Below are positions 1 through 64,000 of a stretch of 64,000 nucleotides of DNA, in pieces. Source of the DNA: Bacteroidales bacterium UBA1754 (lineage in GTDB: Bacteria; Bacteroidota; Bacteroidia; Bacteroidales; Paludibacteraceae); NCBI GenBank assembly GCA_002315615.1, contig DCHK01000069.1, forward strand, positions 5,333 through 69,332, given 5' to 3'. Both the position numbers and the translations under genes were made by a program. The notes under the pieces are model-generated. The model was given only the letters and a program-made list of their open reading frames with translations, made no database searches and was not told the origin of the DNA. Numbering within the stretch: position 1 is the first letter of the stretch; the number at the start of each line of letters is the position of its first letter.

Positions 1-1
1 T

Positions 2-412
2 TTGAAACTTGCTGGTATTTTGGGCGATTTCTCATCTTTCCTTGATCGTACAATTGGCGATTATCGCTTGATTACGCTTATCATCGGATTCCTTTCGTCT
101 ATTGTAGATAACGTTCCGTTGGTGGCTGGTGCAATTGGTATGTATGACCTTGTGCCAATTCCTGCCGAAGGTTTACAAATGCTTAATCCTGAGTTGTTAC
201 CATACATTCAAGATGGTGCTTTTTGGTTGTTCTTGACATACTGCGCTGGTGTTGGTGGTAGTATTCTTATTATCGGTTCTGCTGCAGGTGTGGTTGCAAT
301 GGGTATCGAAGGAATTGACTTTATGTGGTACTTCAAACGTATTTCTTGGTTGGCTGCTATCGGTTATCTTAGTGGTGCCGCTATTTTCTTGTTAGAAGAA
401 ATGATATTTTAG
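2..412 (+). CDS. C-terminal fragment of an NhaD/ArsB-superfamily ion transporter (Na+/H+ antiporter NhaD-like); 5' end lies outside the window
   Basis: ORF is open to the window edge. The translation is almost entirely TM segments (VDNVPLVAGAIGMY, GVGGSILIIGSAAGVVAMG), which I recognise as the C-terminal half of NhaD-type antiporters. A hairpin terminator follows. Confidence 0.6.
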   Translation: MKLAGILGDFSSFLDRTIGDYRLITLIIGFLSSIVDNVPLVAGAIGMYDLVPIPAEGLQMLNPELLPYIQDGAFWLFLTYCAGVGGSILIIGSAAGVVAMGIEGIDFMWYFKRISWLAAIGYLSGAAIFLLEEMIF

Positions 413-430
413 TTTGTAACTAATAGATAT

Positions 431-468
431 AAAAAAACGGATGCTGAAATTTCAACATCCGTTTTTTG
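431..468. terminator. Bidirectional rho-independent terminator between the convergent transporter gene and ackA
   Basis: Stem acggatg (437-443) pairs with catccgt (456-462). An A-run lies 5' and a T-run 3' (463-467), so it can act on both strands. Confidence 0.6.
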
Positions 469-484
469 TGTTGTTATGTGCGAA

Positions 485-1681
485 TTATTTCTTTACTAAA
501 GCCATTGTGTCTTGTGCAATTACAAGTTCTTCGTCGGTAGGAATGACGCAGACGGTAACCTTACTGTCGTCAGTAGAAATGATTGCTTCTTCGCCTCTCA
601 CTTGGTTTCGTTTTTCATCAAGTTTTATGCCGAGGTATTCAAGGTCTTGGCAGGCACCCCAACGGATATTGCTTTGATTTTCGCCAACGCCTGCAGTCCA
701 TACTACAATGTCAACTCCGCCCATTGCTGCAGTGTATGCACCAATGTATTTCTTAATGCGGTAGTTGTACATATCAATGGCAAGTTTGGCACGTTTGTTG
801 CCTTGTTTAGCCGCATCAGATACGTCGCGCATATCTGATGACAATCCACTTATGCCGAGCATTCCCGATTGTTTATTGAGGAATTCTGCCATTTCTTGTG
901 GCTTTTTGCCTAATTTGTCCATTAAGTAAGTTACAGCAGAAGGGTCAATGTCGCCAGAACGACTACCCATCATTACACCAGCAAGTGGTGTAAGTCCCAT
1001 AGAAGTATCTACGCATTCGCCAAATTTTACAGCAGAAACCGATGCACCATTACCAATGTGGCAAGTGATGATGCGTTGTGTTTTGATGTCTTTGCCTAAA
1101 AATTCACAAACGCGTTGCGAAACGTATCTGTGCGATGTTCCGTGAAAACCATAGCGGCGTATATGATATTTTTCATACAATTCGTATGGAATACCATACA
1201 AATAAGCATAATCGGGCATAGTAGAGTGGAAAGCATTGTCAAACACGCAAACTTGTGGTACGTTTGGCATAAGTGTGTTCACTGCACGAATACCTTTCAA
1301 GTGTCCAGCATTATGAACAGGAGCCAAGTCGCAAAGTTCTTCTATTCCGTCTTCTACCGATTTATCGACGATTACGCTATGACAAAATTTGTCGCCACCT
1401 TGCACAATGCGATGACCTACTGCATCAATTTCCGAAAGGTCTTTTATTGCACCAATTTCGGGGTCGGTGAGCAAAGAAAAAACGAATTTCACGCCTGCGT
1501 TATGTTCAGGCATATCGTGCATTATTTTCTTCTTTTCGCCGTTTGGCAATGTAACTTTTACAAACGATTCGTCAATTCCAATTCTTTCGGCACCTCCTGC
1601 CGCCAAAACGGTGTTGTCTTTCATATCGTACAATTTGTACTTAATAGAAGAACTACCGCAATTTAAAACTAATATTTTCAT
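485..1681 (-). CDS. ackA: Acetate kinase
   Basis: 398 aa with ATG start. N-terminus MKILVLNCGSSSIKYKLYDM and internal GFHGTSH and VWTAGVGEN motifs are typical of AckA. It lies directly downstream of pta. Confidence 0.95.
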   Translation of the reverse strand: MKILVLNCGSSSIKYKLYDMKDNTVLAAGGAERIGIDESFVKVTLPNGEKKKIMHDMPEHNAGVKFVFSLLTDPEIGAIKDLSEIDAVGHRIVQGGDKFCHSVIVDKSVEDGIEELCDLAPVHNAGHLKGIRAVNTLMPNVPQVCVFDNAFHSTMPDYAYLYGIPYELYEKYHIRRYGFHGTSHRYVSQRVCEFLGKDIKTQRIITCHIGNGASVSAVKFGECVDTSMGLTPLAGVMMGSRSGDIDPSAVTYLMDKLGKKPQEMAEFLNKQSGMLGISGLSSDMRDVSDAAKQGNKRAKLAIDMYNYRIKKYIGAYTAAMGGVDIVVWTAGVGENQSNIRWGACQDLEYLGIKLDEKRNQVRGEEAIISTDDSKVTVCVIPTDEELVIAQDTMALVKK

Positions 1682-1704
1682 AAAAAAGTAATATTTTAGA
1701 ATTT

Positions 1705-1747
1705 AGAAACAAGAAACAAGAATCAAGAATTCTTCTCTCGCTTCTAT
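1705..1747. repeat. Copy of a dispersed intergenic repeat: purine-rich heptad-like tract (agaaacaagaaacaagaatcaagaa) plus tctctcgcttctat
   Basis: 1705-1729 matches 13665-13689 at 24 of 25 positions. 1734-1747 is identical to 58405-58418. An 11-nt core agaatcaagaa recurs at 49035-49045. Confidence 0.5.
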
Positions 1748-2745
1748 TTGTTTATTGCCTGATTAGCAGTTATGGCAATCATTTTAACAATCTCATCTAC
1801 GTTGCAACCACGAGAAAGGTCGTTCACTGGTGCTGCCATACCTTGAAGGATAGGACCAAGAGCGACACCGCCCGACATACGTTGTGCCAATTTGTAACCG
1901 ATATTTCCAGCGTCGAGTGTAGGGAAAACCAATACGTTGGCATCGCCTTGAATGCAACTTCCTGGTGCTTTTTGTTTGCCGACAGATGGCACAATTGCAG
2001 CATCTGCTTGAAACTCGCCATCAAGAGTGAGTTCTGGTGCCATTTCTTTTGCCAATTTCGTGGCTTCTTGTACTTTATCTACGCACTCGTTTTTAGCGCT
2101 GCCTTTAGTCGAGAAACTCAACATTGCCACGCGTGGTTCGAAACTACCTATCGCTTTTGCAGTAGAGGCACTCACAACGGCAATTTCTGCCAATTGTTGT
2201 GCAGTTGGATTTGGTGTAACGGCACAGTCTGCGAAAAGAAACATACCTTTTTCGCCAAATTCCTCTTTTCCTGTGATGAGTAAGAATGAACCCGAAACTA
2301 CGCTCACACCTTTTTTCATTTTAATGATTTGCAAAGCAGGACGAAGCACATTGCTTGTAGCATTCATTGCACCAGCAACTTCGCCGTCGGCATCGCCATT
2401 TTTGATGATAAGACAACCCAAATACAACGGATTTTTAACCATTTTTTGTGCTTCTTCTATCGTCATTCCTTTTTCTTTGCGCAGTTCGAAAAGCAAGTTG
2501 GCATATTCGTCGGCACGTGGGTTGTTTTCAGGGTCGATAATGGTGGCTTTTGAAATGTTTTTCAAATCAAACTCATTGACCAATGATTCAATTTTTGCTT
2601 TATTTCCAAGCAGAATAATATCTGCAAGACCTTCGGCAATGGCAATATCTGCCGCTTTAATGGTGCGTTCTTCCGTTCCTTCGGCAAGAACAATGCGTTG
2701 CAAATTTTTCTTTGCGTTCGCTTTTAAACTCTCTAATAAATCCAT
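1744..2745 (-). CDS. pta: Phosphate acetyltransferase
   Basis: 333 aa with ATG start. N-terminus LESLKANAKKNLQRIVLAEG and the C-terminal PVNDLSRGC motif are typical of short-form Pta. Forms the classical pta-ackA pair. Confidence 0.93.
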   Translation of the reverse strand: MDLLESLKANAKKNLQRIVLAEGTEERTIKAADIAIAEGLADIILLGNKAKIESLVNEFDLKNISKATIIDPENNPRADEYANLLFELRKEKGMTIEEAQKMVKNPLYLGCLIIKNGDADGEVAGAMNATSNVLRPALQIIKMKKGVSVVSGSFLLITGKEEFGEKGMFLFADCAVTPNPTAQQLAEIAVVSASTAKAIGSFEPRVAMLSFSTKGSAKNECVDKVQEATKLAKEMAPELTLDGEFQADAAIVPSVGKQKAPGSCIQGDANVLVFPTLDAGNIGYKLAQRMSGGVALGPILQGMAAPVNDLSRGCNVDEIVKMIAITANQAINK

Positions 2746-2907
2746 TTTGTTATTTATGTAAATTTATGATTTTCTCGAATAAACAAAGGTAGTAAAAAGA
2801 AAGTTTAAAATGAGTGTGCTTACTTGAAACTTGTAAGTTTTTTCAATAAAAATTTCAAAACGGTGTGTAAAAAATGTAATTTTGTGAAAAATAAAAAATC
2901 TAAGAAA

Positions 2908-3699
2908 ATGGAAATAGCAATTATCGGAGGCGGAAATATGGGAGGAGCCATTGCTCATGCCCTTACGCAAAGCAGTATAATAACAAAAGTAAAGGTCAGC
3001 GACATTAACGAAAATACATTGCGCAATTTGCAAAATTTCAACAATGCCATAGAAGTAACGACCGACAATGCCGAGAATGTGAAAAATGCCGACATCGTTT
3101 TGCTCGCTGTAAAACCTTGGTTGGCAGAAACTGTCATTGCACAAATTAAAGATTCGCTCAATTACGACAAGCAGATTTTTATGTCGATTGTGGCAGGCGT
3201 TCCTTTTGAAAAATTGGAACTTGCACTCGACAAAAATGGCAAACTTCCTGCAATGTTCCGTATGATTCCAAATACCGCTATCGATGTGCTACAAAGCGTT
3301 TTGACCATTGCTCCACACAAAAATGCGACAAAAGAAAAAATCAATTTGATAAAGTCAATTTTCGACGAAACGGGCAAAGCATTTATTGTGGCAGAAAATC
3401 AGTTGAATGCCTTTATGGCGCTTTCGAGTTGTGGCATTGCGTATGCTTTTCGCTACATCCGTGCGGCAGTAGAAGGTGCTGTGGAAATGGGTATTTATCC
3501 AGAAGTGGCGAAACAAGTTGTAACGCAAACTTTGCGTGGTGCAATCGATTTGATTGATACCAACGACTCTCATCCCGAAGTTGAAATTGACAAAGTTACT
3601 ACTCCTGGTGGTATCACCATCAAAGGTCTGAACGAGATGGAAGCCAACGGTTTTACAAACTCAGTCATTAAAGGCCTAAAAGCAAGTTTGATAAAATAA
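2908..3699 (+). CDS. proC: Pyrroline-5-carboxylate reductase
   Basis: Rossmann N-terminus MEIAIIGGGNMGGAIA and C-terminal VTTPGGITIKGL motif. The start is trimmed from the ORF-track 2824 to the ATG at 2908, where the dinucleotide-binding fold begins. Confidence 0.9.
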   Translation: MEIAIIGGGNMGGAIAHALTQSSIITKVKVSDINENTLRNLQNFNNAIEVTTDNAENVKNADIVLLAVKPWLAETVIAQIKDSLNYDKQIFMSIVAGVPFEKLELALDKNGKLPAMFRMIPNTAIDVLQSVLTIAPHKNATKEKINLIKSIFDETGKAFIVAENQLNAFMALSSCGIAYAFRYIRAAVEGAVEMGIYPEVAKQVVTQTLRGAIDLIDTNDSHPEVEIDKVTTPGGITIKGLNEMEANGFTNSVIKGLKASLIK

Positions 3700-3731
3700 T
3701 TTTGTTTTAATTTGTTGAAAAACAACATTTT

Positions 3732-3767
3732 GTAGAGACGTCATATTATGGCGTCTCTACGTTTTTT
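3732..3767 (+). terminator. Rho-independent terminator of proC
   Basis: Stem gtagagacg (3732-3740) pairs with cgtctctac (3752-3760), followed by a T6 run. Confidence 0.7.
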
Positions 3768-3829
3768 ATACAAAAATCGCCGTAATAAACAATTGTTATT
3801 ACTTCCCTTCGGACAGTGTATGTTGATTC

Positions 3830-4573
3830 CTATAATTTTGAGCCGAGAAGATGTTTGATAACCTCAATAGGATCTTTTTTGATTTTTATTATTGGGTCAA
3901 TAAAAAGAATAGTTGTGCCAGAAAGCATAACATTGTCAGATTTATCGTTTACATCAGTTACTGAAACATATTCGTTTCCGTAGTAATAGTAAGACTCAGG
4001 CTCAAGACCAATTTCTCGTAGTCGAGTTTCAATTTGTTTCTGTGTTGGAGAGTTACAGTCGAAAAATAGTTTTTGTGAATATATTAAAAGTGCAGTGCCG
4101 TTATCTTCTGTCACTCCAATAAATGAATATCGAGTTTCTGGGAAAAGGATATTGTGTATGATATGTTCGTATAATATATAGCGTAAGTCTTGATTTTTGA
4201 GATGAATCTTGGCAAAAGGATTGCGAACCTTATATACTAACCCTTGTGCAGCGTTTTCGTATATTTTGCTTTCTCCAGAAAGAATAGGAACAAATTCACC
4301 TAGTTCTGTGCATTCCTCTTTGGTGAGATAAAGATTTGCCTTTTTGGCAATTTCTATGAGTTTGAGACTAAAAGACTCTTGCGCTTTTCTCGAGCCAAGT
4401 GCCCAATCGCAGTTCTGTTCAATGGCCAACCCCTCTTCAAACACTCGAATATCGCTTCTGTCACTATCTGCCGATCTTCTTGCGCAATGCTGTGCAGAAA
4501 CATTTCTGCCGATAGTTTTGTTCCTGATAATTTTATGTCTTTTAAGGTACTCATATATATCTTTCAGTGTCAT
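3830..4573 (-). CDS. Orphan hypothetical protein with a protein-kinase-like motif pattern (resembles the kinase module of phage/conjugative polyvalent proteins)
   Basis: 247 aa with ATG start and its own -7 box at 4605-4612. Motifs in kinase order: SGESKIY...VYKV (Gly-loop plus Lys), LYEHIIHN (helix-C Glu), TDVNDKSDNVML (catalytic-loop-like) and LFIDP (DFG-like Asp). The function is inferred only. Confidence 0.55.
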   Translation of the reverse strand: MTLKDIYEYLKRHKIIRNKTIGRNVSAQHCARRSADSDRSDIRVFEEGLAIEQNCDWALGSRKAQESFSLKLIEIAKKANLYLTKEECTELGEFVPILSGESKIYENAAQGLVYKVRNPFAKIHLKNQDLRYILYEHIIHNILFPETRYSFIGVTEDNGTALLIYSQKLFFDCNSPTQKQIETRLREIGLEPESYYYYGNEYVSVTDVNDKSDNVMLSGTTILFIDPIIKIKKDPIEVIKHLLGSKL

Positions 4574-4604
4574 TCGGTATAATGTGTAATATAACCTACT
4601 TTGG

Positions 4605-4612
4605 CAAAGTTA
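4605..4612 (-). promoter_or_regulatory. Bacteroidota-type -7 promoter element (TAACTTTG) for the 3830-4573 gene
   Basis: The minus strand reads TAACTTTG, matching TAnnTTTG, 32 nt upstream of the ATG at 4573. Confidence 0.4.
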
Positions 4613-4702
4613 AGGAATTTTGTGAAAATGAGTACGAAATTGTTTAATTTTATTTCGAGATTAAAATTTAAATCGCTTCTTAATTTCAAATCAAAAAATC
4701 AC

Positions 4703-4710
4703 TAACTTTG
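4703..4710 (+). promoter_or_regulatory. Bacteroidota-type -7 promoter element (TAACTTTG) for the XRE-cupin / acyl-CoA synthetase operon
   Basis: TAnnTTTG match 23 nt upstream of the ATG at 4733. Confidence 0.45.
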
Positions 4711-4732
4711 TAGGTTAAAAAATGAATTCGTT

Positions 4733-5281
4733 ATGAATGAACAAATAAAACAAATAGCAGAGCGCCTTCGTGGTTTGCGCGAATCGGTAGAAATGACGAC
4801 TGCCGAAATGGCACAAAAAGGCGATGTGTCGCAAAGCGTGTACGAGTCGTACGAAACGGGCGAAGTTGACATTCCAATGAACTTTCTTTGCAACATTGGC
4901 AAAGCCTTCAATATCGATACTGCAGTACTTATTTCGGGCGACGATACGCACGCACAAACGTATTTCGTAACACGCAAAGGTCTTGGTATTTCTATCGAAA
5001 GAAACAACGCCTATAAGTATCGCGACTTGGCTGGCGGATTCAAAAATGCAAAAGCAACTCCGTTTTTGGTTACCGTAGAACCGAACAACGAACCAATACA
5101 CCTCAATTCGCATCCTGGACAAGAATTTAATTTGGTGGAAAAAGGAAGAATGTTGTTGCAAATAGCAGGCAAAGAAATAATTTTGGAAGAGGGCGATAGC
5201 ATCTATTTCGATGCCACAAAACCGCACGGAATGAAAGCACTCGACAACGAAAAAGCACGTTTTTTTGCTATAATTTTGTAA
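4733..5281 (+). CDS. XRE-family HTH transcriptional regulator with a C-terminal cupin (ligand-sensing) domain
   Basis: 182 aa. The N-terminal IAERLRGLRESVEMTTAEMAQKGDVSQSVYESYETGE is an XRE HTH. The C-terminal HPGQEFNLVEKG...GDSIYFDATKPHG is a cupin signature. It ends 4 nt before the downstream synthetase gene. Confidence 0.85.
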   Translation: MNEQIKQIAERLRGLRESVEMTTAEMAQKGDVSQSVYESYETGEVDIPMNFLCNIGKAFNIDTAVLISGDDTHAQTYFVTRKGLGISIERNNAYKYRDLAGGFKNAKATPFLVTVEPNNEPIHLNSHPGQEFNLVEKGRMLLQIAGKEIILEEGDSIYFDATKPHGMKALDNEKARFFAIIL

Positions 5282-5285
5282 GAGT

Positions 5286-6929
5286 ATGTTAGAGAAATTT
5301 CTTGAAAAAACACAGTTTACTTCTCAAGAAGATTTTGAGAAGAATTTGAAAATAAAAACACCCGAAAATTTCAATTTTGGATACGATGTAGTGGATGCGT
5401 GGGCTGAAGAATGTCCTAATAAACGTGCTTTGTGTTGGACAAACGACCACGGCAAGCACATCGACTTTACATACGCCGAATTGAAGAAAAAAACAGACCA
5501 AACAGCATCGTATTTTCAGTCGCTTGGCATTGGAAAGGGCGATATGGTGTTGCTCATCCTTAAACGTCGCTACGAGTTTTGGCTCTCAATCATTGCATTG
5601 CACAAAATTGGTGCAGTGGCAATTCCTGCTACGCACTTGCTCACCGAAAAAGACATTATTTATCGCTCCGAAGCGGCCACCATTAAAGCAATAGTTTGTG
5701 TGGGCGAAGATGTGGTGCTCGAACACGTGAAGAATGCGTTGCCTAAATGTCCGACGGTGAAAAACGTGATTTCTGTCGGTCCAAATATACCTGACGGATT
5801 TTTAGATTTTGAAAAGGGTATTTCTTCTGCTCCAACATTTGTTCCAAAAAGAGTTACCGAGAATCACGACATAATGTTGATGTATTTTACATCGGGTACA
5901 ACGGGAAATCCAAAAATGGTGATTCACGATTTTCTTTATCCTTTGGGACACGTCGTTACGGGTGCATTTTGGCACAATTTGAATGATGATAGTTTGCACC
6001 TTACGGTTGCCGATACTGGTTGGGGCAAAGCCGCTTGGGGAAAACTCTATGGACAAATGATAGCAGGGGCAACAATTTTTGTGTACGACCACGAGAAATT
6101 TACGCCTGCCGATATGCTTCAAATGATTCAAGACTATAAAATAACGTCATTTTGTGCGCCTCCTACAATTTTCCGTTTTATGATTTTGGAAGATTTAAGT
6201 AAATACGATTTGTCGTCGCTCAAATGGTGCACTATAGCAGGCGAGGCATTGAATCCAAGTGTTTACGAACAATTTTATAAACTTACGGGTGTGCGTATGC
6301 GCGAGGGATTTGGACAAACCGAAACTACTTGCACTGTGCTTACTACACCTTGGATGATGCCGAAACCAGGCTCAATGGGACGACCGAATCCCGCTTACAA
6401 TATCGACATTGTTGATGGCGAAGGAAATACTGTTGCCGATGGTATTCACGGAGAGATAGTTATTCGTGCTACGCAAGACAATAAGCCAAACGGATTATTT
6501 ATGGGTTATTATCGTGCCGAGGAACTTACAAAAAACGCTTGGCACGACGGCGTATATCACACTGGCGATGTGGCTTGGCGCGATGAGGATGGTTATTTCT
6601 GGTTTGTGGGCAGAAACGATGATGTGATTAAGTCTTCGGGTTACCGTATCGGACCATTTGAAGTTGAAAGTGCGCTGATGACTCACCCTGCAGTTGCGGA
6701 GTGTGCTATTACTGGCGTGCCAGACCCTGTTCGTGGTCAGGTGGTTAAAGCAACCATTGTGCTGAAAGAAGCGTATAAAGACAAAGCGGGCGAAGATTTG
6801 ATAAAGGAAATTCAAAACCACGTAAAACACACTACGGCACCTTACAAATATCCACGTGTAGTCGAGTTTGTAGATGTGCTTCCTAAAACTATTAGTGGTA
6901 AAATTAAGCGTGTTGAACTTCGCAAGTAA
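5286..6929 (+). CDS. AMP-dependent acyl-CoA synthetase (medium-chain/ACSM-like)
   Basis: 547 aa. AMP-binding motif YFTSGTTGNPK, then GYYR...TGD and the C-terminal LPKTISGKIKR. Confidence 0.88.
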   Translation: MLEKFLEKTQFTSQEDFEKNLKIKTPENFNFGYDVVDAWAEECPNKRALCWTNDHGKHIDFTYAELKKKTDQTASYFQSLGIGKGDMVLLILKRRYEFWLSIIALHKIGAVAIPATHLLTEKDIIYRSEAATIKAIVCVGEDVVLEHVKNALPKCPTVKNVISVGPNIPDGFLDFEKGISSAPTFVPKRVTENHDIMLMYFTSGTTGNPKMVIHDFLYPLGHVVTGAFWHNLNDDSLHLTVADTGWGKAAWGKLYGQMIAGATIFVYDHEKFTPADMLQMIQDYKITSFCAPPTIFRFMILEDLSKYDLSSLKWCTIAGEALNPSVYEQFYKLTGVRMREGFGQTETTCTVLTTPWMMPKPGSMGRPNPAYNIDIVDGEGNTVADGIHGEIVIRATQDNKPNGLFMGYYRAEELTKNAWHDGVYHTGDVAWRDEDGYFWFVGRNDDVIKSSGYRIGPFEVESALMTHPAVAECAITGVPDPVRGQVVKATIVLKEAYKDKAGEDLIKEIQNHVKHTTAPYKYPRVVEFVDVLPKTISGKIKRVELRK

Positions 6930-6945
6930 GTTGCTTGGTTATATG

Positions 6946-6985
6946 AACAAAAAATCCGATTGGAACAGCCAATCGGATTTTTTTT
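6946..6985. terminator. Bidirectional rho-independent terminator between the convergent acyl-CoA synthetase and thioredoxin-like genes
   Basis: A 13-bp stem, aaaatccgattgg (6951-6963) with ccaatcggatttt (6969-6981), has a 5-nt loop and flanking A- and T-runs. Confidence 0.75.
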
Positions 6986-7010
6986 GTTGTTTGTATGACT
7001 AATAGTCTTT

Positions 7011-7520
7011 TTACTTTTCTTGTTCTTTTGAATCTTTTGATTCTTTTTTCTGCGGATTTAGTAGAATTGTGTCAATAATATTTTTCAATGTTTCTTTGTC
7101 GAGTGCACCTTGCGAAATTCTTGGGTATTCTTTTAGTGGAAAATAAAACATTGTAGGAATACTGTGGATATTGAAAATTCTCGACAATTCTACGCTATTA
7201 GCATCTTCGGTGTTCACTTTGTAGAAAATCACTTTGCCTTCGTATTCTTTTGCCAATTCCTCCAATACGGGAGCCAATCTTCGGCAAGGTCCACACCACA
7301 CGGTGTAAAAATCAACTATGCAAGGTAGTTTTCCTTTGTATGTAATGCTTTCTGGATTTTTATTGTAGTCCCAAATGTATTCTCTAAATCCAAATCCATC
7401 GATGTGATTGACAGAGCCCTTAACCAATGGCGCAACTTTTACTTTTGCAGAATCGACTTGTGCAAAAACCGAAATTGCAGAAAGCAAGCAAACGCTTATT
7501 ATCAAAAATATCTTTTTCAT
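7011..7520 (-). CDS. Secreted thioredoxin-family protein (WCGPC active site)
   Basis: Signal peptide MKKIFLIISVCLLSAISVFA and the active site WCGPC. The ORF-track start at 7532 is TTG, so I use the ATG at 7520. Confidence 0.85.
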   Translation of the reverse strand: MKKIFLIISVCLLSAISVFAQVDSAKVKVAPLVKGSVNHIDGFGFREYIWDYNKNPESITYKGKLPCIVDFYTVWCGPCRRLAPVLEELAKEYEGKVIFYKVNTEDANSVELSRIFNIHSIPTMFYFPLKEYPRISQGALDKETLKNIIDTILLNPQKKESKDSKEQEK

Positions 7521-7569
7521 AAGTATTCTCAAATAGAACGTTCAAAGATAGTTTTTGGGACACAAATAA

Positions 7570-9369
7570 TCAATCTTTTTTCAATCTTTTTCTTTCCAAC
7601 TCGTCCAAAATAATCTTACGCATACGCATTGCGTGTGGTGTAATTTCCACGTATTCATCTTCTTTGATGTATTCCAATGCTTCTTCCAAACTGAACACTA
7701 CAGGTGGTGTAAGTACGGCTTTGTCGTCAGAACTTTTTGAACGCATATTGGTCAATTTCTTCGATTTTGTAACATTCACCACAAGGTCGCCTTCTTTGGT
7801 GTGTTCGCCAACCACTTGTCCAGCATAAACTTCTTCTTGTGGGAAGATGAAGAAACGACCGCGGTCTTGCAGTTTATCAAGGGCGTAAGCAAATGCCGTT
7901 CCGCCTTCCATTGCAATAATTGAACCATTTTTGCGGTTTTCAATATCGCCTTTGTAAGGTTGATATTCGAGGAATCGATGAGCAATAACTGCTTCGCCTG
8001 TAGATGCTGTAAGCAAATTGGTACGCAAACCGATGATACCGCGCGATGGAATTTCAAATTCCAAATGAATGCGGTCGCCTTTGCGCTCCATAGTTTTCAA
8101 ATCGCCTTTGCGAGTAGAAACTAATTCTATCATCTTGCCAGAAAATTCTTCGGGAACGTTGATGGTAAGTTGCTCAATTGGTTCGCATTTTTCGCCATCA
8201 ATTTCTTTGAAGATAACTTGTGGCTGACCAACTTGCAGTTCGTATCCCTCGCGACGCATTGTTTCGATAAGTACCGACAAATGCAACACACCACGACCAA
8301 ATACATTCCAACGGTCTGCAGTAGGGTCTTTTTCTACACGAAGTGCCAAGTTTTTGTCCAACTCTTTTATCAAACGCTCGTGTATGTGGCGCGAAGTAAC
8401 GAATTTTCCATCTTTTCCAAAGAAAGGAGAATCGTTGATGGCAAAAACCATACTCATAGTAGGTTCGTCGATAGCAATAGGAGGAAGTGGCTCTGGATTT
8501 ACGATGTCGCAAATGCTATCGCCAATTTCAAAACCTTCGATACCGATAAGTGCACAAATGTCGCCACACTGAACTGAACTCGTTTTTCTGCGTCCAAGTC
8601 CTTCAAAAGTATGCAGCTCGCGAATTTTTGATTTAATAATTTTTCCGTCGCGTTTTACGAGTGCAACGTCTTGTCCTTCTTTCAATTCGCCACGATGTAC
8701 ACGACCGATAGCAATACGACCTACGTAAGACGAGTAGTCGAGCGAAGTAATAAGCATTTGTGGTGTGCCTTCCAAAATTTGTGGTTCTGGAATATATTTG
8801 ATAATTGCATCGAGCAACGGAGTGATGCTGTCGGTTTGTTTTTTCCAATCGTCAGACATCCAATTTTGCTTTGCCGAACCATAGATTGTTGGAAAATCAA
8901 GTTGTTCTTCTGTTGCATCAAGGTTGAACATCAAGTCGAAAACTTCTTCTTGTACGATGTCTGGTCGGCAGTTTGGCTTGTCCACTTTGTTGATGACAAC
9001 GATGGGTTTCAGTCCGAGTTGAATGGCTTTTTGAAGCACAAAGCGTGTTTGTGGCATTGGTCCTTCAAAAGCATCAACCAAAAGTAAAACGCCGTCTGCC
9101 ATATTTAGCACACGTTCTACTTCGCCACCAAAATCGGCGTGTCCTGGGGTATCAATTATGTTGATTTTTACATCTTTATAGTTGATAGATACGTTTTTAG
9201 AAAGAATGGTTATACCACGTTCGCGTTCCAAATCGTTATTATCCATTATTAAATCGCCAGAATTTTCGTTTTCACGAATCAATTTTCCAGCCAAAATCAT
9301 TTTGTCAACCAATGTGGTTTTTCCGTGGTCGACGTGTGCAATAATAGCGATGTTTCTGATTTTTTGCAT
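7570..9369 (-). CDS. typA: Translational GTPase TypA/BipA
   Basis: [36 protein letters not shown] and NKVD G-motifs, with an EF-G-like domain order. The start is trimmed to the ATG at 9369; the upstream 25 codons are not conserved-looking. Confidence 0.95.
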
Positions 9370-9459
9370 AAGGGTTATTGTTTTGCAAATTGTGCCAAAA
9401 TAAATCTTAATAAAAGAAAGACTGCCTGATAGGACAGCCTTCAAACATATTAAAAAAAG

Positions 9460-9533
<74 letters not shown>

Positions 9534-9547
9534 AATTTTTCGTGGTG

Positions 9548-9555
9548 CAAAAGTA
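9548..9555 (-). promoter_or_regulatory. -7 promoter element (TACTTTTG) for tRNA-Arg
   Basis: TAnnTTTG match on the minus strand, ending 14 nt upstream of the tRNA 5' end. Confidence 0.45.
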
Positions 9556-9610
9556 CTACTTTTTTTTATATTAGGCAACGAGTTTTCGTATTTTTTTGAA
9601 AATATGAAAA

Positions 9611-10453
9611 TCAGTCGTTCCACAACGAAAAGTCGGCGTTTGCTTCAATTTTGTCTTGCAATTCTTTTGGTACGTTACTGAAAAAGTCAATTCCGGTAAG
9701 TTTCTCAATTTCATCTACGGTTTCAAAATTGTCTTTCATAAATTGTACGCCTGTGGTGTTTTGAAAGATAAATCCTATGGCTCGTTCTTTGCCTGGCGTC
9801 AGCACCATAATGACTTTATAAAAATGGTCGGGTAGTGCAATGTGTCTGTCGCCAATGTATATTGTTTTATGACTACCATCGTAGATTGGTCCACAGGCAA
9901 TGTATATTTCGCCCTCTTTTTTTGCCCATCGTCTGCACGCCATTTCGAGCGAGTTCCAGTCGCCTTCGTTCAAGTCTTCGTGTTGCGGACAAATGTTGCT
10001 CATCAAAAAACAATCGTCCATAGCCTGTTTGTCCCAACGCATATCTGCCGAAGGCGCCATGTGTCCGCGACTGTAGCCCGTGCCAGAATAGTCGTAGTAC
10101 TGAACTTGGTATTGCTCGGGCAAAGTGGTGTCGGCAGTGAAAAAGTTTGAACGTGGCACGACTTTGTTCTCTACTTCTTCCCTCGTCAAGCACCACGCAA
10201 CCCAGTTTGCACAAAGCGTTTCTTTGTTGAACGAGATTGTAAATCCTTTGTGCTCAATTATTTCTGATGGTGTTTTCTTGTCTATGATTTGTGGAATTTC
10301 ATATTTTGTTTCGTTGCCGTCTTTTTGCAGATTGCAATCGCGCTGTGTTTCTGTTTTGGCTGTGGCAAAGTTGCACGATGCGAAAAGCAGAAAAGAGGCA
10401 ATGCTAACCGACAAAAAGTTTGCGATTTTGTGGCAATATGAAATCATAAACAT
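9611..10453 (-). CDS. Secreted DNA/RNA non-specific endonuclease (EndoG/NucA family) lipoprotein
   Basis: The active-site motif SRGHMAP matches the DRGH motif of beta-beta-alpha-Me nucleases. Lipoprotein-like signal FLLFASCNF. The start is trimmed to the ATG at 10453 (or 10447), because the longer ORF would overlap prfC. Confidence 0.85.
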   Translation of the reverse strand: MFMISYCHKIANFLSVSIASFLLFASCNFATAKTETQRDCNLQKDGNETKYEIPQIIDKKTPSEIIEHKGFTISFNKETLCANWVAWCLTREEVENKVVPRSNFFTADTTLPEQYQVQYYDYSGTGYSRGHMAPSADMRWDKQAMDDCFLMSNICPQHEDLNEGDWNSLEMACRRWAKKEGEIYIACGPIYDGSHKTIYIGDRHIALPDHFYKVIMVLTPGKERAIGFIFQNTTGVQFMKDNFETVDEIEKLTGIDFFSNVPKELQDKIEANADFSLWND

Positions 10454-10460
10454 ATTGGTG

Positions 10461-12035
10461 TTAAAATTCTGACGTAAAATGGAAACGGATATTTTTGAAA
10501 TCGTTTTGTGCCATTTGCAATACATAGTTCGAATCGGCAAGGAAAACATCGCGGTCGTCTTTGTCTTTTGCCATATATTGGAACTTGCGTTTTTTGAAAT
10601 TTTCGAGTTCCGTTTGGTCATCGCTTTCTATCCAACACGCTTTGAACATTGGTAATGGCTCCCAACGACATTTTGCACCATACTCGTGCAACAATCTGTA
10701 CTGAATAACTTCGAACTGAAGTTGACCAACAGTACCGATAATTTTTCGTCCATTAAACTGATTGACAAACATTTGTGCTACGCCTTCGTCCATCAATTGA
10801 TGAATACCTTTGTCGAGTTGTTTCACTTTCATTGGGTCTTCATTTTCAAGGTATTTGAACATTTCTGGTGAGAAACTTGGCAGACCTTTGAAATGCAGAT
10901 TTTCGCCCGACGAAAGCGAATCGCCAATTTTGAAATTGCCTGTATCTGGAAGTCCTACAATGTCGCCTGCAAACGCTTCTTCTACAGTTTCTTTCTTTTG
11001 TGCCATAAAGCAAGTTGGAGCAGAAAATTTCATTAGTTTACCGAAACGAACGTGTTTGTAATTGACATTTCGCTCGAATTTTCCTGAGCAAATTTTCACG
11101 AAAGCAATGCAACTGCGGTGATTTGGGTCCATATTGGCGTGAATTTTGAACACAAAACCCGAAAATGCGTCTTCGTTAGGATTTACTACTCGTTCTTGTG
11201 CCTCGACTGGTTGAGGCGAAGGTGCGATTTTTACAAAGCAATCGAGCAATTCTTTAATTCCAAAGTTGTTCAAAGCCGAACCGAAAAACACAGGTGCAGT
11301 TTCGCCCTTCAAGTATTCCTCGGTAGAAAAATCGGAATAAACACCATTGATAAGTTCCAAATCTTCGCGAAGTTTTTCGGCATCGGCATCGCCAATGTTT
11401 GTTTCGAGTTCGTTGCTGTTTATGTCGATGGCAATTGCTTTGCTCACTGTTTGTTTGCTTGGCGTGTATAGATTCAGTTTTTGCTCGTAAATATTGTACA
11501 CACCTTTGAAATTGATGCCCATATTGATAGGCCAACTTAGCGGACGGACTTTTATGCCCAATTCTGCTTCAATCTCGTCGAGCAAGTCGAAAGCATCGCG
11601 TCCTTCGCGGTCCATTTTGTTGATGAAAACAATGACAGGTGTATTTCGCATACGGCACACGTTCATCAGTTTGCGCGTTTGTGCTTCCACACCTTTGGCT
11701 GAATCTATTACGATAATTACGCTATCGACGGCTGTAAGTGTACGGAAAGTATCTTCGGCAAAGTCTTGGTGTCCAGGTGTGTCGAGAATGTTAATTTTGT
11801 AATCATCGTATTCAAAACCCATAACGGATGTTGCCACAGAAATACCACGTTGTTTTTCTATCTCCATCCAGTCCGAAGTGGCAGTTTTTTTAATTTTGTT
11901 AGATTTTACCGCACCAGCCACGTGTATTGCGCCACCAAAAAGCAAAAGTTTTTCGGTAAGTGTAGTTTTTCCCGCATCAGGGTGACTGATGATGGCAAAT
12001 GTTCTGCGTCGTTTGATTTCTTCTTGAAAATCCAT
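10461..12035 (-). CDS. prfC: Peptide chain release factor 3
   Basis: [30 protein letters not shown] and NKMD G-motifs, with RF3-type length. The start is trimmed to the ATG at 12035 ([16 protein letters not shown]), which also removes the overlap with the upstream symporter gene. Confidence 0.95.
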
Positions 12036-12061
12036 ATTTAGAAACGATTTTTGAGCAAAAT

Positions 12062-13594
12062 TTATTTTTTCTTGTTGTAACAATTGAAGATGGCGTCCAC
12101 CTTTTCTTCATTTATATTTTTTGTGAATAAACTTGTAACGAAAACTACCACAAAACCGCCTAACATAGCAATCGCGCCACAGTTGATAGGCGAAATAGGA
12201 TTACCCATTACCATATTCAATAGTGTGATGCCTACGCCCCAAATGAAGCAAGCCCAAACCGAAGCGGTAGTTGTTTTTCTCCAATAAAGTCCCAAAACAA
12301 ATGGAGCAAGAAATGCACCAGCCAAAGCGCCCCAAGAAATTCCCATCAGTTGTGCGATGAACGTAGGTGGATTGAGTGCGATGAGTACGGAAATAACAAT
12401 GAAAAATACGATGAGTGTACGAAGTACAACCACTTTTCGGCGTTCAATTTTTTCAGAAACTTCTTCGTCGATAGTACCCGATACCACTTCGCCTCTTTTC
12501 GATTTTACATCGCGATAGATAAGGTCGAGTGTCATTGTAGAACTTGAGGTGAGCACCAACGATGCCAATGTTGACATTGATGCCGAAAGAACCAAAAGAA
12601 TGACAAGTCCGATAAGCGCATCGGGCAATGTGATGAGCATAGAAGGAACGATGGAGTCGAAGTCCAGTGTGCCATTTGGTAGAGTAGGTGGCGTGCCGAA
12701 CAAGCGACCGAAACCGCCTAAGAAATAGCATCCGCCAGCCACGACAAGCGCAAAAATGGTGGAGATGATAGTGCCACGTTTCACGGCAGACTCATCGGTG
12801 ATGGAATAGAATTTTCCTACCATTTGAGGCAAGCCCCAAGTGCCAAGTGATGTCAGTACAACCACGCCTAACAAATTCCAAGGGTCTGGTCCGAAAATGC
12901 TTGCAAAACCACCATTAACTTCGGGATTTTCGTCGGAAGGAAGTGATGCCATACTTGCAAATGCTTCGGAGAAACCACCTTTTTGTCCTATCACAACAAA
13001 TATGAGAGCAATAATGCCAAATAGCATTATGATGCCTTGAATGAAGTCGTTGATGGCAGTTGCTTTATAACCACCGAGAATTACGTATATGGCAGTAAAT
13101 CCAGCCATTAAATACACGCAATACTGATACTGAATGCCAAATCCCATTTCGAAAAGAGTAGAAATGCCTTTGTAAACACCTGCAGTGTAAGGAATTAAAA
13201 ATACGAAAGCAATAATTGAAGCCACTACACGCAATTGTTGAGAATCGAAACGAGTGCCGAAAAAGTCGGGCATTGTGCGACTTTGAATGTGTTGCGTCAT
13301 AATTTTTGTACGTTTGCCCAACACAATCCAGGCAAACAGCGAACCGATAAGGGCATTTCCCACGCCAATCCACGAACTTGAGAGTCCATACTTCCAACCA
13401 AACTGCCCAGCGTAACCTACAAATACTACTGCCGAAAAATAAGATGTGCCGTAGGCAAAAGCTGTGAGCCAAGGTCCTACCGCTCTACCTCCCAATACAA
13501 AATTATCAACACTTTTTGATTGTTTGTGAGAGTACAATCCTACGCCAATCATAATGGCGAGGAAGAGTATTGTCATTAAAATTTTGATAAACAT
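12062..13594 (-). CDS. Sodium:solute symporter family (SSF) transporter
   Basis: 510 aa with about 13 predicted TM segments. The N-terminal pattern [27 protein letters not shown] is typical of SSF (PanF/PutP-like) carriers. The substrate cannot be determined from sequence. Confidence 0.85.
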
Positions 13595-13623
13595 AAAATT
13601 TCCTTCTTTTTATAAAAATCGTG

Positions 13624-13631
13624 CAAAGGTA
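13624..13631 (-). promoter_or_regulatory. -7 promoter element (TACCTTTG) for the SSF symporter
   Basis: TAnnTTTG match on the minus strand, 30 nt upstream of the ATG at 13594. Confidence 0.45.
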
Positions 13632-13664
13632 CGAAAAAAAACGAAAATTGAGAATAGAGGTAAG

Positions 13665-13689
13665 AGAAACAAGAAACAAGAAGCAAGAA
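13665..13689. repeat. Copy of the dispersed purine-rich heptad-like repeat (agaaacaagaaacaagaagcaagaa)
   Basis: 24 of 25 positions match 1705-1729. It lies in the divergent symporter/ruvA intergenic region, upstream of the symporter -7 box. Confidence 0.5.
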
Positions 13690-13848
13690 GCGTGACATTT
13701 GGCAATTTTAACAATTTGAGATTTTTTTAGGATTTGACGTTTCGATAAAATAAGCAAATAAGCGAAGTTTTTGTTTACTAAAATACTAAAACTATTTTTT
13801 TTTCGTTCTATTATTTGCGTAGGTTTTGGTAGTGGAGAAAAAACTTGG

Positions 13849-13856
13849 TAACTTTG
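13849..13856 (+). promoter_or_regulatory. -7 promoter element (TAACTTTG) for ruvA-sprA
   Basis: TAnnTTTG match 32 nt upstream of the ruvA ATG. Confidence 0.45.
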
Positions 13857-13887
13857 CGCGTTTTTTATAGTATGTAAAAACTCAATA

Positions 13888-14478
13888 ATGATTGAATATA
13901 TAAAGGGAGAAATAACTGAAATAACCCCAACATTCGCCGTGGTAGAGAGTGCTGGAGTAGGTTATTTTATAAATATTTCGTTGAATACTTATACGGCTCT
14001 TTCGGCTGAAAAGACTTGTAAATTATATATTTACGAGGCAATAAGAGAAGACGCATACGTATTGTATGGTTTTGCCGAAAAGGCAGAAAGAGAAAAATTT
14101 TTGTTGCTCATATCGGTTTCGGGCATTGGAGCAAATACTGCACGAATGATTTTGTCGTCGCTCACAGTTGATGAACTCGAAACTGCTATTGCTACAGGTA
14201 ATGTGGCAGCGCTTAAAAGCATAAAAGGAATAGGCGCCAAAACAGCGGAGCGTGCTATTGTTGATTTGAAAGACAAAATAACAAAATCTTCAGTTAGCGA
14301 AAATTTGACGATTTCGGCTATGTCGTCTAATTCGCAAGGCAAAGAAGAGGCACTTGCTGCACTCACAATGTTGGGATTCAAGCAACAAGATTCGTCGAAG
14401 GTGTTGAATAAAATATATACCGAAAAACCACAAACAACGGTGGAAGAAGCCATTAAATTGGCATTGAAAATGTTGTAA
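13888..14478 (+). CDS. ruvA: Holliday junction branch migration complex subunit RuvA
   Basis: MIEYIKGEI...[14 protein letters not shown]-terminus and two HhH motifs ([30 protein letters not shown]). 196 aa. Confidence 0.95.
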
Positions 14479-14496
14479 AACTGATATTAGAATACA

Positions 14497-17400
14497 TTGA
14501 AGACCAAAATATATATATTTTCATTTATTGCTTGCGTAATAGGCGTTTTGTCGGTGTATGCGGTTACAAAAGAGGAAACCGATGAGTTGCCTTTCCCAAT
14601 AGCGAAAGATGCAAACGGAACAATAGATGACAAGATAAATTCAGGTTCGGCGGTTGATTTGAAAGACCCCGAAAATATGAAAACCGACGTAGAGTACGAT
14701 GGTGAAAACGACACTTACATTGTGCGTACAAAAGTAGGCGACGAAGAGTTTGGCACTCCGTTTGTTTTTACTTCTGACGAGTACAAAGAGTACAGTTTGA
14801 AACAATCAATGCGCGACTACTGGCGCGACCGCAACGGAATAGAAACTTCGGGTAAGCACAAAGGTTTTTCACTCACTGATATTCAAGTAGATATTGGTAG
14901 AGGCGATGAAATTTTTGGTCCTGGTGGAATACAAGTGAAAACTCAAGGTTCTGCCGAAATTTCTATGGGTTTACGTCGCAATCGCATACAAAATCCTACA
15001 TTGACCGAACGCTCACAAAATCCACCACCATCTTTCGATTTCGATGAAAAAATTCAATTGAATGTAAAAGGTAGCGTGGGCGACAAAATAAAACTCGGAC
15101 TGAACTATAATACCGAAGCATCTTTTGATTTTGATTCGGAAATGATTAAGTTGCAGTATGCTGGCAACGAAGACGAAATCATTCAAAGCATAGAAGCGGG
15201 TAATGTGAGTATGCCACTTAGTACATCGCTCATCAGTGGTTCGTCGGCATTGTTTGGCTTGCGTACAAAATTAAAGTTCGGCAGAATGACTGTAGATGCT
15301 GTAGTGTCGCAGCAACAATCAGAATCGCAGAACGTGAGCGTGAAAAATGGTGCACAGACAACCGACTTTGAAATTCCTATTGACGAATACGATGAAAATC
15401 GTCATTTCTTCCTTTCTAAATATTTTTACGACAATTATAATAAGTCGCTAAAAACTTTGCCTTACATCAATTCTTCGGTAAAAATAAACCGTATAGAAGT
15501 TTGGGTTACCAACAAAAGAGGTACAACGACCGATGTGCGTAATATCGTAACTTTTGCCGATTTGGGCGAACCCGAAGTTTTCAATCATCACTGGTTGCCG
15601 AAGTCAGGTGCACGTTATCCGTCAAACAATACAAACAACCTTTACTCTACGGTAACGGATACAGTAAATTTTACCGATGGCGAATATACTATTCGTGATA
15701 TTGACGGTGTGTCGGTGCTATTGGAGAACAAACTTAGTGCTTACGGAATTGAAGGTGGCGAAGACTATGACAAGATAGAAAATGCTCGAATGTTGAGTAG
15801 TTCGGAATATACGCTCAATGCACAATTGGGTTATATTTCGTTGAAAGCCGCTTTGAATGCCGATGAAGTGTTGGCAGTGGCATACGAGTTTGTGGCAAAC
15901 GGTGTGGTGTATCAAGTGGGTGAATTTGCTTCGGATATTAAAACGCCAAAAACGCTTGTGTTGAAGATGTTGAAAGGTACAAACCTTCATCCTGATGCAC
16001 CGACTTGGAAGTTGATGATGAAAAACGTCTATTCACTTGGTGCAATGCAAGTGCAACAAGACAAATTTGAACTTAACGTAATGTTCCAAAGCGACTCTAC
16101 GGGATTGTATTTGAATTATTTGCCAAACTCTCCAATACAAGACAAGACATTGCTCTCGGCTATGGGATTGGATAAATTGGATTCGCGCAACGAGGCACAC
16201 CCCGATGGAGTGTACGACTTTGTGAGCGGAATAACGATAATTCCAGAAACTGGTCGCATTATTTTCCCAACAATTGAACCGTTTGGTTCCGATTTGAAAA
16301 GCCTTTTGGGAAGTTCAAAAGAATACGAGAAATACATTTATCAAGAGTTGTACGATTCTACGTTGGTTGTGGCTCAAGAGTATTCCGAGAAAAATAAATT
16401 CAAACTGAAAGGTAAATACAAAGCATCGTCGGGTTCGGAAATTCGCTTGAATGCAATGAACATTCCACGTGGGTCGGTGAAGGTAACTGCTGGTGGTAGA
16501 ACATTGACAGAAAACTCCGATTATACCGTCGATTACACAATGGGTACTGTAAATATCATCAATACGGAACTCCTTGATGCTGGCGAAACAATCAATGTGT
16601 CGCTCGAAAATCAGTCGTTTTTCAACACGCAAAGAAAATCACTTTTTGGTTTGCATCTCGACTATAAATTCTCCGACAATTTCAATTTGGGCGGTACCAT
16701 TATGCACTTGTCAGAAAAACCATTGACAAAAAAAGTGGAGATGGGAAGCGAACCGATTTCAAACACTATTTGGGGATTTAACGGAGCGTACAAAACAGAT
16801 TTACCTTGGTTGACAAACGCTTTCAATAAAATCCCATTTTTCGATTTGAAAGCACCTTCGTCATTCAGCATAAACGGAGAGTTTGCACAACTTATTCCTG
16901 GCGAGGCAAAAGTGATTTCGGGTAATGCCTATATTGATGATTTTGAATCTACCAAAAGTGGAATAGATATTCGTTACGCATACAATTGGAAATTGGCAAG
17001 TATTCCTGGCGACGAGAAACTTTTCCCCGAGTCGAAATTGTCAAACGATTTGTCAATAGGATACAATCGTGCGTTGCTTTCGTGGTACACTATCGACCCA
17101 CTCTTTACGCGTAACAATACCAATACGCCGAAACATATTCGTAGCGATTCGGAGCAATTGTCCAACCATTATGTTCGTGAGGTGGAAGAACAAGAAATTT
17201 ATCCTAATCGCGAGACAGCATACGGTCAATCGTCGTACAGAACAATTCTCAACTTGGCATATTATCCAAACGAGCGTGGTCCGTACAACTTCGACGAAAA
17301 TATCGATACTGATGGTAACCTTACGAATCCAAAAAGTCGTTGGGCAGGTATTATGCGAAAATTGGAAACTACCGATTTTGAAAAAGCAAATATCGAGTAC

Positions 17401-20400
17401 ATCGAATTTTGGTTGATGGACCCATTCATCTACAACAAGACTGCGCAAGGTGGAGAACTTTATTTTAATCTTGGCGATATTTCCGAAGATATTTTGAAAG
17501 ATGGTAAGAAATTTGCCGAAAATGCTTTGCCAGCCGACGATAAAAGTACAGTACGCATAGATACTACCGCTTGGGGTATTGTGCCGCGCGTTCAGTCGTT
17601 GGTGTCGTCGTTTGCTACAAATGCACTCGAACGTCAAGATGTCGGTTTGAATGGTTTGAATACCGATGCAGAAAAAACTTTTTATGGAGATTTCCTCAAG
17701 AATATTCGCGAGAAGTTGAGCAGTGATGCTATTATGAAAATGCAAGAAGACCCATTTTCTGTATTGAACGACCCTGCAACCGATAATTACCATTATTTCC
17801 TTGGTGGCGACTACGATAATGCCGAGACAAGCGTATTCGACCGTTACAAACGCTACAATGGTTTTGAAGGAAACTCGCAAACATCGGGTGTGCAAAAGGC
17901 TGCCACATCAGTGCCCGACGTCGAAGATATCAATGCAGACAATACGTTGAATGAATACGAACGCTTTTATCAATACAAAATAGACTTGCGTCCAAATTCG
18001 ATGGTTGTTGGCGAAAATTACATCAACGATAAAATTGTTTCGCAAGTTTCGTTGGCTAACGGAACTACCGATTATGTAACTTGGTATCAGTTCAAAATTC
18101 CAATAAGCGACTACACCGAAAAGGTTGGAAATATTCGCAACTTTAAGTCAATCAGATTCGTGAGAATGTATTTGAGAGATTTTTCAGAAGAAACTCACTT
18201 GCGTTTTGGTTCGTTGGAATTGGTGCGTGGCGAGTGGAGAACGTACACGAAAGACTTGCGTTACAACCAAACAGAAACGCCAATTTCCGATGGTAAGATT
18301 GATGTAGAATCAGTCAGTGTAGAAGAAAATTCAAGCAAAGAACCTGTAAATTATATTTTGCCTCCAGGTGTCGACCGTGTGATTGACCCAAGTCAGACAC
18401 AACTTCGTCAGGAAAACGAAGGTGCAATGTCTATAAAAATCACAGACTTAGCACCAAAAGATGCACGTGCGGTGTATAAAACATCAGGTTTGGATATGCG
18501 TCAGTACAAAAAACTGAAAATGTTTGTTCACGCTGAGGCATTGATAGATGATGAAACAAATCTAAAGGACAACGATTTGACAGTGTTTATTCGTTTGGGT
18601 AGCGACCACACAAACAACTTCTACGAATATGAAGTGCCACTTACGCTTACACCGAAAGGTTATTACAGCGAAGATGTGTCGGGCGACCAACGTCGAGTTT
18701 GGCCAGAATCGAACGATATTGATTTTTCTTTGTCGAGATTGACGGAGGCAAAACAAAAACGTAATGCTTCGGGTCAGAAATTGACGGAATTATATTCCGT
18801 TTACGACAAAACCGAAGGCAAGCAACAAAATAAAATCACAGTGCTTGGTAACCCATCGCTCAGCGAAGTGAAGGTGATTATGATTGGTATTCGTAACCAA
18901 TCTACATCAATTAAGAGTGGAGAAATTTGGGTGAACGAATTGCGTATGAGCGAGTTTGAAGACCAAGGTGGTGTGGCTGCATTGGCAAATGCTACTTTGA
19001 ATGTGTCGGATTTGGCAATGCTCAATTTCAGTGGTAGAATGGAAACCGCAGGATACGGAAGCATAGAACAAAATGTGCAACAGCGAAATTTGGACGATGA
19101 GTACCAAATGAGTGTGGCAACTTCTGTAGAATTTGGAAAATTCTTCCCCGAAAAAGCAAAAGTCCACATTCCGTTGTATTATTCGTACTCTCGCGATGTG
19201 ATTAAACCAGATTACGACCCAAAAAACCAAGATTTGAAGTTGAACGATGTGTTGGCAGATGCCACAAAGAGCGAACGAGATTCTATAAAGAAAGTGTCTC
19301 GCGATATGCAAGTGTCTCGTGGTGTAAGTCTGTCAAATGTGAAAGTTGATATTCAAAGCAAAAATCCACAACTTTACGACCCGACAAACTTCTCGGTTGG
19401 ATATAGTTTTAACGAAACTACAAATTACGACCCCGAAACGGAGTACGAAGTAACGAAAAACCACAAAGGTTATATCAGTTATAACTTTAACACAACGCCA
19501 AAACCATATCAACCTTTCAGTAGTATGAAAGATAAAAGCGGTTATTTGAAGTTGATTAAAGATTTTAATATCAACTATATGCCTTCGTACATATCGTATA
19601 TAAATAATATTAACCGTTATTACTACGAGCGTCAATTGCGCGATTTGACGGGAACGGGAAAACTGAATCCTTCTTTTTCGCAAGACTTTACTTGGGATAG
19701 AAATTTTGATTTGAAATATGATTTTTCACGTTCGTTGAAGTTTACATTCTCTACTGCAACAAATTCTCGTATTGACGAGCCTTACACTGTGGTTAATAAA
19801 GATTTGTATCCCGATGAATATCAACATTGGAAAGACTCTGTAATGTACAATTTCCGTCACGGAGGACGTCCGTTGCAGTACGAACAAATGTTTACCATTA
19901 CTTACAATATTCCAATCAACAAAATTCCTGCACTCGATTGGGTAACAGCCAATGCACAGTACAAATCGACATATCAGTGGGATAGAGGAGTAACTGCAAA
20001 AGATGAAGATGGAAACGCATATTCGTTAGGAAATACCGCTACAAATATTATGAATTGGCAAGGCGATGGAAGATTGAATTTCGAAACACTTTACAAGCAT
20101 TCAAAATATTTGAAAAACGTAAATACTAAATTTACGAAAACGCGTACAAGACCAAGTGCAAACAAAAATCAACAGAAATACACGCAAACGGTATCGCTTA
20201 AATCGGGCGAGTCGATGGATATTACGCACAAGTTGAAAACGAACAATGTAAAACTTACGGCAACCGATGACAAAGGTCGAACATACACGCTAAACTATAA
20301 AGCAATAGACGAAAACACAATACGCATTAAACCGAAGCGTAATATTGATAATTTGAGCATAACGGTAGAAAAAAGTCAAGACGAGCAACAAAAATCTGCA

Positions 20401-21774
20401 ACTGATTATGTAACTCGCATATTGATGCTTGTGCGCAACGTATCGGCAACGTACAAAGAGTCGAGAGATTTGATTTTGCCACAATATCAGCCTACGACAG
20501 GATTCCTTGGTCAAACAAAATCCGATGGAGTGAAAGCGCCAGGTTATAATTATGTGTTCGGCTTTTTCCGTACCGAACCGTATATTGAAAAGGCATACAA
20601 ACACGGTTGGTTGGGTGCAGATTCTATTGGCGATCCTGTTAGTGTAAACAATACGACCGATTTTCAGGCAAGAATAAATTTGGAACCATTGCCAGGATTC
20701 AAAATAGAAATTTCGGGTTACAGAACAAGTTCAAGTTCGCGCTCCATTTTGTTCGACGGCAAAGGTGGAACAATTGAGACTTTCAACGGAACTTTGTCGA
20801 TGACGCAAGCCGCAATTGGAACTTCTTTTTGGAAAATTGGCGAATCTGGAAATTTCGATTCCGAAGCATTCGATAAGTTCTTGGCGTACAGAGATGTAGT
20901 TGCAAACCGATTGGAACAAGAATACACCGATGCTGGATATAATATTGGCAAATATAATCGGTCATCGTCCGAAGTATTGATACCTGCAATGATGGCTGCT
21001 TATACAAATAAATCGGCATCAAATGTAGGACTGAGCATATTGCCGTCAATAGCGAAGATTATGCCAAACTGGAAAGTCTCTTGTGATGCGTTGTCGAAAA
21101 TATCGGCTGTGAAGAAATATTTCAAAACCATCACATTGTCTCACGGTTATCGTTGCGTTTACAATGTTGGTTCTTATTCTTCGTTCTTGGATTGGGAACA
21201 AGGACCAACTTCAGATTTAGGTTTCCGCAAGAGTGTGTTGTCTGGCGAGTCTGCTCAAAAAATTCCATCGTCAATTTACGATGTGAATAGCGTTACGATT
21301 ACAGAGTCTTTCAACCCACTTTTCGGTGTAAATTTGACTACACTTTCAAATGTTTCGTTCAAGTTGGAGTACAAGCGCACACGTACTTTGAACTTAAACA
21401 TTGCAAGTTTGCAATTGGTTGAAGGACACAATAAAGAGTGGGTTATCGGTGCAGGATACAAGTTCGACAACCTAAATTCGATAATAAAATTAAAACAACA
21501 GCAGACAAAAGTTAAAAATAGTTTGACGTTGCGTGCCGATTTTTCTATTAGAGATGTTAATTCTATTCTTCGTAAAATTGAGGAAGATTACGCAGAACCA
21601 GAGTCGGGCGGAAAAGTGCTTAAATTTGCCTTTACTGCCGATTATGTATTGAGCGAATTCGTCGATTTGTGTTTCTATATGGACAAGAGTTCAAACAAAC
21701 CATTTGTTTCATCTTCGTATCCTACAAAAAGTTGGGACGGCGGTTTCACCATTCGTTTAATGTTGACAAGATAA
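14497..21774 (+). CDS. sprA: Type IX secretion system translocon SprA (Sov)
   Basis: 2425 aa with an N-terminal signal peptide. The giant size, beta-rich and aromatic-rich composition, and conserved ruvA-sprA synteny match SprA. The only start that keeps the signal peptide is TTG at 14497, because an in-frame stop lies at 14488. Confidence 0.92.
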   Translation: MKTKIYIFSFIACVIGVLSVYAVTKEETDELPFPIAKDANGTIDDKINSGSAVDLKDPENMKTDVEYDGENDTYIVRTKVGDEEFGTPFVFTSDEYKEYSLKQSMRDYWRDRNGIETSGKHKGFSLTDIQVDIGRGDEIFGPGGIQVKTQGSAEISMGLRRNRIQNPTLTERSQNPPPSFDFDEKIQLNVKGSVGDKIKLGLNYNTEASFDFDSEMIKLQYAGNEDEIIQSIEAGNVSMPLSTSLISGSSALFGLRTKLKFGRMTVDAVVSQQQSESQNVSVKNGAQTTDFEIPIDEYDENRHFFLSKYFYDNYNKSLKTLPYINSSVKINRIEVWVTNKRGTTTDVRNIVTFADLGEPEVFNHHWLPKSGARYPSNNTNNLYSTVTDTVNFTDGEYTIRDIDGVSVLLENKLSAYGIEGGEDYDKIENARMLSSSEYTLNAQLGYISLKAALNADEVLAVAYEFVANGVVYQVGEFASDIKTPKTLVLKMLKGTNLHPDAPTWKLMMKNVYSLGAMQVQQDKFELNVMFQSDSTGLYLNYLPNSPIQDKTLLSAMGLDKLDSRNEAHPDGVYDFVSGITIIPETGRIIFPTIEPFGSDLKSLLGSSKEYEKYIYQELYDSTLVVAQEYSEKNKFKLKGKYKASSGSEIRLNAMNIPRGSVKVTAGGRTLTENSDYTVDYTMGTVNIINTELLDAGETINVSLENQSFFNTQRKSLFGLHLDYKFSDNFNLGGTIMHLSEKPLTKKVEMGSEPISNTIWGFNGAYKTDLPWLTNAFNKIPFFDLKAPSSFSINGEFAQLIPGEAKVISGNAYIDDFESTKSGIDIRYAYNWKLASIPGDEKLFPESKLSNDLSIGYNRALLSWYTIDPLFTRNNTNTPKHIRSDSEQLSNHYVREVEEQEIYPNRETAYGQSSYRTILNLAYYPNERGPYNFDENIDTDGNLTNPKSRWAGIMRKLETTDFEKANIEYIEFWLMDPFIYNKTAQGGELYFNLGDISEDILKDGKKFAENALPADDKSTVRIDTTAWGIVPRVQSLVSSFATNALERQDVGLNGLNTDAEKTFYGDFLKNIREKLSSDAIMKMQEDPFSVLNDPATDNYHYFLGGDYDNAETSVFDRYKRYNGFEGNSQTSGVQKAATSVPDVEDINADNTLNEYERFYQYKIDLRPNSMVVGENYINDKIVSQVSLANGTTDYVTWYQFKIPISDYTEKVGNIRNFKSIRFVRMYLRDFSEETHLRFGSLELVRGEWRTYTKDLRYNQTETPISDGKIDVESVSVEENSSKEPVNYILPPGVDRVIDPSQTQLRQENEGAMSIKITDLAPKDARAVYKTSGLDMRQYKKLKMFVHAEALIDDETNLKDNDLTVFIRLGSDHTNNFYEYEVPLTLTPKGYYSEDVSGDQRRVWPESNDIDFSLSRLTEAKQKRNASGQKLTELYSVYDKTEGKQQNKITVLGNPSLSEVKVIMIGIRNQSTSIKSGEIWVNELRMSEFEDQGGVAALANATLNVSDLAMLNFSGRMETAGYGSIEQNVQQRNLDDEYQMSVATSVEFGKFFPEKAKVHIPLYYSYSRDVIKPDYDPKNQDLKLNDVLADATKSERDSIKKVSRDMQVSRGVSLSNVKVDIQSKNPQLYDPTNFSVGYSFNETTNYDPETEYEVTKNHKGYISYNFNTTPKPYQPFSSMKDKSGYLKLIKDFNINYMPSYISYINNINRYYYERQLRDLTGTGKLNPSFSQDFTWDRNFDLKYDFSRSLKFTFSTATNSRIDEPYTVVNKDLYPDEYQHWKDSVMYNFRHGGRPLQYEQMFTITYNIPINKIPALDWVTANAQYKSTYQWDRGVTAKDEDGNAYSLGNTATNIMNWQGDGRLNFETLYKHSKYLKNVNTKFTKTRTRPSANKNQQKYTQTVSLKSGESMDITHKLKTNNVKLTATDDKGRTYTLNYKAIDENTIRIKPKRNIDNLSITVEKSQDEQQKSATDYVTRILMLVRNVSATYKESRDLILPQYQPTTGFLGQTKSDGVKAPGYNYVFGFFRTEPYIEKAYKHGWLGADSIGDPVSVNNTTDFQARINLEPLPGFKIEISGYRTSSSSRSILFDGKGGTIETFNGTLSMTQAAIGTSFWKIGESGNFDSEAFDKFLAYRDVVANRLEQEYTDAGYNIGKYNRSSSEVLIPAMMAAYTNKSASNVGLSILPSIAKIMPNWKVSCDALSKISAVKKYFKTITLSHGYRCVYNVGSYSSFLDWEQGPTSDLGFRKSVLSGESAQKIPSSIYDVNSVTITESFNPLFGVNLTTLSNVSFKLEYKRTRTLNLNIASLQLVEGHNKEWVIGAGYKFDNLNSIIKLKQQQTKVKNSLTLRADFSIRDVNSILRKIEEDYAEPESGGKVLKFAFTADYVLSEFVDLCFYMDKSSNKPFVSSSYPTKSWDGGFTIRLMLTR

Positions 21775-21779
21775 GAGTT

Positions 21780-22052
21780 ATGAAAGAAGAATTTTCTGCA
21801 AGCAGATTGACCAAAGACAATAAATTGTTTCCTGATAAGTTGATTATTGAAGATGACAAAGTCATCTTTTACAAAGGTCATGTAATTGGTCACGATGTAA
21901 CATCCATTTCGCGTGGAAATATTGGTAGCGTTACGCTAAATTCAGGAATGTTTTTCGCTGATATTGTGATAGAAACAAATGGTGGACAGATTACTCGCGC
22001 AAGTGGTTTTACCAAATCCGATGCGAAACGAATAATAGAATTGTTGGGGTAA
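21780..22052 (+). CDS. Small cytoplasmic bacterial PH-domain-like protein (90 aa)
   Basis: The ATG lies 5 nt after the sprA stop. The pattern DKLIIEDDKVIFYKG...ISRGNIGSVTLNSGMFFADIVIETNGG...ASGFTKSDAKRIIELL resembles bPH/YdbS-like domains. No signal peptide or TM segment. The ORF-track start at 21669 overlaps sprA and was rejected. Confidence 0.6.
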   Translation: MKEEFSASRLTKDNKLFPDKLIIEDDKVIFYKGHVIGHDVTSISRGNIGSVTLNSGMFFADIVIETNGGQITRASGFTKSDAKRIIELLG

Positions 22053-22077
22053 ATATTCTTGAAAATACAGACATATT

Positions 22078-22113
22078 AAGAATGCATCATTTGTTTTGGT
22101 GCATTCTTTTTTT
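22078..22113 (+). terminator. Rho-independent terminator after the sprA / PH-like gene unit
   Basis: Stem aagaatgcatca (22078-22089) pairs with tggtgcattctt (22097-22108), including one G-U pair, followed by a T-run to 22113. Confidence 0.65.
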
Positions 22114-22213
22114 ATGAATGGTTTTTTGCTTGGATATAACGACTTATAATGTCTTTTTTACACTCAAATATTAAAAATGCCTTTCGTAAGAGTATAATTT
22201 GAAATCTTTTTCC

Positions 22214-22221
22214 TAAATTTG
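22214..22221 (+). promoter_or_regulatory. -7 promoter element (TAAATTTG) for the DsbD-like gene
   Basis: TAnnTTTG match 23 nt upstream of the ATG at 22244. Confidence 0.45.
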
Positions 22222-22243
22222 TAAGAATGTATATAGTATCTTT

Positions 22244-24199
22244 ATGAGAAAGATTCTTGCAATTATTTTTCTTTTGTTTCAATTCTCTTTGCAGGCACAA
22301 ATTCAAGAGCCTGTAAAATGGTTCTTTTCCGAAAAGAAATTGAGCAAAAGCGAATTGGAGTTGAGGTTCGTTGCAAAAATTGACAAAGGTTGGCATTTGT
22401 ACAATATCAATTTGGCGGACGATAGTCCCGTGTTGCCGACGCAATTTACGTTTGATAATGTGCAAGGAGCAGAACTTGTTGGAGGCGTTTCTACAAAGTT
22501 TTTGGCAATAGAGTCTTTTGATAAAAATTTTGAACAAATATTAAGTTTTTTTGCCGATTCTGTAGTTTTTACGCAAAAAATTAAAACGTCAGGAAAGTAT
22601 TCTATTGATGGAAATGTGCGTTTTATGGCTTGCAACGACGAGAATTGTTTGGCTCCTACAATAAAGAATTTTTCGTTTAAGTCGGTTGGTGAACCTCAAA
22701 AACCCAAAGCAGAACCATTACCGGTTCTTGCCGTTCAAGTAAAGGATGCGGTCAAAACTACGGCAGATACTTTGCCTACATTCCATTCCGAAATACCTGA
22801 TACGTGGAAATCTTGTGGTGATGTATCGTCTTTTGGGTCACATACAGAAATAATTGAAGAAACTGCTTACGGACGCATTTTCTTCGACGGATTTTTGGCT
22901 GGTTTATTGGCGTTGTTCACGCCTTGCGTTTGGCCTATTATTCCACTTACGGTGAGTTTTTTCCTAAAAAGGAAAAAGGGCAAAAGAGATGCACTTTTGT
23001 ATGGATTGTCAATTGTCTGCATCTACACGTTTGTGGGAATGTTGATAACCTATATTTTTGGTGCAAGTCAGTTGAATGCACTTTCTACAAGTGCTGTTTT
23101 CAATATATTTTGCTTCTTGTTGTTGGTGGTTTTTGCAGCATCGTTTTTGGGAATGTTTGAGATAACATTACCATCGTCTTGGAGTACAAAACTCGATGCA
23201 AAGGCAGAAAAAGTTGGTGGATTATTCGGCATTTTTTTGATGGCGGCAACGTTGTCGCTTGTTTCTTTTTCGTGCACAGGACCAATAGTAGGAACTTTGC
23301 TTGTGGCAGAATCGGTTGATGGCGCATTTTTGGCTCCGTTTGTCGGAATGCTTGCATTTTCTATTGCATTGGCAGTGCCGTTCACGGTATTTGCATTGTT
23401 TCCAAGTTGGATGAATTCGTTGCCAAAATCGGGCGATTGGTTGAATGTGGTAAAAGTAACGCTTGGATTTTTTGAATTGGCGTTTTCGTTAAAGTTCCTT
23501 TCGGTTGCCGATTTGGCGTATGGTTGGCGCTTGCTCGACCGCGAAGTGTTCCTTTCTTTGTGGATAGTGCTTTCGGCTATGCTTGGTTTGTATTATCTTG
23601 GAAAAATTCGTTTTGCTCACGAAGGTGAAGTGAAAAATGTTTCTTTCCCGAGGTTTTTGTTGGCACTTGTTTGTTTTGCTTTTTCAGTGTATATGATTCC
23701 TGGTTTGTGGGGTGCACCACTGAAAGCAGTCAGTGCTTTTGCTCCACCTATTTATACGCAAGATTTCAATTTGAGCCACAAAGAAAGAGTGGCTTTTAAG
23801 GATTTTGACGAAGGAATGGCTTATGCAAAACAAAACAACAAACTTGTGTTGCTCGATTTCACTGGTTATGGATGTGTGAATTGCAGAAAAATGGAATCGA
23901 CAATATTGGCAGATGAAGAAGTGAAGAATTTCATAGACAACAATTTCGTACAAATAACTTTATTTGTCGATGACAAAACGCCTTTGGAAAATGCGATGAG
24001 TGTCGAAGAAAACGGAGAAAAACTGATGCTTAAAACTGTAGGTGAAAAATGGAGTTATTTGCAACGTCATAAATTTTCTGCCAACGCACAACCCTATTAT
24101 GTGATTTTGAACGGCGATGGCGAAATGCAAAATTCTTCGTTCTCATTCACCGAAAATGTAAATGATTTTTTATGCTGGCTAAAGCAAACAAATAATTAG
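22244..24199 (+). CDS. Thiol:disulfide interchange protein DsbD-like (N-terminal domain, CcdA-type membrane core, C-terminal thioredoxin fold)
   Basis: 651 aa. Signal peptide, a periplasmic domain (RFMACNDENCLAP), a membrane core with FTPCVWPIIP and SFSCTGP motifs, and a C-terminal thioredoxin-like GYGCVNC. Confidence 0.85.
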   Translation: MRKILAIIFLLFQFSLQAQIQEPVKWFFSEKKLSKSELELRFVAKIDKGWHLYNINLADDSPVLPTQFTFDNVQGAELVGGVSTKFLAIESFDKNFEQILSFFADSVVFTQKIKTSGKYSIDGNVRFMACNDENCLAPTIKNFSFKSVGEPQKPKAEPLPVLAVQVKDAVKTTADTLPTFHSEIPDTWKSCGDVSSFGSHTEIIEETAYGRIFFDGFLAGLLALFTPCVWPIIPLTVSFFLKRKKGKRDALLYGLSIVCIYTFVGMLITYIFGASQLNALSTSAVFNIFCFLLLVVFAASFLGMFEITLPSSWSTKLDAKAEKVGGLFGIFLMAATLSLVSFSCTGPIVGTLLVAESVDGAFLAPFVGMLAFSIALAVPFTVFALFPSWMNSLPKSGDWLNVVKVTLGFFELAFSLKFLSVADLAYGWRLLDREVFLSLWIVLSAMLGLYYLGKIRFAHEGEVKNVSFPRFLLALVCFAFSVYMIPGLWGAPLKAVSAFAPPIYTQDFNLSHKERVAFKDFDEGMAYAKQNNKLVLLDFTGYGCVNCRKMESTILADEEVKNFIDNNFVQITLFVDDKTPLENAMSVEENGEKLMLKTVGEKWSYLQRHKFSANAQPYYVILNGDGEMQNSSFSFTENVNDFLCWLKQTNN

Positions 24200-24211
24200 A
24201 ATCTTAATAAA

Positions 24212-26158
24212 ATGAAAAAAATATTACTGATTTTGACTATGTTTCCACTAATGGTTTTTTCGCAAATTACCATTATGAATGAGACATTTGGTAATCCCAC
24301 AACTTCTCCTATAAAAGTGGAGGATTACAAAGGTTGGAGCGAGAAGAATGGCATTGTATATTCATCCAAAAAGGGAAATGTTGAACATAGCGTTGAAATT
24401 AGAAATAATCAAACTTCTGAATATTTAAATGACGGCATATTGGCATCAGGTGGCGGAAATTTATATTTGAATGGTGATGCTACTTCTTTTGTTGTGAGCA
24501 ATATCAACGCAAGTAATTGTTATAAATTAAAATTATCATTTGGTCTGTTTGGCAAAACAGTAAATTCATTTCTCAATTTCAAAGTTTATTACTCCTTAAA
24601 TGATGGAACGACAAAAACGCTTTTGAAATCTTTTGAATCGTATGTTTGCGAACCTAAAAAATGGCAACATATAAGCGAGATTTCTTTGCCAGAAGCCGCT
24701 GCGGTTTCTAATTTGACATTGATTTTTGATTTGGGGAAAACCGAGGGTTCTGCCAAGGTTCGTTTAGATGACATTAAAATTGTAGGTTTGAAAAATCAGT
24801 CAGATGATTACGCATCTCTTTCAATTTTGTCAGAAATTAGTCGTTTTGAAACGACGGTGAATTCTGAGACATCTCAAAATTTGTCAATTTCAGGTTCAAA
24901 TATTGCGAGTGACGTAACATTGCAGTTGAAAGATGGTAGCGATTTCTCGTTGTCGAAAAATACGATTACTGCCGAAGAATTAAATGATGGAGCAAAATCG
25001 GTTTCAATTGGCATTACTTATTCGCCCAAAAGTGTAAAATATTCCGACGATACATTGGTGATAAACACTGCAAATCTTTCATCTCCACTGTATGTTTTGC
25101 TCGAAGGAAAATCAATGTTTGAAAATGTGCAGAATTTACAAGTTTCGCAGGTAGGAGCAAATGTGAAAATTTCGTGGGATGCTGTTCCTACAGCCGAAAA
25201 TTATTTAATCACCATCAATAAAAAGCAAAATGTGGTGAAAGATACTATTTTCTACGAAGATTTTTCCGATTTTCAAGAGAAAACCATCAAAGTGGGAGAA
25301 AAAGATGTGGATATTGAAATTGGGGAATCTATTATAAACACTGGAACGAACGTTTACAATGGATTTTTTAAAACTGCTGGTTGGACTGGTGCAAATGTTT
25401 ATAATGGTTCGGACGACGATTTGGGTGATGTAGAAGGTGTATGCCGTTTAGGCAAAAAGGCAGGTGGAAATGGGTGGTTAAATTCTCCATCGATATATTT
25501 AATGGGCAAAAAAAATGTCTATTTGAGTTATAAAATTAGAACATTTACAAATCACGGAACGCCAGAAAAGACATCCGTAAAAGTCGGGTATCTTGCAAAT
25601 ACAGATCAAAAATTAGATATTTTGGAAAATCTTTACCCTGATTTTCAAGAATATATAAAGAAAATAGAAAATGATACTATAAAAATTCGTTTTGCGGGAA
25701 CGAATCCAAAGGCAAATGAGAACAATAGGTTTATTATTGATGATATTGTAATTTTTTCTGCCGAAAATTATGAAATGCCGAAAGTGAAGAACAAACTTTT
25801 GACGGAAAATTCTTTTGAAATAGCAGATTTGACAATTGGTGCAGAATATGAAATTTCTGTGCGTGCTTACAATCCAACTACAGTTTTTGTTTCGGATTCG
25901 GCAAACGTAACGTACAAAGTGAAAGATTGTTCTGCATTGAAAAATATTTCGGAAGAAAACGAGGCGATTATTTATGCAGAAAACGGAATTGTATTTATAG
26001 AATCGTTGAAAGATGCTGAAATAAACATTTATAATCCTCTTGGTGCAATTGTTTGTACTAAAAAAATCAACGAGGGTGTTAATGAAATCGTTGGTTTGAC
26101 GCAAGGCGTTTATCTTTTGCAAGTGGGTGGAAAAACGACGAAAATAATACTGAATTAA
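24212..26158 (+). CDS. Secreted protein of unknown function with a T9SS type A C-terminal sorting domain
   Basis: Signal peptide MKKILLILTMFPLMVFS. The C-terminus NIYNPLGAIVCTKKINEGVNEIVGLTQGVYLLQVGGKTTKIILN is a typical Por/T9SS CTD. An internal Fn3-like segment is present (NLQVSQVGANVKISWDAVPTAENYLI). Two modules start NETFGN and YEDFSDF. Confidence 0.8.
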   Translation: MKKILLILTMFPLMVFSQITIMNETFGNPTTSPIKVEDYKGWSEKNGIVYSSKKGNVEHSVEIRNNQTSEYLNDGILASGGGNLYLNGDATSFVVSNINASNCYKLKLSFGLFGKTVNSFLNFKVYYSLNDGTTKTLLKSFESYVCEPKKWQHISEISLPEAAAVSNLTLIFDLGKTEGSAKVRLDDIKIVGLKNQSDDYASLSILSEISRFETTVNSETSQNLSISGSNIASDVTLQLKDGSDFSLSKNTITAEELNDGAKSVSIGITYSPKSVKYSDDTLVINTANLSSPLYVLLEGKSMFENVQNLQVSQVGANVKISWDAVPTAENYLITINKKQNVVKDTIFYEDFSDFQEKTIKVGEKDVDIEIGESIINTGTNVYNGFFKTAGWTGANVYNGSDDDLGDVEGVCRLGKKAGGNGWLNSPSIYLMGKKNVYLSYKIRTFTNHGTPEKTSVKVGYLANTDQKLDILENLYPDFQEYIKKIENDTIKIRFAGTNPKANENNRFIIDDIVIFSAENYEMPKVKNKLLTENSFEIADLTIGAEYEISVRAYNPTTVFVSDSANVTYKVKDCSALKNISEENEAIIYAENGIVFIESLKDAEINIYNPLGAIVCTKKINEGVNEIVGLTQGVYLLQVGGKTTKIILN

Positions 26159-26167
26159 AAAAAGGAA

Positions 26168-26857
26168 ATGAATCAATCTTTGTCGGGAATAATATCTTTT
26201 TTGAGCGACTTGGCAATCAACAACAATCGTGTGTGGTTTGCCGAGAACAAAAACCGTTATCTTCAGGCAAAAGCGGAATTTGATGAAATCGTGACAGAAA
26301 TGATTTCGCAAATTGCGTTGTTCGATGCTTCCGTGTCGTCGCTCACACCAAAAGATTGCACGTATCGCATCTATCGTGATGTGCGTTTTCGTGATAAAGA
26401 CACGCCTTATAAAATTCATTTTGGTGCATATATTGCGCCACACGGTGGACGAAAAAGCGATTACGGTGGATACTATTTTCACGTGCAACCAGGTAATCAG
26501 TCGTTTTTGTCGCCAGGAATATGGTCGCCTCAACCAGATGTATTAAAGGCACTTCGCAGTTCAATTTACGATAATTATGATGAGTTTTTGGAGATAATAA
26601 ATAATGCAGAATTTCAGAAATTCTACAAAAATTCATTCTACGAACACGAAATGTTGAAAAAAAATCCACTCGGTTTTCCGAAAGATTTTGAAGGCGCATA
26701 TTATTTGAAATTGAAACACTATTTGGTAAGTTCAGATTTGACGGATGATTTTTTGTTGCAAGAAAATTGGATGGAAAAAGTTGTAGAGCGTTTTCGTGTG
26801 GCATATCCACTTAATAAATTTTTGAATTATACGCTCGACGAAATTCATAATTCATAA
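26168..26857 (+). CDS. DUF2461 (TIGR02453) family protein
   Basis: FLSDLAINNNRVWFAENKNRY and YRIYRDVRFRDKDTPYKIHFG are the hallmark motifs of this family. Confidence 0.8.
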   Translation: MNQSLSGIISFLSDLAINNNRVWFAENKNRYLQAKAEFDEIVTEMISQIALFDASVSSLTPKDCTYRIYRDVRFRDKDTPYKIHFGAYIAPHGGRKSDYGGYYFHVQPGNQSFLSPGIWSPQPDVLKALRSSIYDNYDEFLEIINNAEFQKFYKNSFYEHEMLKKNPLGFPKDFEGAYYLKLKHYLVSSDLTDDFLLQENWMEKVVERFRVAYPLNKFLNYTLDEIHNS

Positions 26858-26872
26858 AACAGAATTTGTATA

Positions 26873-27319
26873 ATGATTCATGATAATTTAGAAAATATTT
26901 TTTTGTACGAGGGTTTGAATCCGAATTTTGGTTTGGCGTTCAAACATCTTTCTGCTACTAATTTTGCCGAGATGCAACCTTGCGAGTATTTTTTGAATGA
27001 AAATGTGAAAGTGATTGTTTCGCTCACCGAAGGTCATCTTGCCGATGATTCGCAAGTAGAGTTGCACAATGATTTTATCGACATTCAAATGCCGTTGAAC
27101 ACTGTCGAAACAATGGGTTGGATTGCTCGACAAAATCTAAAAAATGCGTCAGTGCCATACGATAAAGAAAAAGACATTGCGTTTTTTTATGAAAAAGCGA
27201 CAGATTTTGTAAAGGTTGAGCCATACGAATTTGTGGTGTTTTTCCCAACAGACGGACACCAACCTTGCATTGCAGAGGGGATGATAAAAAAAGTGATAGT
27301 AAAAGTAAAAAACATATAG
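26873..27319 (+). CDS. YhcH/YjgK/YiaL (DUF386, EbgC-like) family protein
   Basis: 148 aa. The C-terminal FVVFFPTDGHQPC motif is typical of this cupin-like family. Confidence 0.75.
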   Translation: MIHDNLENIFLYEGLNPNFGLAFKHLSATNFAEMQPCEYFLNENVKVIVSLTEGHLADDSQVELHNDFIDIQMPLNTVETMGWIARQNLKNASVPYDKEKDIAFFYEKATDFVKVEPYEFVVFFPTDGHQPCIAEGMIKKVIVKVKNI

Positions 27320-27356
27320 AGTATTACAGACCAAAAATTCTAAATAAAATAATTTT

Positions 27357-29366
27357 ATGGAGCCACTGAAAATTATTAGAAACGATGATTATTTGAAACC
27401 ATACGCTGAAGAAATTACTCGTAGGTATAAGTACACGATTGATAAGGAAAAACGAATGCTTTCTGGACTCAAAAACTTATCGATATTTGCATCTGGATAT
27501 TTGTATTTCGGATTGCATAAGACTATCGATGGGTGGGTCATCCGAGAGTGGGCACCGAATGCTACTGCCATTTATTTGAAAGGAACATTCAATAATTGGG
27601 AAAAGCAAGAGTCCTATCGCTTTAAAAAACTTGGCGACGGCATGTGGGAATTGAATTTGCCTAAAGTCGCTCTCCATCACGGCGATTTGTACAAATTGCA
27701 AATGGAGTGGCAAGGAGGCGAAGGAGAACGTGTGCCAGCTTGGGCTTTTCGTGTGGTGCAAGATGACGAAACAAAGATTTTCAGTGCTCAAGTTTGGGCA
27801 CCTGAAAAACCGTATAGGTTCAAGATAAATAAATTTAAGCCAAATACCGACCCATTGCTTATTTACGAATGCCACATTGGTATGGCTACCGAAGAAGAAA
27901 AGGTCGGAACTTATCGCGAATTTCGCGAAAACGTGTTGCCACGTGTAAAGAAAGCAGGTTATAATTGTATACAAATTATGGCCATTCAAGAGCATCCGTA
28001 TTACGGCTCTTTTGGTTATCACGTTTCGAGTTTCTTTGCTGCGTCATCTCGTTTTGGTACGCCCGACGAACTTAAGGAACTTATTGATGCCGCTCACGAA
28101 ATGGATATTGCGGTGATAATGGATTTAGTTCATTCGCACGCAGTGAAAAACGAAGTTGAAGGTTTAGGTAGATATGACGGCACACCAAATCAATTTTTTC
28201 ACGGAGGTTGGCGTCGAGAGCATACTGCGTGGGATTCGCTTTGCTTTGATTATGGCAAAAACGAAGTGTTGCACTTTTTGCTTTCTAACTGCAAATATTG
28301 GTTGGAAGAATATAATTTCGATGGATTCCGTTTCGATGGTGTAACGTCGATGTTGTATTTGAATCACGGACTTGGTTCCGATTTTATGGGATACGGCGAT
28401 TATTACAATTTGAACGAAGACGTAGATGCCATCACCTATCTTACATTGGCAAATAAATTGATTCACGAAGTGAAACCTCGTGCCATTACTATTGCCGAAG
28501 AAATGAGTGGAATGCCAGGTTTGGCTTCACCAATCAAAGAAGGTGGATTTGGTTTTGATTATCGTTTGGCAATGGGAATTCCAGATTTTTGGATAAAAAT
28601 TATCAAAGAACAATCTGACGAAGATTGGAAACCTGGTCATATTTTTTGGGAACTTACCAACCATCGTGATGACGAAAAAACTATCAATTATGCCGAAAGT
28701 CACGACCAAGCACTCGTTGGCGACAAAACTATCATTTTCCGCTTGATTGATGCCGAAATGTACACCAATATGTCAAAACTTTTCCCTTCTACCTATATGG
28801 TGGATAGAGGAATTGCTTTGCATAAGATGATTCGTTTGATAACAGTTTCTTCAATGAGTGGAGGTTATCTGAATTTTATGGGAAATGAATTTGGACATCC
28901 CGAGTGGATTGATTTTCCACGCGAAGGCAACGGATGGAGTTATAAGTATGCGCGTCGTCAGTGGCATTTGCTCGACGACCACGATTTGCGTTACCAAGGT
29001 TTAGGTGATTTTGATCGTGAAATGATGCAAATTATTTCATCACAAAACAAATTCCAAAAATTGAAAATCGAGCAACTTTGGGATAATTCGGGCGATCAAT
29101 TTTTTGCGTATCGTCGTGGAAATTTGGTGTTTGTGTTCAATTTTCATCCAAACAAATCGTATTCAGATTATGGCTTTTTGACGGAAAAAGGTTCGTACAA
29201 AGTAATCTTGAATACCGATGACAAGAAGTTTGGTGGTTTCGGTTTGGTCGATGATGGCGTAACACATTTTACTATACCCGATGTTCTTTACAGAAAAGAG
29301 AAGAAAGAATGGTTGAAAATTTACATTCCTTCTCGGTGTGCTATGGTGCTCCAAAAGATTGATTAA
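27357..29366 (+). CDS. glgB: 1,4-alpha-glucan branching enzyme (GH13, eukaryote-like subfamily)
   Basis: 669 aa. GH13 catalytic regions are DLVHSH, GFRFDGVTSM, AEEMSG and YAESHDQ, with an N-terminal CBM48-like region. Confidence 0.92.
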   Translation: MEPLKIIRNDDYLKPYAEEITRRYKYTIDKEKRMLSGLKNLSIFASGYLYFGLHKTIDGWVIREWAPNATAIYLKGTFNNWEKQESYRFKKLGDGMWELNLPKVALHHGDLYKLQMEWQGGEGERVPAWAFRVVQDDETKIFSAQVWAPEKPYRFKINKFKPNTDPLLIYECHIGMATEEEKVGTYREFRENVLPRVKKAGYNCIQIMAIQEHPYYGSFGYHVSSFFAASSRFGTPDELKELIDAAHEMDIAVIMDLVHSHAVKNEVEGLGRYDGTPNQFFHGGWRREHTAWDSLCFDYGKNEVLHFLLSNCKYWLEEYNFDGFRFDGVTSMLYLNHGLGSDFMGYGDYYNLNEDVDAITYLTLANKLIHEVKPRAITIAEEMSGMPGLASPIKEGGFGFDYRLAMGIPDFWIKIIKEQSDEDWKPGHIFWELTNHRDDEKTINYAESHDQALVGDKTIIFRLIDAEMYTNMSKLFPSTYMVDRGIALHKMIRLITVSSMSGGYLNFMGNEFGHPEWIDFPREGNGWSYKYARRQWHLLDDHDLRYQGLGDFDREMMQIISSQNKFQKLKIEQLWDNSGDQFFAYRRGNLVFVFNFHPNKSYSDYGFLTEKGSYKVILNTDDKKFGGFGLVDDGVTHFTIPDVLYRKEKKEWLKIYIPSRCAMVLQKID

Positions 29367-29397
29367 CTCGAAACAAAACGAAAAGAGTAAAAAATAG

Positions 29398-29405
29398 TAA
29401 CTTTG
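29398..29405 (+). promoter_or_regulatory. -7 promoter element (TAACTTTG) for the polysaccharide locus
   Basis: TAnnTTTG match 19 nt upstream of the ATG at 29424. Confidence 0.45.
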
Positions 29406-29423
29406 CAAAAAAAATAAAATTGT

Positions 29424-30395
29424 ATGGAAAATAATAATGAAGAAATGGATTTAATATCCTTGATGCGTTGGATGTTTGGGGGAGTAAAAAACTTTTTCAA
29501 AGGTTGTTTGAATGCTTGTGGAAGCATGTTAAAATTATGTTATCGCAATAAGTTGATAATCCTTGTTTTTCTTCTGTTAGGTATAGGAGTAGGCTTGTAT
29601 ATGTCATTCCCGAAAGTTTATAGAGGAGAATGCATTTTAAAGGCACCAAGTTCGCATCTTGTGAAATCAATGGTTAACGAATTTGATGGTACAAAATACA
29701 ATAACGGAAGTAATAAAGCGATAAGCAAATTGAATCTATCTCCTGAATTGGCTGCAAAAATTAGTTTGATTCGTCCTTATAGTGTAATAACGAGTAAAGA
29801 TGACCCAAATGAAATTAAGAAAATTGCTTATAAAGATAAAGATCTTGTTGTTACAGATACATTATTAAAGGTGTCGGGTTCTCGCATTTGCCTACAATTT
29901 TTAATGAAAAGTGATAGTGATTTTGTTACTCTGCAAAATTCGATTATTTCTTATTTGAATAAAGTGCCAGAAATTGAGGCGTATAATTCGCGACAAGCAC
30001 AATATCTAAATTCTTTGTTGCAGTCAATAGATAACGAATTGTCAAAACTAGATAGTTTGAGCAAGGTTGATTATTTCGGCAAAGATTCAAAACGCACACG
30101 TATGCAGTTGAGTGTTGATACTGTTGGAGTTACGCTTGGAGAAAAAGATAAAAAATTATATCATAATGATATTTTTGAATTGCAGTCGAAGCGAGATAGT
30201 GTCACAAACGAAATCCAAACAATGCAAAATGGTAGTGTTAGTGTAGTTACTCCAATGCTTGTAAAAAAATATCCGTATAATTTTTGGTTGAAAGAAATCA
30301 TTATTTTTGGTGGTTTGTTCTTTGTTTTTGGAATATTTGTCGCTGCTTTTTGGGAAAATCGCAAAAAAATTAAGCAATATTTGGAAGAAAAATAA
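29424..30395 (+). CDS. Putative polysaccharide chain-length determinant (Wzz/PCP-like topology)
   Basis: 323 aa. One TM segment near the N-terminus (LIILVFLLLGIGVGLYM), a long hydrophilic, coiled-coil-prone middle, and one C-terminal TM segment (IIIFGGLFFVFGIFVAAFW). It sits first in a wzx/wzy locus. The assignment rests on topology and context only. Confidence 0.45.
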   Translation: MENNNEEMDLISLMRWMFGGVKNFFKGCLNACGSMLKLCYRNKLIILVFLLLGIGVGLYMSFPKVYRGECILKAPSSHLVKSMVNEFDGTKYNNGSNKAISKLNLSPELAAKISLIRPYSVITSKDDPNEIKKIAYKDKDLVVTDTLLKVSGSRICLQFLMKSDSDFVTLQNSIISYLNKVPEIEAYNSRQAQYLNSLLQSIDNELSKLDSLSKVDYFGKDSKRTRMQLSVDTVGVTLGEKDKKLYHNDIFELQSKRDSVTNEIQTMQNGSVSVVTPMLVKKYPYNFWLKEIIIFGGLFFVFGIFVAAFWENRKKIKQYLEEK

Positions 30396-30403
30396 TAGGT
30401 ATT

Positions 30404-31672
30404 TTGGATACGAAGAAGTATTTAAATATAAAATATTTATCGTCGCAACCATTGTTCGCTAATATTGCATCATTGGGATTGGTGCAATTGGCAAATTATA
30501 TAATACCAATAATTATTATCCCTTTTGTTGTGCGAGCATTGGGTGCCGAAGCATTCGGACGAGCTTCGTATGCTCAAAATATTGTTTCGTATCTTACTAT
30601 TTTAGTTAATTTTGGTTTTGATTATTCAGCCACACAAGATGTCGCAATTAATAGGGAGAATAAGAGCGCGTTGCAAAATATTTTTTGGACGGTAATTCGT
30701 TTCAAAGTACTTTTGTTGTGCGCATCATTTGTAATTTTATTTTTGCTTTATTTCTTTTCTTCAAAAGTACACGAAGACCCCATTTTATACCTTTATGCAG
30801 CGCTGATAAATGTTGGTTTCGTCTTTTTCCCAAACTGGTTTTTTCAGGGAATGGAGAAAATGGCAAAAATGTCGCTCTTTAATTTTGTGATAAAACTTTT
30901 AGGAGCCTTGTTGGTTGTTTTGTTAGTGTCTTCTCCCGATGACTATAGGTTATATCTATTGATACTTTCGCTTTCGTACGCATTAGTTGGCGTATTGGCG
31001 ATGTTGTATGTAATTAGAAAATTCAATCTTACCACCATAAATTTCACTTTTGAAAAAAGTGTTATCAAAAAAAGTTTTCCAATATTTTTGAATACATTGT
31101 TTGCCTCACTTTATACGATTTCTGGTATGACTATACTAGGAATTTATGTTTCGGATGCCGAAGTTGGCATTTATAGTGGTGCGTATAAAATAATTATGGC
31201 ATTTGTTGTTATCTCGAGTATGCCAATAAATGTGGCATTGTTTCCTATGATTAGTCGTGAATTTAATAAATCTATAGACTGTGGAATTTCTTTGGTAAAA
31301 AAGGCAATGATAATTTTATTGCCAACAATGTTTATTTATTGTAGTTGTATTTTTTTGTTTGCACCTCAAATAACAAAAATTTTATTAGGTACTAACTTCA
31401 ATGCAGCAACGGAATATATTAGATTATTTTCTTTGTTGCCATTGCTTGTTACTTTTGCAAGTTTAGTCACAATACAATGCCTTTATGGTCTTGGGCAACA
31501 AAAGTACGCACCAATTGTAGGCTCTATAGTTGGAACTATATGTGTAATAGCGAATTTTTTATTGATACCAGAAGTTGGTTCGTATGGCGCTATTTATACC
31601 TATTTAGGTGCTGAATTGTTGGAGATTTTTATTTCAGGCATGTTTGTGTGGATTTCTCTGAAAAATAGATGA
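30404..31672 (+). CDS. wzx: Polysaccharide flippase (MOP superfamily, Wzx)
   Basis: 422 aa with about 12 TM segments. The N-terminal LVQLANYIIPIIIIPFVVRALGAEAFG is typical of Wzx. The start must be TTG at 30404, since there is no in-frame ATG before the first TM segment. Confidence 0.8.
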   Translation: MDTKKYLNIKYLSSQPLFANIASLGLVQLANYIIPIIIIPFVVRALGAEAFGRASYAQNIVSYLTILVNFGFDYSATQDVAINRENKSALQNIFWTVIRFKVLLLCASFVILFLLYFFSSKVHEDPILYLYAALINVGFVFFPNWFFQGMEKMAKMSLFNFVIKLLGALLVVLLVSSPDDYRLYLLILSLSYALVGVLAMLYVIRKFNLTTINFTFEKSVIKKSFPIFLNTLFASLYTISGMTILGIYVSDAEVGIYSGAYKIIMAFVVISSMPINVALFPMISREFNKSIDCGISLVKKAMIILLPTMFIYCSCIFLFAPQITKILLGTNFNAATEYIRLFSLLPLLVTFASLVTIQCLYGLGQQKYAPIVGSIVGTICVIANFLLIPEVGSYGAIYTYLGAELLEIFISGMFVWISLKNR

Positions 31673-32874
31673 CAATTGCTTTGCTGATATGGCTTTTGAT
31701 TATGTTGTTTGTTGGCTATATGCTCTCAAACAAAAATATTTTTGCGCCATCTGTATTGACATCTGCAGTATGGATTTTTATGTTGCTGATGTTTTATTAT
31801 TTGGAACACGACTTGCCCTCATTAAAAAATCAAGTTTTACTCTCAATTTTTTTGTGGACTACAGGCTTTGTGCTTTCTTCTCTTCTAATACAATCTATTA
31901 CTTTTACCAAAACAAAATACACGCAAAACACTCCCAATAAATTAATACGAGATGTATATTTCATTTTATCCGTTGCAACATTTCCGTTGTTGTTGTTGTT
32001 TGCATTTGAAGCAATTAAATATGGAGAAACGGGCGAGTGGGCTATAGATTTGCGAAATGCGGCAATTGGAGCAACAGAAAGGCACGCAGAGCCTTATAGT
32101 GGGTTATATCTAATATTGTGGAAAGTGGCTTATGCTATAGAATTGTGTTATTGTACTGCAAAAAATAGATATCGAGTATATGTACTGGCATTTATGTATA
32201 TTGCTATGGGCATATTGTTAATGTCAAAGGCTGTATTTCTCGAGTTTGCAGTGATAACTGTAGTTGTGCTTTGGTTCAAAGGAGCAATAAAAATAAAGTT
32301 TGTTTTAATTGTAGGTGCAGCCTTGTTTTTTTGTTTTATTATATTGCAACAATTGCGCCATCACTTATCGTCTGGCGAAAATGCAAAAAACGATTTTCTG
32401 GTACTATATGTTGTAGGTCACTTGTCTGCTTTTGATACTTTAAAACCTTGTTCATCAACTAATTTAGGGGAAAATGTATTTCGCATATTTTATGCGATTC
32501 CATATAAATTGGGTATGTCCTCTATACCTCCAATAGATCCCCTTTTACCTTGGATAAAAGAACCTTTAAGGACAAATACATACACTTGTATGTATCCGTT
32601 TTTTGTTGATTTTGGATACAAAGGTGTATTTTGTTTTTCTTTATTATATGGAACTTTGTTTGGCTGGATATACAAAAAAATAGAACGAAGCAAGAATTTA
32701 TTTTTTGTTTTGCTATATGCACTGATGTTTAATGTAGTTCTTATGCAGTATGTGGCAGAAATATTATTGACTAACTTTGCAATTTTCGTATATATAATAT
32801 TATTTTTGGTTTTCCCTTTTGTATTTACTTTAAAGAATGAAACAGTCGATTCAAATAATCATAGTGCTGTATAA
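31669..32874 (+). CDS. wzy: Oligosaccharide repeat-unit polymerase (Wzy-like)
   Basis: 401 aa polytopic membrane protein with a larger loop. ATGA overlap with wzx. Composition and context fit Wzy; there is no strong motif. Confidence 0.65.
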   Translation: MTIALLIWLLIMLFVGYMLSNKNIFAPSVLTSAVWIFMLLMFYYLEHDLPSLKNQVLLSIFLWTTGFVLSSLLIQSITFTKTKYTQNTPNKLIRDVYFILSVATFPLLLLFAFEAIKYGETGEWAIDLRNAAIGATERHAEPYSGLYLILWKVAYAIELCYCTAKNRYRVYVLAFMYIAMGILLMSKAVFLEFAVITVVVLWFKGAIKIKFVLIVGAALFFCFIILQQLRHHLSSGENAKNDFLVLYVVGHLSAFDTLKPCSSTNLGENVFRIFYAIPYKLGMSSIPPIDPLLPWIKEPLRTNTYTCMYPFFVDFGYKGVFCFSLLYGTLFGWIYKKIERSKNLFFVLLYALMFNVVLMQYVAEILLTNFAIFVYIILFLVFPFVFTLKNETVDSNNHSAV

Positions 32875-33682
32875 GATGAGATTGGAAAATAGTTTGTCTT
32901 ATAAAACATTGATGGAAAATATTGGAAATGTGCAAATGGATTATCATTTGTTGATATATAACAATTCTCCAGAGATTATAGTTGAGCAATCATCTAAATA
33001 CGAAATTTATACACCAGAAAATAATACGATGTTGGCAGGTGCTTATAATTTTGCGTTGACACGAGCAAGAGCAAATTCTTGCGAATGGTTGTTGTTGCTC
33101 GACCAAGATACAAAACTAACAAAACACTATTTTGAATGTCTCCAAAAAGAATTTGATTCATTGCAAATAAGCGAAAATAACAAAATTGCTGCTTTTGTTC
33201 CATTCATTAAAGCAGAAAACGGGTATATTATCGATCCGTATCACTATAACCCAATCTGGGGATGTTGGTATAACTTAAAAAAAGTAAAAGCAGGACTTCA
33301 TAAGGAGTGTATTATCGCAATAAATTCATGTGCTTTGATTAATTGCTCAGCCATTGAAAGAATAGGAGGATTTCCAAGTGAATACCCTTTGGACTCTTTG
33401 GATTCTTCTTACTTCTATCGCTTTTATAAGAACGGTTATCTTGTTGTTGTTCTGGATACTCATTTAGAGCACGATATGAGTATTATGGATTATAGAAAAA
33501 ATATGACACATCAGCGATACGCATCAATCATAGAGTCAGAAAATAAATTTGCTCACGAATTAGGATGTCTTGCTGTAATTGCTTTTAAGTCAAGATTGTT
33601 TCTTCGAGCAATAAAGTGTATTTTTGTATCAAACAGAAGGAAATACGCTTGGCAAACTCTAAAAGCGATATTTACAAATTAA
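32837..33682 (+). CDS. Glycosyltransferase family 2
   Basis: IQIIIVLYK (beta-1) and LLIYNNSPE, then LLLDQDT (DXD-like). The 38-nt overlap with wzy is kept because beta-1 would be lost with the later ATG at 32876. Confidence 0.75.
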   Translation: MKQSIQIIIVLYKMRLENSLSYKTLMENIGNVQMDYHLLIYNNSPEIIVEQSSKYEIYTPENNTMLAGAYNFALTRARANSCEWLLLLDQDTKLTKHYFECLQKEFDSLQISENNKIAAFVPFIKAENGYIIDPYHYNPIWGCWYNLKKVKAGLHKECIIAINSCALINCSAIERIGGFPSEYPLDSLDSSYFYRFYKNGYLVVVLDTHLEHDMSIMDYRKNMTHQRYASIIESENKFAHELGCLAVIAFKSRLFLRAIKCIFVSNRRKYAWQTLKAIFTN

Positions 33683-33696
33683 AATTTTAGAAAAAT

Positions 33697-34821
33697 ATGA
33701 ATCCAAAATTAATCGCAATATATTTCCCACAATTTCATGATATACCAGAGAATGACGAATGGTGGGGGAAAAATTTTACAGACTGGGAACTTGTGAAAAA
33801 ATCTCGACCTTTGTTCGATGGGCATTATCAACCAAGAATTCCCAGAGATGGATACTATAATCCTTGCGAGAAAGATGTTCTTAAAAAACAAGCAGTTTTA
33901 GCCGAGCAATATAATGTTTTTGGTTTTATGTTCTACCACTATTGGTTTGATGGAAAACTTATTCTTGAAAAGCCAGCAGAAACTTTTCTGCGATCAAAAG
34001 ATATTGATATGCCTTTTTGCTTTTCATGGGCAAATGCGAGTTGGACAAGACAATGGACAGGGAATAATGAAATTTTGCTAAAGCAAAATCATATTCCAGA
34101 TGAGAATTTGTGGGAAAAACATTTTTCATATTTGTTGCCTTTTTTTAAGGATTCTCGTTATATGAAAAAAGACAACAAACCTATATTTGCTATATATGCG
34201 CCCAATTTGTTAAAAGAAACAGAAAGAATGTTTGCATTATGGAATAAAATGGCAAAAGAAAATGGAATGGAAGGAATTTATTTTATCGCAATGAAAAATT
34301 ATGACTTTGCAAATCCGTCTTTTTTGAATTCTTTCGATGCTTTAATGAATTTTCAACCGCGACAAGCAAATGTGTCTGCAAAAAATCCGCACAAACAAAA
34401 GTTAATGAGTTTGTCATATTTTAGATTGTTGCCAGAGCGTATGCAGAATTTCCTGGCTGGTATTAGATTGAAATTTAAATCAATTTCAAAAATAGATACT
34501 CCGCAAATTTGGCAACATATTCTTAAATTTGCATATCAGTCTGAGTATCCTCAATATAAATTAGATTTGTATGAGAGTGCATTTTTTGATTGGGACAATA
34601 CTGCAAGATATGGTAAAAGAGCGACCATTTACACTGAACAATCGTTAGAAGAAAAGAGGGCTTTTTTAGAGAGTTTGTATCAAAAAGCAACCGAAAATAA
34701 TTCAGAATATATCTTTTTTAACGCATGGAATGAATGGTCTGAAAGTGCATATCTTGAGCCAGATGAAAAAAAGGACTTCGCGCACTTAGAGATAATAAAA
34801 GAAATTTTTGATAAAAAATAG
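33697..34821 (+). CDS. WbsX-family (glycoside hydrolase 99-like) polysaccharide biosynthesis protein
   Basis: The N-terminus LIAIYFPQFHDIPENDEWWGKNFTDWELVKK and NAWNEWSESAYLEPD are the hallmarks of WbsX-like proteins. Confidence 0.75.
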   Translation: MNPKLIAIYFPQFHDIPENDEWWGKNFTDWELVKKSRPLFDGHYQPRIPRDGYYNPCEKDVLKKQAVLAEQYNVFGFMFYHYWFDGKLILEKPAETFLRSKDIDMPFCFSWANASWTRQWTGNNEILLKQNHIPDENLWEKHFSYLLPFFKDSRYMKKDNKPIFAIYAPNLLKETERMFALWNKMAKENGMEGIYFIAMKNYDFANPSFLNSFDALMNFQPRQANVSAKNPHKQKLMSLSYFRLLPERMQNFLAGIRLKFKSISKIDTPQIWQHILKFAYQSEYPQYKLDLYESAFFDWDNTARYGKRATIYTEQSLEEKRAFLESLYQKATENNSEYIFFNAWNEWSESAYLEPDEKKDFAHLEIIKEIFDKK

Positions 34822-34831
34822 GCTTTACTTT

Positions 34832-35590
34832 ATGCAAGATAATTTAGTTTCAATAATAACTCCGCTATACAATGGTGAAAGATTTGTGGCACAAACAATA
34901 GAATCAGTTTTGGCGCAGTCTTATCCACATTGGGAAATGATAATCATCAACGATGGCTCAAAAGATAATAGCGAGGCGATAGTAAAAGCATATACGGAAA
35001 AAGATTCAAGAATAAAACTTTTTTCTCAGCAGAATGCTGGTAGTGCTGCTGCTCGCAATAATGGTATAAGAAGGGCAGAAGGTCGATATATTGCGTTGCT
35101 TGATGCCGATGATTTGTGGGATAGCAATTTCCTTGAAAGTCAGTTGGCTTTAATGCAAAAAACAAATGCTCAATTGGTCTATGCTTCTCATCGCCGTATA
35201 GATGAAAATAACAATGAATGCCTAAAACCATTCTTGGTCTCGGGAACTACCGACTACTACGGATTGCTCAAAACTTGCTCTATATCTTGCTTGACAGGAT
35301 TGTATGATTCTAAAGAATTTGGTAAAATGTATCTTCGCGAGGACTTAAAGTCTCTTCGCGATGATTTTGTTTTTTGGCTTTCTATATTGAAAAAAGTAAA
35401 AGTCGCCTATGCAAACCCAGAGGTGATAGCAAGTTATCGTATTTTAGGTAATTCGACTTCTCGTAACAAGAAGAAGGTTATAAAACCACAATTTAGGGTT
35501 TACTATGAAATAGAAAAGTTGGGATTGGTTAAAAGTATCTATTATCTAATTTCTTGGGCTATAAATGGTTATTTGAAATATCGCAAATGA
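34832..35590 (+). CDS. Glycosyltransferase family 2
   Basis: VSIITPLYNGERFVAQTIESVLAQSY, IIINDGSKDNS and LDADDLW are canonical GT2 motifs. The start is trimmed to the ATG at 34832; the ORF-track start is TTG and overlaps the upstream gene. Confidence 0.88.
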   Translation: MQDNLVSIITPLYNGERFVAQTIESVLAQSYPHWEMIIINDGSKDNSEAIVKAYTEKDSRIKLFSQQNAGSAAARNNGIRRAEGRYIALLDADDLWDSNFLESQLALMQKTNAQLVYASHRRIDENNNECLKPFLVSGTTDYYGLLKTCSISCLTGLYDSKEFGKMYLREDLKSLRDDFVFWLSILKKVKVAYANPEVIASYRILGNSTSRNKKKVIKPQFRVYYEIEKLGLVKSIYYLISWAINGYLKYRK

Positions 35591-35596
35591 CCTTCC

Positions 35597-36295
35597 TTAC
35601 ATCTTTAAGTAAAAATCTTTTGTAAGGGCAACGTATTCGTCGGTATAGTCGTGGCGTTGCTCTTTTTCTATGAAAAGTGTATTTTCTTCTTGTTTTGAAT
35701 TTTTGAAAGAAAACTCGAGCAAAAGTCTTTTGGGTGGTAAATCAGCACGAGGGAAAACGATTGTTTTTCGTGTACAAAACAAACGGAATTCTTGTGCCAA
35801 TTCAATCAGTTTTTCGCCTTCTAAAATGGGGTAAATCACGCACAAACGTCCGTTTTCGTTAAGCAGTTTTGCCGAAACGGATATCAATTCTTGTGGTGAC
35901 AAAGTGTCGGTGTGGCGGGCTGTTTGTCGTTCTTTGTTTGGATTTTTAAGCGAATTGACAAAGTATGGTGGATTAGAAACAATCAAGTCAAACTTTTGCT
36001 CGAATTTATAATGGCAAAAATTTCCTTCTACGAATTGAATACGTTCGCCCCACGGTGAATTCTTGGCATTTTCTTTCGATTGTTCAACTGCTTTTTTGTC
36101 TATTTCTATTCCTGTTATTTTTGATTCGCTATTTCGTTGTGCCAACATTATCGAAATCAGTCCTGTTCCTGAACCGACATCAAGTATGTTTTTCGCTCCA
36201 TTTATATCAGTCCAAGCGCCTAACAATACGCCGTCTGTGCCAACTTTCATTGCGCATTCAGATTGTTGTATTGCGAATTGCTTGAACTGAAACAT
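35597..36295 (-). CDS. yfiC: tRNA1(Val) (adenine37-N6)-methyltransferase (YfiC/TrmN6-like)
   Basis: MFQFKQFAIQQSECAMKVGTDGVLLGAW N-terminus, SAM motif ILDVGSGTGLISIMLAQR and catalytic NPPYF. Confidence 0.85.
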   Translation of the reverse strand: MFQFKQFAIQQSECAMKVGTDGVLLGAWTDINGAKNILDVGSGTGLISIMLAQRNSESKITGIEIDKKAVEQSKENAKNSPWGERIQFVEGNFCHYKFEQKFDLIVSNPPYFVNSLKNPNKERQTARHTDTLSPQELISVSAKLLNENGRLCVIYPILEGEKLIELAQEFRLFCTRKTIVFPRADLPPKRLLLEFSFKNSKQEENTLFIEKEQRHDYTDEYVALTKDFYLKM

Positions 36296-36300
36296 AAGTG

Positions 36301-37071
36301 TTACGAATTTTTCATCATTTGCAAGCGAATGTTTGTCAGCACTTTCTTGGTGTCGAGTGTGAAATCACCGTTCATCATCCAACTATAATACGAAGTGTCG
36401 GTTTTCAAAATATCTTTCAGTTTGCGGTCTTTGTATTTGCCAAAATTGATGACGATTTCGTCATTGTCGTCGTAAACAAATCGTCCAGCAAAATCCACGT
36501 TTCTCGTGAAAGATGAATATTCCGAAAGGAAATCAATGTCGTTTTGTAGGTCATCGTATTTGTCGAGTTGCGATTTTAGAACCTCGTAAGTTGCCATAGT
36601 GTCTGCAGAAGCGGAGTGAGCGTCTTCAAGATTTTTATCGCAATAGAATTTGTATGCGGCAATGAGTGTACGTTGTTCTTTTTTGTGAAAAATGGTTTGT
36701 ACATCAACAAATTTTCGCTTGTTTAAATCGATGTCAACACCTGCTCTTAAAAACTCTTCGGCGAGTAGAGGGATGTCGAATCGGTTAGAATTAAAGCCTG
36801 CCAAGTCGCATCCTTCTATTGTTGTAGCCAGCGATTTTGCAATTTGTTTGAATGTCGGTTCGTTTTTTACGTCGTCGTCTGTTATTCCATGCACTGCTGT
36901 CGCATTTTCAGGAATGTGCATTTCTGGATTTATGCGTCTTGTTTTGGAAATTTCTTCGCCGTTTGGCATTACTTTCAAAAACGAGATTTCTACTATTCTG
37001 TCTTTAGCAACATTAACTCCTGTGGTTTCTAAATCGAAAAACACCAATGGATTTTTTAGGTTTAGTTTCAT
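36301..37071 (-). CDS. 3'-5' exonuclease, DnaQ (Pol III epsilon)-like
   Basis: Exo I motif VFFDLETTG, Exo II AGFNSNRFDIP and Exo III HSASADT. The start is trimmed to the ATG at 37071. Confidence 0.85.
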   Translation of the reverse strand: MKLNLKNPLVFFDLETTGVNVAKDRIVEISFLKVMPNGEEISKTRRINPEMHIPENATAVHGITDDDVKNEPTFKQIAKSLATTIEGCDLAGFNSNRFDIPLLAEEFLRAGVDIDLNKRKFVDVQTIFHKKEQRTLIAAYKFYCDKNLEDAHSASADTMATYEVLKSQLDKYDDLQNDIDFLSEYSSFTRNVDFAGRFVYDDNDEIVINFGKYKDRKLKDILKTDTSYYSWMMNGDFTLDTKKVLTNIRLQMMKNS

Positions 37072-37094
37072 CGCAATATTGAAATGGATTTGTA

Positions 37095-37132
37095 TAAAAA
37101 AAGACCACAATCTTAAGGAAGATTGCAGTCTT
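37095..37132 (-). terminator. Probable rho-independent terminator downstream of dnaN
   Basis: Imperfect 14-nt arms at 37101-37114 and 37119-37132 have a 2x2 internal mismatch. The A7 run on the plus strand gives a U-run on the minus strand. Confidence 0.45.
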
Positions 37133-37149
37133 TTGTTATTTTGATAATA

Positions 37150-38277
37150 TTAGTCGTTGAGCATAATTGGCATCAAAAGCATCAATATCTCTTCGTTTTC
37201 TACGTTTTCGAGAGGAACCATAATGCAAGCGCGACGGGCATCTGTCAGTTCCAATACGATTTCTTGATATTCCATATTTGAAAGCAGTTCTATCAAATAA
37301 GTTGCTTTGAAACCTATGCTGATTTCGTCGTTTTGATATTGGCAATTTACATTTTCTTGTGCAGAAATAGAGTAGTCCAAATCTTGTGCGGTAACCACGA
37401 TTTTGTTGTCTTTCACTTGCAACTTGATGAGGTTACTTGCTTGGTTAGCAGCCACAGACGCACGTTTCAATGCGTTTATCAAAGTTAGTCTGTCAACAAT
37501 GGCTTTGTTTGGATTGTTTTGTGGAATAACGTCATTGTATCTTGGGTATCTTCCGTCAACAAGGCGACAAACCATTGTGAAATCTGCAAGAGTGAAAATG
37601 GCATTTTTCCCGTCAAAGTCAATTTTTGCATCGCCAGATTCTTTCGGCAAAATGCTTTTGAGCAAATTGGCTGGTTTTTTAGGTAAGATGAATGATGTTG
37701 CAGTTTCGCTCTTTACATTGTTTGCTTTGAAGCGAATCAATTTATGACCGTCGGTAGCGACAATAGTCAAACCTTCGGGAGTCATATCAAAATTGATACC
37801 ACCCATAACAGGACGAAGTTCGTCGTCGCCTGTGGCATAAATAGTGTAACTAATTCCTCTTAAAAGTGTTTCGGCAGGCAAAACAAGATTACCTTTCGAT
37901 TCTATATTGCTCAATGTTTCAGGATATTCGTCGCCGTTTTTACCCATTGGAGTGATGTTGCCATTTTCGGCAGTAAAAATTTTAATGGATAAATTTTCGT
38001 CGTTAATATCGAAAGTAATAGGTTGCTCTGGGCAAACGCTCAACCAACTCAGTAGTTCTTTTGCAGGAACTGCAATTTGTCCGTTACCCTCTTGATTGTC
38101 AATTTCAATAGACGAAATTAAAGTTGTTTCAATGTCCGAAGCAGTGATAGTCAATATATTTCCTTCAGTTTTGAAAAGGAAATTATCTAAAATCGGCAAG
38201 GTGTTTTTCGAAGAAATAACTCGATTTAAAATTTGCAAATGACTCAATAGTCCTGTGCTTGATACTGTGAATTTCAT
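37150..38277 (-). CDS. dnaN: DNA polymerase III beta sliding clamp
   Basis: 375 aa. MKFTVSSTGLLSHLQILNRVISSKNTLPILDNFLF N-terminus and the three-domain clamp length. Confidence 0.93.
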   Translation of the reverse strand: MKFTVSSTGLLSHLQILNRVISSKNTLPILDNFLFKTEGNILTITASDIETTLISSIEIDNQEGNGQIAVPAKELLSWLSVCPEQPITFDINDENLSIKIFTAENGNITPMGKNGDEYPETLSNIESKGNLVLPAETLLRGISYTIYATGDDELRPVMGGINFDMTPEGLTIVATDGHKLIRFKANNVKSETATSFILPKKPANLLKSILPKESGDAKIDFDGKNAIFTLADFTMVCRLVDGRYPRYNDVIPQNNPNKAIVDRLTLINALKRASVAANQASNLIKLQVKDNKIVVTAQDLDYSISAQENVNCQYQNDEISIGFKATYLIELLSNMEYQEIVLELTDARRACIMVPLENVENEEILMLLMPIMLND

Positions 38278-38384
38278 ATTATTGTGTGTTTAATTTCCAA
38301 AACGATTAAATACAAAGATACAAACAAAAATGAAATATAAAAGTCATTTTTCGCCGAATGGTTCAAAAAGTTTTCAACAATCGA

Positions 38385-38837
38385 CTATGCTTTGTTATTG
38401 GTGTGCTTGAAACCAAGATTATCAGCCCATTTTTCGCAGAAAAGACTAAAGTAGGATATGCGATGTTTCTTTCGGTATGCGTCAAAATAGGGCAGAGTAG
38501 CCCAAAAGAAAGATGGCACGGCAATCACAATAATATACAGTGGTCCAAGCATCAAAGACTGAATGCAATGTCCGTATTCGTGGGTAAGTATTCGCTTTAG
38601 TACATTGGTTGGGTTGCTACAATAACTGAAATCGCTGACAAAGATGAATAGTCCGAGCGAAACACTATAAGTTTTGTGCCAATGTGTTACGATTGCTCCA
38701 CCATATCTACTATGTGGATATTTCTTGAACCAAAAAAAAAGTATTGCGCCAAGTAGTGTTTGCAAGCATCCCCAAGTGCATTGCAGAACGCAAAAACAAA
38801 AAGGAGAAAATTGTAATCGAGATATTTTGCAATTCAT
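38385..38837 (-). CDS. Small membrane protein with an HExxH motif (putative metallopeptidase-like)
   Basis: About 150 aa from the ATG at 38837, which lies immediately after the gldG stop at 38840. It has hydrophobic segments and LTHEYGHCIQ. The longer ORF-track form would overlap gldG by 169 nt. Confidence 0.5.
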   Translation of the reverse strand: MNCKISRLQFSPFCFCVLQCTWGCLQTLLGAILFFWFKKYPHSRYGGAIVTHWHKTYSVSLGLFIFVSDFSYCSNPTNVLKRILTHEYGHCIQSLMLGPLYIIVIAVPSFFWATLPYFDAYRKKHRISYFSLFCEKWADNLGFKHTNNKA

Positions 38838-38839
38838 AA

Positions 38840-40534
38840 CTATCTCGAGTATTTTCTTTTTCTCAACCAAGTGTAAACGCCAGCAAAAATGAGCAATAAA
38901 GCGATTGGTAAAACGACATTCAGCAATTTTATGTTGTTCTTGTTTTTCTCGACTTTTGTCTTGTCGAGCATTCGCAATTTTAATTCTCTGTTTCTCAACG
39001 AGAACCAACCTTCGTCATCTGCCAAATAGAGTACAGCGTTTGTTAAGAAATCGCGGTTTCCAAATACTTGTCCTGTGTAAGTGTCGAAACCGAGCGGTGT
39101 GGGACGTACATTGCCCTTCGTGCCAATTATTCCGTTGCGAATAATGTCGCCATCAGCCACCACAATCATTCGTGTTGGTACACTTTCGGCGCGTTGTTCT
39201 TCTTTTGATGTGATATTTTGAGGTTTCATTCGGTTTTTGAATACCGAAGGGAATTTTCCTTCCAATGCAACGGCAATCGGAATGTTGTTTTCTGTAAGTC
39301 CAAGTTCTTCCATTGGAGTTCCCAAAATATCAAGGTTGATATTAAGTGGTGCTTGCAAGGCGCGAGAGTAATTTGACGTCGTCAGCAAAATGCTACGTTG
39401 AATGTCGTGATTTGCTCCAACAAAATCTACGCTCGACGCAAAATCCGATTTCACGAGGTTTAGGTTTTTTGAAATTGGGTGAGCAAAAGTTGGTTGCAAA
39501 AGTGGCGAGAAATACCACGACATTGGTTGGTACTCGTCAATCGACGACTCGCTATTGCTACTGGTTTGCGATACGGGAATCAGCATACACTGTGCGTCTT
39601 CTATCAGTGTGGAATTGATGCGCACACCATAACGGAAAAGTTGGTCGTTGAGGTTTACGTCGTTTGGTAGTGCAGGCGACATATTGTACGCCGAAATAGT
39701 GTCCATCGATATTTTTACACCGTCAATAAGCCAAAGCACACGACCACCATTCATAATGTATTGGTCTATAATGTATTTGTCGCTTTCGGTGAATTTCTTT
39801 TCGGGTGCGGCAATGATTACCACTTTGTAAGGATTCAAAATGTTTGCGTCGTCGCCCAAAACGCCACGGTCAATCTGAAAATATTTGCTTAAAGTTTGTG
39901 TGATGTCGTAGGTGTAGATTTCAGGCAATTCGTCGTGTCCTTCCAGAAATGCGATTTTTTGAATTTCTCTTTGCGTAAGTGTGCGTATGGCGTCGGTCAG
40001 TTCAAACTCGAGGCTTTCGATAGAAATATTCAAATTTTCGTAACCATTTTTGCCGGGCACTTTTTTCAATAAATTTACTGCCAAAGTGTCTTTCCCATTT
40101 ACAATTCTCGCCCAAGGGAAAATGATTTTTTTGATGGTTTTTCCGTCGCTATCTTTTTCGTTCACTTCTATTGGGAAATAACCTTTTTCGTAAAGTTTTT
40201 GATAATTTTCGTTACGTTTTTCTTCGCTATCGGCTTCCGATGGGTCTTCAAAATGGTACGAAATTTTCTTTCTCCCATAAATTTTGAACTCATCGAGCAT
40301 TTCTTCGGTCGATTTTTTTAGACGCAAAAATCCCGAATTTAGTTCGCCATCAAGGTAAATGGTAAACTCTAAATTTCCGTCCATATTTCGCAATAGGTTT
40401 TTGGTTTGTGGCGAAATGCTGTACTTTTTTTCTGATGTCAAATCCCATCGGTAAAAAAGAAACGAGCCGACAATGTTTACAAAAATTATTGCCACTGCAA
40501 AAATGGCGATATAGATGATTTTTTTTGATTTCAT
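38840..40534 (-). CDS. gldG: Gliding-motility-associated ABC transporter accessory protein GldG
   Basis: N-terminal TM segment, then FYRWDLTSEKKYSISPQTKNLL and TIYLDGELNSGF, and a C-terminal TM anchor. These are typical GldG features. I use the ATG at 40534; 40543 is TTG. Confidence 0.85.
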   Translation of the reverse strand: MKSKKIIYIAIFAVAIIFVNIVGSFLFYRWDLTSEKKYSISPQTKNLLRNMDGNLEFTIYLDGELNSGFLRLKKSTEEMLDEFKIYGRKKISYHFEDPSEADSEEKRNENYQKLYEKGYFPIEVNEKDSDGKTIKKIIFPWARIVNGKDTLAVNLLKKVPGKNGYENLNISIESLEFELTDAIRTLTQREIQKIAFLEGHDELPEIYTYDITQTLSKYFQIDRGVLGDDANILNPYKVVIIAAPEKKFTESDKYIIDQYIMNGGRVLWLIDGVKISMDTISAYNMSPALPNDVNLNDQLFRYGVRINSTLIEDAQCMLIPVSQTSSNSESSIDEYQPMSWYFSPLLQPTFAHPISKNLNLVKSDFASSVDFVGANHDIQRSILLTTSNYSRALQAPLNINLDILGTPMEELGLTENNIPIAVALEGKFPSVFKNRMKPQNITSKEEQRAESVPTRMIVVADGDIIRNGIIGTKGNVRPTPLGFDTYTGQVFGNRDFLTNAVLYLADDEGWFSLRNRELKLRMLDKTKVEKNKNNIKLLNVVLPIALLLIFAGVYTWLRKRKYSR

Positions 40535-40555
40535 ACAAATCAAAATAATGGTAAG

Positions 40556-40855
40556 TTATGCGTTTCCGCCCGTAAAACCGATTATTGGCATCGGGTTGTT
40601 TTTGTCATTTTTTGATATGCCGTGTGTAGCATCGTATTTGCTTAAATTGTCTTGCAAGGCAGCCAATAGTCTGCGAGTATTTTCGGGCGTCATAATAATG
40701 CGTGCTTTCACTTGTCCTTTCGGTATGCCTGGCATCATTCTAATAAAATCGAGCACAAATTCCGAGTCGGAATGCGCTATTACAGCCATATTTGCATAAA
40801 TTCCATCGGCTACATCTTCTTTGATGTCTATGTTCAGTTGTTTTTCTTCGCTCAT
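40556..40855 (-). CDS. DUF3467 domain-containing protein
   Basis: 99 aa. GIYANMAVIAHSDSEFVLDFI and VKARIIMTPENTRRLLAAL match the DUF3467 pattern. Confidence 0.8.
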   Translation of the reverse strand: MSEEKQLNIDIKEDVADGIYANMAVIAHSDSEFVLDFIRMMPGIPKGQVKARIIMTPENTRRLLAALQDNLSKYDATHGISKNDKNNPMPIIGFTGGNA

Positions 40856-40960
40856 TTTTGTATGTTTTTTTTGAATTCATTTCTACAAAGGTATATAAAA
40901 TATGTAAAATTTGAAAAAATAAATATTTGCACATTTTTTTGATTTTGTGTAAAAATGCAG

Positions 40961-40968
40961 TAATTTTG
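40961..40968 (+). promoter_or_regulatory. -7 promoter element (TAATTTTG) for the long-chain acyl-CoA ligase gene
   Basis: TAnnTTTG match 24 nt upstream of the ATG at 40992. Confidence 0.45.
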
Positions 40969-40991
40969 TCGCTCGGTAGAATTGAAAAATT

Positions 40992-42644
40992 ATGATAAAA
41001 GAAAATTTTATAGAACTTTTTCAAAAGAGTTTCGTTACTAACTGGGATTTTCCCGCTTATACTGATTATGGTACGAGTGTGAATTTTTCTTATGCTCAAT
41101 TGGCTGCAGAAGTTGCAAAAAAACATATCCTATTCGAAAAGTTGGGAATAAAAAAAGGCGACAAAATTGCACTGATTGGCACAAATTCTTCCGAGTGGGC
41201 AATAACCTATGTGGCAACTGTAACTTATGGCGCCGTAATTGTTCCGATTCTCCCAGATTTCAATCCAAATGATGTTCATCAAATTGTAAATCATTCCGAT
41301 TCAAAAATTTTGTTCTCTACCAAAAGAATATGGGATACATTGCAAGAAGAGAAACTGCATAATATTTTGGCGGTTTATTCTTTGAATGACAAGAATTTAC
41401 TTTATGCTGTCGATAATGCAACTTCTATCTCTCGTGATGAAATTGAAAAGCTTTTTGCCGAGAAATATGCAAACGGATTTTCGAAAGATGATGTAGTTTA
41501 TGCAAAAGTTGACAATTCAGAACTTGTTTCAATAAACTATACTTCTGGTACAACAGGCTTCAGCAAAGGTGTGATGATGAGTGCCAATAATTTGGCAGGA
41601 AATGTGGCATTTGGAATTGGTACACGTTTTTTGCGTCAAGGCGAAAATGTGCTGAGTTTCTTGCCACTATCTCATGCGTATGGTTGTGCGTTCGAGTTTC
41701 TTACAGCCACAGTTTGTGGTAGCCATGTGTATTTTTTTGGAAAAATTCCTGCTCCAAAATTACTCATCAAAGCATTGCAAGATGTTAAGCCTGTACTGAT
41801 TGTTTCTGTACCTCTTATATTTGAAAAAATTTATAGAAACAACATCAAACCGCAATTGGAAACTACCAAGATGCGTTTTGCGTTGAATATTCCATTTTTG
41901 CGCACAAAAATATACAACGAAATTTGCGAAAAACTGATTGCTACGCTTGGCGGAAATTTCAGAGAAGTAATTATTGGTGGCGCTGCGCTGAATAAGGAAG
42001 TAGAAGAATTTCTTATGAAAATTAAATTTCCATTTACTGTAGGTTATGGAATGACAGAATGCGGTCCGCTTATTGCGTACAGCCGATGGCAAGATTATAA
42101 GTCAGGTTCGTCTGGAAAAGTGCTTGATACGATGGAAGTGAAAATTTTGTCGAACGACCCACAAAACGAAGTTGGCGAAATACTTACGCGTGGCGAAAAT
42201 GTGATGATGGGATATTATAAGAACGACGACAAAACGAGTGAAGTGATTGACGAAGATGGTTGGCTTCATACGGGCGACCTTGGTGTGCTTTCTGCCGATG
42301 GCGATGTGTATATTCGTGGCAGAAACAAATCGATGATACTTGGTGCAAATGGTCAAAATATCTATCCGGAAGAGATAGAGGCAAAATTGAATAATATGCC
42401 ATACGTAATGGAAAGTTTGGTGGTAGAACACGATGGTAAACTTTTTGCGCTTGTCTATCCCGAGGCTGATGAAACAATGAATGAGGACAATTTGAAATTG
42501 ATTATGGATGAGAATCTTAAGAATCTAAATCAAATTGTAGCGCCATACGAAAAGGTGTCTCAAATAAGAATTTATCCTCACGAGTTCGAGAAGACTCCTA
42601 AAAAGAGTATCAAGCGTTATTTGTATAATAAAGTGCTTGATTGA
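40992..42644 (+). CDS. Long-chain-fatty-acid--CoA ligase (AMP-binding)
   Basis: 550 aa. AMP motif YTSGTTGFSKGV, GYGMTE, GWLHTGD, and the insertion typical of FACS-type ligases. Confidence 0.88.
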   Translation: MIKENFIELFQKSFVTNWDFPAYTDYGTSVNFSYAQLAAEVAKKHILFEKLGIKKGDKIALIGTNSSEWAITYVATVTYGAVIVPILPDFNPNDVHQIVNHSDSKILFSTKRIWDTLQEEKLHNILAVYSLNDKNLLYAVDNATSISRDEIEKLFAEKYANGFSKDDVVYAKVDNSELVSINYTSGTTGFSKGVMMSANNLAGNVAFGIGTRFLRQGENVLSFLPLSHAYGCAFEFLTATVCGSHVYFFGKIPAPKLLIKALQDVKPVLIVSVPLIFEKIYRNNIKPQLETTKMRFALNIPFLRTKIYNEICEKLIATLGGNFREVIIGGAALNKEVEEFLMKIKFPFTVGYGMTECGPLIAYSRWQDYKSGSSGKVLDTMEVKILSNDPQNEVGEILTRGENVMMGYYKNDDKTSEVIDEDGWLHTGDLGVLSADGDVYIRGRNKSMILGANGQNIYPEEIEAKLNNMPYVMESLVVEHDGKLFALVYPEADETMNEDNLKLIMDENLKNLNQIVAPYEKVSQIRIYPHEFEKTPKKSIKRYLYNKVLD

Positions 42645-42717
42645 TAGGTTGTTGAATAAAAAATAAAAGTTTTTGAAAAAAAACATTTATTTTGTGAACA
42701 ATGTAAAAAAAACCTAT

Positions 42718-42725
42718 TATCTTTG
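42718..42725 (+). promoter_or_regulatory. -7 promoter element (TATCTTTG) for the small lipoprotein gene
   Basis: TAnnTTTG match 58 nt upstream of the ATG at 42783. Confidence 0.4.
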
Positions 42726-42782
42726 CAGTGATTTTAGAAAAGAGTTAATGTTAATTGTTTAATTATTAAAAACTAAGTAAAA

Positions 42783-42983
42783 ATGAAAAAGTTAATGTTG
42801 TTTTTCGCTGTTGCAACTGCTGTGTCTTTTGCATCTTGTGGTTCAAAACAAGCTGAAGCTACTGAAGAAGTAATCGATTCTGCTGCTGTTGTTGCTGAAG
42901 AAGTAATTGATTCTGCTGCTATCGTTGCTGATTCTGTTGTTGCAGAAGTTGTTGATTCAGCTGTTGCTGTAGTTGCTGAATAA
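42783..42983 (+). CDS. Small acidic repeat lipoprotein (66 aa)
   Basis: Lipobox-like signal MKKLMLFFAVATAVSFASCGS. The mature part consists only of A/V/E/D/S/I with an EEVIDSAAxVA repeat. It has its own promoter box and a strong terminator. Confidence 0.6.
   Translation: MKKLMLFFAVATAVSFASCGSKQAEATEEVIDSAAVVAEEVIDSAAIVADSVVAEVVDSAVAVVAE
42864..42929 (+). repeat. 2 x 33-bp in-frame tandem repeat inside the lipoprotein gene (a degenerate third unit follows)
   Basis: gaagaagtaatcgattctgctgctgttgttgct (42864-42896) versus gaagaagtaattgattctgctgctatcgttgct (42897-42929). Confidence 0.8.
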
Positions 42984-43000
42984 TTCAGTAAAAACAGACA

Positions 43001-43036
43001 AAAAAAATAGGTCGCTTTTTAGCGACCTATTTTTTT
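43001..43036. terminator. Bidirectional rho-independent terminator between the lipoprotein gene and the convergent methyltransferase gene
   Basis: Stem aataggtcgc (43006-43015) pairs with gcgacctatt (43022-43031), flanked by an A7 run and a T-run. Confidence 0.7.
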
Positions 43037-43062
43037 ATGCCCACTTTTATGGTGGTTGCAGT

Positions 43063-44226
43063 CTAATCAAAGTCAAACAATGAAGGTTCATTAGTTGGCA
43101 TAAATTTCTTGAATGAAATAGGCAAACAGGTGTTCTCTAAACTTTTTTGTGAAAATAAAAATCTGCCATCACAAATAAATCCCAGTTCATACCAATTTAC
43201 TTGATTTAGTTCTTTGCATACTTCTTCGATGTCTATTTTTTGATTTTTTGGGAAAATGGCTAAAATAGAACCATCATAATTTTTACATTCGTGTGTAAAA
43301 AACGGAGTTTTATTTCTTGTCTTGGCATTTACATATATTCTTTTTTCGTTTGAGATATAATGATTTCTTCCCCATTGCCACCAATTGCTTTCATCAAACT
43401 TTTTGATACCTCTGTTTAGTAATTCTTCTTTATGACCAAACAAGAATTCGTTTGTTGTGTTGTAAATCATACGTTTTGTATTTCCTGTCTTGGCAGTAAA
43501 TGAGCAAACAAAATCAGTATTACCAAATTCTTCATTTGTGAAGATATTATCAGCACCACTGACAGCTCCTACTTTTACAAAAAATAAATTTTTGAAACGT
43601 AAAGGGTATGAGTTGTCGGTAAACATAAGTTGCCCATTGCTGCAGATAAATTCTTTTGTTATATTTGTTTTTCTACTAAAATTGTTTTTCTCAAAACGGA
43701 AAATAACACAATTGGGGTTGAAACCTTTGAAAATTCGCTGGTCACCTAAGTCTATTAAATCTGTAATTGTACCGTTCTCGTATATAAATTGATTTAATTT
43801 TATGCTTGATGTTGCTTTGAAAAAATCTCTCGGAGTGATAAATATCAGTTCTCCATGTTCGGTTAAATGATAGATACACTTTTCGATAAAAAACAAGTAA
43901 AGATTGCTTCGCTCATCAAATAATCTTGATCTTAGTTTCTTTTTCGTGCTTACTTCAATATCTTGATAACGTACGTACGGAGGATTCCCGATTATTGTAT
44001 CAAATTTTTCTGAAATTGGATAATCAAAGAAATCCATATTTAAGGCATTGTTTGGACAATGAATTTTGTCATATTCTATGCCTACGCAATTTGGGATTTC
44101 ATTGAAAAATGCGCCGTCGCCACAAGAAGGCTCTAAAATGCGACCATCGTTTTTTCTCAAAGTGAGCATTTCTGCAACAATACTTTGTGGGGTAAATACT
44201 TGCCCTAAATTTTCAACATTATACAT
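43063..44226 (-). CDS. Type II N6-adenine DNA methyltransferase (gamma class, TaqI/Eco57I-like)
   Basis: 387 aa. Motif order GQVFTP (X), ILEPSCGDGAF (I, SAM binding), IIGNPPYVRY (IV, catalytic), then a C-terminal target-recognition region. No N-terminal HTH. Confidence 0.88.
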   Translation of the reverse strand: MYNVENLGQVFTPQSIVAEMLTLRKNDGRILEPSCGDGAFFNEIPNCVGIEYDKIHCPNNALNMDFFDYPISEKFDTIIGNPPYVRYQDIEVSTKKKLRSRLFDERSNLYLFFIEKCIYHLTEHGELIFITPRDFFKATSSIKLNQFIYENGTITDLIDLGDQRIFKGFNPNCVIFRFEKNNFSRKTNITKEFICSNGQLMFTDNSYPLRFKNLFFVKVGAVSGADNIFTNEEFGNTDFVCSFTAKTGNTKRMIYNTTNEFLFGHKEELLNRGIKKFDESNWWQWGRNHYISNEKRIYVNAKTRNKTPFFTHECKNYDGSILAIFPKNQKIDIEEVCKELNQVNWYELGFICDGRFLFSQKSLENTCLPISFKKFMPTNEPSLFDFD

Positions 44227-44875
44227 ATTCAGGGAAGTATTTTTTGAAATTGAAATAAATGTCAGAACGAAGTTTAATAGACTCGCCCAAAGTTCCTAAA
44301 ATTAACTTCGCTGCATCAAAAAAATCTCTATGATAAACTTCTCTATTACAATTCCATTTACATTGAAAAGGAAGATTGTTGCCATTTGGAGTTAGTGTTT
44401 TTATTCCTTTTAGGGTAGTGCAGAAAACATCAGAAAAATCTTGTTTATTTACAATTAAGAAAAAATAATCTTTGTCTTTTTTGTGCCCAAAGTTTTCTGC
44501 CAATTTTTGAAAATAAGGCAACCATGAAATTTCATTACCGAACGAAGGTTTTATGCCTGTTAATGCATAAAATATACCTAACTTGCAATTAAGATTATCT
44601 GCATGAGTGGTGTCGGTAACTTTTATGTTTATTGGAATAAATTCCTTTGTTTTGGTATTCTCAATTACCAAGTCGTACCATTCTCTTGCATTTGGTCGAC
44701 TAAGGGAATATCCATTTTCAAAATTGTAACTACTTTCTAAAAAATTGAGAATTTCATCTTCATTTATAGCGGAGTTTATTCTTCCGTCTTGTGTTGTTTT
44801 AGAAAGCGAAAGTTCTTTGCTATTAGAAAGAAACTCGCAAATGTTGGATAAAATTTTGGGGACTGCGTTTTCCAT
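44219..44875 (-). CDS. Putative Type II restriction endonuclease partner of the methyltransferase
   Basis: 218 aa. It overlaps the methyltransferase start by 8 nt. A possible PD-(D/E)XK-like core is REWYDLVI...PINIKVTD. There is no recognisable family, so the assignment rests mainly on operon context. Confidence 0.55.
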   Translation of the reverse strand: MENAVPKILSNICEFLSNSKELSLSKTTQDGRINSAINEDEILNFLESSYNFENGYSLSRPNAREWYDLVIENTKTKEFIPINIKVTDTTHADNLNCKLGIFYALTGIKPSFGNEISWLPYFQKLAENFGHKKDKDYFFLIVNKQDFSDVFCTTLKGIKTLTPNGNNLPFQCKWNCNREVYHRDFFDAAKLILGTLGESIKLRSDIYFNFKKYFPEYV

Positions 44876-44878
44876 TTT

Positions 44879-44908
44879 GATTGATAGCTTTGCGCATTAC
44901 TATCAATC
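44879..44908 (-). promoter_or_regulatory. Perfect 9-bp inverted repeat (GATTGATAG-N12-CTATCAATC) ending 3 nt upstream of the endonuclease start codon
   Basis: 44879-44887 is the exact reverse complement of 44900-44908. It could be an operator or a hairpin that occludes translation initiation. Confidence 0.4.
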
Positions 44909-44915
44909 CGACGAG

Positions 44916-45124
44916 AACGCAAAAAAGAAAGGTGTGAAGTTTCTTATTGCGTTACCAAGGCAACCCTGCAAGGAAACCTTCGCCCTCAAATAAGACACTC
45001 ACACCAATCGGTGTAAGCATCACTATTAAATTAAGGGCGAAAGAAGTACCTATACAAGATATTCTTTCATTTATTATTTCTGTGTTTTATTTCCGTAAAA
45101 GTTTGCAGGGTTTTCGGTAAACGC
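44916..45124 (-). ncRNA. Candidate structured RNA or long structured 5' leader of the R-M operon (strand assignment tentative)
   Basis: Nested perfect helices found by hand: 44962-44971/45103-45112 (10 bp), extended by 44949-44956/45116-45124 (8 bp, one bulge); 44979-44986/45034-45041 (8 bp); an apical hairpin 45001-45005/45010-45014; and a separate hairpin 44916-44922/44947-44953 with inner 44925-44930/44940-44945. No credible ORF. Confidence 0.35.
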
Positions 45125-45140
45125 GAAATAATAGCTAATG

Positions 45141-45148
45141 CAAATTTA
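45141..45148 (-). promoter_or_regulatory. -7 promoter element (TAAATTTG) that would start a transcript about 260 nt upstream of the endonuclease gene
   Basis: TAnnTTTG match on the minus strand, just downstream of the DUF3791-like gene stop at 45165. Confidence 0.35.
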
Positions 45149-45164
45149 TAATATGTATATTAGT

Positions 45165-45404
45165 TCAAATTTTCTGTTTCTTGTTGTTTTCTTCTAAAAA
45201 TTCTTCATATAGTGCGACATTTCCCAAATGCCAGAATTTAGTTTCTTCATTTTCTAATTTATAGTACGTTTCGGAACAATAAAAATCGTGTAAGGCTTGC
45301 ATCGAAGAAATGTGTTTTTCTTCGGCAATCAATTGTGCCACAGCAGAGATTTTGCCAGGTAAAAGTAGAAACAAATTTCCATTTGTAATAGTTGGGATAG
45401 TCAT
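45165..45404 (-). CDS. Small DUF3791-like protein (79 aa)
   Basis: ATGA overlap with the upstream DUF3990 gene. The helical pattern SMQALHDFYCSETYYKLENEETKFWHLGNVALYEEFLEE resembles the second type of DUF3791 proteins found next to DUF3990. Confidence 0.6.
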   Translation of the reverse strand: MTIPTITNGNLFLLLPGKISAVAQLIAEEKHISSMQALHDFYCSETYYKLENEETKFWHLGNVALYEEFLEENNKKQKI

Positions 45405-45877
45405 GATTTTATCAATTTTGCTTCTATAAAAGTTAAACTTTGCAAAGCCTTTTGCGTATGAAATAAAATTTGATCTACCAAATCGTATGTTTTTAGTTGC
45501 AAAATGAGTGTCGGTTTGTCAATGAAACCTTGCTCGTACAACGAAAAGCATGCATAAACACGGTCATTAGCAACGGGTCCCAAAACGACATCATATTCGT
45601 GAGAAAATCCTTTTTGCGTTCTGTTTTTCATCACGAAATCAATCCATTGTTCGTTTGGTTTTTCAAAAATATTTTTTTTCAAAATAAAGTTTTCGTCCCA
45701 ATTGTATATGTTCACGTATCCAATATTTGATGTTTGAGTAAGCTTTCTGCGCACCCAACTTTCGGCTTGCTCAAAACTTGTGGTTGTATAAAAACCTGCA
45801 CCAAAATCAAGTGTGCGATTAGGTGGTAGTATTTGTGGTTTTTCTACAATGTTGGTACTTCCGTGATATATTATCAT
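45401..45877 (-). CDS. DUF3990 family protein with an ADP-ribosyltransferase-like H-Y-E motif pattern
   Basis: 158 aa. MIIYHGS, LDFGAGFYTTTSFEQA and FSHEYDVVLGPVAND. The HGS and GFYTT motifs are the family signature as I recall it. Confidence 0.7.
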   Translation of the reverse strand: MIIYHGSTNIVEKPQILPPNRTLDFGAGFYTTTSFEQAESWVRRKLTQTSNIGYVNIYNWDENFILKKNIFEKPNEQWIDFVMKNRTQKGFSHEYDVVLGPVANDRVYACFSLYEQGFIDKPTLILQLKTYDLVDQILFHTQKALQSLTFIEAKLIKS

Positions 45878-46086
45878 TGTTGGTTGTTGATTAAATTATC
45901 TATTTCTTCCATCAACCATTGCGCGCTTTGAGTGTGCAATATCTCGTAATTTTTGCTAAGGTAAGAGATAATATCGTATTTTTCAAAAAGTTCGAGCGTG
46001 TTTTTCCCATCAAGGTGTTTGTGCACTTTGTATTGTTCTATACAAAACGAAACAAAAAATAATATTTCACTTTCATTGTTCTTCAT
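45874..46086 (-). CDS. DUF3791 family protein (70 aa)
   Basis: ILFFVSFCIEQYKVHKHLDGKNTLELFEKYDIISYLSKNYEILHTQS matches the DUF3791 pattern. ATGA overlap with the DUF3990 gene. It starts 9 nt after the amylase gene stop. Confidence 0.7.
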   Translation of the reverse strand: MKNNESEILFFVSFCIEQYKVHKHLDGKNTLELFEKYDIISYLSKNYEILHTQSAQWLMEEIDNLINNQQ

Positions 46087-46095
46087 TGTTGTTTT

Positions 46096-47778
46096 TTAGA
46101 ACTTGTATTTCAAAATTTTCCCACTTTGTGCAGGCAAACTAACCTGAATGTGGCGCGTGAAATTTTCTTCTTTGCTGTTTTTGTCGAGCAAATTAACGGT
46201 TTTTCCCTTTTGCGCAGTTTCTATGTGTAAGAAATCAAGCACTTCGTCGGTAATATCTACAATGATTTCTGCTTCTTTATTGTTAAAATTGGCAACAACC
46301 ATAATTACTTCTTTGCCAGCGCAACGCAAAAATGCGTATTGATGTGCACTGTCGAAAAATGGATTTTCGTAGTTTAGCCACATCAAATCGTAAAAAACGC
46401 CTTCGCGTAATGCCTTTTCGCTATTAAGCAGTGGTATCAGTGTAGTGTAGAACTTGCGAATTTCTTTTTCGCTTTCGGTGAGTAGTTTTTCGTTGAAGTT
46501 GCCATTGTTTATCCATCGTGTAACGCAATCTACATTCCAATAGTCGAAAATGGTGGTGCGTCCGTCCAAACCACTGAAACCTTCTTTATTCATTCCCGCT
46601 TCTCCGAGTTCTTGCCCGAAGTAGAGTAGAAACGGATTTTTATTCATTGTGGCTGATACGATATTTGCTGCAAAACCCGCTTTTGCATTTTGTGCGAAAA
46701 AGTCTGAGGCAATACGTTGCTCGTCGTGGTTTTCAAGGAAATTGAGCATTCGTTCTTGTATGCCTTCATTGCTTTTCCAACAATTACTGATGTTGCTTGT
46801 CGGCGTTTCGCCTCGTGTAGCAGCACGCAGTGTATCGTAAAGTCCTACTTTGTCATATAAGTAGTCAAAATTGCCGTAATCCAAGAAGTTGCGATAAATG
46901 TTTGGATTGTAATTTTCTGCAATAAAAATAATTTTTGGGAATGCTTTTTTTACTTCGGCAATTGCCCAATGCCAAAATTCCACAGGAACCATTTCTGCCA
47001 TATCGCAACGAAATCCATCTACGCCTTTGGCTGCCCAAAAGAGCAAAATGTTGCACATTTTTTGCCAAGTGTCAGGAATTGGGTCGAAACAACGTTCGCC
47101 AGTGAAATAATTTATGCCATAATTTAGTTTTACGGTTTCGTACCAATCGTTGATGCTTGGGTGTGCGTGAAAACAATCGTTGCCTGTTGCTTTTGCTGGC
47201 ATTTCGAGATAATCGCCTTGTTGCTCATCGTGCAAACTGAACTGTGGAGCAAATGCTTCATTTTGAATGTAATAAAAATTATTGTGTGGAGCAAAACCTA
47301 AGTTTTGATTGTCAGTTTCGCCAAGGTCGTTGGTGCGTTTGTAGCGACTATCAGAATAATATTCGCGCGCCACGTGGTTTGGTACAAAATCTATGATAAC
47401 TTTCAAATCTGCGGCGTGCGAACGCTCAAGCAAATCTTCGAATTCGCTCATTCTTTTCTTTACGTTTTCTGCCAAGTCGGGCGAAACATCATAGTAGTCT
47501 TTCACTGCGTATGGCGAGCCTGCTTTCCCTTTTACTACTGCAGGGTGGTTGCGCTTGATGCCGTACGCTGTATAGTCGGTTTGTGTGGCGTGTTCTAATA
47601 TACCAGTGTACCAAATGTGGGTGAATCCCATCTTTTTTATCTCGGTGAGTGCTTTTTCGGTGAAAGCGTTAAATTTTCCGCAACCATTTTCTTCTATTGT
47701 GCCGTTTTCTATATTGGCATTTTTCTTGTTTCCAAAAAGTCGTGTAAACACTTGGTATATAACTACTTTTTCGCTCAT
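46096..47778 (-). CDS. GH13 alpha-amylase family protein (cytoplasmic)
   Basis: 560 aa with no signal peptide. VIYQVFTRLFGN, DFVPNH, GFRCDMAEMV and ENHDEQR are GH13 regions I-IV. Confidence 0.88.
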   Translation of the reverse strand: MSEKVVIYQVFTRLFGNKKNANIENGTIEENGCGKFNAFTEKALTEIKKMGFTHIWYTGILEHATQTDYTAYGIKRNHPAVVKGKAGSPYAVKDYYDVSPDLAENVKKRMSEFEDLLERSHAADLKVIIDFVPNHVAREYYSDSRYKRTNDLGETDNQNLGFAPHNNFYYIQNEAFAPQFSLHDEQQGDYLEMPAKATGNDCFHAHPSINDWYETVKLNYGINYFTGERCFDPIPDTWQKMCNILLFWAAKGVDGFRCDMAEMVPVEFWHWAIAEVKKAFPKIIFIAENYNPNIYRNFLDYGNFDYLYDKVGLYDTLRAATRGETPTSNISNCWKSNEGIQERMLNFLENHDEQRIASDFFAQNAKAGFAANIVSATMNKNPFLLYFGQELGEAGMNKEGFSGLDGRTTIFDYWNVDCVTRWINNGNFNEKLLTESEKEIRKFYTTLIPLLNSEKALREGVFYDLMWLNYENPFFDSAHQYAFLRCAGKEVIMVVANFNNKEAEIIVDITDEVLDFLHIETAQKGKTVNLLDKNSKEENFTRHIQVSLPAQSGKILKYKF

Positions 47779-47839
47779 TGTTAGATTCGTTGATTTTTAT
47801 AATTTGTTATTTGAACAACTCGCCCAATTTTTTTTTTGT

Positions 47840-49015
47840 TTATTCAACATATAGCACAAGCCCTTTCAAGTATTCGCCTTCTGGGTGATAAATGTTGATA
47901 GGGTGGTCGGCTGGTTGCGAAAGTTGATGCAAAATGCGCACATTTCTTTTTGACTGTGCTGCGGCACTGAAAACTGCCAAACGAAATTGCTCTTTGTTCA
48001 CTGCTTGCGAACAAGAGAAAGTGAAAAGTATTCCGCCTGGTTTTATTTGTTCAAAGGCTTTTGCATTCAGTTTTTTGTATCCTTGCAAAGCATTGCGCAA
48101 CACGTCTTTGTGTTTGGCAAATGCAGGTGGGTCAAGAATTATTAAGTCGTATTTGTCTTGTATATCGTCTAAAAACTTAAAGGCATCGGTTGTATAGGAA
48201 TGATGTCTTGGGTCGTTGCCAAAATTCATTGCAATGTTTTGGTTTACAATGTCTATCGCCTTACCAGAACTATCGACAGAATCTACACTGACTGCACCAC
48301 CGCGCATTGCGTAACAAGAAAAACCGCCCGTGTAGCAAAACATATTCAATACAGATTTTCCTTTGGAATATTTTTCGAGCAGACTGCGATTTTCGCGTTG
48401 GTCAATAAAAAATCCTGTTTTTTGTCCTTTTTCCCAATCTATTACGAATTTCAGACCATTTTCTATTGCTACATTGCTGTTGTTTTTGCCAAAGAGATAT
48501 TCGTTTCCGTTTTCTATTCCTGCTTTGTAGGGCAATGTAGTTTCCGATTTGTAGTAGATTGTTTTTATGCTGTCGCCAAGCACTTTGCGTATTGCTTCTG
48601 CAATTTCCTTACGCATATAGTGTATGCCTGCAGAGTGCGCTTGCATAATGGCGGTGCCATCATATATGTCAACAATGAGTCCTGGAATGGCATCGCCTTC
48701 GCCGTGAATAAGGCGAAAAGTATTGTTGTCATCGCGAAGCAATCCTAACGATTGACGAACTTCGTAGGCCTTTCGTATGCGGTTTTCCCAATAGTTTTTA
48801 TCAATATTTGCGTCTTCAAAAGACAAAATTCTGACAGCGATGCTACTGTTTTGAAAATGTCCGACGCCCATATAATTGTGTTGCGAATCGAAGACTTGCA
48901 CAAGGTCGCCTTCTTCGACTTTGCCTTTTATTTTTTTGATAGCACCAGAAAAAACCCAAGGATGAAATCTTTTCAGACTTTCTTCTTTGCCTTCTTTTAG
49001 AATAATTTCAGTCAT
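47840..49015 (-). CDS. rlmI: 23S rRNA (cytosine1962-C5)-methyltransferase RlmI-like
   Basis: KEGKEESLKRFHPWVFSGAI (PUA-like N-terminus), SAM motif VLNMFCYTGGFS, and ILDPPAF. The start is trimmed to the ATG at 49015; 49042 is TTG. Confidence 0.88.
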   Translation of the reverse strand: MTEIILKEGKEESLKRFHPWVFSGAIKKIKGKVEEGDLVQVFDSQHNYMGVGHFQNSSIAVRILSFEDANIDKNYWENRIRKAYEVRQSLGLLRDDNNTFRLIHGEGDAIPGLIVDIYDGTAIMQAHSAGIHYMRKEIAEAIRKVLGDSIKTIYYKSETTLPYKAGIENGNEYLFGKNNSNVAIENGLKFVIDWEKGQKTGFFIDQRENRSLLEKYSKGKSVLNMFCYTGGFSCYAMRGGAVSVDSVDSSGKAIDIVNQNIAMNFGNDPRHHSYTTDAFKFLDDIQDKYDLIILDPPAFAKHKDVLRNALQGYKKLNAKAFEQIKPGGILFTFSCSQAVNKEQFRLAVFSAAAQSKRNVRILHQLSQPADHPINIYHPEGEYLKGLVLYVE

Positions 49016-49048
49016 AGACAGAAAATGAGAGACGAGAATCAAGAAAAT

Positions 49049-49083
49049 AGGAGCAAGAGACGATTTTGTCGTTTCTCGCTCCT
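49049..49083 (-). terminator. Probable rho-independent terminator downstream of the phosphoglucomutase gene
   Basis: 15-bp stem 49049-49063/49069-49083 with one mismatch and one wobble, followed on the minus strand by ATTTTCTT. Confidence 0.5.
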
Positions 49084-49099
49084 TGTTTTTTGTTTACTG

Positions 49100-50836
49100 T
49101 TAAATGTTTAGTGATTTTATAACGGCTTCTACTTTTTGCTCGGCAGCTTTGCTTGCTTTTTCGTAGTCGCTCGCTTGTTTCATTTCGCCTTTCACTTCGA
49201 TGTAGAACTTAATTTTTGGTTCGGTTCCCGAAGGACGTACCGAAACTTTCGTGCCATCTGCAGTGAAATATTGAAGCACATTCGATGTGTCTGGCATTTT
49301 CAAATCGCTTTCTTTGCCGTTTGCAACTTGTTTTAACGTTTTGAAGTCCTTGGCAATTGTTACTGGCGAACCTGCAATTTCTTTTGGTGGGTTTTGACGG
49401 AAATTTTCCATCATTGCTTTGATTTCTTCTGCACCACTTTTACCAGGTTTGGTTATGCTTACGGCTTTTTCCATTTGGAATCCGTAGTCCATATAAATTT
49501 GCATAAGCAATTGATAAAGAGACATTCCGTTGTCTTTTGCCCAAGCGGCAATTTCGCTGATAAGGCAGATTGATGCGGGAGAATCTTTGTCTCGAACTTT
49601 GTCGTATGGCAAGAAACCGAAAGATTCTTCGCCACCGCCGATGTATTTTTCTTTTCCTTCGAGTTCACGAATACGATATGCAATCCATTTGAAACCAGTA
49701 AATTCGTCGTAAAGTTTAATGTTGTTTTTATCTGCTATTTCTCTGATAAGTTCTGATGTTACAATAGTTTTCACCAAGAATTCGTTGCCTTTTAGTTTGC
49801 CCAATTTTTTCATATTGGTGATGATGTAGTAGCAGAACATCATACAAGTTTGGTTGCCGTTGATGATAACCCATTTGCCCTTGTCGTCGCGACAAACAAT
49901 TGCCAAGCGGTCGGCATCGGGGTCTGAAGCAATTACGAGGTCGGCATTCACTTTTGTACCGAGACTCATACCCATTGTCATTGCTTCGGAGTTTTCTGGG
50001 TTTGGCGATTTTACTGTCGAGAAATTGCCATCAATTACCATTTGTTCTGGTACTACGTGTATGTTTTGGAATCCCCAAGAACGCAAGCAAAGAGGAATTA
50101 TAACACGTCCTGTGCCGTGCAGTGGCGAGTAAACGATGTTCAAATCTTTCTGGCGAAGAATAACGTCTTGGTCAACCATTGCTTCTTTAACAGCCATCAT
50201 ATAATCGTAATCCATTTCGCCACCAATGATTTCAATTAAATCTTTGTTTGGTTCAAATTTTACGTCTTCAACTTTTACTTTGTTCACTTCGTCGATAATG
50301 CCTGTGTCGTGTGGAGCAAGTACTTGTGCACCGTCTTCCCAATATGCTTTGTATCCGTTGTATTCTTTAGGGTTGTGGCTTGCGGTGATATTTACACCCG
50401 CTTGGCAGCCAAGTTGACGTATGGCGAAAGAAATTTCTGGTGTTGGTCGTAAACTTTCAAACAAATACACTTTGATGCCATTTGCAGAGAAAATATTTGC
50501 TACAGTTTCGGCAAACAAGCGACTGTTGTTTCGGCAATCGTGACCGACAACTACGCTACATTTTTTGCCTTTAAATGCTTTGTTTATATAGTTGGCAAAC
50601 CCTTGAGTTGCCATACCTACCACGTATTTGTTCATACGGTTGGTTCCTGCGCCCATTGTGCCACGCAAACCACCAGTACCAAATTCAAGCGTTCTGTAAA
50701 ATGCGTCAATAAGTTCTGTTTTATCTGCATTTTGCATCATTCGCTTTACTTCTTTCTTTGTCTCTTCGTCGAAATTGCCATTTAGCCATACGTTGGCAAC
50801 TTTTTCGACTTCGGCAAGTAATTCTTTGTTTTCCAT
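49100..50836 (-). CDS. Phosphoglucomutase / phospho-sugar mutase (PgcA-like)
   Basis: 578 aa. Active-site loop ITASHNPKEYNGYK, metal-binding ASDPDADR and sugar-binding GGEESFG. Confidence 0.9.
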   Translation of the reverse strand: MENKELLAEVEKVANVWLNGNFDEETKKEVKRMMQNADKTELIDAFYRTLEFGTGGLRGTMGAGTNRMNKYVVGMATQGFANYINKAFKGKKCSVVVGHDCRNNSRLFAETVANIFSANGIKVYLFESLRPTPEISFAIRQLGCQAGVNITASHNPKEYNGYKAYWEDGAQVLAPHDTGIIDEVNKVKVEDVKFEPNKDLIEIIGGEMDYDYMMAVKEAMVDQDVILRQKDLNIVYSPLHGTGRVIIPLCLRSWGFQNIHVVPEQMVIDGNFSTVKSPNPENSEAMTMGMSLGTKVNADLVIASDPDADRLAIVCRDDKGKWVIINGNQTCMMFCYYIITNMKKLGKLKGNEFLVKTIVTSELIREIADKNNIKLYDEFTGFKWIAYRIRELEGKEKYIGGGEESFGFLPYDKVRDKDSPASICLISEIAAWAKDNGMSLYQLLMQIYMDYGFQMEKAVSITKPGKSGAEEIKAMMENFRQNPPKEIAGSPVTIAKDFKTLKQVANGKESDLKMPDTSNVLQYFTADGTKVSVRPSGTEPKIKFYIEVKGEMKQASDYEKASKAAEQKVEAVIKSLNI

Positions 50837-50935
50837 ATAGTTATTAGTTTTAATTTGTCAATTTTAGTTTGTATTTTCAAATGTAATGAAAATAAATGAA
50901 AAAAAAGCAATTGTTCTGTTAAAATTAGTGAGCAC

Positions 50936-50972
50936 AACAAAAAAGCCATCTGAAAAAATTCAAATGGCTTTT
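50936..50972 (-). terminator. Rho-independent terminator downstream of the glucan phosphorylase gene
   Basis: Stem aaaagccat (50941-50949) pairs with atggctttt (50964-50972). The plus-strand A-run gives a U-run on the minus strand. Confidence 0.55.
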
Positions 50973-50996
50973 TATCGTAGTATGTATTTCTAAAAA

Positions 50997-53555
50997 TTAG
51001 AACCAGCGTACATAGCAGAAATCTTGTTTGTGTGGAAGATCTGCGTTTTTAGGCAAAATACGGAATGCGTATTTGTATTGTCCTGCAACATCGCAAGAAT
51101 CTTCGAGAGAGAAGGTAAGTTTTGAACCTTCTGTTTTGTCAAGTTTCCAAGGAATAATGTTGTTTAATGTCGTTTTACCTTGTTCGTCGGTAGTGGTTAC
51201 TACAGACTCAACAGAAATAGAATCGGCAGGCATATTCTTGGCATCAATAACAACTTGAAGACTTATTAACTCGCTGATTTTGTTAGAAGTTGGAATTTTG
51301 TTTTCAAAAGAAACAATTTCAATTTGCTCCCAATTTGCTGCGAAAGTTTCTTTCCAGTTAGCGATTTCAATTGCTTTTGCATAGTTGTTTGCGTTCAATT
51401 TCTTCGAACGTGCACCAAGTTTAGAATAGAAACGTTCGATATAGTCATCCAACATACGTTTTGTAGTGTAATGTGGAGTGATTTGTGCAAATGAATTTTT
51501 GATGTATTGTACCCACTCAGGAGAGAATCCTTTTGTGTTTTTAGCGTAATACAAAGGAATAATTTGGTTTTCGAGCATACTGTAGATAGTAGCGGCATCC
51601 AATTGGTCTTGGTAACCTTGGTCTGCGTATGTACGTTTTTCAGTCAATGCCCAACCTGCTTCTTTGCGGTAACCTTCGTACCACCATCCATCAAGCACAG
51701 AGAAGTTCAATGTACCATTCATCAATGCTTTTTCGCCAGAAGTACCAGATGCTTCGAGTGGACGAGTAGGAGTGTTCAACCAAATATCCACACCAGAAAT
51801 CAATCGTTTTGCCAATTTCATATCGTAGTTTTCCAAGAAAAGAACTTTACCTACAAACTGTGGCATACGAGAAATTTCGATGATACGTTTGATAAGACCT
51901 TTACCACCACCATCTGCTGGGTGTGCTTTACCAGTGAAGATGAATTGAATTGGGCGATCTGGGTTGTTGACGATTTTTTCCAAACGAGCCAAATCTGTAA
52001 ACAAAAGGTGTGCACGTTTGTATGTTGCAAAACGACGTCCGAAACCGATTGTCAAAGCATTAGGGTTGATTTTTTCAAGAATAGAAACTACTTGAGCAGG
52101 ATTTCCTTGATTCTTCAACCAATTTTCTTTGAAATTGATGCGGATATAATCAATCAATTTATTTTTCAATTGAGATTTGATTGCCCAAATTTTTTCGTCG
52201 GTAACTTTGTAGATGTCTTCCCAAATTTTTTCGTTAGATTGGTCTGACATAAATTTGGCATCGAAAGATTTTTTGTAAAGTTCTTTCCACTCGCTTGCAG
52301 CCCAAGTTGGCATATGAACACCATTTGTTACATAACCTACGTGAGATTCTTCAGCGAAAAGTCCTTGCCAAATACCTTGGAACATATTTTGTGATACTTT
52401 TCCGTGCAACCAGCTAACGCCGTTCACTTCTTGAGACATATTACAAGCGAAAACACTCATTGAGAATTTTTCTTGTTTGTTTCCTGGTATATAACGTCCA
52501 AGATCCATCAATTCGTCCCAAGAAATTTGCATTTGTGCAGGATATTTGTTCATATATTTGTAGAACAAACCTTCGTCGAAACTATCGTGACCAGCAGGAA
52601 CTGGCGTGTGAGTAGTGTAAAGCGAAGAAGCACGAATCACTTCTTTTGCTTGGTTGAATGTCAATTTTGTAGAAGCCATCAAATCGCACATACGTTGGAT
52701 ATTGATGAATGCTGCGTGACCTTCGTTGCAGTGATAAACATCTTTTTTGATTCCTAATTTGTTCAAAGCCAAAATACCACCGATACCCAACATAATTTCT
52801 TGTTTGATACGGTTTTCCCAGTCGCCACCATAAAGTTGGTGAGTGATGAAACGGTCGGCTTCGCTATTGCGTTCGTTTTCGGTATCGAGCAAATAAAGAG
52901 CGATACGACCAACGGCAACTTTCCAAAGATTTGCGTAAACAATGCGATCTTCGTATGGAACTTCAACTTGCAAAGCAGAACCATCGGCATTCATAACTTG
53001 CTCGATAGGAAGCGAATGGAATTGTTGTTTGTCGTAAACTGCAATTTGGTCGCCGTCCATAGAGAGTGCTTGTGTGAAGTATCCGTAACTATAAAGGAAA
53101 CCAACTGCAACCATATCTACATTGCAGTCGCTGGCTTCTTTCAAATAGTCACCAGCCAATACGCCGAGACCACCAGAATAGATTTTCAAAATGTCGGTCA
53201 AACCATATTCCATACTGAAGTATGCAACAGAAGTTTTGCTTGCATCTGGTTTTTCGTCCATATATTTTCTAAAGTCTGAGTAAACTTTTTCAAGTTTTTT
53301 CAAGAATTCAGTGTCTTTAGAAACTTCTTCCAATTTGTTGTAGGAAATTTTTTGCAAGAAAAGAACAGGGTTTTCTCCACAAGCAATGTATTTCTCGTTG
53401 TCGATAGAACGGAACAAATCTTGTGCTTCTTCATTCCAAACCCACCATAGGTTTTTCGACAATTCTAATAATTTTGTTAATCCAGCAGGAACAACAGAGC
53501 CAATGGTAACTTCGCGCCAATTTGGCTGATTTGATGAGCATGCGTTGATTCTCAT
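50997..53555 (-). CDS. glgP: Alpha-glucan phosphorylase (GT35) with an N-terminal DUF3417-type domain
   Basis: 852 aa. [17 protein letters not shown] (DUF3417-like N-terminus), YFSMEYG and [16 protein letters not shown], and the PLP region [14 protein letters not shown]. Confidence 0.92.
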
Positions 53556-53570
53556 AATTTGTTAATTTAA

Positions 53571-55223
53571 TTAGTTTTTATTTTGTTTATTATTTGATAA
53601 TGCAATATGATATGCCTCTTTGTAATATTGAATAAAGTTTGCCCAAAGCGCACTTTGTGCAAACTTGTTTACGCGTTTACAGGTGGCTTTAAGTTTAGTG
53701 TGGTTTAGGTGGCAAAAATTATAAACTTCGCCTTCCATTTCGCGAACCACTTCGTCGTAGTTGTTGTCGGTACGATGTGCAACCACTACACCATTTTCGA
53801 TACCGAGACTTTCTGAATTTTCTTTCACCCAAAGTCCAAAACCAGACAAGTCGGTCGTTATAGTAGGTATTGAAAAAGCAGCACTTTCGAGTGGTGTATA
53901 TCCCCAAGGCTCGTAATACGAAGGGAAAATTGTAAGGTCAAAACCTATAAGCAAATTGTAATAATTCAAATTGAAGACTTGGTCTTTTCCGTCGAGGTAC
54001 GAAGGAACGAAGATGAATTTTACACGTTGATCGGGTTTGTTCAACTTTGGAATGGACATCAACTGATTGCTGACAGGATCTTGGTCGGGATAATAAAGTT
54101 CGTGTGTGCAAAAAGAGTCTTTAACTTTAACGTCACTATAAGGATCTTGCAATTTTTGCACTAAATCCAACCTTGGTCCCATTGCGTAACCCGGAACCAT
54201 AATGAACGCTATCACTTCTTTTGGCAAATCGGTGCGCTTGTTCAGTAGTTTCATTGTGTCAATAAAGGCATTGATACCTTTATTTTTATATTCGTATCTG
54301 CCACTTGTGGCAATGAATATAGTATTGTCTGTGTCAATTTCTTCTTTCAAAATCACTTCGGCTACACTCGTGAGTTTTTTGCGTGCATCGCGACGCATCA
54401 GTCTGTAGTGCATTGTTTGCGGAATGAAATCGTTGTCGAAACCATTTGGCAATACTTTGTCAATTTTGCGTTCTAAAAGTTGTTCGCACTCCATAGCCGT
54501 GATGTCGCTCACAGTGGTGAAGCAATCTGCGTTTTGTGCAGAGGCATATTCTACCGAAAATTTTGATTGCAAATTCAGCTCTTCTGACATTTGTTTGCCG
54601 TTGAATCCTGCAAGGTGCGAGTAGAGTGGTTTTTCGTGTTCTGCAATGGAACGACCAACAGCGGTGGCGTGTGTTGTGAAAATTGTTGCCGCTTCGGGGA
54701 AATAGTGTTTCAAATAAAGTTCGCCGAAACCGGTTTGCCATTCGTTAAAATGAGCGATTATGTTTTTGTCTTCTATGTGGTGGTATCTGCAATAATGCTC
54801 AATTACCATACCAGCAGCATATCCAAAAATTGAACTATCATCGTAATCGCCATATCCGTGTAGAGAATCTACGCCAAATAATTCCCAAAATTTTCCGTAG
54901 ATTTCGTTTTTCTTTTCAAAAATAGGTTTGTAGTCGATAAGAATTGCAGAAGGGTGTCCGTGTGTTGCCCAAGTGCCGATTTCTATTTTTAATCCTAAGT
55001 CATTTTTTACTGCTTTTCGCCATTCATTCAGTGCGCTACTATTTTTCGAAAAATATTGTTCCGAAGTTGAGCCTAAATTTGGTCCAATAAAAAATAAACG
55101 TCCTTTGTATTCGCTGTTAAGTACTCTTGCTCTTGATGACAATACTGTGTATATGCCACCTACTTTATTGCATACTTCCCAACTTGCTTCGAAAATATAG
55201 TCGGGGGTTAGTAACTCTTTCAT
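53571..55223 (-). CDS. Glycogen synthase, eukaryote-like GT3 family
   Basis: 550 aa. The N-terminus IFEASWEVCNKVGGIYTVLSSRA parallels the EVANKVGGIYTV motif of GT3 glycogen synthases. YEPWGYTPLE lies near the C-terminus. Confidence 0.88.
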   Translation of the reverse strand: MKELLTPDYIFEASWEVCNKVGGIYTVLSSRARVLNSEYKGRLFFIGPNLGSTSEQYFSKNSSALNEWRKAVKNDLGLKIEIGTWATHGHPSAILIDYKPIFEKKNEIYGKFWELFGVDSLHGYGDYDDSSIFGYAAGMVIEHYCRYHHIEDKNIIAHFNEWQTGFGELYLKHYFPEAATIFTTHATAVGRSIAEHEKPLYSHLAGFNGKQMSEELNLQSKFSVEYASAQNADCFTTVSDITAMECEQLLERKIDKVLPNGFDNDFIPQTMHYRLMRRDARKKLTSVAEVILKEEIDTDNTIFIATSGRYEYKNKGINAFIDTMKLLNKRTDLPKEVIAFIMVPGYAMGPRLDLVQKLQDPYSDVKVKDSFCTHELYYPDQDPVSNQLMSIPKLNKPDQRVKFIFVPSYLDGKDQVFNLNYYNLLIGFDLTIFPSYYEPWGYTPLESAAFSIPTITTDLSGFGLWVKENSESLGIENGVVVAHRTDNNYDEVVREMEGEVYNFCHLNHTKLKATCKRVNKFAQSALWANFIQYYKEAYHIALSNNKQNKN

Positions 55224-55250
55224 TCGTGTAGTCTATCTTAAAAATATTTA

Positions 55251-55258
55251 CAAAAATA
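55251..55258 (-). promoter_or_regulatory. -7 promoter element (TATTTTTG) for the glycogen synthase / phosphorylase genes
   Basis: TAnnTTTG match on the minus strand, 28 nt upstream of the ATG at 55223. Confidence 0.4.
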
Positions 55259-55331
55259 AACTAAAGAGAATAAATGTAGTGTTAATAAAAACGCTATAAT
55301 ATTTAAAAGATGTTAATTTTAACATATTTTT

Positions 55332-57440
55332 TTATCTAATATTTTCTATTAACATTTGAGGGTTTGGTTTGTGACCTCTGAAGTTGATATACATCTGCAT
55401 TGGGTTTTGTGTGTTGCCTTTTTCCAATATATTTTTGCGATAAGATTCGGCAATTTCTTTATTGAAGATGTTGCCACTATGTTTGAAATACTTAAAACAA
55501 TCGGCAGACAATACGCGCGACCAAATGTAACTGTAATATGCTGCTTCGTAGCCGAATGCAAAACTATGGTTGAAGTGTGCAGTGCGATAACGTGGCGCAA
55601 TCATTTCGGGCATACAAATTGTTGTCAAATAGTGTTCTTCAAGTTTTTGGATGTCGCGGTCGGTTTCTTTATTTTCTATGCAGTGCAAATTCAAGTCGAT
55701 ATACGTTGCAGCCAAAAGTTCAACTGTTTCAAAACCTTGGTTGAATTTCTTGCTTTTTTGAATTTGCGTGATGAGCGAGTCGGGCATTACTTCATTAGTT
55801 TTGTAATGTTTTGCGTAAAGTTTAAGCATTGCAGGTTCGGTTGCCCAGTTTTCGAGTAATTGCGATGGCATTTCCACAAAATCTGAAGGTGTATTTACAC
55901 CTGACGTTGAAGGATATGTGCATTGCGAAAACAGGCTATTCATTGCGTGTCCAAACTCGTGAAACAGCGTTTCTACTTCATCAATGCTCAGTAACGATGG
56001 TTTTTCGTTTGTCGGTCGTGTGAAGTTGGCCACGTTTATCACTATCGGACGGTGGTCTGTTCCGTTTTCTTTGTATTGGCAAGAAAGTTCGTCCATCCAA
56101 GCGCCCGAGCGTTTTCCATCGCGTGGAAAATAATCTGTGTAAAGAACGCCTAATTCTTTTCCGTTGTTGTCGTAAACTGCGTACACTTTTACATCATTAT
56201 TATATACTTTCACATTTTGCATTTCTTTGAAATTTACGTTCCAAAGTTTTTTTGCTAAAAGGAAAGCACCTTCTCTCACATTGTCGAGCGAGAGGTATTG
56301 CTGTATTTCTGTTTCGTCGAGGCGATATTTTGACTGACGCAGTTTTTCGGCATAATACCACCAGTCCCACGCTTGTAGTTCAAAGTCGTTACCTTCGTCA
56401 TCAATAATCTCTTGCAAATCTTTTGCTTCGGAAATGGCTTTTTTTCGTGCAACGCGCCAAATTTCGTCAAGTAGGGCATAGACGTTTTGCGTGTTTTCTG
56501 CCATATTGTTGTCGAGTACAAAGTCTGCGTATGTGTTGTAACCTAACAGTTTGGCTTTGTCGATACGCAAATTCAAAATGTTATTTACGATTGTTTTGTT
56601 TTTGCTTGTGCCTCGGTTGTAATATGCTTCATAAAGTTTTTTTCGTAAATCTCGGTTCTTGGCGTATTGCATAAAAGGAATGAAACTTGATTTTTGCATT
56701 GTGAAAACCCATTTTCCTTTCATTCCTGCTTTTTCGGCATCGGCGGCAGCCAAATCAATGATGTTTTGAGGGATGCCGTCTAAATCTGTTTTATTTTCAA
56801 TAACTAATTTATAATCATTAATTTCTGCGAGAAGATTTTTTGAAAATTGCACTTGCATAAAACTGATTTGTTTCTCAATTTCAGCCAATTGTTTTTTTTG
56901 CTCAGCATTGAGTGCCGCACCATTTCTGACGAAGTTTTTGTAATATTTTTCCAATAAATATTGTTGTTCATCGGTCAGTGTTGTGTCTTTTTTGTTACGA
57001 ATTACTTCTATGCGATGAAATAATTTGTCGTTTGTGTAAATTTCAGATTCGTGTTCGGTTATTTTTGGGAGCAGAATTTCCGCCACACTGTCGAGTTGGT
57101 CATTCGTATCTGCAAAATAAAGTGTGTTGAATATTCTCACTGTGCGGTCGAGTGTTTTTCCGCTAAACTCGATTGCTTCAATAGTATTTTCGAAAGTTGG
57201 CAACGCTTTATTTTCGGCAATTTTTGCAATCTCTTCGTTGTGTAACTGAATGAGTTTTTGAACTGATGGCAAAAAGACTTCGGGTTGAATGTTCGTAAAA
57301 TCGGGTAAATCGTCGTACGAGAATTGCGACAAATCAACATCCACAGGCGTTTCTGTGTTTTGTTGTTGCTTTGAAGTGCAAGAAAGCATAATTGCAAAAG
57401 TTAATAATATGTAAAATAGTTTTTTCAAAGTGTAACGCAC
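55332..57440 (-). CDS. dcp: M3-family peptidyl-dipeptidase (Dcp-like) lipoprotein
   Basis: 702 aa. Zinc motif HEFGHAMNS and lipoprotein signal LLTFAIMLSCTS. The start is non-ATG: GTG at 57440 or TTG at 57428. The first in-frame ATG lies inside the signal peptide. Confidence 0.88.
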   Translation of the reverse strand: MRYTLKKLFYILLTFAIMLSCTSKQQQNTETPVDVDLSQFSYDDLPDFTNIQPEVFLPSVQKLIQLHNEEIAKIAENKALPTFENTIEAIEFSGKTLDRTVRIFNTLYFADTNDQLDSVAEILLPKITEHESEIYTNDKLFHRIEVIRNKKDTTLTDEQQYLLEKYYKNFVRNGAALNAEQKKQLAEIEKQISFMQVQFSKNLLAEINDYKLVIENKTDLDGIPQNIIDLAAADAEKAGMKGKWVFTMQKSSFIPFMQYAKNRDLRKKLYEAYYNRGTSKNKTIVNNILNLRIDKAKLLGYNTYADFVLDNNMAENTQNVYALLDEIWRVARKKAISEAKDLQEIIDDEGNDFELQAWDWWYYAEKLRQSKYRLDETEIQQYLSLDNVREGAFLLAKKLWNVNFKEMQNVKVYNNDVKVYAVYDNNGKELGVLYTDYFPRDGKRSGAWMDELSCQYKENGTDHRPIVINVANFTRPTNEKPSLLSIDEVETLFHEFGHAMNSLFSQCTYPSTSGVNTPSDFVEMPSQLLENWATEPAMLKLYAKHYKTNEVMPDSLITQIQKSKKFNQGFETVELLAATYIDLNLHCIENKETDRDIQKLEEHYLTTICMPEMIAPRYRTAHFNHSFAFGYEAAYYSYIWSRVLSADCFKYFKHSGNIFNKEIAESYRKNILEKGNTQNPMQMYINFRGHKPNPQMLIENIR

Positions 57441-57444
57441 TAAA

Positions 57445-58368
57445 TTAAAGTGTTTTCAAAATTTGCATACGGTCTTTTTCCAATTGCTCTGCCAATTGTT
57501 GCAAAGAATCGAATTTTTGTTCTTCGCGTACAAATTTTTGTGGGAAAATATTCAGTTTTTTACCATAAATGTCGCCTGCGAAATCGAAAATGTTGCATTC
57601 TACCGAAATGTCAGATTGCTTGTCGTCAATGGTTGGTCGGTATCCGATGTTTAGCATTCCGTTGTATTCTTTTCCGTCGAGCAAAATAACTGCTGAATAA
57701 ACGCCGTTTTTAGGCAATATTTTTAACGGTTCTTCCATTTGCAAATTTGCAGTAGGGAACGAAATTTTTCTGCCAATTTTATTGCCTTCTGCCACAGTTC
57801 CGTCTAAAACAAAACGATGTCCCAACATTTCGTTTGCGTTTTCAATGTCGCCTTCGTTTAAAAATTTTCTAATTGCCGACGACGAAACTAATTTCTCGTT
57901 TTCAGAAAAAGGTTCTACTTTTTTGATAGCAATTCCCAATTCGGCGCAATGTGCGCTGTATTGATTGAAAGAGTCTTCGCGGTAGCGACCGAAACGATGG
58001 TCGTGTCCCACTACAAGCGATGTGGTGTTTATTTGCGATTTCATCACTTCTTTCAGAAAATCTTTGGCAGAAAATTGCGACAAAGTTTTGGTGAAAGGCA
58101 ATACGATGCAATAATCGCAGTCGAATTTTGAGAGCAACGAAATTTTTTCGTCGAAACTTGTGAGCAGTTTTGGCTGAAAGTCTTGTTGCAACACAATGCG
58201 TGGATGTTGGTCGAAAGTTACTATCGCACTTTTTTTGTTTTCGGCGTGCGCTTGTTCTATCATTTTTTTTATCAAAAAAGAGTGTCCAAGATGAACGCCA
58301 TCGAAAAATCCCATTGTCGCCACATTCGCTTCTGGACGAAATGCTTTTATATTGTTGATAATTATCAT
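57445..58368 (-). CDS. ribF: Bifunctional riboflavin kinase / FAD synthetase
   Basis: ATMGFFDGVHLGH (FMN adenylyltransferase), and PTANL and GYRPT (riboflavin kinase). The start is trimmed to the ATG at 58368; 58389 is TTG. Confidence 0.92.
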   Translation of the reverse strand: MIIINNIKAFRPEANVATMGFFDGVHLGHSFLIKKMIEQAHAENKKSAIVTFDQHPRIVLQQDFQPKLLTSFDEKISLLSKFDCDYCIVLPFTKTLSQFSAKDFLKEVMKSQINTTSLVVGHDHRFGRYREDSFNQYSAHCAELGIAIKKVEPFSENEKLVSSSAIRKFLNEGDIENANEMLGHRFVLDGTVAEGNKIGRKISFPTANLQMEEPLKILPKNGVYSAVILLDGKEYNGMLNIGYRPTIDDKQSDISVECNIFDFAGDIYGKKLNIFPQKFVREEQKFDSLQQLAEQLEKDRMQILKTL

Positions 58369-58404
58369 ATTTGTGTTGTTTAAAGTCAAAAGTCTCGTAT
58401 CTTG

Positions 58405-58430
58405 TCTCTCGCTTCTATATTCTCGCTTCT
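58405..58430. repeat. Two copies of tctcgcttct; the first 14 nt are identical to 1734-1747
   Basis: tctctcgcttctat at 58405-58418 equals 1734-1747. tctcgcttct occurs at 58407-58416 and 58421-58430. The orientation relative to the flanking minus-strand genes is opposite to the copy at 13665-13689. Confidence 0.45.
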
Positions 58431-59059
58431 CATTTGTCCAAACTTTGAATAATTGGTTTCAAATCTTCGCCAGATTGGTACAAATGCGTGTTGAAATTCC
58501 ATTTCATCGAGGCGTTTAGGTTTTTCTCGGAATCGTCGATAAACAATGTTTCGATTGCAAAAATTTGTGCTTCGTTTATCACTTCTTCATAGATATCGTC
58601 TTCGGGTTTTGCCATTCCTAATTCGTGCGAAAGAAAGCAGTGTTCGAAATAGTCGCTCAACTGATGACCATTTTTCTCGAATTGCGTGCGTCGTATCCAG
58701 TCGAAATGAATTTCGTTTGTGTTGCTCAAAAGAAAAGTGCGATATTTATGACGAATCTCGAGCAATAAATCCAATTTTTCTTGTGGTATTTCAAGCAAAA
58801 TGGAAAGCCAAGCATCGTCTATTTGCTCGTCGGTAAGAGAATCGTTATTCGCCAAACGGCGTATTTCGTTGCGAAACTCGGCAGGCGAAACATTGCCGTG
58901 TTCCAATTGCGAAAAAATGCCTTGCGTATGTGTGGAATTAACTAATTCTTCGACATTCTTTACGCCCAAATCGCGAAATTTTTGCAAACAACGGTTTGTG
59001 TCCAAATTGATGAGTACACCACCAAGGTCGAAAACGATATTTTTAATGCCTTTTTCCAT
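58430..59059 (-). CDS. HAD-superfamily hydrolase (subfamily IA)
   Basis: Motif I IVFDLGGVL, motif II LLSNTN and motif IV-like FIDDS. 209 aa. Confidence 0.8.
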   Translation of the reverse strand: MEKGIKNIVFDLGGVLINLDTNRCLQKFRDLGVKNVEELVNSTHTQGIFSQLEHGNVSPAEFRNEIRRLANNDSLTDEQIDDAWLSILLEIPQEKLDLLLEIRHKYRTFLLSNTNEIHFDWIRRTQFEKNGHQLSDYFEHCFLSHELGMAKPEDDIYEEVINEAQIFAIETLFIDDSEKNLNASMKWNFNTHLYQSGEDLKPIIQSLDK

Positions 59060-59104
59060 TTCTTTAAGAATAGTACAAAAGTATTCAATTATTTAATTTA
59101 TTGG

Positions 59105-60469
59105 TCATTCCCCTTTGAATAGTGTTTTTATCACGTCTTCAACTTTGCGTGCTTGTACGACTTCTATTTTCGATTTGCCGAAATCAATGTTTTTTGAGTT
59201 GAATTGTGGAATGATAATTTTCTTGAAACCGAGTTTTTCGGCTTCAGCAATGCGTTGCTCAATGCGTGTTACGGGACGAATTTCGCCCGAAAGTCCCACT
59301 TCGCCAGCCATACAAATTCCTGCGTCAATCGGAGCATCAAGATTTGATGAACAAATGGCGCCAATCACTGCCAAATCTATGGCTGGGTCGTTTACCCGAA
59401 TGCCTCCAGCAATGTTTAGGAAAACGTCTTTTTGTGCCAAACGAAAACCGATTCGTTTTTCGAGTACTGCCAAAAGCATATTCAGTCGGCGACCATCAAA
59501 ACCTGTGCTCGAACGTTGTGGAGTGCCATAAACAGCACTACTTACCAGCGACTGAACCTCTATCAAAAACGGACGAACGCCCTCTATGGTGGCAGAAACG
59601 GCTATGCCACTCAAGCCCTCGTGGTTTTGTGTGAGCAATAGTTCCGAGGGGTTGCTCACTTCGCGCAAACCTTCTTGTCGCATTTCAAAAATTGCCAATT
59701 CGGCAGTATTTCCAAAACGATTTTTCAAACTGCGCAGTATGCGGTACATATAGTGTTGGTCGCCCTCGAACTGAAGAACAGTATCGACAATATGTTCCAA
59801 AACTTTCGGGCCTGCTATGTTTCCATCTTTATTGATGTGTCCGATAAGGAAAATTGGGGTTTGCGTTTCTTTGGCGTATTTTAGTAATGCAGTGGTACAT
59901 TCGCGCACTTGTGTGATGCTTCCTGCCGTATTCTCTATCATTTCTGAAGCGATGGTTTGAATAGAATCTATCACCACCACTTGCGGTTTTACGTTTTCGA
60001 TATGTGAAAAAATCTGCTCAAGTGAAGTTTCGCTCACGGTAAAACATTCGTTGTTGGTGCGTTGCAAACGATTTGCACGCAATTTTATTTGTTGCACACT
60101 TTCTTCTCCACTTACATAAAGTACACGCAAGCCTTCCATATTGAGTGCCATTTGTAAAATGAGCGTAGATTTACCAATGCCAGGGTCGCCACCTATCAGC
60201 ACCAAAGAACCTGGCACCAATCCACCACCTAATACGCGATTTAGTTCGGTGTTGTGTGTGTCGATTCTGTGTTGCTCGGTTGCCACCACATCTTGTATGC
60301 GTTCGGGTGTTTGCTTGGTAGAAGTGAGCGAACTTGTTGCGTGTTTTGCAGTGCTTACAACTTCTTCTGTGCAAGTGTTCCACTCGCCACAAGACGGACA
60401 TTTGCCGAACCATTTTGGGTAATCGACGCCGCAGTTTTTACAAAAAAATACAGTTTTCTGTTTTGCCAT
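59105..60469 (-). CDS. radA: DNA repair protein RadA (Sms)
   Basis: Zinc finger FFCKNCGVDYPKWFGKCPSCGEW, Walker A GGDPGIGKST, the KNRFG motif and a Lon-like C-terminus. The start is trimmed to the ATG at 60469. Confidence 0.95.
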   Translation of the reverse strand: MAKQKTVFFCKNCGVDYPKWFGKCPSCGEWNTCTEEVVSTAKHATSSLTSTKQTPERIQDVVATEQHRIDTHNTELNRVLGGGLVPGSLVLIGGDPGIGKSTLILQMALNMEGLRVLYVSGEESVQQIKLRANRLQRTNNECFTVSETSLEQIFSHIENVKPQVVVIDSIQTIASEMIENTAGSITQVRECTTALLKYAKETQTPIFLIGHINKDGNIAGPKVLEHIVDTVLQFEGDQHYMYRILRSLKNRFGNTAELAIFEMRQEGLREVSNPSELLLTQNHEGLSGIAVSATIEGVRPFLIEVQSLVSSAVYGTPQRSSTGFDGRRLNMLLAVLEKRIGFRLAQKDVFLNIAGGIRVNDPAIDLAVIGAICSSNLDAPIDAGICMAGEVGLSGEIRPVTRIEQRIAEAEKLGFKKIIIPQFNSKNIDFGKSKIEVVQARKVEDVIKTLFKGE

Positions 60470-60566
60470 AATTGCAAAAATAAGAAAAATGTGTGAATAA
60501 TAATCATTTTTATCATTAACTTTGTTGTGAGTCTGAAAGACAATCGAAAGTATATAGTTTTGTGTG

Positions 60567-60607
60567 TTTTGATTTTTTTTGATTTTTTTTGAGATTTTCT
60601 TTTTTTT
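60567..60607. repeat. Phased T/A-tracts (ttttgatttttttt gatttttttt gagattttcttttttt) in the divergent radA/hdrC-like intergenic region
   Basis: gatttttttt is directly repeated at 60571-60580 and 60581-60590, followed by further T-tracts. The roughly 10-bp phasing suggests intrinsic curvature. Confidence 0.5.
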
Positions 60608-60738
60608 ATAAGCAAATGATTTTTGGTTTTTTAGAATTGGTAAAAAACACACGTTGGCGAGCTACTCTGTGAAGAATGGCTCGTTTTTTTGCGCTTTTGC
60701 AAAAACCATTCGCTTTTGCTGAATTGTAGAATTTTGAT

Positions 60739-60746
60739 TACCTTTG
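60739..60746 (+). promoter_or_regulatory. -7 promoter element (TACCTTTG) for the HdrC/HdrB-like operon
   Basis: TAnnTTTG match 23 nt upstream of the ATG at 60769. Confidence 0.45.
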
Positions 60747-60768
60747 AAATTTGAAATAAATACGTGTT

Positions 60769-61476
60769 ATGGGTAAACTATATGATATGCTGAAGAAAGA
60801 TGTGCGCTATCAAGAAGCGTTGAAAGCGTGCATCAATTGCGGAACTTGCTCTGCCATTTGTCCTGCGGCATCGTTCTATTGCTACGACCCCTTGGAGATA
60901 ATGGAAATTGTGCAAAGTCAGAACGAAACACAATTGGAAGAATTGCTCAAAAGCGACAAAATATGGTATTGTGGCGAATGTCTTTCTTGTTCTACGCGTT
61001 GTCCGCGAGGAAATACGCCTGGTTTGCTTATAATGGCATTGCGTAAACTCTCGCAAGATACAGGACTTTTTGTGGAATCGGAAAAAGGTCGTCAGCAGTT
61101 GGCATTGAAACGTGCCATTGGCGACAACATAGTGCGTACGGGTTATTGCATTTATATCGACACGATGAAACCCGAACGACACCCAGAATCAGGACCAGTG
61201 TACGAATGGATTTACAATAATCGCGATGAGGTGATGAAACGAATGGGTGCTAATTACAAAGGCGACGGACCAGGACCAATGAGAAATATTCCACAAGAAA
61301 CTTTGGACGAGATAAAGAAAATTTTTGACCTCTCGGGCGGAACGGAACTTTTCGAAAATATTGAAAAATATTCCGAACAAAAAGCCAAAGAAATGGGATT
61401 GCAGTTCGATGAGACAACAGACTGTGAATATTTTAACGAGATTTTTACGAAAACGACTAAAAAACATACGCTATGA
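60769..61476 (+). CDS. 4Fe-4S dicluster protein, HdrC-like
   Basis: Two ferredoxin-type motifs, CINCGTCSAICP and CGECLSCSTRCP. 235 aa. ATGA overlap with the downstream CCG-domain gene. Confidence 0.75.
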   Translation: MGKLYDMLKKDVRYQEALKACINCGTCSAICPAASFYCYDPLEIMEIVQSQNETQLEELLKSDKIWYCGECLSCSTRCPRGNTPGLLIMALRKLSQDTGLFVESEKGRQQLALKRAIGDNIVRTGYCIYIDTMKPERHPESGPVYEWIYNNRDEVMKRMGANYKGDGPGPMRNIPQETLDEIKKIFDLSGGTELFENIEKYSEQKAKEMGLQFDETTDCEYFNEIFTKTTKKHTL

Positions 61477-62540
61477 TAATAGAAGGAAAGCAGCGAATTT
61501 GGGCTGATTATCAGAAGGAAATTGCCGACGACCACTATTTTTATGTGCGTAGTTGTATTCGTCAGAATTTTTTTCCTGCATCGGAAGTTACATTTTGGAA
61601 AATAATTCGCGATTACGTTCATAAAGATATTTTTGAAAACGAACATCATTCAAGTTGCTCTGGAATAGGTTACCATAGCGATGTGGTGCCGTTTACTACC
61701 ACGCAAGCCGTAGTGGCACGTCAGTTTGCTTTGATGACGGAAAACGGATATAAAAACCTTACATCGTCGTGTATTACGTCCTTTGGCGTTTATAGCGAAG
61801 TGCTCGAAACTTGGAAGAATTTTCCTGAAGAACTTGAACGCACACGCGATATTTTGTACAAAGCCACAAAACGTGAATTTGAAGTGCCCGAAAATGTGGC
61901 GCACACAAGCGACTTGATTTTCAAGTATCGCAATCAGATAAACGATATGGCGAAATATCGTCTTGTGAATGTTAAAACGGGCGAACCTCTTAATGGAGTG
62001 GAACATATAGGTTGCCATTATGCCAAAATGTTCCCAAGCAAGGGTGTAGGCGGTGCCGAGCATCCATACGTGCTTGCAGGAATGATAGAAAGTTGGGGAG
62101 GTAGAGTAGTTGATTATCCCGAGCGTCGTGCTTGTTGCGGATTCGGTTTCCGTCAATATTTTGTTCAAGCAAATCGTGGTTACTCGGTGGCTTGTACCAA
62201 ACGAAAATTTGAATCGATGGAACCATACAAACCAGACTTTATACTTACTAATTGTCCTGGTTGCCCTTATTTCCTCGACCGTTGGCAATACGTGATAGCC
62301 GAAATGGAAGGAAAAACTTACGGCGAAAATGGTTATGGTATTCCTGTGCTCACGTACGAAGAATTGGCAGGACTTGTGCTTGGCATTGACCCTTGGGACT
62401 TGGGCTTGCAAATGCACCAAGTTTCGGTAGAACCATTGCTTGATAAAATGGGCATTTCGTACGACCCAGTAAAAAAATATTTAGGTGTAGATAATAAAAA
62501 CATTGGTCAGCCAACTTGTCCAAGTGTGCTGAAAGTTTAA
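61473..62540 (+). CDS. Heterodisulfide-reductase subunit B-like protein (two CCG domains)
   Basis: 355 aa. Cysteine-rich CCG-type motifs are SSCSGIG...SSCITSFG and RRACCGFGF...NCPGCPYF. Confidence 0.75.
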   Translation: MIIEGKQRIWADYQKEIADDHYFYVRSCIRQNFFPASEVTFWKIIRDYVHKDIFENEHHSSCSGIGYHSDVVPFTTTQAVVARQFALMTENGYKNLTSSCITSFGVYSEVLETWKNFPEELERTRDILYKATKREFEVPENVAHTSDLIFKYRNQINDMAKYRLVNVKTGEPLNGVEHIGCHYAKMFPSKGVGGAEHPYVLAGMIESWGGRVVDYPERRACCGFGFRQYFVQANRGYSVACTKRKFESMEPYKPDFILTNCPGCPYFLDRWQYVIAEMEGKTYGENGYGIPVLTYEELAGLVLGIDPWDLGLQMHQVSVEPLLDKMGISYDPVKKYLGVDNKNIGQPTCPSVLKV

Positions 62541-62552
62541 TGATGATACTCA

Positions 62553-63422
62553 ATGTCGAAATTCAAGCTTAAATTCTTTTTTGAAAAAATACACTTCAGA
62601 TACAAACTCTCTGTACTGAACGAAAACACATTGGAGGAAACGTGGCACGTGCGTTTCTCAAAATTCCAATTGTTTTTGTATGTGTTCTTGATTTTGACGA
62701 TTATTTTCCTCATCAATTTTTTCTTGATAATAAAAACACCTCTTCGCACATTTGTGCCAGGATATTTAGATATGGAAATCCGTCCGCAGTTGATGGACGA
62801 ATCGTTGCGTGTAGATTCTTTGATAAAGGAAACGCAAAGTACCGACGAATATTTGTTGGTAATAAAAGATTTGGTTTCGGGCAAAGTGCAAATAAGCGAC
62901 GACGACACCAAAGATAGTCTGCTCAGCAAGTCGCAAGAATATCAGTTTATAGAAAAATCAAAACGCGAAGCCGCTTTTTGCGAACAATTCGAGAACGAGG
63001 AGAAATACCGACTTTCTGTTGATAAACCCGAAGAAGAAAGTGGCACGACAATTTTTTGTTCGCCAGCAAATGGCGTTATCAGTAAATCTTTTCAAGAAAA
63101 AGGTAAAACGCATTATGGCATAGATATTCAGATTTCTGCCAACGAAAGTATTCGCAGCGTTGCCGATGGAAATATTATTTCGGCACAATACACGCTCGAC
63201 GACGGATATGTGGTAATGATTCAGCACGAGAATAATTTTGTATCGATATACAAACGAAATTCAATGTTTCTAAAAAAAGTGGGCGACCACGTGAAAGGTG
63301 GCGAAGCCATTGCTATAGCAGCAAATTTATGGGAGAAAAAAGAAGGCGAGAAAATCTACCTTCATTTCGAACTATGGCGCGATGGCAAACCGCAAAACCC
63401 TGAAAACTATATTTTATTTTAG
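62553..63422 (+). CDS. M23-family peptidoglycan metalloendopeptidase
   Basis: N-terminal membrane anchor and coiled-coil region. M23 motifs HYGIDI, DGYVVMIQHENNFVSIY and HFELWRDGKPQNP. Confidence 0.85.
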   Translation: MSKFKLKFFFEKIHFRYKLSVLNENTLEETWHVRFSKFQLFLYVFLILTIIFLINFFLIIKTPLRTFVPGYLDMEIRPQLMDESLRVDSLIKETQSTDEYLLVIKDLVSGKVQISDDDTKDSLLSKSQEYQFIEKSKREAAFCEQFENEEKYRLSVDKPEEESGTTIFCSPANGVISKSFQEKGKTHYGIDIQISANESIRSVADGNIISAQYTLDDGYVVMIQHENNFVSIYKRNSMFLKKVGDHVKGGEAIAIAANLWEKKEGEKIYLHFELWRDGKPQNPENYILF

Positions 63423-63425
63423 GCA

Positions 63426-64000
63426 ATGAAAAAACAAATCAGCATATTGGGCTCTACGGGTTCGATAGGAACTCAAACACTTGACGTAATACGACAAAAT
63501 CCTGATAAATTTGAAGTTTTTGCTATTACGGCAAACAATCAAGATGATTTGCTCATCAAGCAAGCACGAGAGTTTAACCCAGAGTTTGTGGTAATAGCCA
63601 ACGAAGAAAAGTACGAAAAAGTGAAAAATGCGTTGGCAGACCTCCCAATGAAAGTCTATACAGGTGCGCAATCTATTGCCGATGTGGCAGGTATGCCTTC
63701 GGCTGATATTGTGGTAACTGCTATGGTGGGCTATGCTGGACTTTTGCCTACTATCAACGCCATTAAAGCAGGTAAGATAATCGCATTGGCAAACAAAGAA
63801 ACACTTGTAGTGGCAGGTGAGCTTATTTGTAATTTAGTGCCAAAATATCGTGCAGGAATTATTCCTGTCGATTCCGAACATTCGGCTATTTTTCAATGCT
63901 TGGCTGGCGAAGAAAAAAGTCAGGTCGAAAAACTTATTATTACTGCTTCGGGTGGCCCTTTTCGCAATAAAACTTTAGAAGAACTTGCCTTTGTTACAAA
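63426..64000 (+). CDS. dxr: 1-deoxy-D-xylulose-5-phosphate reductoisomerase, N-terminal part (3' end outside the window)
   Basis: Not in the ORF track because there is no stop before the window edge. My own translation from the ATG at 63426 gives MKKQISILGSTGSIGTQTLDVI...ALANKETLVVAGE...PVDSEHSAIFQCL, which are canonical Dxr motifs. Confidence 0.92.
   Translation, partial: MKKQISILGSTGSIGTQTLDVIRQNPDKFEVFAITANNQDDLLIKQAREFNPEFVVIANEEKYEKVKNALADLPMKVYTGAQSIADVAGMPSADIVVTAMVGYAGLLPTINAIKAGKIIALANKETLVVAGELICNLVPKYRAGIIPVDSEHSAIFQCLAGEEKSQVEKLIITASGGPFRNKTLEELAFVT

Follow-up and report, generated by a model that had tools for sequence, protein, structure and literature searches.

The classic problem posed by R-M systems is how the restriction endonuclease (REase) is kept from killing its own host. 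In such systems, REase output has to stay low or lag behind (PMC12707154, PMC3874152). The known answers in type II systems are controller (C) proteins, methyltransferases (MTases) with an HTH that act as repressors at their own promoters, methylation of promoters, and antisense RNAs, all of which address the common problem of holding the REase in check against methylation. Hairpins that make REase start sites less accessible are on record for R-M systems (PMC12707154), and no cis-acting structured terminator leader is among the mechanisms described in two reviews of R-M regulation (PMC12707154, PMC3874152). The antisense-RNA systems EcoRI and Eco29kI have the same R-then-M gene order as the operon described here. 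In contrast with these known modes of control, this operon has no C gene and no HTH on the MTase, and the control proposed below would reside in a cis-acting structured leader with a terminator.

The operon lies on the minus strand of the window (the whole 64-kb stretch of DNA that was analyzed), and the spacer upstream of its restriction gene spans 289 nt (44876-45164) and encodes a leader RNA of ~250 nt on the same strand (Table 1). Homologues of the REase from Helicobacter are named restriction endonuclease in their sources, while the protein itself has no match in Pfam, NCBIfam or PDB. The MTase matches M.TaqI and BseCI in PDB, and the last 8 nt of the R gene are also the first of the MTase gene, from its ATG on, an overlap kept in all loci examined. 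Scanning the sense strand for promoter boxes revealed no conserved internal MTase promoter within the R gene. The Pfam scan agrees with the initial annotation that there is no controller protein and no HTH on the methyltransferase, and no HTH ORF of the kind required for C-protein control was found in or adjoining the operon.

Table 1. Parts of the leader, listed 5' to 3' on the minus strand, and the two genes of the R-M operon.
Feature	Positions	Strand	Observations
ACAUAUU motif	45150..45156	-	~10-15 nt upstream of 5' box; in most leaders of both variants, aligned at 5' box
TAAATTTG, match to Bacteroidetes -7 promoter box (box of the initial annotation)	45141..45148	-	present; adjoins 5' box
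5' box UGCAUUAGCUAUUAUUU	45126..45142	-	5' strand of outermost helix P1, partner is 3' box; in minimum-free-energy fold
P2 5' strand CGCGUUUACC	45116..45125	-	compensatory changes in 10/13 pairs; MAFFT and covariance-model alignments agree
P3 5' strand AACCCUGCAA	45103..45112	-	changes on both sides in 10/12 pairs
Variable insert	45039..45102	-	helix GGAAAU (45094-45089), GAAAUAAUA segment (45080-45072), hairpin P5 (45068-45039)
P6, long hairpin, proposed antiterminator	44982..45038	-	apex GCUUACACC (45018-45010) with GGUGUGAGU (45005-44997)
G strand GGUGUGAGUGUCUUAUU, shared strand	44989..45005	-	partner is P6 5' strand or tail 44948-44931; three-way covariation visible
b (AAGGU)	44976..44980	-	partner is b'
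P3 3' strand UUGCAGGGUU	44962..44971	-	in alternative fold, loop of b:b' hairpin
b' (GCCUU)	44957..44961	-	partner is b
P2 3' strand GGUAACGC	44949..44956	-	P2 pairing, covariation
Tail AAUAAGAAACUUCACACC	44931..44948	-	3' strand of terminator-like stem T
U tract UUUCUUUUUU	44921..44930	-	immediately 3' of T stem
3' box GAUUGAUAGUAAUGC	44894..44908	-	double role: P1 3' strand and 5' arm of hairpin H
H 3' arm CUAUCAAUC	44879..44887	-	ends 3 nt ahead of REase AUG (44875-44873)
Restriction endonuclease gene, 218 aa	44219..44875	-	immediately downstream of leader; 1268 homologues
N6-adenine DNA methyltransferase gene, TaqI/Eco57I class, 387 aa	43063..44226	-	Pfam Eco57I and N6_Mtase

The initial annotation had described a series of nested helices in the spacer, and this observation is confirmed, with every helix found in the sequence. 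These are a perfect 10-bp helix (44962-44971 with 45103-45112), now named P3, a helix with one bulge (44949-44956 with 45116-45124), now named P2, the base of hairpin P6 (44979-44986 with 45034-45041), and the apex of P6, ACACC-AATC-GGTGT (45001-45014). A further hairpin at 44916-44953 is also present, and its arm at 44947-44953 overlaps the 3' strand of P2 as had been claimed. No conserved ORF was detected in the spacer, in keeping with the earlier view that it holds no credible one. In the shuffled-sequence control that had been proposed, the minus-strand RNA folded at -88.7 kcal/mol compared to -55.8 +/- 4.4 in 200 dinucleotide shuffles (z = -7.56; 0/200 as good), and the plus strand at -66.4 (z = -2.5).

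Comparison with described RNAs was carried out by cmscan with the 4227 models of Rfam 15, among them T-box, the SAM riboswitches and RAGATH-27, and no family reached its gathering threshold in the leader, which thus falls outside every described class, as had been suspected. Across the whole window, gathering thresholds returned a tRNA at 9460-9533 alone, and a scan of four homologous loci returned nothing in the leader. There was no Rfam T-box match even at E <= 10, and both the host phylum and the class of gene found here are atypical for T-boxes. A permissive scan of 44700-45350 gave RAGATH-27 (RF03100) as its best match at 20 bits against a threshold of 76. The likeness is a sub-threshold cmscan alignment in which a 12-nt stretch, GUUUACCGAAAA, matches the consensus, but the score of 20.2 bits falls short of the gathering score of 76.1 (E = 3.5) and the hairpin of the model is unmatched in the leader. 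Membership in RAGATH-27 was rejected on the basis of this sub-threshold score and of homologous leaders without a match. Literature searches on R-M leaders or riboswitches, and on RAGATH-27, found nothing relevant.

Homologous leaders were identified at 22 further distinct loci in Bacteroidales, including Segatella copri, Alistipes, Rikenellaceae, Paludibacteraceae and others. In nhmmer and covariance-model searches, the element occurred only directly upstream of, and co-oriented with, the same type II REase gene, and every homologous leader adjoins the REase start codon in an R-then-M operon, while the genes flanking these loci vary (MFS transporter, CHAP, RuvB-like, FAD oxidoreductase and others). 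No leader away from the REase gene was found in the ~2 Mb of loci searched, and a BLAST search with the spacer gave no match in plasmids or phages. Relatives of the REase in viral contigs were distant only (<=40% identity) and none carried the leader, and a pattern scan of viral contigs for hairpin H returned chance matches only. The leaders form two sequence variants, type 1 and type 2, with a common architecture, and a covariance model built from type 1 leaders alone recovers full-length type 2 leaders with E = 3e-5 to 2e-3. The spacer RNA is a real RNA family with conserved position and strand, and it constitutes a new, well-defined family whose carriers include Segatella copri and Alistipes among the abundant Bacteroidales of the gut. 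The proposal that the spacer encodes a structured RNA, or a long 5' leader to the R-M genes, is supported by covariation on the REase strand and by the invariable position of the element next to the REase start codon.

The initial annotation had also suggested a TAnnTTTG box at 45141-45148 as a promoter of the operon. The box is present on the minus strand, but its position is not kept in the homologues: 15/22 of these loci have a TAnnTTTG box ahead of the element, 40-100 nt upstream of the 5' box. Because it is not conserved, the box at 45141-45148 stays a candidate promoter and does not fix the start site in the window, where the usual upstream promoter position is taken up by the 3' end of a 79-aa gene.

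Alignment of the leaders points to two alternative folds. In the first, fold X, the 5' half is joined to the 3' half through P2 and P3, with P6 holding the G strand (GGUGUGAGU...). In a MAFFT alignment, 19/37 pairs of fold X keep pairing through changes on both sides. In the register-fixed alignment (A3), in which registers were picked by best pairing and the percentage paired is therefore inflated, 97.8% of cells pair compared to 70.5% in shuffles, both-side changes are seen in 25/34 pairs, and the covariation score is 0.710 versus 0.254 (0/500 shuffles as high), while slid controls gave 29-47% pairing. In the covariance-model alignment, 92.3% of cells pair, with both-side changes in 26/37 pairs. 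Covariation among homologous spacers, which the initial annotation had recommended looking for, is thus present, and the long-range helices P2 and P3 are rich in compensatory changes. For P3, one example pair occurs as CG6/GC4/UA2/AU2, and in a duplex test the cognate strand was the best partner in 11/11 leaders. The local pairing of P6 is 93% paired, with both-side changes in 5/9 pairs. The variable insert forms hairpins in all type 1 leaders, although their sequences differ, and the whole insert is missing from type 2. Across the helices, 144 cells are G.U versus 8 A.C, a signature of RNA on the REase strand rather than of DNA. Isolated 5' halves were not unusually stable, and a second possible partner of the 5' box within that half (GAAAUAAUA or GAAUAGC), complementary in several leaders, was not significant against shuffles in most.

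Two further elements lie at the ends of the leader. Within type 1, P1 is 87% paired and no covariation was seen; what supports it is the difference between the two variants in the matching of the boxes, the duplex energies of the 5' and 3' boxes being -12.7 and -16.0 kcal/mol within a variant compared to -8.8 and -7.1 across variants. Hairpin H, a perfect 9-bp hairpin in the window, is kept in type 1 leaders, where 3 of its pairs have changed on both sides and the closing pair is G.U in 6/15 leaders, but it is not conserved in type 2 leaders.

The second fold, fold Y, concerns a further claim of the initial annotation, that the 44916-44953 hairpin and the P2 extension are mutually exclusive. 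Mutually exclusive pairings do exist, in the form of two conserved folds, but that hairpin is not the sole competitor. The larger competition involves the 3' strand of P6 (45005-44989), whose partner is the P6 5' strand in one fold and 44948-44931, ahead of the U tract, in the other. In fold Y, the G strand goes to the segment just after P2 to form stem T, and the short helix b:b' closes over the P3 3' strand, yielding one long hairpin and, directly after it, a U tract. This arrangement has the geometry of intrinsic terminators and lies 45-62 nt upstream of the AUG. The P3 3' strand, with its flanks, is involved in P3 as well as in b:b', and these two compete.

The G strand and tail can form a duplex in 23/23 leaders (13-22 bp, -15 to -26 kcal/mol), and 87% of fold Y cells pair, with both-side changes in 10/15 pairs and a covariation score of 0.526 versus 0.277 (0/500 shuffles as high). 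When cognate arms were compared with non-cognate arms in 11 de-duplicated type 1 leaders, 0/5000 permutations were as good for stem T and 2/5000 for b:b'. Covarying versions of b:b' include CAGG:CCUG, CGGG:CCCG, GGAGG:CCUCC, CGAGG:CCUCG and AAGGC:GCCUU, and UGGU:ACCA in type 2. In 6/6 leaders tested, the isolated 3' half folded into a single long hairpin of -21 to -31 kcal/mol that left the U tract after it free, and the 9 nt after the T 3' strand contain 5-8 U in 20/22 leaders. The leader therefore carries, on the transcribed strand, a stable stem-loop with a U-rich tract directly behind it, as in intrinsic terminators, although the interior of stem T, at ~40 nt, is unusually large for one. 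A simple terminator scan flagged the P6 apex hairpin alone and missed stem T because its loop limit was 3-8 nt. Type 2 leaders have a second, local terminator hairpin that uses the P2 3' strand, in place of which type 1 leaders have hairpin H next to the AUG. Riboswitch families likewise combine a single core with differing expression platforms. As in attenuators and riboswitch platforms, exclusive helices with a common strand are both evolutionarily maintained, above shuffled and slid controls.

Based on these data, a bistable, cis-acting terminator/antiterminator leader probably gates the R-M operon. The leader would be transcribed on the minus strand together with the operon, with the REase gene first and the MTase gene after it. 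From the geometry of the two folds, we infer that stem T may terminate transcription, making fold Y the terminated, OFF state and fold X the antiterminated, ON state. After read-through, the 5' and 3' boxes could form P1, and the 3' box would then be kept out of hairpin H at the REase AUG, so that in type 1 leaders P1 and H may act on translation of the REase as well. The energy model (nearest-neighbor) makes fold X 10-28 kcal/mol more stable than fold Y in transcripts ending after the U tract (11 type 1 leaders), implying that fold Y would need an effector or a kinetic route. Transcription of the whole operon would thus be gated by the balance between fold X and fold Y, set either by a putative effector or by the kinetics of co-transcriptional folding. 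A two-fold leader with covariation, one fold of which is terminator-shaped, would add an RNA-structure solution to the control of R-M systems. Whether it also senses a signal is a more tentative matter. An effector may exist, and the leader could conceivably be a new riboswitch class or effector-sensing antiterminator by which a mobile type II R-M system is made conditional on a cell signal, e.g., methyl-donor supply. If the leader is indeed a structured sensor RNA, no R-M system would previously have been reported to be controlled in this way. An effector would link restriction activity to cell physiology, with effects on phage defense and gene flow in the gut microbiome, and the leader could then supply a new regulatory part for Bacteroidetes.

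This proposed arrangement has close parallels in described terminator/antiterminator leaders (transcriptional riboswitches, T-box, trp/TRAP, pyr/PyrR and bgl). In these, as here, a common strand pairs upstream (antiterminator) or downstream, the downstream pairing is a stem and then a U tract, both folds are conserved, and one conserved core bears different expression platforms by lineage. The present leader differs in that its ON state would also need the long-range helices P2 and P3, spanning 130-190 nt, in that its terminator stem holds a nested b:b' hairpin whose loop is the P3 3' strand, and in that an R-M pair would be regulated rather than metabolic genes. The leader also resembles hok/sok-type toxin mRNAs (type I toxin-antitoxin), in which long-range 5'-3' pairing and alternative folds set the accessibility of the start region. 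In both, the gene product is potentially lethal. In contrast with hok/sok, there is no known antisense partner here and the switch would include a terminator-like hairpin upstream of the gene, and the two share no homology in sequence or structure.

The terminator/antiterminator explanation takes a narrower form in a strict metabolite riboswitch, in which the P2-P3-P6 core would be an aptamer (e.g., for SAM or a related signal) and binding would favor fold X, turning the operon ON. The core is large, conserved and multi-helical, with a conserved purine-rich internal loop, and the platforms of the two variants, different as they are, have the common logic that the folded core would be ON. We nevertheless consider this version doubtful. 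The single gene context known offers no metabolic clue to a ligand, and no Rfam riboswitch model matches. Moreover, the best-conserved nucleotides are those of the switching strands and not of the junctions, whose sequences differ between variants, arguing against one common small-molecule pocket, and type 2 is essentially one long rod-like hairpin without a multi-way junction.

The leader might instead work with no effector, either as a folding timer or partial attenuator that would keep REase low or delayed relative to MTase, somewhat like the metastable folds of hok, or as a stabilizing or RNase-processing element. P1, with its long 5'-3' pairing, and hairpin H beside the AUG recall the way hok mRNA is controlled by folding back on itself. 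A fixed kinetic partition is plausible given how strongly fold X is favored thermodynamically, and it would suit the need of R-M systems for low or delayed REase (PMC12707154, PMC3874152). We judge an effector-free leader unlikely, since two extensive alternative folds kept by compensatory change exceed the needs of a static stabilizer. In addition, R and M are co-transcribed and overlapping and have no conserved internal promoter, so that a leader upstream of R cannot on its own shift the R:M ratio transcriptionally.

It is quite improbable that the element is a stand-alone, trans-acting sRNA of ~200 nt, terminated at T or P7, whose place upstream of the R-M operon is incidental. An upstream promoter box and a terminator-like hairpin with a U tract would bound a transcript of ~200-300 nt. 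However, no separate promoter box is visible in the 45-62 nt between the U tract and the REase AUG, the partner of the 5' box is the 3' box beyond the terminator, with the two boxes changing together between variants, and the element was never found away from the REase gene in the loci searched.

Attenuation by a leader peptide or the activity of a self-cleaving ribozyme is more remote still. In many leaders, short ORFs of 17-40 codons start at a conserved AUG within AAUGCUCAC, but this AUG is buried in a stable helix, frames and stop positions vary among leaders, and the peptides have only MLT in common, which is dictated by the conserved RNA sequence; as the peptides are not conserved, the leader-peptide idea was rejected. 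In the case of a ribozyme, the weak likeness is to RAGATH-27, a motif named for association with ribozyme-linked genes, but that match is far below threshold and missing from other leaders, and no Rfam ribozyme family matches.

An element acting as DNA, whether an invertible promoter (23-nt inverted repeats), a miniature transposable element (MITE) or an operator palindrome (GATTGATAG-N12-CTATCAATC), is scarcely credible, because although a 131-bp segment lies between imperfect inverted repeats, a perfect 9-bp palindrome sits beside the ATG and the antisense strand also folds well in several homologues, the orientation is constant at 23/23 loci, the repeat arms covary with the excess of G.U over A.C cells given above and with G.U closing pairs in hairpin H, the element occurs once in the 64-kb window, with no further copy in the loci searched, plasmids and phages have no match, and no recombinase or HTH gene adjoins it (Pfam). 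Specifically, the constant orientation, the covarying G.U arms and the lack of a recombinase among the Pfam-annotated neighbors speak against an inverton, and one copy in the window, with matches solely upstream of the REase gene, speaks against a MITE or dispersed repeat.

We also considered whether leaderless relatives of this R-M system have a controller protein at the place of the leader. This was ruled out, as their small upstream ORFs have no Pfam match, and these relatives sit directly after housekeeping genes, including those for FlgE, TyrRS, a multicopper oxidase and an aminotransferase.

The spacer at 44876-45164 is flanked by minus-strand genes on both sides (Table), and the initial annotation had read nested helices within it as a candidate structured RNA or long leader of the restriction-modification (R-M) operon. 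All of these helices are present in the spacer, and its minus strand folds at -88.7 kcal/mol compared to -55.8 +/- 4.4 kcal/mol for 200 dinucleotide shuffles (RNAfold; z = -7.56). The plus strand reaches -66.4 kcal/mol (RNAfold; z = -2.5). When the strand of the restriction endonuclease (REase) gene is folded, z ranges from -4.7 to -9.0 across all 15 of the leaders tested. Loci encoding REase relatives (L-numbers below) were taken from genomes, metagenomes, viral contigs, and exact-protein look-ups. Searches with nhmmer, using the window spacer and then profiles, gave matches exclusively in the stretch immediately preceding the REase gene, co-oriented with it and reaching its ATG. The matches comprise a window-like type 1 (the window, L085, L256, L009, L004, L243, L013, L008, L253, L250, L244, L003, L005, L247, and L083, as well as the fragment L086) and a type 2 from Alistipes, Rikenellaceae, and Tidjanibacter (L006, L007, L084, L010, L011, L087, L089, and L258). 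A covariance model trained on type 1 alone recovered the type 2 leaders at full length (E = 3e-5 to 2e-3), with no other significant match in 485 kb. The genes flanking the leader-R-M unit vary between loci, and the leader therefore travels with the R-M module. Collectively, we regard it with high confidence as a conserved, structured, cis-located RNA family.

Coordinates of the leader elements and neighboring genes in the window, in order of transcription
Feature	Position	Strand	Remark
alpha-amylase gene	46096-47778	-	upstream of spacer in transcription direction
DUF3791 gene, 70 aa	45874-46086	-	upstream of spacer
DUF3990 gene, 158 aa	45401-45877	-	upstream of spacer
79-aa ORF	45165-45404	-	immediately upstream of spacer; no Pfam or NCBIfam match
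5' box	45142-45126	-	
P2 5' strand	45125-45116	-	
purine-rich junction	between P2 and P3 5' strands	-	
P3 5' strand	45112-45103	-	
variable insert with hairpins	45102-45039	-	absent from type 2
P6 long hairpin	45038-44982	-	
G strand	45005-44989	-	GGUGUGAGU...; 3' strand of P6 apex
b	44980-44976	-	
P3 3' strand	44971-44962	-	
b'	44961-44957	-	
P2 3' strand	44956-44949	-	
tail	44948-44931	-	AAUAAGAAACUUCACACC
U tract	44930-44921	-	UUUCUUUUUU
3' box	44908-44894	-	GAUUGAUAGUAAUGC
hairpin H 3' arm	44887-44879	-	CUAUCAAUC
REase AUG	44875	-	
REase gene, 218 aa	44219-44875	-	downstream of spacer
Eco57I/N6_Mtase methyltransferase (MTase) gene	43063-44226	-	downstream of REase gene

Covariation supports a core fold made up of P2, P3, and P6 (fold X). 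RNAalifold, run on a plain MAFFT alignment of these 15 leaders of type 1, predicts helices P2, P3, and H and the apex of P6, and 19 of 37 pairs keep pairing with both sides changed; one P3 pair occurs as CG in six leaders, GC in four, UA in two, and AU in two. The P3 sequences are almost unrelated among leaders (AACCCUGCAA, AGCGUCAGAAA, AGGUCCGGAAA, and GUCUACCAAACU; ACCUAGGAA in type 2), each perfectly complementary to its own partner. For counting pairs across both variants, we made an alignment (A3) by hand in which the real helix arms stand in fixed registers, separated by artificial 8-nt spacers and with N for gaps, a layout that served solely to make the manual alignment readable by the software. 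Here 97.8% of fold X cells pair compared to 70.5% in shuffles, and both sides have changed in 25 of 34 pairs. The covariation score is 0.710 vs. 0.254, a level reached by 0 of 500 shuffles, and in slid controls 29-47% of cells pair. An independent covariance-model alignment gave similar results (92.3% paired, both sides changed in 26 of 37 pairs, 0.527 vs. 0.249). The helices contain 144 G.U cells vs. only 8 A.C cells, indicating that the structured strand is that of the REase gene.

A second fold (fold Y), likewise conserved, is incompatible with P2, P3, and P6. In 23 of 23 leaders, the G strand can form a 13-22 bp duplex (stem T; -15 to -26 kcal/mol) with a segment, the tail, that starts just after P2 and directly precedes a U-rich tract (in 20 of 22 leaders, 5-8 of the following 9 nt are U). 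Since the G strand pairs with either the P6 5' strand or the tail, these two are look-alike competitors, and all three strands change together (GUUCAUAC, GUGUGAAC, and GUUCAC in L013; GCUCACG, GGCGUGAG, and UUUCACGCC in type 2). Fold Y also includes b:b', a short covarying helix flanking the P3 3' strand (e.g., CAGG:CCUG, CGGG:CCCG, GGAGG:CCUCC, CGAGG:CCUCG, AAGGC:GCCUU, and GAGGU:ACCUU; UGGU:ACCA in type 2). In A3, T and b:b' are 87% paired compared to 73.8% in shuffles, with 10 of 15 pairs changed on both sides and a covariation score of 0.526 vs. 0.277 (equaled by 0 of 500 shuffles; 34-58% of cells pair in slid controls). A register-free comparison of duplex energies between cognate and non-cognate arms was also employed (11 de-duplicated type 1 leaders, 5000 permutations); permutations as good as the cognate arms numbered 0 for P2, P3, and T, 2 for b:b', 12 for H, and 24 for the local pairing of P6, counts that are not probabilities because phylogeny is ignored. 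The covariation of both folds bears out the earlier reading of a leader with mutually exclusive pairings. When folded in isolation, the 3' half (from the G strand through the U tract) gives one long hairpin of the same shape in six of six leaders (-21 to -31 kcal/mol, z = -2.2 to -4.8). In this hairpin, the T stem leads through an internal loop to the b:b' stem, which is capped by the P3 3' strand, and the U tract that follows stays free. As modeled, this hairpin and U tract have the shape of an intrinsic terminator.

The outer helix P1 joins the 5' box to the complementary 3' box, located past the U tract. Among type 1 leaders, P1 is 87% paired and shows no covariation. The type 2 boxes differ but match each other (GCAUCGACGUUAGCC and GGUUGGCAUAGAUGC), and duplexes within variants (-12.7 and -16.0 kcal/mol) are stronger than those across variants (-8.8 and -7.1 kcal/mol). 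Because the boxes match within but not across variants, P1 is plausible, although the lack of covariation in type 1 keeps its support moderate. Type 1 leaders offer the 3' box an alternative partner, CUAUCAAUC, whose end lies 0-4 nt ahead of the AUG; this pairing is hairpin H. This hairpin is perfect in the window; its closing pair is G.U in 6 of 15 leaders, and three pairs are changed on both sides. H is not conserved in type 2 leaders, which instead have a strong local hairpin of AAAGGCGUGAAAU with AUUUCACGCCUUUUU, its 5' arm being the P2 3' strand. The 5' box of eight of eight type 2 leaders contains TCGA, the TaqI recognition site (AGCATCGA; e.g., L010 2772-2790), where type 1 often has AGCT; the MTase is of the TaqI class, and the site may be coincidental. 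The P6 5' strand also carries a conserved AAUGCU, complementary to a conserved AGCAUU at the extreme 5' end of the element, which may give the 5' box yet another pairing option. An ACAUAUU motif is kept in most leaders of the two variants, approximately 10-15 nt upstream of the 5' box and downstream of the promoter box (window 45150-45156, minus strand; equivalent sites in L003-L011, L084-L089, L247, and L258), for which we found no pairing partner and no role. The AUG of the conserved AAUGCU, at 45018-45020 in the window and inside AAUGCUUAC, opens short ORFs that are not conserved, here and in homologues.

In the mechanism we propose, the logic common to both variants would be that the folded core occupies all potential terminator 5' arms and transcription reads through (ON), with P1 in type 1 also keeping the AUG region clear of H. 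If the core were unformed, the 3' half would adopt the terminator-like shape, 45-62 nt ahead of the AUG (OFF). Fold X is favored by 10-28 kcal/mol in the nearest-neighbor energy model, the 5' half on its own is not unusually stable, and pairing of the 5' box with a candidate alternative partner was not significant compared to shuffles; we therefore invoke an effector or co-transcriptional folding kinetics. Such an effector would be either a small molecule or a protein, and the MTase or REase may itself fill this role. Riboswitch and attenuator families show the same arrangement, in which two different output modules are attached to one conserved core. On balance, a bistable terminator/antiterminator mechanism is reasonably probable, and a true ligand-sensing riboswitch rather unlikely.

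The initial annotation recognized no known RNA family, and this holds: the spacer has no Rfam match at gathering thresholds, only chance-level matches appear at E <= 10, and no Rfam family matches the window leader or four other leaders. A match to RAGATH-27 was rejected as noise (20 bits vs. 76), and a tRNA gene (9460-9533, minus strand) is all that Rfam assigns at gathering thresholds anywhere in the window. Reviews of R-M regulation (PMC12707154, PMC3874152; one from 2025) describe promoter methylation, MTase-HTH repressors, antisense RNAs, C proteins, and occasional hairpins at REase start sites, but no riboswitch, attenuator, or leader in the present sense; further literature searches for such control of R-M systems returned nothing relevant. 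We infer that the leader would work like terminator/antiterminator leaders, from which it differs in belonging to no described family and in its new biological context.

The 218-aa REase has 1268 homologues, those from Helicobacter being named restriction endonuclease by the sources. All leader-bearing loci share an invariant 8-nt overlap between the end of the REase gene and the start of the MTase gene (44219-44226 in the window), with the MTase ATG 5 nt before the REase stop, an arrangement that suggests translational coupling of the MTase to the REase; no conserved internal promoter for the MTase was found in these loci. In 15 of 22 loci, a TAnnTTTG promoter box precedes the element by 40-100 nt. 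Several loci (L085, L009, L013, L008, and L004) have a small stable hairpin 10-40 nt downstream of their box (e.g., GGACAUCAUUGAGUAUGUCC in L085), directly after the predicted transcription start and upstream of the conserved leader, which might be a 5'-end stabilizer. In the window, the only such box adjoins the element, and the tightly packed DUF3791/DUF3990/79-aa ORF cassette, with 4-nt start/stop overlaps, ends with its last stop codon 28 nt upstream of the leader, where other loci have the R-M promoter; L001 and L002 show the same cassette arrangement. More distant REase relatives (approximately 56% identity or less, including Helicobacter) have no leader and directly follow housekeeping genes. 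Four of them (L014, L023, L031, and L036) have very short spacers after unrelated genes encoding TyrRS, an aminotransferase, a flagellar hook protein, and a multicopper oxidase. In L259-L261 (1066-1485) from Paludibacteraceae, with a 52% identical REase, an ORF of 119-139 aa with no Pfam or NCBIfam match occupies the leader's place directly upstream of the REase gene. Elsewhere, the window contains a very long ORF of 2425 aa (14497-21774, plus strand).

What the first reader, a model, noticed from the sequence alone, without database searches (positions are those of the whole stretch)
45165..46086. Coupled DUF3791 / DUF3990 / DUF3791-like trio: candidate ADP-ribosyltransferase-fold toxin with two small helical partners
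Three minus-strand ORFs of 70, 158 and 79 aa overlap by exactly 4 nt (ATGA) at both junctions (45874-45877 and 45401-45404), so they must be expressed together. The middle protein begins MIIYHGS, continues LDFGAGFYTTTSFEQA and later FSHEYDVVLGPVAND. The order and context H-G-S, G-F-Y-T-T, E-Y parallel the H-Y-E triad of PARP/DarT-type ADP-ribosyltransferases (PARP has HGS, GIYFA and NEY). I recognise the families as DUF3990 and DUF3791, and I know of no experimentally defined function for either. The cassette combines a small enzyme-like core, two tiny helical partners and tight coupling. It is AT-rich and sits directly beside an R-M operon. All of this fits a toxin-antitoxin or abortive-infection type module.
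Basis: partly seen in the sequence, partly recalled or inferred. Interest (0 to 1): 0.75.

Follow-up and report, generated by a model that had tools for sequence, protein, structure and literature searches.

The report
Three-gene ADP-ribosyltransferase-like toxin cassette (PDC-M13)
Three tightly coupled small genes beside a restriction-modification operon encode an enzyme with the fold of ADP-ribosylating toxins plus two small, distantly related helical partner proteins; this cassette is already listed as an untested candidate anti-phage system (PDC-M13), is common in gut Bacteroidales and on plasmids, and has no experimentally shown function.

Summary
There are three minus-strand ORFs of 70, 158 and 79 aa with ATGA overlaps. 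They are DUF3791 (A), DUF3990 (B) and a Pfam-orphan protein (C). PADLOC-DB already lists this trio as the candidate defence system PDC-M13, and Pfam places DUF3990 in its ADP-ribosyltransferase clan, so it is a new member of a catalogued but uncharacterised kind.

New results here:
- The AlphaFold model of B (pLDDT 90) matches RES, ParT, PARP1 and ART-PolyVal folds.
- H5 and Y30 are nearly invariant across the family.
- A and C are distant paralogs (hhalign 89%, controls below 3%).
- A and C are fused into one protein on pBF9343-type Bacteroides plasmids. A is fused to an Xre HTH in another locus.
- Gene order is permuted (A-B-C, B-C-A, C-A-B).
- The trio lies next to rep genes on small plasmids. 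In Moraxella it is embedded, with 4-nt overlaps, between hsdM and hsdS of a type I R-M operon.

Best reading (about 0.55): a tripartite toxin-antitoxin or abortive-infection module in which an A-C pair restrains an ART-fold toxin. Toxicity, substrate and anti-phage activity remain untested.

The parts
45874..46086 (-). Gene A: 70-aa acidic helical protein of family DUF3791. Proposed toxin-binding (antitoxin) subunit.
   Evidence: Pfam PF12668, E 2.6e-18. PADLOC PDC-M13A, E 1.1e-31. Conserved upstream of B in 78 of 80 loci. Fused to an Xre-type HTH_3 domain in L051. pI 4.96.
45401..45877 (-). Gene B: 158-aa DUF3990 protein with an ADP-ribosyltransferase fold and an H5 / Y30 / D96 triad. Proposed toxin or effector.
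   Evidence: Pfam PF13151, E 7.7e-48. PADLOC PDC-M13B, E 3.8e-60. AF2 pLDDT 89.7, pTM 0.82. Foldseek matches RES, PARP1 and ParT and ART-PolyVal, DarT and Arr. Family conservation of H5, Y30, R86, D96, G100 and Q136.
45165..45404 (-). Gene C: 79-aa acidic all-helical protein with no Pfam family. It is a distant paralog of A and the proposed second partner subunit.
   Evidence: No Pfam hit. PADLOC PDC-M13C, E 8.4e-30. The family has 3042 proteins, and none of the 120 listed carries a Pfam domain. AF2 pLDDT 87, helices only. No PDB fold match. hhalign A vs C 89% with controls at or below 2.9%. Fused N-terminally to A in pBF9343-type plasmids and in L099.
45874..45877 (-). ATGA stop/start overlap between A and B.
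   Evidence: Read from the sequence. The same 4-nt overlap occurs in 52 of 78 related loci.
45401..45404 (-). ATGA stop/start overlap between B and C.
   Evidence: Read from the sequence. The same 4-nt overlap occurs in 67 of 78 related loci.
44219..44875 (-). Neighbouring gene (context): 218-aa endonuclease-like protein, the likely restriction enzyme of a type II R-M pair.
   Evidence: phrog_3978 endonuclease, E 7.9e-24. Overlaps the methylase gene by 8 nt.
43063..44226 (-). Neighbouring gene (context): 387-aa N6-adenine DNA methyltransferase (type II).
   Evidence: Pfam Eco57I, E 1.4e-22, and N6_Mtase. PADLOC MTase_II, E 6.6e-158. Strong terminator-like hairpin at 43036-43001.
42600..46100 (.). 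Low-GC islet holding the R-M pair and the trio, lying between an AMP-dependent ligase gene and an alpha-amylase gene.
   Evidence: GC 0.30-0.34 against 0.38-0.42 in the flanks. Flanking genes.

Best explanation
The three genes form one self-contained, translationally coupled module of the toxin-antitoxin / abortive-infection type.

B (DUF3990) is an ART-fold enzyme with an H-Y-D active site. It uses NAD+ to ADP-ribosylate an essential cellular or phage target. A nucleic acid is a reasonable guess for this clade, but the substrate is unknown.

A (DUF3791) and C are small acidic paralogs. They act together, probably as a pseudo-symmetric A-C pair bound to B that keeps it inactive. In some lineages A also carries an Xre HTH domain that would autoregulate the operon.

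Loss of the element, or a phage-induced disturbance, would free B. That would give plasmid or islet stabilisation and possibly abortive infection. This would explain why the cassette sits next to or inside R-M operons.

Shown here: gene structure, family membership, fold, conserved residues, paralogy of A and C, the fusions, and the genomic contexts. Inferred only: NAD+ use, toxicity, neutralisation by A-C, the trigger, and the defence phenotype.
For: - The trio is one conserved unit. It is present in 77 of 80 genome loci, with 4-nt overlaps.
- All three families persist across Bacteroidota, Bacillota, Fibrobacter and Moraxella, with permuted orders. In the pooled genome and IMG/VR loci the counts are A-B-C 109, B-C-A 7 and C-A-B 1.
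- A C-A fusion protein of 149 aa replaces the two small genes on pBF9343 and in L099, and many similar Bacteroides plasmids carry a closely related B gene.
- An HTH_3-DUF3791 fusion sits upstream of DUF3990 in L051. This is the classic type II antitoxin layout.
- B has the ART fold with H5, Y30 and D96 in the canonical strand positions.
- DUF3990 is the C-terminal domain of T6SS Rhs proteins (PMC4524185; PMC10763514). That position normally holds a toxin, but the papers state that the function of this domain is unknown.
- The module is on 88 plasmids. In C. botulinum pCLI it lies directly after the replication gene, and in a 7.6-kb Phocaeicola plasmid about 1 kb downstream of it.
- It is embedded hsdM-B-C-A-hsdS with 4-nt overlaps in Moraxella pNP7-2, and it is adjacent to a type II R-M pair in the window.
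- It matches the PADLOC candidate PDC-M13. Such candidates are defined by embedding in known defence loci.
- Neighbours differ from genome to genome, as expected for a mobile cassette.
- A and C are acidic, pI about 5.
Against: - No experiment exists for any member. PDC-M13 has not been tested in the papers I could search.
- Foldseek support for the ART fold is moderate: best PDB E-value 2e-3, TM 0.45-0.49. There is no sequence-level PDB hit.
- Only roughly one in ten immediate neighbours of homologues hits a defence model (my estimate from a partial list); most are housekeeping genes.
- Solo DUF3990 genes without detectable A or C exist, for example Geobacillus virus E3 gp30 and 9 other loci. 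So B is not always restrained by these partners, or is not always toxic.
- No A-B-C complex could be modelled, so physical interaction rests on genomic inference alone.
- No clear promoter or operator was found. Only 9 nt separate the amylase stop codon from the A start codon.
Confidence: 0.55

Rival explanations
1. B is an NAD+ glycohydrolase rather than a transferase. Once released from A-C it depletes cellular NAD+, as the RES toxins do, and arrests growth or aborts infection.
For: The best PDB fold matches are the Pseudomonas putida RES toxin of the Xre-RES system (9r35 and 6gw6, probability 0.99). From my own knowledge, RES toxins degrade NAD+ and NAD+ depletion is a common defence outcome. 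The module architecture and contexts fit this reading as well as they fit a transferase.
Against: B has an H-Y-D triad in the positions of the PARP / DarT-type H-Y-E transferases, not the R-E-S residues of RES. There is no Pfam RES hit. The sub-threshold sequence relatives are ART-PolyVal and PARP. ParT, another close fold match, is named an ADP-ribosylating toxin in its PDB entry.
Confidence: 0.15
2. The cassette is purely an addiction or stabilisation module of plasmids and genomic islets, with no role in phage defence. Its position beside R-M genes only reflects shared insertion hot-spots for mobile DNA.
For: It is found on 88 plasmids, including 7.6-23 kb plasmids where it lies beside or about 1 kb from the replication gene. 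In the chromosomal loci most immediate neighbours are housekeeping or variable surface genes, with few defence genes. The window copy sits in a low-GC islet.
Against: In Moraxella pNP7-2 the trio is inserted between hsdM and hsdS with 4-nt overlaps at all four junctions. That is operon-level integration into a defence system, not mere proximity. The PADLOC authors selected PDC families for recurrent embedding in defence loci. Homologues also occur in phage-like contigs.
Confidence: 0.15
3. B is not a self-directed toxin. It is a modifying enzyme that mobile elements use against the host or rival elements, for example in anti-restriction or host takeover, like the ART-PolyVal domains of phage and conjugative polyvalent proteins. 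A and C would be specificity or regulatory subunits.
For: The nearest sequence and fold relatives are ART-PolyVal domains of phage polyvalent proteins. Solo DUF3990 genes occur in phage genomes, such as Geobacillus virus E3 gp30. The module is frequent on conjugative and mobilisable plasmids.
Against: Most copies are chromosomal, in non-mobile contexts of gut Bacteroidales. An HTH-A fusion and small acidic partner proteins with translational coupling are typical of toxin-antitoxin pairs. DUF3990 sits in the C-terminal position of Rhs effectors, where these proteins normally carry an antibacterial toxin.
Confidence: 0.1

Closest known systems
PADLOC phage defence candidate PDC-M13 (with the related PDC-M10 and PDC-M42 models)
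   Same: All three window proteins hit the three PDC-M13 component models strongly: A 1.1e-31, B 3.8e-60 and C 8.4e-30. They are contiguous on one strand. This is the same system.
   Different: PDC-M13 is only a bioinformatic candidate. No phenotype or mechanism is on record. PADLOC's A/B/C labels mix gene orders, so they are not consistent with the roles proposed here.
Xre-RES and ParS-ParT toxin-antitoxin systems (ART-fold toxins)
   Same: They are the best solved-structure matches to B. Each has a small ART-fold toxin of about 150 aa encoded next to a small antitoxin that can carry an Xre HTH, as the HTH-DUF3791 fusion in L051 does.
   Different: B has H-Y-D, not R-E-S, and gives no RES Pfam hit. 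The partners are DUF3791-type helical proteins, not the Xre/COG5642 (DUF2384) type. Here there are two paralogous partners instead of one.
DarT-DarG
   Same: DarT is an H-Y-E-clade ART toxin used in phage defence (my knowledge). A phage DarT appears among the weak BFVD fold matches (E 0.64, probability 0.33).
   Different: There is no DarT (DUF4433) Pfam hit. No macrodomain antitoxin is present. A and C are 70-80-aa helical proteins with no sign of enzymatic reversal.
ART-PolyVal domain (PF18760) of phage and conjugative-element polyvalent proteins
   Same: It is the closest Pfam family by sequence: 14 of 51 diverse DUF3990 members hit it, best E 2.8e-4. It is also close by fold in BFVD.
   Different: The hits are below threshold and cover only the N-terminal part (about residues 1-50 in the one match examined). 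ART-PolyVal is a domain of very large multidomain proteins, not a stand-alone protein with two small partners.
Rhs / T6SS effectors with a C-terminal DUF3990 domain (Serratia Rhs5, Enterobacter RhsA)
   Same: They carry the same Pfam domain in the position where Rhs proteins carry their toxin (PMC4524185; PMC10763514; PMC12165300).
   Different: In those proteins the domain is delivered between cells and is paired with a downstream immunity gene. I could not test whether that immunity protein is DUF3791-like. The activity of the domain is described as unknown there too.
CmdTAC (PD-T4-9) tripartite ART toxin-antitoxin-chaperone system
   Same: It is a three-gene module built around an ADP-ribosyltransferase toxin that acts in abortive infection (my knowledge of the published system).
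   Different: None of the three proteins hit PD-T4-9 models in PADLOC. The two partners here are paralogs of each other, not an antitoxin plus a SecB-like chaperone.

Membership tests
Pfam DUF3990 (PF13151) | Full-length match to the family HMM above the gathering score (32.2 bits). | tested here: met
   162.5 bits, E 7.7e-48, residues 1-150 against profile positions 1-152 of 152.
Pfam DUF3791 (PF12668) | Match to the family HMM above the gathering score (25 bits), for ORF1 (A). | tested here: met
   66.2 bits, E 2.6e-18.
Pfam DUF3791 (PF12668) | Match to the family HMM above the gathering score, for ORF3 (C). | tested here: not met
   No Pfam hit even at E 10, and none of the 120 listed C-family proteins carries PF12668. 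Remote homology shows only with deep profiles: hhalign 89%, score 32.4, against a control maximum of 14.7. C is therefore a sister family, not a member under Pfam's criterion.
ADP-ribosyltransferase superfamily, H-Y-[E/D/Q] clade | The ART split beta-sheet fold. | tested here: met
   AF2 model pLDDT 89.7. The top PDB matches are all ART-fold proteins (RES, PARP1, ParT, PltA), but with moderate scores: E 2e-3 to 0.4, TM 0.45-0.49. BFVD matches include ART-PolyVal, Arr and DarT. Pfam lists DUF3990 in its ART clan.
ADP-ribosylyltransferase superfamily, H-Y-[E/D/Q] clade | A conserved His in strand 1 and a conserved Tyr in the following core strand (the NAD+-binding positions). | tested here: met
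   H5 in 108 of 113 and Y30 in 110 of 113 representatives below 50% identity. H5 lies in strand 2-7 and Y30 in strand 28-32.
ADP-ribosyltransferase superfamily, H-Y-[E/D/Q] clade | A conserved acidic or Gln catalytic residue at the start of the later core strand. | tested here: met
D96 is invariant (113 of 113) and lies directly before strand 97-101.
ADP-ribosyltransferase superfamily, H-Y-[E/D/Q] clade | NAD+-dependent ADP-ribosyl transfer, or NAD+ hydrolysis. | not testable with these tools
   This needs biochemistry. No report was found for any DUF3990 protein.
PADLOC PDC-M13 candidate system | Three adjacent genes matching the three component HMM groups. | tested here: met
   A 1.1e-31, B 3.8e-60, C 8.4e-30. 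The genes are contiguous and on the same strand.
PADLOC PDC-M13 candidate system | Anti-phage activity. | not testable with these tools
   Never reported. PDC-M13 was not among the candidates tested in PMC12881386.
Type II toxin-antitoxin system | A toxic protein neutralised by direct binding of a co-encoded labile protein, with autoregulation by the antitoxin. | not testable with these tools
   Indirect support only: an HTH_3-A fusion, a C-A fusion, a position next to plasmid rep genes, acidic partner proteins and translational coupling.
Xre-RES / ParST (RES-domain toxins) | The RES domain with its Arg-Glu-Ser active-site residues. | tested here: not met
   No RES Pfam hit in the window protein or in 51 diverse members. 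The conserved residues are H, Y and D. The similarity is at fold level only.
DarTG | A DarT (DUF4433) toxin with a macrodomain antitoxin, DarG. | tested here: not met
   No DarT or macrodomain Pfam hit in any of the three proteins. The partners are helical proteins of 70-79 aa.
CmdTAC (PD-T4-9) | Matches to the PD-T4-9 component models, with a SecB-like chaperone as the third gene. | tested here: not met
   The PADLOC scan returned only PDC-M13, PDC-M10 and PDC-M42 models.

The most novel reading that the evidence does not exclude
DUF3990 with its DUF3791 and C partners is a widespread, so far uncharacterised class of tripartite ART-based immunity or addiction module. In it a pseudo-dimeric pair of paralogous mini-proteins (A-C, sometimes fused into one chain) cages an H-Y-D ADP-ribosyltransferase. 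The pair releases the enzyme when the neighbouring R-M system is disabled, when the element is lost, or when a phage factor appears. The enzyme then ADP-ribosylates a nucleic acid or the translation machinery. Because the system is abundant in rumen Bacteroidales and sits on the pBF9343 plasmid family, it would be a major undescribed player in gut phage-plasmid-host conflicts.
Probability: 0.35. Interest if true: 0.7.

Novelty: new member of a known kind. Interest (0 to 1): 0.5.

Why it matters
DUF3990/DUF3791 modules are very common. One survey counted 3324 PDC-M13 loci in 6530 rumen genomes, among the most frequent defence-type loci there. They sit on the classic Bacteroides fragilis plasmid pBF9343 and many relatives, and on Clostridium botulinum and C. 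tetani plasmids. Even so, nobody has shown what they do.

If the proposed mechanism holds, it adds a new ART toxin family with an unusual two-paralog antitoxin. It would also give a handle on plasmid maintenance and phage resistance in gut Bacteroidales.

The present analysis turns a vague DUF trio into concrete experiments:
- The catalytic residues to mutate are H5, Y30 and D96, not E94.
- The natural C-A fusion can be used as a single-chain antitoxin.
- The Moraxella hsdM-B-C-A-hsdS operon can be used to test coupling to restriction.

Tried and rejected
1. Direct BLASTP of A against C found nothing. Shallow profile comparisons gave 2-13% probability. I had provisionally rejected the 'DUF3791-like' label, until more diverse profiles built from 160-170 loci gave 89% with clean controls.
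2. Sequence searches of PDB with B, with a diverse B profile, and with the A and C profiles found only chance-level hits.
3. Foldseek of the C model against PDB gave no meaningful match (best E 4.8). The faint sigma-4 and LuxR HTH hits are not evidence of DNA binding.
4. A word-indexed homologue search with the single C sequence returned only C itself. C's relatives had to be collected from the loci of B homologues.
5. NCBIfam and PHROGs have no models for any of the three proteins.
6. E94 as the catalytic residue was rejected on conservation.
7. I tested neighbourhood enrichment for defence genes among 125 immediate neighbours. Only a few PADLOC hits appeared (PDC-S01, PDC-S11, PDC-S27, PD-T4-2, PD-T4-6, mad6, DolB, Vsr), and I had no proper background. 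This is inconclusive rather than supportive.
8. Promoter and terminator scans gave nothing convincing upstream of A. There is only a weak sigma-70-like site and a near-match to the Bacteroidetes -7 motif, plus a weak hairpin at 45021-44994 downstream of C.
9. The Aravind ART review could not be retrieved under the id I remembered.
10. Membership of DarTG, RES/ParT and CmdTAC was considered and rejected on their defining features.
Full report
**Observation.** The window carries three minus-strand ORFs: 45874-46086 (70 aa, here A), 45401-45877 (158 aa, B) and 45165-45404 (79 aa, C). Both junctions are ATGA stop/start overlaps. Pfam assigns A to DUF3791 (E 2.6e-18) and B to DUF3990 (E 7.7e-48, full length). 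C has no Pfam hit. NCBIfam and PHROGs have nothing for any of the three. Gene callers on three other assemblies of the same organism call the same three genes.

The trio lies in a low-GC islet (0.30-0.34 against 0.38-0.42) of about 3.5 kb. The islet also holds a type II R-M pair: an endonuclease-like gene at 44219-44875 and an N6-adenine methylase at 43063-44226. It sits between an AMP-dependent ligase gene and an alpha-amylase gene.

**Already catalogued.** PADLOC-DB v2 models match all three proteins as the components of one candidate system, PDC-M13: A 1.1e-31, B 3.8e-60 and C 8.4e-30. B also hits PDC-M10A and PDC-M42A. PDC systems are candidates proposed from recurrent embedding in known defence loci. 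Several PDCs have been tested, but PDC-M13 is not among them. The only paper in the library that names it merely counts it, at 3324 loci in 6530 rumen genomes.

DUF3990 is listed among the families of Pfam's ART clan (PMC7955679). It occurs as the C-terminal domain of T6SS Rhs proteins, where its function is called unknown (PMC4524185, PMC10763514, PMC12165300). DUF3791 appears in one unrelated paper. So the families and the three-gene system are known as bioinformatic objects, but no function has been shown.

**The trio is one conserved unit.** A scan of one genome per species found 525 loci encoding B relatives. In the best 80 (56-69% identity, mostly gut and rumen Bacteroidales, plus Fibrobacter and some contigs binned as Firmicutes), 77 have both a 70-80-aa gene upstream and a 70-79-aa gene downstream. 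The A-B overlap is exactly 4 nt in 52 of 78 loci and the B-C overlap in 67 of 78. A and C are each about 46% identical to the window copies and have their own invariant residues. The C family has 3042 members in the protein collection, and none of the 120 listed carries a Pfam domain.

**B has an ART fold with an H-Y-D triad.** AlphaFold2 with 67 homologues gives pLDDT 89.7 and pTM 0.82.
- Foldseek against PDB returns only ART-fold proteins at the top: P. putida RES toxin (E 2e-3, probability 0.99, TM 0.45-0.49), PARP1 catalytic domain, ParT and EcPltA.
- Foldseek against BFVD returns Geobacillus virus E3 gp30 (a DUF3990 homologue), ART-PolyVal proteins, Arr and DarT.
- Of 51 diverse family members, 14 give sub-threshold Pfam hits to ART-PolyVal and one to PARP.
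- Sequence searches of PDB find nothing.

Across 112 representatives below 50% identity, these residues are invariant or nearly so: H5, G6, D24, F25, G26, G28, F29, Y30, T32, Q37, A38, F71, W78, R86, D96, G100, A103, D105 and Q136. H5 lies in strand 2-7 (YHGS, like PARP's HGS). Y30 lies in strand 28-32 (GFYTT). D96 immediately precedes strand 97-101, which is the position of the catalytic Glu in PARP-type enzymes.

**A and C are paralogs that work together.** BLASTP and shallow profiles see no similarity between them. I collected more diverse loci from IMG/VR (128 matches, 80 kept, 27-59% identity) and iterated HMMs for A and C over all loci. The resulting profiles (Neff 4.8 and 6.0) align over 59-72 columns without gaps at 89% probability and score 32.4. 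Reversed and 30 column-shuffled controls reach at most score 14.7, or 2.9%.

Both partner families are found with B in almost every locus, but in different orders: A-B-C 109, A-B-C-C 16, A-B-C-A 12, B-C-A 7, C-A-B 1, and nine apparently solo B genes.

Two fusions are informative:
- In L099, in pBF9343 of B. fragilis NCTC 9343 and in a 7.6-kb Phocaeicola plasmid, a single 149-aa protein carries a C domain followed by an A domain directly upstream of B. Roughly forty more Bacteroides, Phocaeicola and Parabacteroides plasmids encode a closely similar B, but I did not inspect their partner genes.
- In a second, divergent trio in L051, A is fused to an Xre-type HTH_3 domain (E 1.7e-14). The downstream 73-aa gene there is a C homologue (hhalign 89%).

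C is predicted to be all-helical (pLDDT 87) and has no PDB fold relative. A and C are acidic (pI about 5), while B is near neutral.

**Context.** tblastn finds the module on 88 plasmids.
- In C. botulinum pCLI (17.5 kb) an A-B-C trio directly follows the replication gene.
- In a 7.6-kb mobilisable Phocaeicola plasmid the CA-B pair lies about 1 kb downstream of rep, with three small genes between them.
- On pBF9343 it sits beside a zeta-toxin gene.
- On Moraxella osloensis pNP7-2 a B-C-A trio is inserted between hsdM and hsdS of a type I R-M operon, with 4-nt overlaps at all four junctions.

In the chromosomal loci the immediate neighbours are heterogeneous. A few are defence-type (PDC-S01, PDC-S11, PDC-S27, PD-T4-2, PD-T4-6, mad6, DolB, Vsr), two are integrases and two are IS200 transposases. 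The rest are housekeeping or surface proteins. This shows a mobile, self-contained cassette, but it is not a demonstration of defence-island enrichment.

No convincing promoter was found. Only 9 nt separate the amylase stop codon from the A start codon. There is a weak hairpin at 45021-44994 and a Bacteroidetes-type TAAATTTG at 45141-45148, downstream of C and upstream of the R-M genes.

**Interpretation.** The anatomy fits a tripartite toxin-antitoxin or abortive-infection module best:
- B is an ART-fold enzyme whose family also supplies the C-terminal (toxin-position) domain of Rhs effectors.
- Two small acidic partners are translationally coupled to it.
- The partners can be fused to each other, or to an Xre HTH as in classical antitoxins.
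- The module sits at stabilisation-type positions on plasmids and inside or beside R-M operons.

I infer that A and C form a pseudo-symmetric pair that binds and blocks B, and that B uses NAD+ to modify an essential target once released. None of these biochemical steps has been shown.

The rivals are:
- an NADase mode, suggested by RES being the top fold match;
- a pure addiction role without defence;
- an offensive or anti-restriction role like ART-PolyVal, hinted at by solo phage copies such as Geobacillus virus E3 gp30.

**Comparison and membership.** The window trio is a member of PDC-M13, DUF3990 and DUF3791 by their HMM criteria. C is not a Pfam DUF3791 member, only a remote paralog. B meets the fold and motif criteria of the H-Y-[E/D/Q] ART clade, but its activity is untested. 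It is not DarTG (no DUF4433 domain, no macrodomain). It is not a RES/ParT toxin (no RES domain, different catalytic residues). It is not CmdTAC (no PD-T4-9 model hits).

**Verdict.** Novelty is 'new member of a known kind'. Interest is moderate (0.5). The module is widespread and has never been tested. The paralogy of A and C, the C-A and HTH-A fusions, the H-Y-D triad and the embedding in a type I R-M operon together make it directly testable.

Noticed in passing
window 43063-44875 (- strand): A type II R-M pair. A 218-aa endonuclease-like protein (phrog_3978, no Pfam hit) overlaps by 8 nt a 387-aa gamma-class N6-adenine methylase (NPPY motif; PADLOC MTase_II, E 6.6e-158). A strong terminator-like hairpin follows at 43036-43001. 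The specificity is unknown.
   Followed up: partly
window 42600-46100: A low-GC islet (0.30-0.34 against 0.38-0.42) holds the R-M pair and the trio, between an AMP-dependent ligase gene (40992-42644, +) and an alpha-amylase gene (46096-47778, -). No integrase or tRNA was seen at its edges in the ORF lists. I did not compare it with a genome that lacks the islet.
   Followed up: partly
L051 1075-2185 (- strand): A second, divergent trio sits in the same Alistipes contig as a first one. It has an HTH_3(Xre)-DUF3791 fusion (142 aa), a DUF3990 protein (155 aa, 36% identical to the window B) and a 73-aa C homologue. Two paralogous systems therefore lie 4 kb apart.
   Followed up: yes
L164 (pBF9343, NC_006873.1) 2555-4615: On B. 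fragilis plasmid pBF9343 the C-A fusion and DUF3990 pair is followed by an 86-aa hypothetical protein and a zeta-toxin family gene. This suggests two addiction-type modules side by side. In the 7.6-kb Phocaeicola plasmid (L165) related 86-aa proteins flank the CA-B pair on both sides, and no zeta toxin is annotated there.
   Followed up: partly
L168 (Moraxella osloensis pNP7-2) 4454-11482: The operon reads hsdM, DUF3990, C, DUF3791, hsdS with 4-nt overlaps at every junction, followed by hsdR. A small HTH regulator precedes it. It is a textbook case of a module embedded in a type I R-M operon.
   Followed up: yes
L167 (Geobacillus virus E3) 2471-3079: The 141-kb phage encodes a solo 202-aa DUF3990 homologue, gp30 (E 6.8e-31 to my B profile). 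No A or C partner was detected. It lies next to an integrase-like gene. The adjacent 54-aa gp31 looks faintly A/C-like by eye but did not score.
   Followed up: partly
L111-L121, L126 and L134-L149 (IMG/VR contigs): Four-gene variants occur, A-B-C-A' and A-B-C-C'. The extra 112-aa protein carries a conserved acidic C-terminal tail (ISEEE..RRLGITE.DLVGF.DVEIE) after either an A-like or a C-like domain. B is longer in these loci (190-193 aa).
   Followed up: no
whole window: The Bacteroidetes -7 promoter motif TAnnTTTG occurs 119 times, against 86 +/- 9 in shuffles (maximum 114). This fits a Bacteroidota origin for the window. The organism itself was not identified: the best B homologues in the species-representative genomes are only 69% identical.
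   Followed up: partly
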